Shown: piece by piece, positions 1 through 21,694 of the stretch
How the letters are laid out: every line of letters starts with the position of its first letter
How positions within the stretch are numbered: the first letter of the stretch is position 1
NCBI GenBank assembly: GCA_036338595.1
Contig: JAYZBV010000023.1
Span: forward strand, 1-21,694
Reading direction: 5' to 3'
DNA from: Planctomycetota bacterium
GTDB taxonomy: Bacteria; Planctomycetota; UBA8108; UBA1146
Length of the DNA stretch: 21,694 bases
Notes under the pieces: model-generated
Told to the model about the DNA's origin: nothing
What the model saw: the letters and a program-made list of their open reading frames with translations, nothing else
Databases searched by the model: none
Program-made: the position numbers and the translations under genes

Positions 1-1
1 G

Positions 2-754
2 GAGAGAGTCCAGTCCAATGTTTCGGATGAAGAGGTGACGGCTTCCGTCACTTCGCCGCTGTTCATCCTGATGCTTTGCTGCATGGGTCTGACGGCCACC
101 CTGGAACTGGGCCCCGGCCGCTGGATGGGTGCGATCATGGAGCCGACCTTCCAGAGTGCGATGGGGGAAGGAGCCACGACTACAGGTGCAGGGATCCTGG
201 TGCTGGTTTACGGAAGTGGTTTGATGGCGGTGCTGCGTTACTTTGCTGGCGGGTTTGTCCATCGTTTCTCGCCGACGGGGTTGCTGTTTGGTTCCGCCGT
301 TCTGGGTGGGGCCGGGCTGTTTGCCATGACTTACGCCGAGAACTTCGGTTCCATCTTCCTGACCGCCACCGTCTTCTACGCTGGTGTCTGCTTCTTCTGG
401 CCCACGATGCTCGGTTTTGTATCGGAGCAAATGCCTAAAAGTGGTGCCATGGGACTGTGCCTGATGGGCGGAGCCGGCATGCTGATCGTCGGTTATGTGG
501 CGGCACCTGCCATCGGGGCGATCCAGGAGTACTACATCAACACCTTTGCTGCCGCGAACCCGGCAGCGGCGGCCGATGCGGCGACCGCTTACGCTGGAAA
601 GATGGCGTTCCGCTGGGTCGCCGCTCTGGCAATTCCGCTGGCGTTGGTCTTCTTCAACCTCAACAAGAAGTATGGTCATGTCGCGGCCGCCTCGGTCGGC
701 GGCAACCAGGAAACCACCGATAGCGAGTCGAACCAGATGCAGAGCAGTCACTGA
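2..754 (+). CDS. MFS transporter, C-terminal half (5' end outside window)
   Basis: Frame is open from base 2 (ERVQSNVSDEEVTASVTSPLF...). About 6 hydrophobic Gly/Ala-rich TM segments, with MFS-like GLMAVLRYFAGGFVHRFSP and GVCFFWPTMLGFVSEQMPKSGA. Followed by a terminator. Confidence 0.85.
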   Translation, partial: ERVQSNVSDEEVTASVTSPLFILMLCCMGLTATLELGPGRWMGAIMEPTFQSAMGEGATTTGAGILVLVYGSGLMAVLRYFAGGFVHRFSPTGLLFGSAVLGGAGLFAMTYAENFGSIFLTATVFYAGVCFFWPTMLGFVSEQMPKSGAMGLCLMGGAGMLIVGYVAAPAIGAIQEYYINTFAAANPAAAADAATAYAGKMAFRWVAALAIPLALVFFNLNKKYGHVAAASVGGNQETTDSESNQMQSSH

Positions 755-780
755 CCTGGATCCGGGAACGAGTGAGAGTG

Positions 781-812
781 ACGGCCCCGGGGTTTCCTCG
801 GGGCCGTTTTTT
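781..812 (+). terminator. Rho-independent terminator
   Basis: ACGGCCCCGGGG-TTT-CCTCGGGGCCGT hairpin followed by a T run, starting 27 nt after the MFS stop. Confidence 0.85.
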
Positions 813-881
813 CAGGGATCGGTGGCAATGATGGGAACGGCGCGTGGGCTGGTATCGTCACACCTGTGGAGGAAGCCTATC

Positions 882-1793
882 ATGAACCTATGGAGGCCCT
901 TGCTGATCGCCCTGTCCCTCTCCTCGAGTTTTCTGGTCGCCCAGGAGGCTTCTCCGGAGCAATTCAAGTTCTCGTTGATGGGAAAGCCACTGCCGGAGTT
1001 GAAACTCGAGGAGGGCGATCGCTGGTTCCACGCCACCAAGGATCTATCTCTCGCTGCATCGCCTCTCACTGTACTGGGGCGCGGCAAGCCGCTGCTGGTC
1101 GCCTATACGATCCCTGGCTGAGAGAGTTGTGCTCCGGCATTGCCCAGCCTGGTCAGGTGGCAACAAGAAGTGGGACCCGAGTTCTTATCGTTGATGACCG
1201 TCTTCAGTTACTCGTCCAAGCAGCCAGAACTGGTCCAGAAATACATCGAAAAGAACCAGGTGACTTTCCCCATCCTGTCGGAGCAGGCCATCAACCTGGA
1301 GCGTCACGGAGTGAAGGGTTTTCCAGCGGCCTTCTTCCTCGATACCACAGGCAAGGTGATCTGGCAGGGGATCCTGCCCCGTGCCTCCGAGTCGAATGAC
1401 TATCAGCGCCCCTGGCTCGACGGGCTGTTGCGTCAGGCAGGAGTCGAACCGCCGCCGATCCCCATCCGCTGGCTCGATTTTGACGAGGGAGTCGAGGAAT
1501 CGGAGTGGACCTCGGAGACTCGACTGATCTTCGTCGAGGCAAATAAATGTGATCAGTCGGCGCGGATCGAGCGCTTGCTGACACAAGATGAAGAGATCTC
1601 AGGCCTGCTCAACGATTTCATCCGGGTCAAGATCGATGGTCGAGCTCAGCTGGATATCGTCAAGAAGTACGGAGCCAGCTGGCCCGGAGATCTGCTCATC
1701 ATCGATGCCAGCGACCAGGTGCTCTATCGATTCTGGGACCACTACAAGGACATCCCTGCGCTCAAGAAGGCGCTTTACGACCATGCCAACTGA
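882..1793 (+). CDS. Exported selenoprotein: TlpA/ResA-like redoxin domain (UESC; TGA 1119-1121 read as Sec80) plus a second thioredoxin-like domain (CDQS)
   Basis: RBS GGAGGA 868-873 and ATG 882, then a signal peptide. Track ORFs 495..1121 and 1140..1793 are in the same frame, and read-through gives GKPLLVAYTIPG-U-ESCAPALPSLVRWQQE, the Trx CxxC position. Redoxin features follow (VTFPILSE, GVKGFPAAFFLDTTGKVIW). SECIS-like hairpin at 1140-1163. Confidence 0.85.
1140..1163 (+). promoter_or_regulatory. Putative bacterial SECIS element
   Basis: TTGCC(1140-44)/GGCAA(1159-63) lower stem, small bulge, GCCT/AGGT upper stem, apical loop GGTC (1151-54), with 29 nt between the UGA and the loop. Confidence 0.65.
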
Positions 1794-1808
1794 TACCGAT
1801 GGCGCCCG

Positions 1809-3395
1809 CTAGGGGCAGGCAGCGCTGGTGGTCGGGCAGTCGAGAGTGTTGCCGAGCGGGTCGGCTCCGCAGGTCGGGTAGGGAGCATCCGGAGGGCTAG
1901 AACCGGGCACAAAGAGTGCATTCAACCCGTAGACCATGTCTGCGATGTTGAAGCTGCCATCGTCGTTGATATCGCAACTCTCGATGCAATCGGGAGTCAC
2001 CCCTCCCGGCACGAACAGCGCATTGAGCCCGAACACGATGTCCGCAACATTGAAACTGCCGTCCTCGTTGCCATCACCGCGGACGAATCGAATCACCGAT
2101 CCAGACGAAGCGTCGTGATAGATCAGGGAATAGGGGGGGACCCCCGGATTCTCGCGATGCTGGTAGGTGATATCGAGGCCGAAGGATGTGTTGTTGAAGG
2201 CGGGATACAGCGTGCCTCGGATGGTCGGATAGATGTAGGCGTGCTGGCCGAGTGTGGTCGGTTGTAGCTGCTCGACGAACTCGAACTCGGGGGATGTGTC
2301 GATTTTTTGTGCCAGCACCAGTGCGCCTTCGTTGGCGAGGTCCCGGTACACGGCATGGACGGTGCCCGAAGTCTCGTCACAGCCGATATTGAAGATCTTG
2401 TAACTGGCGATGCCAGTGAACTGGTCGCTACTGGCGTCGAACAGAGATGTCTCGTCACTCCAGCCATTGATCTCATCCCACTTGCGGTAGCGGAAACTCC
2501 ACAGCGGCGAGGCGGAGGCGGCGTCGACGACATAGGCACAGTGGACACTGCCGAGCGCATCGCTCGAGAGCCACCCGAAGTAGTCATTGCTGCCGGCGGT
2601 ATCGCCGAGCACGACGGTATCCAGCTGCCAGCCGCTGGTCGGATCGTAGATGCGGTGCTCGTACAGTCCCGGTGGGATGTTGCGGTAGAAACTGCAATGG
2701 ATCCGTCCGCTGCCATCGACCGCCAGACGCGTGTTCTGGGCACTGGCCGAGGGACTGAAGGCCCCCATGTCGGTGAAGGAATCATCGGCAGCGTAGGGTT
2801 GATCACTTCGTAGCAGGTGCTCGACCCAGCTGGAGGGGTGGTGCCCCGAGATCCATACCGTGTTGTTGCCATCGATGACGATGTCCATCGCCGAGGTACG
2901 GGCATTGAGTGGGGCACCAGTGATGGTGCTGATCTCGATGATGTCGGACCGGTCGCCGGTGGCGGGATCGAAGCGGCGGTAAAACTGCCGGAAGTACGAC
3001 GGGTAGGTGTACCGACCCCATAGTACATGCAGGATTCCCTGGTCGTCGATGGCCACCGAGCACTGGCTGGCGGGATCCGGATCGAACAGACCACTGTCGT
3101 CGTCGTTGAGATTGGGCGGCTGGGTAGACCAGGTGGCGCCTCCATCGGAGGAACTCTGGACAATCAGCGTCATCTCGTCGGCGGCATTTCGTTCCAGCGA
3201 GACACAGTGAAGCACGCCATCGCCATCACGAACCATGTTGTGTGAGGTATTCGATCCCGACGATGCCATCTCGTCGCTGTGCAGGATCACCTGAGCCGAG
3301 GCTGTCACGCTGCAGCAGAGCAGCAGCATCGATGCAAGAATGTTTACGATGGCAGCCTTGGGTTGCTGATAATGGTCCATTCGCTCTCTTCTCAT
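1809..3395 (-). CDS. Secreted beta-propeller (BNR/Asp-box) protein with C-terminal dockerin-like domain
   Basis: Signal peptide ending ..SVTASAQ and Asp-box SSDGGATW. Repeated blade motifs: VAIDDQGILHVLW, IVIDGNNTVW, LAVDGSGRIHCSF, SSDALGSVHCAY, GCDETSGTVHAVY. Tail FVRGDGNEDG..DINDDG..CGADP..CP. The ATG overlaps the upstream stop (TGATG); the ATG near 3380 is an alternative start. Confidence 0.8.
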   Translation of the reverse strand: MRRERMDHYQQPKAAIVNILASMLLLCCSVTASAQVILHSDEMASSGSNTSHNMVRDGDGVLHCVSLERNAADEMTLIVQSSSDGGATWSTQPPNLNDDDSGLFDPDPASQCSVAIDDQGILHVLWGRYTYPSYFRQFYRRFDPATGDRSDIIEISTITGAPLNARTSAMDIVIDGNNTVWISGHHPSSWVEHLLRSDQPYAADDSFTDMGAFSPSASAQNTRLAVDGSGRIHCSFYRNIPPGLYEHRIYDPTSGWQLDTVVLGDTAGSNDYFGWLSSDALGSVHCAYVVDAASASPLWSFRYRKWDEINGWSDETSLFDASSDQFTGIASYKIFNIGCDETSGTVHAVYRDLANEGALVLAQKIDTSPEFEFVEQLQPTTLGQHAYIYPTIRGTLYPAFNNTSFGLDITYQHRENPGVPPYSLIYHDASSGSVIRFVRGDGNEDGSFNVADIVFGLNALFVPGGVTPDCIESCDINDDGSFNIADMVYGLNALFVPGSSPPDAPYPTCGADPLGNTLDCPTTSAACP

Positions 3396-5788
3396 CAGGG
3401 ACAGGCCAGATACAGCGCGCAGTCGAACGCGTCATCGGTCGGATCCTCGCCACAATCAAGCGCACCCGGAGGCGGCGGGTTCCCCGACCCGGGGACAAAG
3501 AGCGCATTGAGTAGAAACACCGCATCGGCAACATTGCTGCCGCCGTCGTCGTTGACATCTGAACTGTCGAAGCAATCCGGCTGTGGTGAACCGGGTACGA
3601 ACAAGGCATTGAGCAGGCGGATCGCATCGGCGATGTTGACGCCGCCATCGCCGTTGACATCGCCACGACGGAAGATCTCCGGTGGCGGTCCGCTACTGGC
3701 TCCCAGCGCCAGCAGGTAGAGTCCCATCAGGGTCTCCTGATCACCGCCGTAGCCGCCGAACTCCCACGATTGAGCGATCACCTCGCCAAATGGATCGTCG
3801 GTCTCGTAGTAGTTTCCGGTGCTGTATCCGATGCCTGACTGGAGCCAGATCGATCCGCTCGAGATGCCCGCAGCATCGGGTGTCAGGGGATCCGCAGAGA
3901 CCAACTGGTCGGTCCAGTCGAGTCCAACCTGGTCCTGATTGTAGACAGCGTCCATGCCGGTCAGATCGAGCACGGAGTAGGAACCGCCGATCATCTCCTG
4001 AAAGGAGTCATCGCCGTCCACGATGGGACTGGCGATGCCGTCAAAATCTGCGAGTGCGGTCTGGCCACAGAATCCCCACACATCGCCACCTTCGATGTAG
4101 ACATCGATGCCATTGGCGATCAGGTCAGCCAGTAACTGCCCCTCTGCCGCGCTCAGGCAGTGATAATCGGGGTAGGTGCCGGTGGCGACCCAGACTCGTT
4201 CGAGTGAAGGTGTATTGAGCAGGCAGTCGCAACTGAGGATATCCGGCATCACCGCCGGGGCGAGACCGTTGAGCACCAGCGCCTCGGCGATGGCGAACAC
4301 CGAATCGATCTGTCCACCGCTTCCTTCCGCTGCCCAGATCACATCGACGGCGTTGACCAGGGCCCAGATGCTGTCGCTGTCGATGACGCAGCAAGGTGTG
4401 ACGGCATCATCCCAGCATCTCAAACTGTACTGGTAGGATGCGGCTCCACCAGGCAGCACATCGGTCCACTGCTGATCACTTCCCGGCAAGGTTGCGGCGA
4501 GCGATCCATCGCGATACACGTCGATGCTGGTGTAGAGGTTTCCGTTGAGATCCCAGCTGAGGGTGACCTCGCTGCCGTTGGTCGCGGTAGCGAAATTCAG
4601 TGGCGGGGTCAGTTGACAGGGGGGACCGCTTCTGTGGTGGATGGACCACCCATCTAGATCGCCAAACTCTGCACCGGCGTAGTCGGCCACGGTCAGACGC
4701 CAGTCACCATCCATCGGAAATCCCGCAAGGTCTGCGAGCACACCCGGACCCTGAGGTTGCATGTGGATGTAGAGTGGGATCTGGTCCTCGTCGAAGGGGA
4801 TTCCCTGATCATCGAAGACGGTGTGTATGTGATTCACATCACTGGGAGATCCTGCGATGTACTGCTTCAGGGTCACCATGGTGGCGGACGGGTGCATGAT
4901 GTCGATCCCGACTTCACGTGTCCATGTGTGAGTTATGTGCACCTCGATATCGACATCCTGGATCAGGTAGTTGTCGGTGATGTTGATGACCGAGGTCACG
5001 CCAAGAGGAGCGCTGTTGGGAATCGGCAGCGGGGTGTCTGTACTGCTGTAGATGTCAAACCCGTGCGAGAGTTGCTCGGTGTCAGTGAAATCAAAGCAAG
5101 CTCCGTCGGAGACCACGATCATGTAATTGTAGAGTCCCTGGCAAATCCCGGCGTCGGTCCAGCTGGTCGCTGCTGGGTCAGCAACATCCTGGTAGTAGGC
5201 ACCACCTCGCCAGATCTGAAATGTATCGGTGTAGGGGCCATTGTTGGTGAACTCCAGCGTGATATCCGGTCCCACGGATGTGGCGACCACCGAGTCTGGG
5301 GCGGTGACCCCGCATGGCTCCAGTTCGACAACGCCGTAGGTGCTGACATTATTCGTGCCTTCGTTGATGTCGTTCCACAGAAATGGATCGGCTTCGAGGG
5401 TGTGGCCCATGTCCTCATTGTTTGAGTTATTGGGTTCACCGGCGTTCCAGTCGGTGTACACGACAGGTTCGCCGTTGGTCCACTCGAACACACCTTCCAC
5501 TGCGATGTCATTGAGACCCAACCACAGGCGACGACCGGTGCCACCAAACACACTGAAGTTCTCGTGGATGAATTCCATCTCCAGTTGATCGCCCACCGCA
5601 ACGAGGTTTCCGCCCCAACTGCTGGCAAGGTTCTCGGCGGTGGTCCAGTCACTCGCCTCGAGTAGCAGGTAGTGGTGATCGTCGAGGGGGCTGGAGATGC
5701 TGGTCAAGATGCCTGGATCCTGAGCCTGTATAGGAGTGGTCCAGAGCAATAGCAACAGCGACGGAAGAAGATATGGACGACGGGACAC
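3395..5788 (-). CDS. Secreted modular protein: C-type lectin + FN3/Ig-like + proprotein-convertase P domain + FN3-like + unknown domain + dockerin-like tail
   Basis: GTG 5788 follows RBS GAGGAGGT; signal peptide. CTL motifs LWLGLND..EGVFEWTNG..W..GEPNN and WND. P-domain motifs DVDIEVHITHTW and GDWRLTVAD..GDLDGWSI. Tail FRRGDVNGDG. Confidence 0.85.
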   Translation of the reverse strand: MSRRPYLLPSLLLLLWTTPIQAQDPGILTSISSPLDDHHYLLLEASDWTTAENLASSWGGNLVAVGDQLEMEFIHENFSVFGGTGRRLWLGLNDIAVEGVFEWTNGEPVVYTDWNAGEPNNSNNEDMGHTLEADPFLWNDINEGTNNVSTYGVVELEPCGVTAPDSVVATSVGPDITLEFTNNGPYTDTFQIWRGGAYYQDVADPAATSWTDAGICQGLYNYMIVVSDGACFDFTDTEQLSHGFDIYSSTDTPLPIPNSAPLGVTSVINITDNYLIQDVDIEVHITHTWTREVGIDIMHPSATMVTLKQYIAGSPSDVNHIHTVFDDQGIPFDEDQIPLYIHMQPQGPGVLADLAGFPMDGDWRLTVADYAGAEFGDLDGWSIHHRSGPPCQLTPPLNFATATNGSEVTLSWDLNGNLYTSIDVYRDGSLAATLPGSDQQWTDVLPGGAASYQYSLRCWDDAVTPCCVIDSDSIWALVNAVDVIWAAEGSGGQIDSVFAIAEALVLNGLAPAVMPDILSCDCLLNTPSLERVWVATGTYPDYHCLSAAEGQLLADLIANGIDVYIEGGDVWGFCGQTALADFDGIASPIVDGDDSFQEMIGGSYSVLDLTGMDAVYNQDQVGLDWTDQLVSADPLTPDAAGISSGSIWLQSGIGYSTGNYYETDDPFGEVIAQSWEFGGYGGDQETLMGLYLLALGASSGPPPEIFRRGDVNGDGGVNIADAIRLLNALFVPGSPQPDCFDSSDVNDDGGSNVADAVFLLNALFVPGSGNPPPPGALDCGEDPTDDAFDCALYLACP

Positions 5789-5906
5789 AACACCTCCTCG
5801 GTGATCTGAGATGGAAGGATCGAAGATCAGAGCCATCGACTATTTTCCCCTGCAAGTGCCAGGATACAAGTGTCGAGTCAGGCTACTGAGAGACCGAGAA
5901 GGGCAA

Positions 5907-6485
5907 TTATGCCTGTTTCTTGGTCTTTGGCCGGGGGAATCGTTTCAGTTGTATCGGTTCCCAGCGCGTGGACCCGTCTTGCGAACCCATCTGTACCTTG
6001 ATTTCAAGGTCGTCTCCATCGCGAGTGAAGGTCAAACCCCTGAAGAGGATGCCATCCTCGCTCATCGACTCGAAGGGGAAGCGCACCGCGCCCTCCTTCT
6101 CCTCCCAGGACACGAACTCCTTGGAGAAGTGTTTCACCTTGAGCGAAAAGCCATCGTCATCCTCACCGATCACAAGGATCTCGTAGAAGACCACCTCATC
6201 GCCCTGTACCAGTCGGAAAGTGCCCACCATCGTACCTGCCAGCGGATGACTCCAGATCTCCTCGCAGGTGCCACCGAAACCCTCACCTCTCCACTGACCC
6301 GCGAGCCAGGCGAAGTCTTCGATCTTGGTCTTGGCTGGTAATGGACTGGTGTCGGGATCAGCCTGCGGCAGTGTGTGGGTGCCGAGTACAAACAACAGCG
6401 GCAGAGTGAGAAGCAGAAGCTGCAGAAGAGGATTCTTCGCCCGGGTGCAGATGAGAGTGTGGATGCGATGTTTCAGCGAATTCAT
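5907..6485 (-). CDS. DUF6265-like exported beta-barrel protein
   Basis: ATG 6485 with GGAGG RBS and a hydrophobic N-terminus. FAWLAGQWRGEGFGG..EEIWSHP..GTMVGTFRLV...FYE...LKVKHF matches the DUF6265 pattern as I recall it. Confidence 0.75.
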   Translation of the reverse strand: MNSLKHRIHTLICTRAKNPLLQLLLLTLPLLFVLGTHTLPQADPDTSPLPAKTKIEDFAWLAGQWRGEGFGGTCEEIWSHPLAGTMVGTFRLVQGDEVVFYEILVIGEDDDGFSLKVKHFSKEFVSWEEKEGAVRFPFESMSEDGILFRGLTFTRDGDDLEIKVQMGSQDGSTRWEPIQLKRFPRPKTKKQA

Positions 6486-6774
6486 GAAACCTCCAGCGGC
6501 TAGAGAATCGAATCTGGACAAGCGATAGCACTGGATCATATCTGCATTGCGATGAACAGGACACTCGTGTCGAGAAGCCATCGCCTGGCATCGTTTCGAG
6601 CTTGCCGCAATCGACAGGCAAGGATGGACACGCAGGGAAGCGGCGAGGGCGAGTGATCTGGGCAACAGGCGCACCAGGAAGAGCCATCAAGAGCGGCAAT
6701 ACAGGGGAGAGCAGGGTGACACTGGAAAGCCGCTGCAGCGGCTCGACGTGCTCTCGGTCGGGTCAAGCCCCTCG

Positions 6775-6822
6775 ATGGCAGCGGCCCCTCTTCCAGGAAT
6801 CGGGAAGAGGGGCCGTCGCCAT
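6775..6822 (-). terminator. Strong 3' stem-loop (terminator or mRNA-stabilising hairpin)
   Basis: Perfect 13-bp stem CGGCCCCTCTTCC(6782-94)/GGAAGAGGGGCCG(6803-15), extended by ATGGC/GCCAT. It lies just after the stop at 6830 and has no U tract. Confidence 0.6.
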
Positions 6823-6829
6823 ACTCGCA

Positions 6830-9800
6830 TCAGGGGCAACTGGTGAAGGTGGCACAGTCGAGCACGGAGCCCGCTGGATCCTGACCGCAGGTAGGGAAGG
6901 GGTCATCGGGTACCAGTCCACCTGAAAATAGATACGAGAGTAAGAAGATGGCGTCTGCAATGTCGATCATGTCATCGTTGTTGGCGTCGGCAGAGGCTTC
7001 GCAAGCAACAGCGCCACCGTCGAACAAGTAGTCAAGACTGGATACCGCATCGCTGATGTCATGCATCCCGTCAGTATTGACATCGCCACGCACCCAATCC
7101 TGAACAAAGCACTCATCCGGTTCTCCGTCACCGTTATTGTCGGTGCTAGTACCGTTTGCGATGTCGCAGGAATCAGGAATCGCATTGCCATTGCAGTCGT
7201 CAGCAGTCCCCTCAGCAACATCGCAGACATCGAGCGTTCCGCTCGTATCGCAATCGCTGGAAGGATCATCATTGATCTGACAGACATCGAGTTGACCGTT
7301 GAGATCACAGTCAATTGCTCCAGCGATGAGATCACAGGAGTCGTCTTGCCCGTTGCCATCGCAATCAGAACCCGCTGTCTGGTCCACATCGCAATCGTTG
7401 GGAATGCCATCTCCGTCGATATCGTCATCGCAATCATCGATGGTGCCATCGGCATCGGTGTCGGGCTCACAGGAATCAGGGATCGTATCCCGGTCACAAT
7501 CGGCGGCTCCGGCGTCGACATCGCAGATGTCTGGAATTCCATTCGCGTTGCAATCCGCTACGGAACCATCGCCAGTAGAGCACTCATCGGGGATTCCATC
7601 GATATCGCAATCAACACTGGTTCCGTTTGCGATGTCCTCTGCATCCGGGATTCCGTTGGTGTTGCAATCCTCAACTCCTGAACAATCGACTTCCTCGATA
7701 CGGAAATCATCGATAGCAGCCTCGATAACCGAACCGCCTCCCAGATCGCTTGCAATGAAGCGCACCTGGACGCTACTAGAAAGCAACACGAAGTCAGAGA
7801 CGAGGAAACTGTGTTCGATCCAGCCTCCAGAGGTTCCGGCACCGGCAGGTCCGATCGTCTCTACATCCACCCACGATGAACCGTCATCAGAGATTTCTAC
7901 TTCAAAGATGTCCGCATTGATCGTAGCTCCAATCGAAGCTCCCGTATCGTTGGAATACCAGCGGAAGTAACTGATCTCTGGATGGGAAGAACCGGACAGG
8001 TCCATCACGAATGAATAGAGTGTCGTGGATCCTCCATCGACATCATTCTCACCGAGACTTCCACCGACACTTCCCTGACCGGTGAACCAGCACTGGCTAC
8101 CGGCCGCGGTGTTGTCATCTTCTGGCTGAGCCGCTGTCCCGAGTGGATCTGCACGAACCCAGTTACCGGTGGTTGCATTGTTGGGGCTTGCCACGGCCCA
8201 ACCTGCAGACTGTTCGAAATCGGTGTCCTCGATATTGACTCCGAAGGCACTCAATCCCGGTGCCGGTCCGGCTTCGGGGTAAGAAACCAGTTGCCCGGAA
8301 GAACTCTGAGCCTCGATCCACCAGCCGAATTCACTGTCACAGGAAACGGGCGGGAAAGTCATCTCGTAATTGACACCACCGAGGAAGCTCAGCGCAATCG
8401 ACTCGATACCGGTACCCGTATCGACCATGAGCAGCTCGGTTCCTGCCTGAACGCTCGAACCAGCAATGGGGGTAATGGTGACATCGAAGGAATCGCCACC
8501 GAGCGGGTTGAAGATCGTTGGATCTCCCCCGGGAACTGCAATGATCAGAGCAGCGGTCACGAAGACATTGCAGTTGACCGGGCCGGAGGGCACACCGGCT
8601 TGAGTCCCATTGACTGTGTAAGTATGCGCACCCGGGGCAGGACTTGTATCGGTCCAGGATGTAGAAGAACCGGCGATGGTCGCAACCATGGAGCCGTCAC
8701 GAGTGATTTCGATGGCGTCGTAGACTTCGCCATTGGTCCAACCCAGATCGACCTGCTCCCCTACCTGAGCGCACGAAAGATCCGAAACGCCCGGGAGAAA
8801 ATCACCACTCGGTGCCATGACGGGGAAAGTGACCGAATCAGGCTGACCGGCGACCGGCTTGAACAGTCCGAGCGTGGCGGTGTTCGGATCGGGGGGTGCA
8901 TTACAGGTGAAGTAGAAGTTGTACATCGTCGACCAGCGAAGTGCGTTGGCATCCGGATCTTCGGCATAGGAATCGGTCGACCAGGTGATTCCCACTCCCG
9001 GATTTTCGGTGACTTGCCAGTCGATTCCGGAATGTGGCTCACCACTGTGCCAGGTGATGTCATGGAAACCATGACTGAGGATGGTGGCACCGCCAGGAAA
9101 AGGCACCATGAAACTGCGGGCGGAACGGTCCGAATACATGTTGTAGACCGCATACTCGTAGTTCCAGGTACCATCACCATTGGCGGTCACATCGTAACCT
9201 GCGATGAACAGCCCCTCGTTCGGTACCTGGACATCGACGAGGGTGACGGTCGGTTGGTTGTCCTGCCACGCCTGAATTCCAGGCTCCATCATCTGCGTGC
9301 CCCCGACAAAACTGAGGTTGTGCGACCCGGTCTGGGAGACGTTGACACGGCGATAGGAGGCGTTGTTGGCTTGATTTCCGAAGGTTGCATCATCCTGAGC
9401 GACGTACTGCCCACTGACAAAGTAAAGGGCTCCCGGAAAGTTTGCGGAGAGAAGATCGGATTCCTTGACCTGCATGCGCCGACCGATGTTTCCCTGGCCA
9501 GAGGGAACAGGAGGTGCCGAATAAGGAAAAGGGAATACTCCGGTCCAGGCATCCACCTGTGACCGAGGTCCAAGGTTGCCCTGATTGCCATTGAGTCCAG
9601 CAGAATATGGATCGGCACAGCCAGGGGTGAGGTAGCTGAGACAACCTCCTCCACCGTTGCAACCAGAGCAGAGGCCCGTATTCTGCAGCGCGCAGAAGCC
9701 ATGCTTGAGCCACGACGAACCGATCTGGGTAAAACGTCCGTCATGCAATCGGAACATATCCTGGGCGATCACGGGATGCTGGTTGTTAGTGTCGATCCAC

Positions 9801-10015
9801 GACAGATTCGCATTACCTATATTGCACGAGGTTGTAGCAACGGAGTAAGCGTAGATGACTTCTCCATTGACGGTGTTGGAGCCGTATGAATTGGTATTTG
9901 GCAAGTCACCGACGATCACATCGGGTCCCTGTGCTCCCAGATGAACGGAAAAGCCCAGGACCATCGAAAGAGCAACGACAAGATATGCGGATCGCGGAAC
10001 GTATGAAATTTGCAT
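6830..10015 (-). CDS. Large secreted modular protein: lysyl-oxidase-like N-terminal domain, beta-sandwich, FN3-like, MAM/jelly-roll-like domain, Ca-binding DCNxNGxxD repeats, dockerin-like tail
   Basis: RBS AGGAGGA before ATG 10015; signal peptide. The N-terminal ~370 aa are paralogous to the next gene. About 9 Asp/Cys repeats. Tail WVRGDVNTDG...CGQDP...CP. Confidence 0.85.
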   Translation of the reverse strand: MQISYVPRSAYLVVALSMVLGFSVHLGAQGPDVIVGDLPNTNSYGSNTVNGEVIYAYSVATTSCNIGNANLSWIDTNNQHPVIAQDMFRLHDGRFTQIGSSWLKHGFCALQNTGLCSGCNGGGGCLSYLTPGCADPYSAGLNGNQGNLGPRSQVDAWTGVFPFPYSAPPVPSGQGNIGRRMQVKESDLLSANFPGALYFVSGQYVAQDDATFGNQANNASYRRVNVSQTGSHNLSFVGGTQMMEPGIQAWQDNQPTVTLVDVQVPNEGLFIAGYDVTANGDGTWNYEYAVYNMYSDRSARSFMVPFPGGATILSHGFHDITWHSGEPHSGIDWQVTENPGVGITWSTDSYAEDPDANALRWSTMYNFYFTCNAPPDPNTATLGLFKPVAGQPDSVTFPVMAPSGDFLPGVSDLSCAQVGEQVDLGWTNGEVYDAIEITRDGSMVATIAGSSTSWTDTSPAPGAHTYTVNGTQAGVPSGPVNCNVFVTAALIIAVPGGDPTIFNPLGGDSFDVTITPIAGSSVQAGTELLMVDTGTGIESIALSFLGGVNYEMTFPPVSCDSEFGWWIEAQSSSGQLVSYPEAGPAPGLSAFGVNIEDTDFEQSAGWAVASPNNATTGNWVRADPLGTAAQPEDDNTAAGSQCWFTGQGSVGGSLGENDVDGGSTTLYSFVMDLSGSSHPEISYFRWYSNDTGASIGATINADIFEVEISDDGSSWVDVETIGPAGAGTSGGWIEHSFLVSDFVLLSSSVQVRFIASDLGGGSVIEAAIDDFRIEEVDCSGVEDCNTNGIPDAEDIANGTSVDCDIDGIPDECSTGDGSVADCNANGIPDICDVDAGAADCDRDTIPDSCEPDTDADGTIDDCDDDIDGDGIPNDCDVDQTAGSDCDGNGQDDSCDLIAGAIDCDLNGQLDVCQINDDPSSDCDTSGTLDVCDVAEGTADDCNGNAIPDSCDIANGTSTDNNGDGEPDECFVQDWVRGDVNTDGMHDISDAVSSLDYLFDGGAVACEASADANNDDMIDIADAIFLLSYLFSGGLVPDDPFPTCGQDPAGSVLDCATFTSCP

Positions 10016-10193
10016 CTACTTCCTCCTGGATAGGCGACATGCCTATCGATTGCCATCCACCAACCCAATTACGATATGGCGAACTTGTGGTCACAGAACC
10101 CGGTGAAACTTCCCGTTGATGCGGATCACCCGACCTCCGGAATCACCGGAAGCGCTGCTTCATGCATCCTGGCCACTGTATCTGGCTACTTCA

Positions 10194-12614
10194 TCAGGGG
10201 CAACTATTGAAGGAGGCACAACCGAGTCCGCCGGGCACATCAGGCCCACAGGCAGGGAACGGCGCCGCCGGATCGGGTCCGGAAGCAAACAGATAACCGA
10301 GCAGGTACACGACATCGGAGATGTCGACCTGGAGATCGCCGTTGTTGTCGAGCGCTGCGAGGCAACTGACGCTGGCTCCTCCGAACTGATATCCCAGTGA
10401 ACTCACCGCATCGCTGATGTCGTGGCTGCCGTCGTTGTTGGTGTCGCCGCGCACATAGGTGGTGGGTCCGCCGCCAGTGCATTCATCCGGGACTCCATCT
10501 CCATCGTTGTCGGTACTGGTTCCTGATGAGATGTCGCACTCGTCGAGGACTCCGTTCGCGTTGCAATCTCCGGCACTGGCGATTTCACAGTCATCATGGA
10601 CTCCGTTGCCGTTGCAATCGGGCATACCTGCGCCGCTGATGGAAACATCCATTCCCCAGTTCAACAGCGATCCAGAGTCTCCACCAAGGTTGTCGATGAT
10701 GGTCAAGGTCCAGTCGCCGATCGCATTTTGATTGTCGAAGGCGGAGAGGGGTGAGGATGGTGCGGTTGTGCCGGCGCCACCATCGTCATCGTAGACGGTG
10801 TTGATGTCATCGGAACTACTGCCTCCCTGGGCGTGAAGGACCACATTGGTCGCCAGGGGATTGCTCAGTGAGATGGTGAGATCACCGATGAAGGTGTGCG
10901 TCAGATTCAAGAGCACGTCGACATCATCCACGGCTCCGAACTGATCGACAGCGATGATCCTCACCACGGGAGGAAGGTTGTCGGCGATGGGAGCGGGTGG
11001 GTTGACGATGTCCTCGTAGGTGAAGATTCCCGCTGCTTCACAGAGATCGAGCACGCCGTTGGCATCGCAATCAAGATCGGGATTGGCATCGATCTGGCAA
11101 CTGTCGAGGACGCTGTTGAAATCGCAGTCAGGTTCTGTTCCCTGGGAGATCTCACAGCTGTCGAGCACCCCATCGAAATCGCAGTCCGCGGCTCCTGAAG
11201 CGATCTGGCAGGTGTCAGGAACCAGGTCCCCGTCACAGTCGAGGGCGCCATTGATCAACTCACAGGCGTCTGCGATTCCATCTGCGTTGCAGTCCTCCTG
11301 GCACTCATCGAGCAGCCCGTTGCCATCGCAATCGGAAGCGCCGTTGGCGATCTCATCGGCATCGGGGATGCCGTTGTTGTTGCAGTCCAGATTGCCAACC
11401 ATCGGTGCCAGCGTTGGCACCAGCAAGGTGTCGCCATTTCCCGGCTGGAAGAGGCCAAGGGTCGCATTGGCAGCGACGGGTGGGGATGTCGTGACGAAGC
11501 GGAAGTTGTACATCGTTCCCCAGTGCAAGGCGTTCGCATCCGGATTCTGGGACAGCGTCTGTGTTTCCCAGCTGATGGCTCCGCCTGCAGTCGAGTTGGT
11601 CCAGTCTGTACCATCGTAGACCTCGGTACTGTGGTACTCGACATCATGAAACCCGATGCTGCTGGCAATCACTCCGAGTAACGGCAGTGAAAAACTCCTC
11701 ACCGAGCGTGTCGAGTCCATGTTGTACAGTGCGTACTCGTACTGCCATTGGTTGGCGCTCTGCTGCGTCACCTTGTAGCCGAGGATCAGCAAACCATCGT
11801 CGCCGTCGGGAATATCGACCAGCGTCACGGTCGGATCACTGTCCTGCCACGCCTGGATTCCAGGCTGCTGGCGCTGGGTCGACCCGAGGAAGTTGATGGC
11901 GTGATTCGAACTGTTCGCAGACACCGAAACCTGGCGGTAACTGGTGTTGTTGTGGTGATTGCCAGCTGCCGCGTCGTCGGGAGTGATGTAATGGCCCTCA
12001 ACGAAGTACAGCGCTCCGCTATTGAGGGAAGGATTCAGGTCGTCGCCATGGACCCGCAAGCGTCGCCAGGTCAGGTCACTGTTACCCGGATCGAGGATCT
12101 GGGGATAGATGAAGCCACCGTGCGCCGGATCGATCACCTCCGAGCGGGCTCCCAGACTGCCCTGAGAACCGTTGAGACTGGCGCCGTAGGGATCGGAGCA
12201 ACCGACGCCCAGACGCGAACCGGTTCCAGAAGATGTGCAGCCGCAGCCACAGGTGTTTCCCTGCAGGGCGGTGAAGCCGTGCTTGAGCCAGCTCATGCCG
12301 ATCTGTTCAAAGGTGCCACCTCTGAGCCGAAACATGTTCTGGCCGATCACCGGGTGTTGGTTGGTGCTGGCGATCCAGTCCAGTTCTGCAGTGCCGATGT
12401 TGCAGGAAGTCGTGCCGACCGAATAGGCGTAGTAGCCGCCGGCACTGCCGTAGTTCTGGGTCCCTGTCAATTCTCCGACGATGACATCCGCGCCGGTACC
12501 ACCGAGACCACCCCCCGGGTTGCACTGGGCAGCGAGCGACATCGACGAAAATACGATGACGGTCGTGCAAAGGATGATTCGAAAACTGCGGATTTGCTGA
12601 TGATACAGAGACAT
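10194..12614 (-). CDS. Paralogous secreted modular protein: lysyl-oxidase-like N-terminal domain, DCNxNG repeats interrupted by a P domain, dockerin-like tail
   Basis: ATG 12614 follows AAAGGGGA; signal peptide MSLYHQQIRSFRIILCTTVIVFSSMSLAAQ. The track's longer start (13115) runs through the tRNA and is rejected. Confidence 0.85.
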   Translation of the reverse strand: MSLYHQQIRSFRIILCTTVIVFSSMSLAAQCNPGGGLGGTGADVIVGELTGTQNYGSAGGYYAYSVGTTSCNIGTAELDWIASTNQHPVIGQNMFRLRGGTFEQIGMSWLKHGFTALQGNTCGCGCTSSGTGSRLGVGCSDPYGASLNGSQGSLGARSEVIDPAHGGFIYPQILDPGNSDLTWRRLRVHGDDLNPSLNSGALYFVEGHYITPDDAAAGNHHNNTSYRQVSVSANSSNHAINFLGSTQRQQPGIQAWQDSDPTVTLVDIPDGDDGLLILGYKVTQQSANQWQYEYALYNMDSTRSVRSFSLPLLGVIASSIGFHDVEYHSTEVYDGTDWTNSTAGGAISWETQTLSQNPDANALHWGTMYNFRFVTTSPPVAANATLGLFQPGNGDTLLVPTLAPMVGNLDCNNNGIPDADEIANGASDCDGNGLLDECQEDCNADGIADACELINGALDCDGDLVPDTCQIASGAADCDFDGVLDSCEISQGTEPDCDFNSVLDSCQIDANPDLDCDANGVLDLCEAAGIFTYEDIVNPPAPIADNLPPVVRIIAVDQFGAVDDVDVLLNLTHTFIGDLTISLSNPLATNVVLHAQGGSSSDDINTVYDDDGGAGTTAPSSPLSAFDNQNAIGDWTLTIIDNLGGDSGSLLNWGMDVSISGAGMPDCNGNGVHDDCEIASAGDCNANGVLDECDISSGTSTDNDGDGVPDECTGGGPTTYVRGDTNNDGSHDISDAVSSLGYQFGGASVSCLAALDNNGDLQVDISDVVYLLGYLFASGPDPAAPFPACGPDVPGGLGCASFNSCP

Positions 12615-12897
12615 GAGTCCCCTTTCGAAATGTTGCGGAGCTGAGCACCTGTTCGAACGGGCATTGGTAACCGGGCGATCGTAGCCATGCTTCAACACGA
12701 GCATCGATTCACATCCTGTCGATTCGCTTTGCTGTCGGGCGAGGTGGTACAGGTCCTGAGAACTCAAGACGAAGCAGCCATCACGCTCGAAAAGCGGCAC
12801 CACCTGGATTGTAAAGGCCAACGGAGTCAGGGCGAGGGGGGACTGGGCGCATCGGGCACCAATTCCTGATGTCGATGGTGCCGATCGGTGCAGGAAT

Positions 12898-12927
12898 GGC
12901 CCTGTGGACAGGCGAGTCCACAGGGCC
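12898..12927 (-). terminator. Hairpin downstream of tRNA-Thr
   Basis: Perfect 12-bp stem GGCCCTGTGGAC/GTCCACAGGGCC with a 6-nt loop, 10 nt past the tRNA CCA. The U tract is weak. Confidence 0.65.
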
Positions 12928-12937
12928 TGATGTTTAC

Positions 12938-13013
12938 TGGAGCTGGCGACGGGAGTCGAACCCATGACCTCAGCTTTACGAAAGCTGTGCTCTACCAACT
13001 GAGCTACGCCAGC
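12938..13013 (-). tRNA. tRNA-Thr (anticodon CGT)
   Basis: GCTGGCGTAGCTCAGTTGGTAGAGCACAGCTTTCGTAAAGCTGAGGTCATGGGTTCGACTCCCGTCGCCAGCTCCA: 76 nt, 7-bp acceptor stem, D-loop GG, anticodon loop TTCGTAA, GTTCGA T-loop and encoded CCA. Confidence 0.97.
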
Positions 13014-13044
13014 CCGATTTGGTGTCGATGGGGCCGGAGGAAGA

Positions 13045-13073
13045 AGGATAGCGACATTGTCACCGGGCGGCAA
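13045..13073 (-). promoter_or_regulatory. sigma70-type promoter of tRNA-Thr
   Basis: TTGCCG-N17-TATCCT, ending 31 nt upstream of the mature tRNA 5' end. Confidence 0.6.
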
Positions 13074-13076
13074 TCT

Positions 13077-13098
13077 CCCCTCCCTTTTCAGGGAGGAG
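13077..13098 (-). terminator. Stem-loop after xerC
   Basis: Minus strand CTCCTCCCT-GAAA-AGGGAGGGG (GNRA loop) between the xerC stop and the tRNA promoter; no U tract. Confidence 0.4.
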
Positions 13099-13124
13099 GG
13101 GTGCGGCACGCTCAAGGGCGCTCG

Positions 13125-14039
13125 CTAGCGATTCTGCTCCACCTCGGGCAATTCGCTGTGAGGGTGGTCTGCTCTGTGCCGCTCCGAGATCTTCTCACTG
13201 CTGAGGTGGTTGTATACCTGGGTAGTGGCGAGGTGCTTGTGTCCGAGCAGCTCCTGCACCTGTCTCAGGTTGGCACCCCTGTCGAGCAGGTGTGTCGCAT
13301 ACGAGTGCCGCAAGGTGTGAGGACTGGTGCGGCTATCGAGACCCGCCTTGCCGATGTAGCGGTCGAGGATCTTGCGGATCGATCGATCCGAGATGCGATC
13401 GCCAAATCGATTCAACAGCACAGGCAGTGGCTTCCAGATTCCATCTTCTGGTTGCCAGCGAGCGGGGATCGCATCCTGATAGGCAAACAAGGCAATCAAT
13501 GCGTGCTCTCCGATGGGAACGATGCGTTCCTTTCGGCCCTTTCCAAATGCTCTGACGAGTCGCTCATCCCCATCGATGTGTTCCCAGTTCAGGGCGACGA
13601 GTTCGCTGACGCGCAGTCCAGTGCTGTAGAGGATCTCGAGGATCGCTCGATCCCTGAGTCCGCGATAAGTATTGGTCTCTGGCTGGTCGAGAAGTCGTAA
13701 CACTTCCTGGACACTCAGAAAGTGAGGCAAGGCTCTCGGAACTCGGGGAGTGCTCAGTTCGAGAAAGGCACAGCGTCCCTCGATGCGGCCCTGACTGGTG
13801 AGGAAGCGGAAGAAGCCGCGGATCGATGCAAGTTTCCTCGCCACCGTGCTGCGAGAATACCCGACCTCCGCGAAGTGAGCCAACCAGCGGCGCACTTCTG
13901 TATTTTCTTTATTGGCGATCTCGGCGAGGTCAGAGACCTCGAAAAAATCGCGCAGTTGTTCGAGATCTTTGCGGTAGGCCCGGAGAGTTTCCGGGCTCAG
14001 GTTCCGCTCAGACTCGAGGTGCTGCAGGAACGAATCCAT
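13125..14039 (-). CDS. xerC: Tyrosine recombinase XerC
   Basis: 304 aa. N-terminal SAM-like domain (ERNLSPETLRAYRKDL) and RSTVARKLASIRGFFRFL. Catalytic motifs LYSTGLRVSEL, GKGRKER, HTLRHSYATHLL and LLGH...TTQVY. XerD is not fully excluded. Confidence 0.88.
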   Translation of the reverse strand: MDSFLQHLESERNLSPETLRAYRKDLEQLRDFFEVSDLAEIANKENTEVRRWLAHFAEVGYSRSTVARKLASIRGFFRFLTSQGRIEGRCAFLELSTPRVPRALPHFLSVQEVLRLLDQPETNTYRGLRDRAILEILYSTGLRVSELVALNWEHIDGDERLVRAFGKGRKERIVPIGEHALIALFAYQDAIPARWQPEDGIWKPLPVLLNRFGDRISDRSIRKILDRYIGKAGLDSRTSPHTLRHSYATHLLDRGANLRQVQELLGHKHLATTQVYNHLSSEKISERHRADHPHSELPEVEQNR

Positions 14040-14087
14040 GTCGCTGCACCAACTTTCATCCAGCGGGGCGACGTTTCCCCTGGATGA

Positions 14088-14115
14088 ATCCTACGAAGGC
14101 CGAAAAAAATGTGAA
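14088..14115 (-). promoter_or_regulatory. Putative sigma70 promoter of xerC
   Basis: TTCACA-N16-TAGGAT, about 50 nt upstream of the ATG. Confidence 0.45.
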
Positions 14116-14155
14116 GGGGATCGATGCATCCGAGGAAAAACTGTCGCCCTGGAAT

Positions 14156-14194
14156 CGTGGATAAGTCGGATGATGCGGCCTTGAATGTGGATAA
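14156..14194. promoter_or_regulatory. Pair of DnaA boxes
   Basis: TGTGGATAA (14186-94, perfect reverse complement of TTATCCACA) and CGTGGATAA (14156-64, one mismatch), in the same orientation with starts 30 bp apart. Confidence 0.6.
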
Positions 14195-14258
14195 CCTCGG
14201 GGGATGACGCTGACCGAGCCCGGATGCGGCTCTTCTCAGGCAGTTTCACCGGGGCACA

Positions 14259-14510
14259 TCAGGAGAGAGCGCCGTGGCAGCGACTCAGCAACTCCTTCAC
14301 GATGGCACGGAAATGCTCCTGAGTGAGTTCCTCTTCATCGATGTGGGCGGCCTCGTCGAGGGTGGCGGGGGAGGAACTTCCCATCGTCAGCAGTTGTTCT
14401 AGCAGTGACGGCAAATCGGTCCCATCGTAGAGGACGCAGTATTCCACATCCTTGCTGACCACCATCAGCGATCGCTCGTCGGGGTGGGTGAGCGGAGAAT
14501 CGTGCATCAT
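14259..14510 (-). CDS. Small acidic hypothetical protein
   Basis: Fills the gap between xerC and pabB with a protein-like composition (ERSLMVVSKDVEYCVLYD...LPSLLEQLL). ATG 14510 follows AAAGAG; TTG 14525 is an alternative start. Confidence 0.6.
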   Translation of the reverse strand: MMHDSPLTHPDERSLMVVSKDVEYCVLYDGTDLPSLLEQLLTMGSSSPATLDEAAHIDEEELTQEHFRAIVKELLSRCHGALS

Positions 14511-14683
14511 CGAGGTCTCTTTCAACTGTCCAGGATCTGTTCAACAACGGTTACAGGGTTGCCAGCGCGCGATTCGGTTCGGACCTCGTTACCCCCGGGA
14601 TCCTCCGGCAGGCGGTCGTTTCCTGGTCGCGGCCTGTACCCATCTTCGGCTTTCTCGGCCCTTTTCTGCACAGGAAAACCACG

Positions 14684-16144
14684 ATGAGTCGAGACAGATC
14701 GGAGAGTCCCTTCCAGGGGCCACCCTCCTTCGAGGCGATCGATGCGTCGGACCCGGCACAATTCCTGGCCTCGATGGCGCCGACCCGGCAAGGGTTTCTG
14801 CTCGAGAGCGGCTTCGATGTACGAGGCACCGGTCGCTGGCACATCTGCGGAGTGGATCCGATCGGCTCCTTCGAGGCGACGGATGATCTCTGGCACGGCC
14901 AGCAGCTGGGTCTTCCAGCGCAAGAGGGCCGCGGCGATCCCCTCGACGCACTCGATTCCTGGTGGCGCAGCTGGGCGGTAGCGGATGCGACGCCTTCGCA
15001 TCCTGGCCCCTTCCGTGGCGGTGCGATCGGCTGGATCGGTTACGAGGCGGCCGATCGTTTCCACGGTTTGCCACGTCGACCACTCCCCGATGGCCCCGTA
15101 TCTTCCTTCCTCGATGGGATTCCCGATCTGTGCTGGAAGTTGTACGACGAGGTGGTCCTGATCGATGCACTCGAGGGGAGGGCCTGGTTCCTTCATCACA
15201 ACAGAGATGGCTGGCAGCAGCGCAGGTGGTGGCTCGATCCTGAATCAGCCCCGCCCATCTCGGATGCGCCATCGGTCGCGGGCGCTCGCATCATCGAGGC
15301 ATCGCTCGCAGACGGAGACTACCTGGATGCCGTTTCGCACATCCGAGCAAGTATCGGGCGGGGGGATGTCTACGAGGTGAACCTTGCCCTGGGCATGATT
15401 CTCGATCGGGTTCCATCGGCGAGGGATCTTCATGCCATCTGGCGCCAGGTGCAGCCGGTACCGTACGCAGCGATGATCCAGGGCGATCCCTTCTCGCTGG
15501 TGTCTGCATCTCCCGAGCAGTTTCTGACACGGCGTGCAGATCAGATCGGGACCCGGCCCATCAAGGGAACGGTGCCCAGATGCGGGGATCCAGCGCAGGA
15601 TCAGATGGCCGCGCAGCGACTGCTGGAAGATCCGAAGGAACGAGCGGAGTTGGCGATGATCGTCGACCTGGAGAGAAACGATCTGGGTCGAATCTGCGTG
15701 CCGGGCAGTGTCGAGGTGGTCGCCGCTGCCGAGGTGGAGGAATACGCATCGGTGATGCACACCGTGGCGACGGTGAAGGGAACACTACGAGGAAATCCGG
15801 GACCGGGAGAGATCCTGCGAGCGACCTTTCCGGGTGGCTCCATCACCGGCGCACCGAAACGGGCCGCGATGGAGCAGATCCGGCAACTGGAACCGTGGCC
15901 CCGCTCGGTCTACACCGGTTCGATCGGCTGGATCGCTCCCTCGGGAGACATGGAACTGAACATAGCGATCCGTACCGCATTGATCCGAGGCGAGCGGGCG
16001 CTGGTCCCCTTTGGCGGTGCCGTGACGTGGGACTCTGATCCGGATGCGGAGCGCGATGAACTGGCTCATAAAGCGCGCACGATGCTGGCCGCTCTGGGCA
16101 TCGATGCGGTCGAGATGGGCGCACCCCGAGATCTGGCAGACTAA
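14684..16144 (+). CDS. pabB: Aminodeoxychorismate synthase component I
   Basis: Chorismate-binding motifs LLES, FRGGAIGWIGYE, GDVYEVNL, SASPEQFL, ELAMIVDLERNDLGR, FPGGSITGAPK, YTGSIG and NIAIRT. PIKGT (Lys) indicates PabB; TrpE has PIAGT. Confidence 0.9.
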   Translation: MSRDRSESPFQGPPSFEAIDASDPAQFLASMAPTRQGFLLESGFDVRGTGRWHICGVDPIGSFEATDDLWHGQQLGLPAQEGRGDPLDALDSWWRSWAVADATPSHPGPFRGGAIGWIGYEAADRFHGLPRRPLPDGPVSSFLDGIPDLCWKLYDEVVLIDALEGRAWFLHHNRDGWQQRRWWLDPESAPPISDAPSVAGARIIEASLADGDYLDAVSHIRASIGRGDVYEVNLALGMILDRVPSARDLHAIWRQVQPVPYAAMIQGDPFSLVSASPEQFLTRRADQIGTRPIKGTVPRCGDPAQDQMAAQRLLEDPKERAELAMIVDLERNDLGRICVPGSVEVVAAAEVEEYASVMHTVATVKGTLRGNPGPGEILRATFPGGSITGAPKRAAMEQIRQLEPWPRSVYTGSIGWIAPSGDMELNIAIRTALIRGERALVPFGGAVTWDSDPDAERDELAHKARTMLAALGIDAVEMGAPRDLAD

Positions 16145-17823
16145 CCCTCGAGCTGTCGCGCCAACGCTCTCAACATCTGAGCGATCGGCTGCTGGCCTTG
16201 AGCGATGCTGTCGATGCAGAACCAGAGACCGACCATGCTCACCAGGATCGCGGATGCGACGGGGGCCAGACGAAGGAATCTGGATCTCAGCGATCCCCCG
16301 ACGCGATCGAGCCAGCGCTCCTTGCCGACGACCAGAACACAGCCGATGCCGATCAGCATCAATCCGAGTCCGAAGCTGAAGAAGCTGAGCACGACCAGGC
16401 CCAGCAGCAGCGCCTGAAAGTGTGCCGCCACCAGCACGATGGTGAATCCAGCCGGACAGGGCACGATGCCGCCGCTGAATCCGAGCGTCACGAGATCCCG
16501 AAAGCGCACCTCGTCCTTTCCACTCCAGTCTGCAGGAACATGAGAGTGGTCATGCGAGTGCCCGTGGGAATGGTCGTGCGAGTGGTCGTGCGAATGGTCG
16601 TGACCATCTGTTTGGCCATATGCTTTGACCGCCCGCCAGCGGCGGCGCGCGAGAAAGACACCGAACATCGTCAGCAGCGCGCCAGAGCCAAAACTGAAGA
16701 TGGTGGTGAGCCAGTTCTGGTAGGTGGCTGAGGAACTCTTGTCGGTACTCGCCTCGATCAGACCCAGCAGCAACAGACCGAGCAGGAAGATACTGGCGGT
16801 GTGGGCAAAGGTGACCACCATCCCCAGCGTCACGGCATCGCGGATCCTGCCGCGTGTCCCGACGAGGTAGGCGGCCACCATCGTCTTGCCATGCCCGGGA
16901 CCCAGAGCGTGCCCTGCGCCGTAGATGACGGCGAGCAACAGTGCCATCAGAACTTCCCAGAGGGCTGCTTCGCCGAGCACGATCGTCTCGACGATGCCTC
17001 CGATCTGTTCCTCCTCGCCCTTCTCGTCGCTGCCCGGATCCACGGTGGCAGGCAGTGGCCGCGGCCGCACCGGCTCCTGATCAGCGGGGAGTTGGGAGTT
17101 CAAGGGGGGAACAGGTGCAGACACCGCTCTCAATTCCTCGACAGAAGGAGCCGAATCGTTGAAGGGATCAAAACTGGTGGAGCCTTGAAAGAAGTAGAGG
17201 ATCGATGTTCTGCCGGGGGTTCGGATGAAGGCGCCCTGATCCTCGAATGTTTCTGGTCTGGGATCGAGAATGAAGAAGGAGAGGTCGTCGTCGTGATCCT
17301 CCACCGGGATCCAGCTGAACTGACTCGAAGTTTGATCGAGAAAGGTGCCATCTCGCCAGTGAAGCCACCAGCCACCGCCGAGGGGACTCTCTGGCGACAA
17401 CATCTCGGGTAGTTTTCCACTCAGCGTGAAGTAGGCATCGAAGGGGCGCGCTCGTACCGATCCCTGCAGCCCCGCCTGTTCGATCAGCGCCAGTTCCAGT
17501 GTGACCCTGTGGCCATTGACGCGCAGGTCGAGGAGCGGCAACAGCGCATCCATCTGCGCCTCGAGGTAGGGTCTCCACTCATCTTCCTCGACTCGTTCGT
17601 CTCCATCGGCATCCAGATCGGCCAGCACGGGAAATCCCGCAGGCACACTCCAGCCCAGATTGAACAGGATCGTCACCTGGCCATCTCGGACGGTGAAGGT
17701 GGTCTGGGTGCCGACTCCGGCGACCAACTCATGAGCGAACCCGGGTGTCGTCGCACTGCCGCAGGTCAGAAGCACCATGACGAATCCACCGAGGAGCCTG
17801 GCAATTGATCGTTGGCTCAACAT
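16141..17823 (-). CDS. rcnA: RcnA/NicO-family nickel/cobalt transporter with extra N-terminal extracytoplasmic domain
   Basis: GAGHALGPGHGKTMVAAYLVG, TFAHTASIF, His-rich loop and GIVPCP. Preceded by a signal peptide and ~250 aa of soluble sequence. Start is 17823 or 17832 and overlaps the uvrD stop. Confidence 0.8.
   Translation of the reverse strand: MLSQRSIARLLGGFVMVLLTCGSATTPGFAHELVAGVGTQTTFTVRDGQVTILFNLGWSVPAGFPVLADLDADGDERVEEDEWRPYLEAQMDALLPLLDLRVNGHRVTLELALIEQAGLQGSVRARPFDAYFTLSGKLPEMLSPESPLGGGWWLHWRDGTFLDQTSSQFSWIPVEDHDDDLSFFILDPRPETFEDQGAFIRTPGRTSILYFFQGSTSFDPFNDSAPSVEELRAVSAPVPPLNSQLPADQEPVRPRPLPATVDPGSDEKGEEEQIGGIVETIVLGEAALWEVLMALLLAVIYGAGHALGPGHGKTMVAAYLVGTRGRIRDAVTLGMVVTFAHTASIFLLGLLLLGLIEASTDKSSSATYQNWLTTIFSFGSGALLTMFGVFLARRRWRAVKAYGQTDGHDHSHDHSHDHSHGHSHDHSHVPADWSGKDEVRFRDLVTLGFSGGIVPCPAGFTIVLVAAHFQALLLGLVVLSFFSFGLGLMLIGIGCVLVVGKERWLDRVGGSLRSRFLRLAPVASAILVSMVGLWFCIDSIAQGQQPIAQMLRALARQLEG
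16540..16602 (-). repeat. 12-bp-period coding repeat, HDHS x5 (11 His in 21 aa)
   Basis: Encodes HDHSHDHSHDHSHGHSHDHSH; units vary at synonymous positions. Confidence 0.9.
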
Positions 17824-20087
17824 GGTTCCCATTCTTCATCCGGGGGCGAGATCGGTGTCACGGGAGCGTATCCGACCACCAACTGTTTCTCGCCACACTC
17901 CTCGAATCGTACCGAGATTCGCTTCGAGGCTCCATGTCCCTGCGCCCGTACGATGATGCCACGGCCGAGAATCTCATGGCGAATCCAGCACCCCGGGTTC
18001 AGACCATCATCTTCATCATCGCCTGCATCTGGCCCATTCCAGTTGGTTTGACCCCAGGTCGAGCTCGACTTCACGAGTGCCTGATCTTGTTCGAAAACGA
18101 TCGAGGTCCCCTCCAGTTCGATCAGGAAGGAGGAGGGAATCCTCGGCTCTCGCTCCTGAAAGCGGCGACGCCAGGAGGCGTGAGTCATCACCAACTGCTC
18201 TCGAGCGCGGGTGACTCCGACGTAGAGCAACCTTCTTTCCTCTTCCACGCCTGCGGCTTCACCGTGGCGCGAGTGGGGGATCAGGGACTCCTCGACTCCA
18301 GCGATGATGACCCTGTCGAATTCGAGACCCTTGGCCGCATGGAGTGTCATCAGCGAGACCTGACCCTTCTCCTCGCTTCGCATCTCTGCATCGGTGACGA
18401 GTGCAATCCTCTCGAGGAACAGCGACATCGGGTCGATCTCCTCGAACTCGGGGTCGTTCACGGCACTGGCGGCGACGCTGGAGAGGATCTCCTGCGTTTC
18501 TGCCGCAGCCGCGACCAGTTCCTCGAGATTGCGTTCGCGCTCCTGCCAGGATTCAGGTTCGGATCTTTCGAGATGCGCCATGTATCCACTCGCCTCGATC
18601 GCAACCGTGACCTGAGCGGAGAGAGGCGCGCCAACATTCTCGGAGAGCCGTTCGATCACGTCTCGCAACTGTTCGAGTCCCTTTTTTGCCTTGCCGCGGA
18701 TCTCTTCGTGGCCATCCAGAGAGCGGAGATGTTCCCCGAGGCTGCGTCCGGCATCTCGAGCAGCGTCCTCGAAGCGTTCGATGCTGACCTTGCCGATGCC
18801 ACGAGCAGGCACATTGATGATGCGTTGAAGGGCCACATCATCGCGAGGCGATCGTGCCACTCGCAGGTACGCAAGGACGTCCTTGACCTCCTTGCGCTCG
18901 TAGAACGACATGCCTCCGACGACGCTGTAGAGGATCCTCCGGCGCACGAACTCCTCCTCGAAGACCCTCGAGAGAGAGTTGACCCGGTAGAGGATGGCCA
19001 TCTCCGAGGCAGAGCAGCCCTCTTCCAGCCAGGCCTCGATGTGAGTGGCGATCTGCGCCGCTTCGGTGCGCTCGTCCCTCAACTGCTGAACTCTCACTTC
19101 GGCTCCGTCGGGGTTTTCGGTGAACAGTTTTCGTTCCCCGAACTCACTGCCGGCGAGTCGCCCCGCAACCTCCAGGATCTGTGGAGTGGATCGGTAGTTC
19201 TGATCGAGCGTGATGACGGAGTGTTCCGGGAAGTCCTCCCGGAATCGTCGGAAGTTGTCGGGACTGGCTCCCCTCCACGAGTAGATCGATTGATCAGGAT
19301 CACCGGTCACGCACAGGTTTCGGTGCTCTTCGGCGAGTAGTTTTGCCATCAGGTATTGCGGACGATTGGTGTCCTGGAACTCGTCTATCATCACGTATTC
19401 GAATCGAGTTCTGAGCCGATCCAGTACATCCGGGTGTTCTCGTAAGAGCCTGACGACGAGGATCAGAAGATCATCGAAATCGGCAGCATCTCGCTCCTCG
19501 AGCAATTCCTGATAACGATAAAAGATGCGTACGAGCTCTTTTTCTCTGAAGGTGGAGGACTCCTCGCTCGCCTGTTCTGGCGAGGTCATGTGGTTTTTCC
19601 AGTGACTGATTCGCGAAAGCGTGGCGCGAGGAGGGAATGAGGTGCGGTCCAGTTTCAGTTCCTTCAGGATCGTACCGATCAGTTGTTGCTGATCGGCACT
19701 GTCGTAGATGGAGAAGCGGCCGCTATAGGGTTCGATCCTGTGCACGTGGCGACGAAGCAGACGGGCACAGAAGGAGTGAAAGGTGCGCAGTACCGGCGTG
19801 CCTTCATCGAGATCGAGAGAGGATGGGCCGAGGAATCCAGAGGTCGGAAACAGCACACCACGACCTGGCCCCAGCAGCGCCATCGTTCGACGAAGCATCT
19901 CATCGGCAGCCTTGTTGGTGAAGGTGATGGCAAGGATCGATCCTGGAGAGACCCCGGCAGCGACGAGGTCGGCGATGCGATGGGTCATCACCCGGGTCTT
20001 GCCGCTGCCCGGGCCGGCGATCACCGCCATCGGCCCCCTGTGGCTGGTGACGGCCTTCTGCTGGCCAGGATTCAATGCCTCGGTCAT
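17817..20087 (-). CDS. uvrD: ATP-dependent SF1 DNA helicase UvrD/PcrA
   Basis: [56 protein letters not shown] and [13 protein letters not shown]. The C-terminal Tudor-like domain ([20 protein letters not shown]) argues against Rep. Confidence 0.95.
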
Positions 20088-20267
20088 CGCTCATTCACCT
20101 TGCTGGAGGCCTTTCGAGGCATCGGTTCGTGAAGCCGGTGGAACTGGCTCTGACGGGGGCACTCGAAGGAAACCGCCCCTCGACCCCGATTGCTGCCGGG
20201 AGCCATGTTGTCCCCGATGGAGGGGAACCGCAAGGTCAGCAACGATCTACATCGATTCCCGTTCGCA

Positions 20268-20296
20268 TTGACGAGATCGGCCCCGTTACTTATGAT
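20268..20296 (+). promoter_or_regulatory. sigma70 promoter of the TPR-alphaCTD gene
   Basis: TTGACG-N17-TATGAT, 5/6 match to consensus in both hexamers. Confidence 0.75.
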
Positions 20297-20407
20297 CCTG
20301 GACTCACTTCCGAACTCCTGGGTACTGGATCCGGCGCTGCCGGGGAGCCCTCATGGAGTGGCAACTGGAGTGGACACCAACGCCTGAGTTCCGTCGAGGA
20401 GGCTTCC

Positions 20408-21688
20408 GTGGATGCAATGAGCGAAATTCCGCTGCGTGATCTGATCCTGACGAGGGAGACCTCGGTCGATTTCTACCACGAGGCTCGCCAGGGAGTGACC
20501 TCCCGACGTGAGGCGATCGATGAACTCGAGGTGATCATCGATGAAATCGAAGATCCATTCCGTCGTGGTGTCGTGCTCGACCTGCTCGGTCGGCGTCCGG
20601 AAGCACGCAAAATGCTGCATAGTTGCAAGGACAATGTCCTGTGCATGCACCTTCTCGGCAAGTTGTTGCTCGAGGAGGGGGATTCTCGCGCAGCACTGGG
20701 CGTGCTGGAGGAAGGGTGGGCCAGCTGCGGAGCGGGCGAGCCCCGCGTTGGAATGTTGCTGTGTGAGGCGTTGATCCTCGAGGACCAGGTGGAGGCTGCA
20801 CAGGATCTACTGCGCAAGTTACCGGTAGAATCGGGCCATCCGAGGATCTGCTATCTCGAAGGGTTGCTGGCCCAGCATGAGGGCGAATATCATCAGGCTC
20901 TTGAATACTACACTACAGCAGCTGAAGGCAATCCGGATGAAACGCGCTTTCAGTTCCGTCTCGGCTACATGCATTCGCTTTATGGCCAGGAGGAACGGGC
21001 CATCGAGGCCTATCGGATGTGCCAGCGAAGTACTCCCCTCTACGCCCATGCGATGATCAACCTCGGTGTCCTCTACGAGGATGCGGAGCGCTTCGAGGAG
21101 GCGATCACCTGTTACCGGTTGGTACTCCACTCCAACTCAAACCACGGGCGAGCGCGTCTCTACCTGCGTGATGCCGAGGCGTCCCAATCGATGTACTACG
21201 ATCGGGATAAGGAGAAGGAGAGCGTTCGCAAGCATCAGGTACTTCAAATTCCTGTTACCGAATTCGAACTCTCGGTACGAAGCCGCAATTGTCTTCAGAA
21301 GATGGGGATCCACACCCTTGGTGATCTCGTCAGCAAGAGTGAAGCGGAACTCCTCTCCTACAAGAACTTTGGCGAGACCAGCCTGCAAGAAATCCGCAAG
21401 ATCCTGAACCAGAAGAAACTGCGCCTCGGAGAAGCGGTTCGCAGTGACGACACCTTCCTGCTTTCGGTCGATGGTGAGGCCGCGTCACTTCTGGGAGAAC
21501 CGGTCAGCATTCTTGAACTCTCCAGCAGGAGCCAGCGTTGTATGGACAGGCTCGGAATCGAGACCATCTCTGATCTGATGCAACGAAATGAGCTCGAACT
21601 GGTCAGTCAGAAGAACTTCGGTGTCACCTCCCTCAACGAGGTGAAGCGAAAACTCTCCGATCGCGGGTTGAACCTGGCGAACGGTTAG
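20408..21688 (+). CDS. TPR-repeat protein with two C-terminal RNA polymerase alpha-CTD domains
   Basis: GTG 20408 lies 5 nt after GAGGAGG. TPRs include [20 protein letters not shown] and [22 protein letters not shown]. Alpha-CTDs: [10 protein letters not shown]...[15 protein letters not shown] and [10 protein letters not shown]...[11 protein letters not shown]. There is no alpha-NTD, so this is not rpoA. Confidence 0.88.
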
Positions 21689-21694
21689 AGGGGA

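Follow-up and report, generated by a model that had tools for sequence, protein, structure and literature searches.

We asked whether a reading frame of a Planctomycetota bacterium that is interrupted by a single TGA encodes one selenocysteine (Sec)-containing protein or two small genes. The window, i.e., the whole stretch of DNA analysed here, comprises 21,694 nucleotides and corresponds to contig C23 in a genome of 2.9 Mb (88% complete, 7% contaminated); those of the best-matching sequencing runs that bear a habitat label are seawater or marine metagenomes. The coding sequence (882..1793, forward strand) runs from ATG 882-884 to TGA 1791-1793 and is open save for one internal TGA at 1119-1121. 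Read as Sec, this TGA gives a product of 303 aa with the motif U80-E-S-C83 in the context AYTIPG-U-ESCAPALP. The first-pass annotation of the window had proposed this single frame and had suspected that annotators would split it, and both claims were confirmed. Translation table 11 splits the frame into two open reading frames (ORFs), the second being 217 aa from TTG 1140, and the six close public protein entries are all downstream fragments (207–223 aa), one of which is named 'thioredoxin family protein' by NCBI (MDE0959678.1). All six lack the signal peptide and the active site, i.e., the joined frame corrects a systematic annotation error. Beyond these fragments, the protein databases gave two distant Cys proteins.

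A Shine–Dalgarno-like GGAGG (868..872, forward strand) precedes ATG 882 with a 9-nt spacer, and a similar purine-rich stretch lies 5' of the start in those orthologs whose sequence was displayed. A sigma-70-like match (855-883) extends over the start codon and was discounted as a chance event. Further upstream, a weak terminator-like hairpin with a T-run (781..813, forward strand; stem 791-805) ends an MFS-like gene; two such hairpins were found compared with 0.8 in shuffles, a weak excess. The hairpin suggests a separate transcript for the selenoprotein gene, and because it separates this gene from the MFS-like gene, the neighbourhood gives no operon clue. The MFS-like gene lies upstream in 11/14 orthologous loci and a convergent dockerin-like gene lies downstream in 14/14, and no linkage to dsbD or to cytochrome-c maturation genes was found at the locus. 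On the reverse strand of the window, four large genes with secreted-looking products (528, 813, 1061, and 973 aa as called) follow one another at positions 1809-13115; they share a similar C-terminal dockerin-like, Cys-containing module. That these dockerin-like genes encode clients of an envelope disulfide system is speculation.

Decoding of the internal TGA

The codon at residue 80 was TGA, and never TAA or TAG, in 14/14 full-length orthologs (43–100% identity). DNA runs from different studies were aligned to positions 700-2000; three of the four covered the TGA with no difference listed there, and the fourth had no coverage. The conservation and the run coverage together indicate that the internal TGA is neither a chance event nor an assembly error, the latter being a doubt that the first-pass annotation had raised. 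Among the RNA runs, contigs of relatives spanned the TGA in two of four; such contigs cannot show transcription and are not evidence of expression. One RNA contig of run X20 corresponded exactly to 998-1143; its end, which has an A-rich tail, falls 22 nt past the UGA in the basal part of the SECIS stem, and this tail likely reflects library tailing. In addition, an in-frame insertion of 24 nt is present in three public assemblies at 926-938, near the end of the signal peptide, where the linker varies by 0–28 aa among orthologs.

The same annotation had predicted a conserved TGA or Cys in homologs, conservation on both sides of the codon without decay of the downstream frame, and Sec machinery in the genome, and each prediction was borne out. 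Compared with the window sequence, dN was lower than dS in every measurable comparison: 13/13 orthologs for aa 26-79, 12/12 measurable for aa 96-190, and 13/13 for aa 191-303. Cys occupied the Sec80 position in 12 homologous domains as well as in StoA and DipZ. The genome encodes selA (E 1e-125), selB (E 7e-117), and selD (E 3e-104), each above the family cut-off, and a tRNA-Sec (67.9 bits, above the family cut-off) whose anticodon was TCA according to ARAGORN. The selA, tRNA-Sec, and selD genes are clustered on contig C72 and selB lies on C108; selD contains an in-frame TGA of its own followed by a GGUC-loop hairpin. Across the order, selA was present in 33/34 genomes; the exception, G011 (82% complete), carries the two-domain selenoprotein gene and has selB. 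TGA is the commonest ordinary stop of the genome (574/902 long ORFs); therefore, a recoded genome is excluded, and genetic codes 4 and 25 (TGA as Trp or Gly) were rejected.

We then considered the signal for recoding. A bacterial SECIS-like hairpin lies at 1140..1163 (forward strand; −9.0 kcal/mol), with a lower stem of 5 bp (1140-1144/1159-1163), a 2-nt bulge, an upper stem of 4 bp (1147-1150/1155-1158), and a GGUC loop at 1151-1154 that starts 29 nt after the UGA and resembles the apical loop of fdhF. The hairpin agrees in every respect with the consensus bSECIS given in PMC13188914, i.e., a loop of 3–9 nt with G in its first two positions, a spacing of 16–37 nt, a minimum free energy (MFE) of at most −7.5, and an upper stem of 4–16 bp. 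It shares with the E. coli fdhF-type bSECIS its location within the ORF, the 4-nt loop starting with GG, and a spacing of 29 and MFE of −9.0 that fit the consensus. It differs in that one 11-nt core is common to many Planctomycetota families and fixes the peptide L-V-R-W/L, and in that, in six relatives, a single hairpin follows two UGAs, at distances of 29 and 20 nt.

The codons that form the hairpin showed marked constraint. L90 (CTG), V91 (GTC), and R92 (AGG) were identical in 14/14 orthologs and account for three of the seven single-codon columns among 41 invariant columns with 4–6-fold degeneracy, while only 18 of the 286 LVR tripeptides in the long ORFs of the genome use CTG GTC AGG. Codons 89-94 form the 6-codon window with the lowest synonymous change in the gene (0.055, median 0.49). 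A second low-synonymous stretch lies in domain 2 at codons 242-251 (~1605-1634), where window 242-247 reached 0.072 against the same median. Among 47 homologous domains, the 11-nt core was present 3' of the motif in 26/35 Sec forms and 0/12 Cys forms; the count of 26/35 is inflated, as the rows are kin and were chosen with a profile containing LVRW. Nine Sec-form domains lacked the 11-mer; five of these had no stable hairpin in the stretch folded, and two (L088 and L089) folded a different G-loop hairpin at a similar location. Wider windows around the hairpin were no more stable than shuffles (z 0.13–1.1), and the stem showed no two-sided compensatory change, i.e., three pairs were invariant and the fourth alternated between A-U and G-U. 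A genome-wide scan for TGA followed by a GGUC hairpin gave 929 matches with no clear spacing peak; therefore, it cannot enumerate selenoproteins and was rejected as a count. In another TlpA-like Sec clade of the order (L060, L063, L066, L068, and L026), the motif is W-x-x-x-U-G-P-C without the GGUC core, and no stable hairpin was found 18–50 nt from the UGA start; the SECIS of this clade may lie nearer to the codon or belong to another class.

By every testable feature, the gene is a bona fide bSECIS-type selenoprotein gene, and we regard the decoding of UGA 1119 as Sec as close to certain. That the TGA is a true stop, whether between two small genes, in a pseudogene, or through an assembly error, or that another route reads it as Trp or Cys, is nearly excluded by the comparative data and seems very improbable to us: public gene calls do begin past the TGA, and TTG or ATG stands at codon 87 in 14/14 orthologs, but codon 80 is TGA and never another stop in 14/14, TGA is the commonest normal stop of the genome, one fold spans codon 80, the downstream piece would have neither signal peptide nor active site, selection is purifying 5' and 3' of the codon, and the SECIS codons do not vary.

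The gene is narrowly distributed. Full-length matches were found in 14 of 41 relatives and 14 of the 34 genomes of the order (8/9 in its own genus, 5/6 in genus g5, and 1/1 in g4), and the two-domain form was found in 0/12 genomes that represent four further genera of its family and in 0/6 from other families. In a sample of 401 genomes of the phylum with five candidates scored in each, full-length matches occurred in one family only, the gene's own, and the other matches listed stop by profile position 192. A full-length ortholog with Cys was found neither in these 401 genomes, at the same five candidates per genome, nor in the 34 genomes of the order, nor among 1775 and 8000 scored protein candidates of 165–580 aa.

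Domain architecture and single-domain relatives

The N-terminal hydropathy predicts that the protein is exported. Residues 1-20 (882..941, forward strand) form a predicted cleavable signal peptide with a basic start, a hydrophobic core, and a putative cleavage site LVA|QE. The N-terminal hydrophobic segment was present in 14/14 orthologs (best 11-residue hydropathy 1.6–2.8), and no later 19-residue window of the orthologs exceeded 1.36. AlphaFold2, run with 12 sequences, gave a mean pLDDT of 80.5 and a pTM of 0.66, with low pLDDT over aa 1-29; the model shows two alpha/beta domains and is continuous across residue 80.

Domain 1 (~aa 28-186; 963..1439, forward strand) has a thioredoxin (Trx) fold of the TlpA/ResA/DipZ type, with U80-E-S-C83 at the start of a helix and a cis-Pro loop whose P148 (1323-1325, forward strand) is invariant in 12/12 aligned sequences. 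The TGA (1119..1121, forward strand) had been proposed to occupy the position of the attacking Cys in the TlpA/ResA CxxC motif, and U80 indeed aligned to the first Cys of the motif in StoA, DipZ, and ResA, the top structure and sequence matches (best sequence match StoA, E 1e-9; best fold match DipZ, E 2.5e-8). Domain 1 resembles ResA, StoA, the Trx domain of DipZ, and TlpA (PDB 1su9, 3erw, and 2hyx) in fold, motif position, cis-Pro loop, and extracytoplasmic targeting, which is predicted here. However, identity to ResA, DipZ, and related fold matches is only 16–24%, and the protein differs from this group in having Sec for Cys, a cleavable-looking signal in place of an anchor, and an extra C-terminal Trx domain. 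Its motif lacks the usual preceding W-x-x-W, having YTIPG-U in place of WxxW-U.

Domain 2 (~aa 195-303; 1464..1790, forward strand) has a Thioredoxin_7-like fold and contains a single invariant Cys, Cys223 (1548-1550). The whole protein narrowly passed the PF13899 cut-off (27.2 compared with 27 bits), and domain 2 matched 2kuc at E 1.6e-4. It resembles Thioredoxin_7 (PF13899) and the putative disulfide isomerases 2kuc and 3fk8 but lacks the second Cys: none of the 14 orthologs has CxxC there, 11 having CxxS and three CxxT. Its cis-Pro position is Pro in 12/14 and Ala in 2/14. U80, C83, and C223 are the sole Sec and Cys residues of the window protein; thus, C223 would have no obvious structural partner.

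Assignment to a named family was then examined. The protein fell below the Pfam AhpC-TSA (PF00578, 21.5 bits compared with a cut-off of 26) and Redoxin (PF08534) cut-offs. Among 18950 NCBIfam models, StoA and ResA were the sole matches at E up to 0.1, both far below cut-off (26.6 vs 210 bits and 20.5 vs 170 bits, respectively), and no named selenoprotein model, e.g., VPGUxxT NF041383, WAxxUGC NF041054, or SelL-related NF040769, was matched. Against the whole model, no PDB chain scored above a TM of 0.42 by query length, i.e., none was a good match to it. As these family cut-offs fail, the protein is not filed under a named family, though by fold it resembles TlpA/ResA reductases.

According to PMC13188914 (Table 1) and PMC2398784, no class of bacterial selenoprotein is commoner than that of the thioredoxin-fold proteins with UxxC, and taken alone the gene encodes a selenoprotein of an ordinary kind. 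It shares with the Prx-like and UxxC entries of this catalogue the Trx fold, Sec for the first Cys of CxxC, a SECIS within the ORF, and UxxU variants among relatives. Of the features of the 'Prx-like thiol:disulfide oxidoreductase' row, the protein has the UxxC motif; compared by domain scores and motifs, it departs from such entries in its Pfam scores and in the YTIPG-U sequence. No row of Table 1 describes a second Trx_7-like CxxS/T domain, and the two-domain UxxC plus CxxS/T form matched none of these rows and none of the NCBIfam families checked. The literature searches, which covered few subscription papers, returned no description of this form. LVRW following UxxC was not found in the GOS sequences of the four text supplements of PMC2398784 (no HLVRW, and one SLVRW at an unrelated position). 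The two-domain form is a lineage-restricted selenoprotein architecture added to a common kind. The SECIS, the second Trx_7-like domain, the UxxU single-domain relatives, and a UxxC DsbD among ~18 candidate selenoproteins were absent from the first-pass annotation.

Six genomes (G025, G028, G161, G323, G391, and G010) encode exported-looking TlpA-like relatives with the same 11-nt core but without domain 2, in which the codon matching Cys83 (1128..1130, forward strand), the partner in UxxC, is TGA and the motif is UxxU. The loci are L057 (G028), L058/L029 (G025), L059 (G010), L083 (G161), L095 (G391), and L101 (G323); the G010 copy is interrupted by a premature TAA. In each, the GGUC loop follows the first UGA at 29 nt and the second at 20 nt, spacings that the consensus model allows, and selA is present in all six genomes. 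Two of these relatives scored above the PF00578 cut-off (53.4 and 33.9 bits). Seven database matches to the G025 protein were found (111–143 aa, covering 55–60%). UxxU in Prx-like families has been published (Table 1 of PMC13188914; PMC2398784).

In a tree of 47 rows, three UxxU forms were sister to the two-domain clade (support 99/93), and the same three were sister in a masked tree of 26 of these rows (motif and SECIS-coded residues masked; 97/95); the other three branched just outside with weaker support. Constraining all six UxxU forms together cost 6.95 log units (p-AU 0.056). Both trees therefore nest the two-domain clade among UxxU forms, but the AU test retains UxxU monophyly, and descent from a UxxU ancestor is suggestive only. 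CxxC, UxxC, and UxxU form a clean natural series within one protein clade. The imprint of the SECIS on the protein sequence is visible in this series, and two UGAs that are 9 nt apart appear to share one hairpin. This series makes tandem Sec decoding, and diselenide compared with selenenylsulfide chemistry, directly testable.

Possible role in envelope redox chemistry

On balance, we favour the view that the gene encodes a Sec-containing, predicted exported protein with two Trx folds that acts as an envelope disulfide reductase or isomerase fed by DsbD. In this scheme, SelB would bind the GGUC-loop hairpin 29 nt downstream and bring Sec-tRNA to codon 80, as in known bacterial Sec decoding, and the N-terminal signal peptide is predicted to route the chain through the Sec translocon. 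Judged from the alignment to ResA, StoA, and DipZ, Sec80 would attack a substrate disulfide or oxidised thiol, and Cys83 would resolve the intermediate to a selenenylsulfide. The DsbD of the genome, whose gamma-type domain is itself UxxC, could then re-reduce the site. Most speculatively, domain 2, with only CxxS/T, might bind the substrate or hold a mixed disulfide via Cys223, with no turnover on its own.

The genome has a single PF02683 gene for DsbD, which is cut by the edge of contig C106 and continues on C53, the two contigs sharing 141 nt at the start of C53; its pieces lie at G000:C106:1-2500 (reverse strand) and C53:1-840 (forward strand), and it is intact at L137:420-3254. The gene is intact in relatives including G004, and its best NCBIfam match was DsbD, below cut-off. 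Its C-terminal Trx domain contains U-Q-N-C, and TG(H)T-U-QNC was found in 12/12 loci checked. We take cd02953 to be the DsbD gamma domain. PMC2398784 lists a 'thiol disulfide interchange protein' (cd02953) with UxxC. VKOR was present in 9/9 genomes of the genus, i.e., an oxidising partner exists, and DsbB was present in 0/9.

The same selenoprotein might instead serve mainly as an envelope antioxidant or repair enzyme in a peroxide, sulfenic acid, or Met-sulfoxide pathway, which we consider unlikely although it is the best of the other readings. Its similarity to Pfam AhpC-TSA and Redoxin points this way, and so do two weak PDB matches (GPx8 and the MsrA/B Trx domain), the UxxC and UxxU motifs of the catalogue's 'Prx-like thiol:disulfide oxidoreductase' (PMC13188914), and the apparently exported Prx-like TxxU candidate on contig C10, which needs a reductant. 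However, the protein contains no PxxxTxxU peroxidatic motif, and its strongest matches are the disulfide reductases StoA, ResA, and DipZ.

A dedicated ResA/CcmG-type reductase of the CxxCH motifs of apocytochrome c appears distinctly less probable. ResA is among the top matches and the genome contains a PF01578 cytochrome-c assembly gene, but the selenoprotein gene is unlinked to that locus, no membrane anchor follows the signal, several other TlpA-like paralogs outscore the protein against ResA, and the two-domain form was not found in any of the 12 genomes from the family's four other genera. Slightly more doubtful still is a VKOR-coupled oxidase or PDI-like catalyst that makes disulfides for the many Cys-rich secreted proteins encoded nearby. 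The occurrence of VKOR without DsbB throughout the genus genomes fits such a role, as does the downstream gene, whose dockerin-like product is secreted and contains Cys; PDI-type foldases, too, have Trx domains in tandem, and the second CxxS domain is reminiscent of them. Nevertheless, the fold is TlpA/ResA-like and not DsbA-like, and a selenenylsulfide is generally more reducing than its disulfide counterpart.

The reductase or isomerase reading could be extended to a wider picture, which we offer as a tentative proposal that is probably wrong in at least some part. Marine planctomycetes may run a selenium redox relay in the envelope, in which a Sec-containing DsbD would feed a dozen exported selenoproteins. 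The gene studied here would then derive from a diselenide (UxxU) ancestor in which one SECIS served to recode both UGAs; its second Sec would have changed to Cys, and a CxxS domain would have been gained, in which Cys223 would provide a third redox centre. The body of the 2026 review (PMC13188914) uses neither the word 'periplasm' nor the word 'secreted'.

Other candidate selenoproteins of the genome

Candidate selenoproteins were drawn from coding-score and motif lists and from two Pfam searches. We inspected 20 TGA loci, including the two-domain gene; 14 were kept and six were dropped as chance frames or abutting genes. Together with candidates on C10, C21, and C57 and with SelD, these give a provisional 18 candidate loci, two of which are near-identical and possibly a strain duplicate; conservation was examined for the two-domain gene, DsbD, and the FG-GAP gene only. 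By eye, ~14 of the 18 are either membrane proteins or show a hydrophobic segment at the N-terminus, which suggests that this lineage places much of its selenoproteome outside the cytoplasm.

Further candidate Sec codons in the genome (G000) are at C105:2015, C34:49260, C21:281, C77:15103/20236/30010, C38:9208, C28:3132, C12:2449, C57:42867, C10:2593, C55:5377, C90:15584, and C33:5111. Their types comprise a DUF1573 protein (UGC), tandem Trx_7 (CxxC plus UxxC), several TlpA/Trx_7-like UxxC proteins, Prx-like TxxU, ArsC-like, SelW-like, and UshA-like with a cytochrome domain. The C57 candidate (341 aa, C-x6-U) matched no NCBIfam family, and the Prx-like TxxU candidate on C10 is apparently exported.

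A secreted-looking FG-GAP repeat protein is encoded at G000:C54:28425-29714 on the forward strand (L081:126-1415), with the TGA at C54:28815 in the context T-U-C...PQ. It matched no NCBIfam family, it is absent from Table 1 of PMC13188914, and no relevant paper was found. Matches to the family occurred in 52 of 301 Planctomycetota genomes, with 16 copies in G158, and 74 of the 75 matches listed contain one TGA. The TGA stood at the same position in 30/30 loci checked, each followed by a conserved hairpin, and selB was above cut-off in four of the five carriers tested.

Follow-up and report, generated by a model that had tools for sequence, protein, structure and literature searches.

On the minus strand of the window, that is, the whole stretch of 21,694 nucleotides that was analysed, gene A encodes a protein in which a signal-like N-terminus is followed by a lysyl oxidase (LOX)-like domain, an Ig-like domain, an accessory region and a dockerin-like tail (Table 1). 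LOX is the enzyme that cross-links collagen. Residue numbers refer to the full protein P0001; numbering on the 377-aa unit P0003, here called the unit, is 28 lower. The tandem paralogue B has the corresponding residues H87, K111 (12282-12284), H112 and Y143 (12186-12188) and carries a P-domain and a dockerin-like tail. Four likely secreted proteins with dockerin-like Cys-Pro tails are encoded on the minus strand at 1809-12614 (1809-3395, 3395-5836, gene A and paralogue B); similar tails of window neighbours match Dockerin_1, and the dockerin-tail pattern occurs in 69 frames of the genome. The accessory region of gene A presumably consists of Ig-like and jelly-roll-like segments with Asp/Cys-rich repeats, and the Pfam search gave a single weak match in it, to a galactose-binding domain (E 0.099). 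A hydrophobic N-terminal stretch was found in 326 of 351 Met-starting homologues, a count that has no control set.

The interval from paralogue B to a gene for a XerC-like tyrosine recombinase (13125-14039) contains a 12-pair hairpin (12898-12927) and a tRNA-Thr(CGT) gene (12938-13013, minus strand). Elsewhere in the window are genes for a NicO-like transporter, which has a long N-terminal extension and a His-rich loop (16141-17832), and for a TPR protein containing two RNA polymerase alpha C-terminal domains (20075-21688). Gene A, paralogue B and the recombinase gene are each partly covered by contigs from RNA libraries, although such contigs cannot prove transcription.

Table 1. Position of gene A, its parts and its tandem paralogue in the window
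Feature	Position	Strand	Remarks
Gene A (P0001)	6830..10015	-	1061 aa; a full-length homologue at 99-100% exists
Likely signal peptide, residues 1-28	9932..10015	-	By sequence inspection: basic residue, hydrophobic core, LGA ahead of Q29
LOX-like domain, residues 29-255	9251..9931	-	
H80	9776..9778	-	Sole remnant of HxHxH, candidate metal ligand; kept in 549/556
K104	9704..9706	-	Equivalent of LOXL2 K653 (LTQ lysine); kept in 549/556
H105	9701..9703	-	Family-specific His at the LOXL2 A654 position, candidate second ligand; kept in 548/556
Cys-rich loop C108-C133	9617..9694	-	Disulfides C108-C125, C119-C133 and C64-C116 suggested by couplings
D135-P136-Y137	9605..9613	-	Y137 equivalent to LOXL2 Y689 (LTQ tyrosine); D in 553/556, Y in 548/556
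Family-specific insertion, ~residues 146-178	9482..9580	-	Without counterpart in canonical LOX; part of the predicted domain interface
D209...N217-N218	9362..9391	-	With D32 (9920-9922), likely LOX-type calcium site
Second Ig-like domain, residues 256-402	8810..9250	-	Predicted packing against the LOX-like domain; contains H318 and H323
Accessory region	7076..8809	-	No Pfam match above cut-off
Dockerin-like C-terminal tail, Cys-Pro end	6833..7075	-	Pattern match; the tail itself has no Pfam match
Tandem paralogue B	10194..12614	-	806 aa; ~51% identity to gene A in the unit

The initial annotation recognised a cryptic LOX-like domain from a series of short motifs, and the reading frame contains all of them in the order proposed: SCNIG (63-67), NQHP (78-81), WLKHGFCALQ (102-111), LTPGCADPY (129-137), MQVKESDL (181-188), PGALYFV (194-200) and ANN (216-218). 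Its codon positions for K104 and Y137 (9605-9607 for the latter) are correct, as are the distances of 33 aa between these residues and of 24 aa from H80 to K104. Of 3489 long stop-to-stop frames in the genome, five match a loose H..K..F..[CW]xDxY pattern, and each of them is a family member; this, together with the residue conservation described below, indicates more than chance resemblance.

The predicted structure of the unit contains a beta-sandwich like that of the LOX catalytic domain, spanning the whole first domain. Foldseek returned no LOX among the matches listed, but the human LOXL2 structure (PDB 5ZE3) was within the top 1000 and came first on re-alignment, with a moderate rmsd of 4.5-4.7. 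The first domain is thus predicted to have the LOX fold, as the initial annotation had proposed. Both structure models (alignments A2 and A1) were made for the identical unit and so are not independent tests of the sequence. The Pfam lysyl oxidase profile, which the initial annotation suggested as a check, gave a different answer: PF01186 matched neither P0001 nor the unit (E<=1), nor any of the 46 members of alignment A4.

For a more sensitive comparison, canonical LOX domains were gathered from the same phylum, one of which aligns to 5ZE3 at E 7e-28. In the profile-profile alignment, the NxG motif, K104, F107 and D135-x-Y137 of the family fall on LOX residues (probability 49.9, E 1.7e-4; others, probabilities 7.4 and 6.4); one such comparison scored 25.1 vs. 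21.2 for the best of the shuffles. When the 33-residue insertion was removed, the alignment extended over 130 columns to PG.Y and NN, reproducing what had been aligned by eye, and the score was 29.0, while the best among 40 shuffles reached 25.7; the deletion window had been selected after the alignment was seen. Deleting other windows gave scores of 17-24.7 unless they overlapped the insertion, and an untrimmed diverse set scored 18.8. The sequence signal for a relationship with LOX is weak by itself and counts jointly with the fold.

Searches of Pfam, NCBIfam and PDB sequences with residues 29-405 returned nothing named, and the ESM Atlas search gave unnamed clusters only, residues 1-200 of the unit having no named match; matches of the unit to HCV NS5A and Ttg2D were at chance level. 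The unit was matched in 835 of 3284 candidates of 583-1857 aa and in 1055 of 1942 shorter ones, while the first domain alone comprises 2157 clusters at 50% identity. Nearly all named matches come from Planctomycetota (Phycisphaerales, UBA1146), with few other labels, e.g. Acidobacteriota; one homologue filed under the dinoflagellate Symbiodinium necroappetens (P0181) is likely bacterial contamination. The source genome has seven family copies and no canonical PF01186 domain. Among 301 sampled genomes of the phylum, which are incomplete and include kin that are not independent, the family was found in 60 (two different queries gave the identical 60) and canonical PF01186 in 14. The two do not exclude each other, since 3 of the 14 LOX genomes also carry the family, which matches chance expectation. 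One planctomycete genome (G125; L011, L015-L018) has five canonical LOX domains within frames of 566-1239 aa. The family is nowhere described in the open-access literature searched.

About 80 of 367 homologues (P0049, P0050, P0057, P0058 and P0067 among them) have 150-260 residues ahead of the LOX-like unit, often forming an unannotated domain of ~200 aa with no Pfam match in those scanned. In P0051, P0052, P0054, P0120, P0273 and P0336, the unit is fused to GSDH-type propellers and one to four heme-c motifs. We do not take such fusions as redox evidence because CxxCH is not enriched: it occurs in 29 of 367 homologues vs. 7 of 69 dockerin-tailed proteins of the source genome.

Conservation was assessed in 556 non-redundant units taken from the listed top matches and fetched loci after removal of partials and duplicates (374 + 136 gave 474, to which 82 of 93 matches were added); the set is biased to close relatives, with 37 units below 37% identity. 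The invariance of K, Y and H across homologues, which the initial annotation had suggested checking, is borne out by the counts in Table 1, and W73 is kept in 551 units. Thus Lys, Tyr, Asp, Trp and two His are near-invariant down to 26-36% identity, W73 and N142 being invariants specific to the family.

K104 and Y137 align with the residues from which the lysine tyrosylquinone (LTQ) cofactor of LOX is made and are conserved together, as had been claimed: both are kept in 548 of 556 units and both lost in 7, while Tyr alone is lost once and Lys alone never. This is the tightest co-loss among 190 residue pairs, by a p-value that ignores kinship. In a fast tree made from 474 sequences with the K/Y columns left out, the 7 members lacking the pair fall on six branches (parent support 0.05-0.95, three above 0.8), and their replacement residues are varied. 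I83 and Y204 are each lost in 6 of the 7, while H80, H105 and the four core cysteines are kept, as are the fold and calcium-site residues; hence, the K/Y pair is not needed for folding. K104 and Y137 are coupled at 6.2 SD, in one group with I83 and Y204, but this coupling is driven by the same seven sequences and does not represent independent support. The spacing between the two residues is 30-34 in the family vs. 35-43 in LOX. A Lys-Asn isopeptide bond between K104 and N142 was considered and set aside, since three of the seven members devoid of the Lys retain N142 and none retains Y137. From their homologous positions, K104 and Y137 are likely the equivalents of the LTQ precursors. Paralogues lacking both residues stand in tandem with intact copies (L047:5656-12121; L045:1-3761), and such proteins are natural candidates for inactive, metal-binding decoys.

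Cysteines and acidic residues of the domain also recall LOX. Of the 20 members without C64, 18 have C36 instead, a residue seen in none of the 536 with C64; this marks C64 as one half of a disulfide, and cysteines were rejected as metal ligands. For C108 and C125 (474 units), both are present in 177, neither in 286 and one in 11, with a coupling of 15.9 SD; that of C119-C133 is only 3.3 SD. The calcium ligands of LOXL2 are given as D549, E722, D724, N727 and N728 (PMC5899467). In the 556 units, D32 is kept in 535, D/E209 in 556, N217 in 534 and N218 in 546, the NN pair being aligned to that of LOX, and these four residues likely form a LOX-type calcium site, to judge from the alignment.

The histidine cluster of LOX is lost, as the initial annotation had noted: HxHxH occurs in none of the 556 units, and none has a His two residues from H80. 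The distance from NxG to H80 is mostly 15 residues, while in canonical LOX that from NxG to the last His is at least 25; therefore, most of the ES2 hairpin, which bears the LOX copper motif (PMC5899467), is deleted, and H80 would be the counterpart of the middle or last LOX His. None of 17 canonical LOX rows has a His at the H105 position. Its LOXL2 counterpart, A654, is placed in a patch beside Y689 (PMC9659206), and the V82-L103 coupling (6.5 SD; H80-H105 itself, 2.9 SD) would set H80 opposite H105 across the strand. On the other hand, K104 adjoins H105, so the two would point to opposite faces if the strand is regular, which counts against a shared site.

H80 or H105 is missing from thirteen of the 556 members, in about seven lineages; two of the thirteen lack both, and all 13 keep K and Y; the His pair and the K/Y pair are thus not coupled. 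These include small clades with both His lost or H80Y (L086, L094; L054, L055) and four members with H105Y and H206 (L164, L170, L174, L220). H206 was rejected as a substitute for H105, since these four form one clade and H206 is also found in 103 of the 548 members with H105. A third ligand was sought in the unit and none was found. Among the substitute histidines put forward in the initial annotation, that of KHG (H105) holds up, while those of GFHD and [WY]HS do not. The latter two (316-319 and 322-324, at 9044-9070) lie in the second domain, beyond the stretch 9340..9930 to which the LOX-like domain had been assigned; H318 is kept in only 296 of 465 members, and H323 in 395 of 403 close members (at least 45% identity) but in only 3 of the 37 most distant ones.

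The second Ig-like domain scores 0.95 with the LOX-like domain in the domain-pair model vs. 0.15 for the best control. The predicted interface list includes H323, W102 and the insertion, while H80, K104, H105, D135 and Y137 are not on it (residues that the list does not name are uncertain). A composite three-His site with H323 or H318 as a family trait was rejected, given the conservation counts above and a contact list that shows none from the Ig-like domain to H80, K104, H105 or Y137. The copper site of YcnI uses an N-terminal His; as the Ig-like domain is internal in our proteins, a His of this type is unusable there. The best fold matches of the domain are of the copper-binding YcnI type (DUF1775; PDB 7ME6, 3ESM), tied with many unrelated Ig folds, including those of adaptin and pilin, and there is no YcnI/DUF1775 Pfam match at E<=1. 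We consider this domain a predicted packing partner, not a source of the third ligand.

One can suggest that the family represents secreted LTQ-type amine oxidases in which a two-His copper site (H80, H105) replaces HxHxH, a reading to which we give an even chance. The sequence has lost most of the hairpin with the LOX copper histidines, apart from H80, and has gained a near-invariant His directly after the lysine. Couplings and the LOXL2 positions A654 and Y689 suggest that one end of the sandwich brings H80, H105, K104 and Y137 together. By analogy with LOX, copper and O2 would oxidise Y137, to which K104 would add, giving LTQ; the quinone may then deaminate primary amines, the likeliest being lysines in proteins or peptides outside the cell, to aldehyde, ammonia and H2O2. 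The protein would be tethered to the cell surface by its dockerin-like tail, and its variable accessory domains may aim it at the substrate. Across 80 loci (family ORFs were recovered in 66), no conserved copper-handling or maturase neighbour was found, and synteny is restricted to close kin. In eight loci of close relatives (L142-L150), these being kin only, a family member adjoins genes that we take to encode alternative complex III subunit-like proteins.

The absence of HxHxH may also mean that K104 and Y137 are non-catalytic and provide a stabilising cross-link or packing in a LOX-fold binding or scaffold module, with the His pair holding a structural metal or a ligand. The persistence of K/Y in the 13 members devoid of one or both His agrees with this, as do the large number of copies in a genome, whose accessory domains vary, and the red-algal LOX-like proteins that retain K/Y without the His core (PMC6508830, PMC4448552). 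However, the near-invariant Lys, Tyr, Asp, Trp and two His are more reminiscent of an active site, and the seven paralogues without K/Y keep their fold residues, cysteines and calcium-site residues; we find such a role unlikely. The same residues may instead serve a repurposed chemistry, in which H80, H105 and D135 bind Fe, Mn or Zn, and K104 and Y137 form no LTQ but act as a catalytic pair through Schiff base, acid/base or radical chemistry. Two His and one carboxylate constitute the 2-His-1-carboxylate metal-site motif, and the family has exactly two His and a near-invariant Asp two residues before Y137, as well as its own invariants W73 and N142. Yet canonical LOX likewise has an invariant Asp at this position (D131 in A3), so D135 needs no new role; moreover, D135 is lost and both His are retained in two of the seven paralogues without K/Y, and the K-Y spacing is near that of LOX. 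We hold this chemistry to be improbable.

An ordinary three-His LTQ enzyme, with the third His coming from H323, a second subunit or a partner protein, is the least credible to us and would be a surprise. H323 is indeed nearly constant in close members and lies within the predicted interface, in a domain with YcnI-type fold matches. However, it is rare in distant members that keep H80, K104, H105 and Y137, the interface list has H323 and none of the active-site residues, and the YcnI match is shared with unrelated folds.

Returning to the two-His LTQ oxidase, we suppose, tentatively and with slightly less assurance, that LTQ quinoenzymes include a second, so far unrecognised class. It would be a secreted family, widespread and multi-copy in Planctomycetota, that forms LTQ at a copper site rebuilt from two cross-strand His after deletion of the HxHxH hairpin, and it is maybe commoner there than canonical LOX (60 vs. 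14 of the 301 genomes).

A review of cofactors from 2025 lists LTQ for lysyl oxidase alone and states that a structure containing mature LTQ had yet to be solved (PMC11951088). In LOXL2, each of the substitutions H626Q, H628Q and H630Q gave 0% LTQ and no activity (PMC9694262, Table 3). A family of more than 2,000 clusters (50% identity), with K/Y under joint selection and only two His, offers a direct test of what LTQ formation needs. The paralogues without K/Y and those without His provide natural controls, and expression should be easier for these small bacterial domains than for animal LOX. Should the proteins be active, they would represent an unannotated extracellular amine oxidase of uncultured aquatic planctomycetes, producing ammonia and H2O2 or cross-linking proteins; if inactive, they would reveal other uses of the LOX fold with a conserved Lys/Tyr pair.

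The family shares with LOX (PF01186; human LOXL2, archaeal HTU-LOX and bacterial LOX) the predicted beta-sandwich, the order and spacing of PD, NxG, His, KxxF, C/W-x-D-x-Y, PG.Y and NN, the likely calcium site and likely secretion; it may also have two disulfides similar to C657-C673 and C663-C685 of LOXL2. It differs in having no PF01186 match, one His in place of HxHxH, a new His after the Lys, the invariant W73, the ~33-residue insertion after the Tyr strand, the second Ig-like domain in the units examined and a copy number that reaches seven or more in a genome. Since both the PF01186 profile and HxHxH are missing, we do not class it as a LOX member, although it probably works like lysyl oxidase. 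Known prokaryotic LOX are described as keeping three His (PMC4448552, PMC6452851). The red-algal LOX-like proteins of Cyanidium caldarium and Cyanidioschyzon merolae, which are secreted and keep K/Y while the His core is absent, provide a partial precedent (PMC6508830, PMC4448552). As these sources present them, they are recognisable as LOX by BLAST (~29% to mammals) and are given no substitute ligand, whereas the planctomycete family is missed by the LOX profile and has two near-invariant His.
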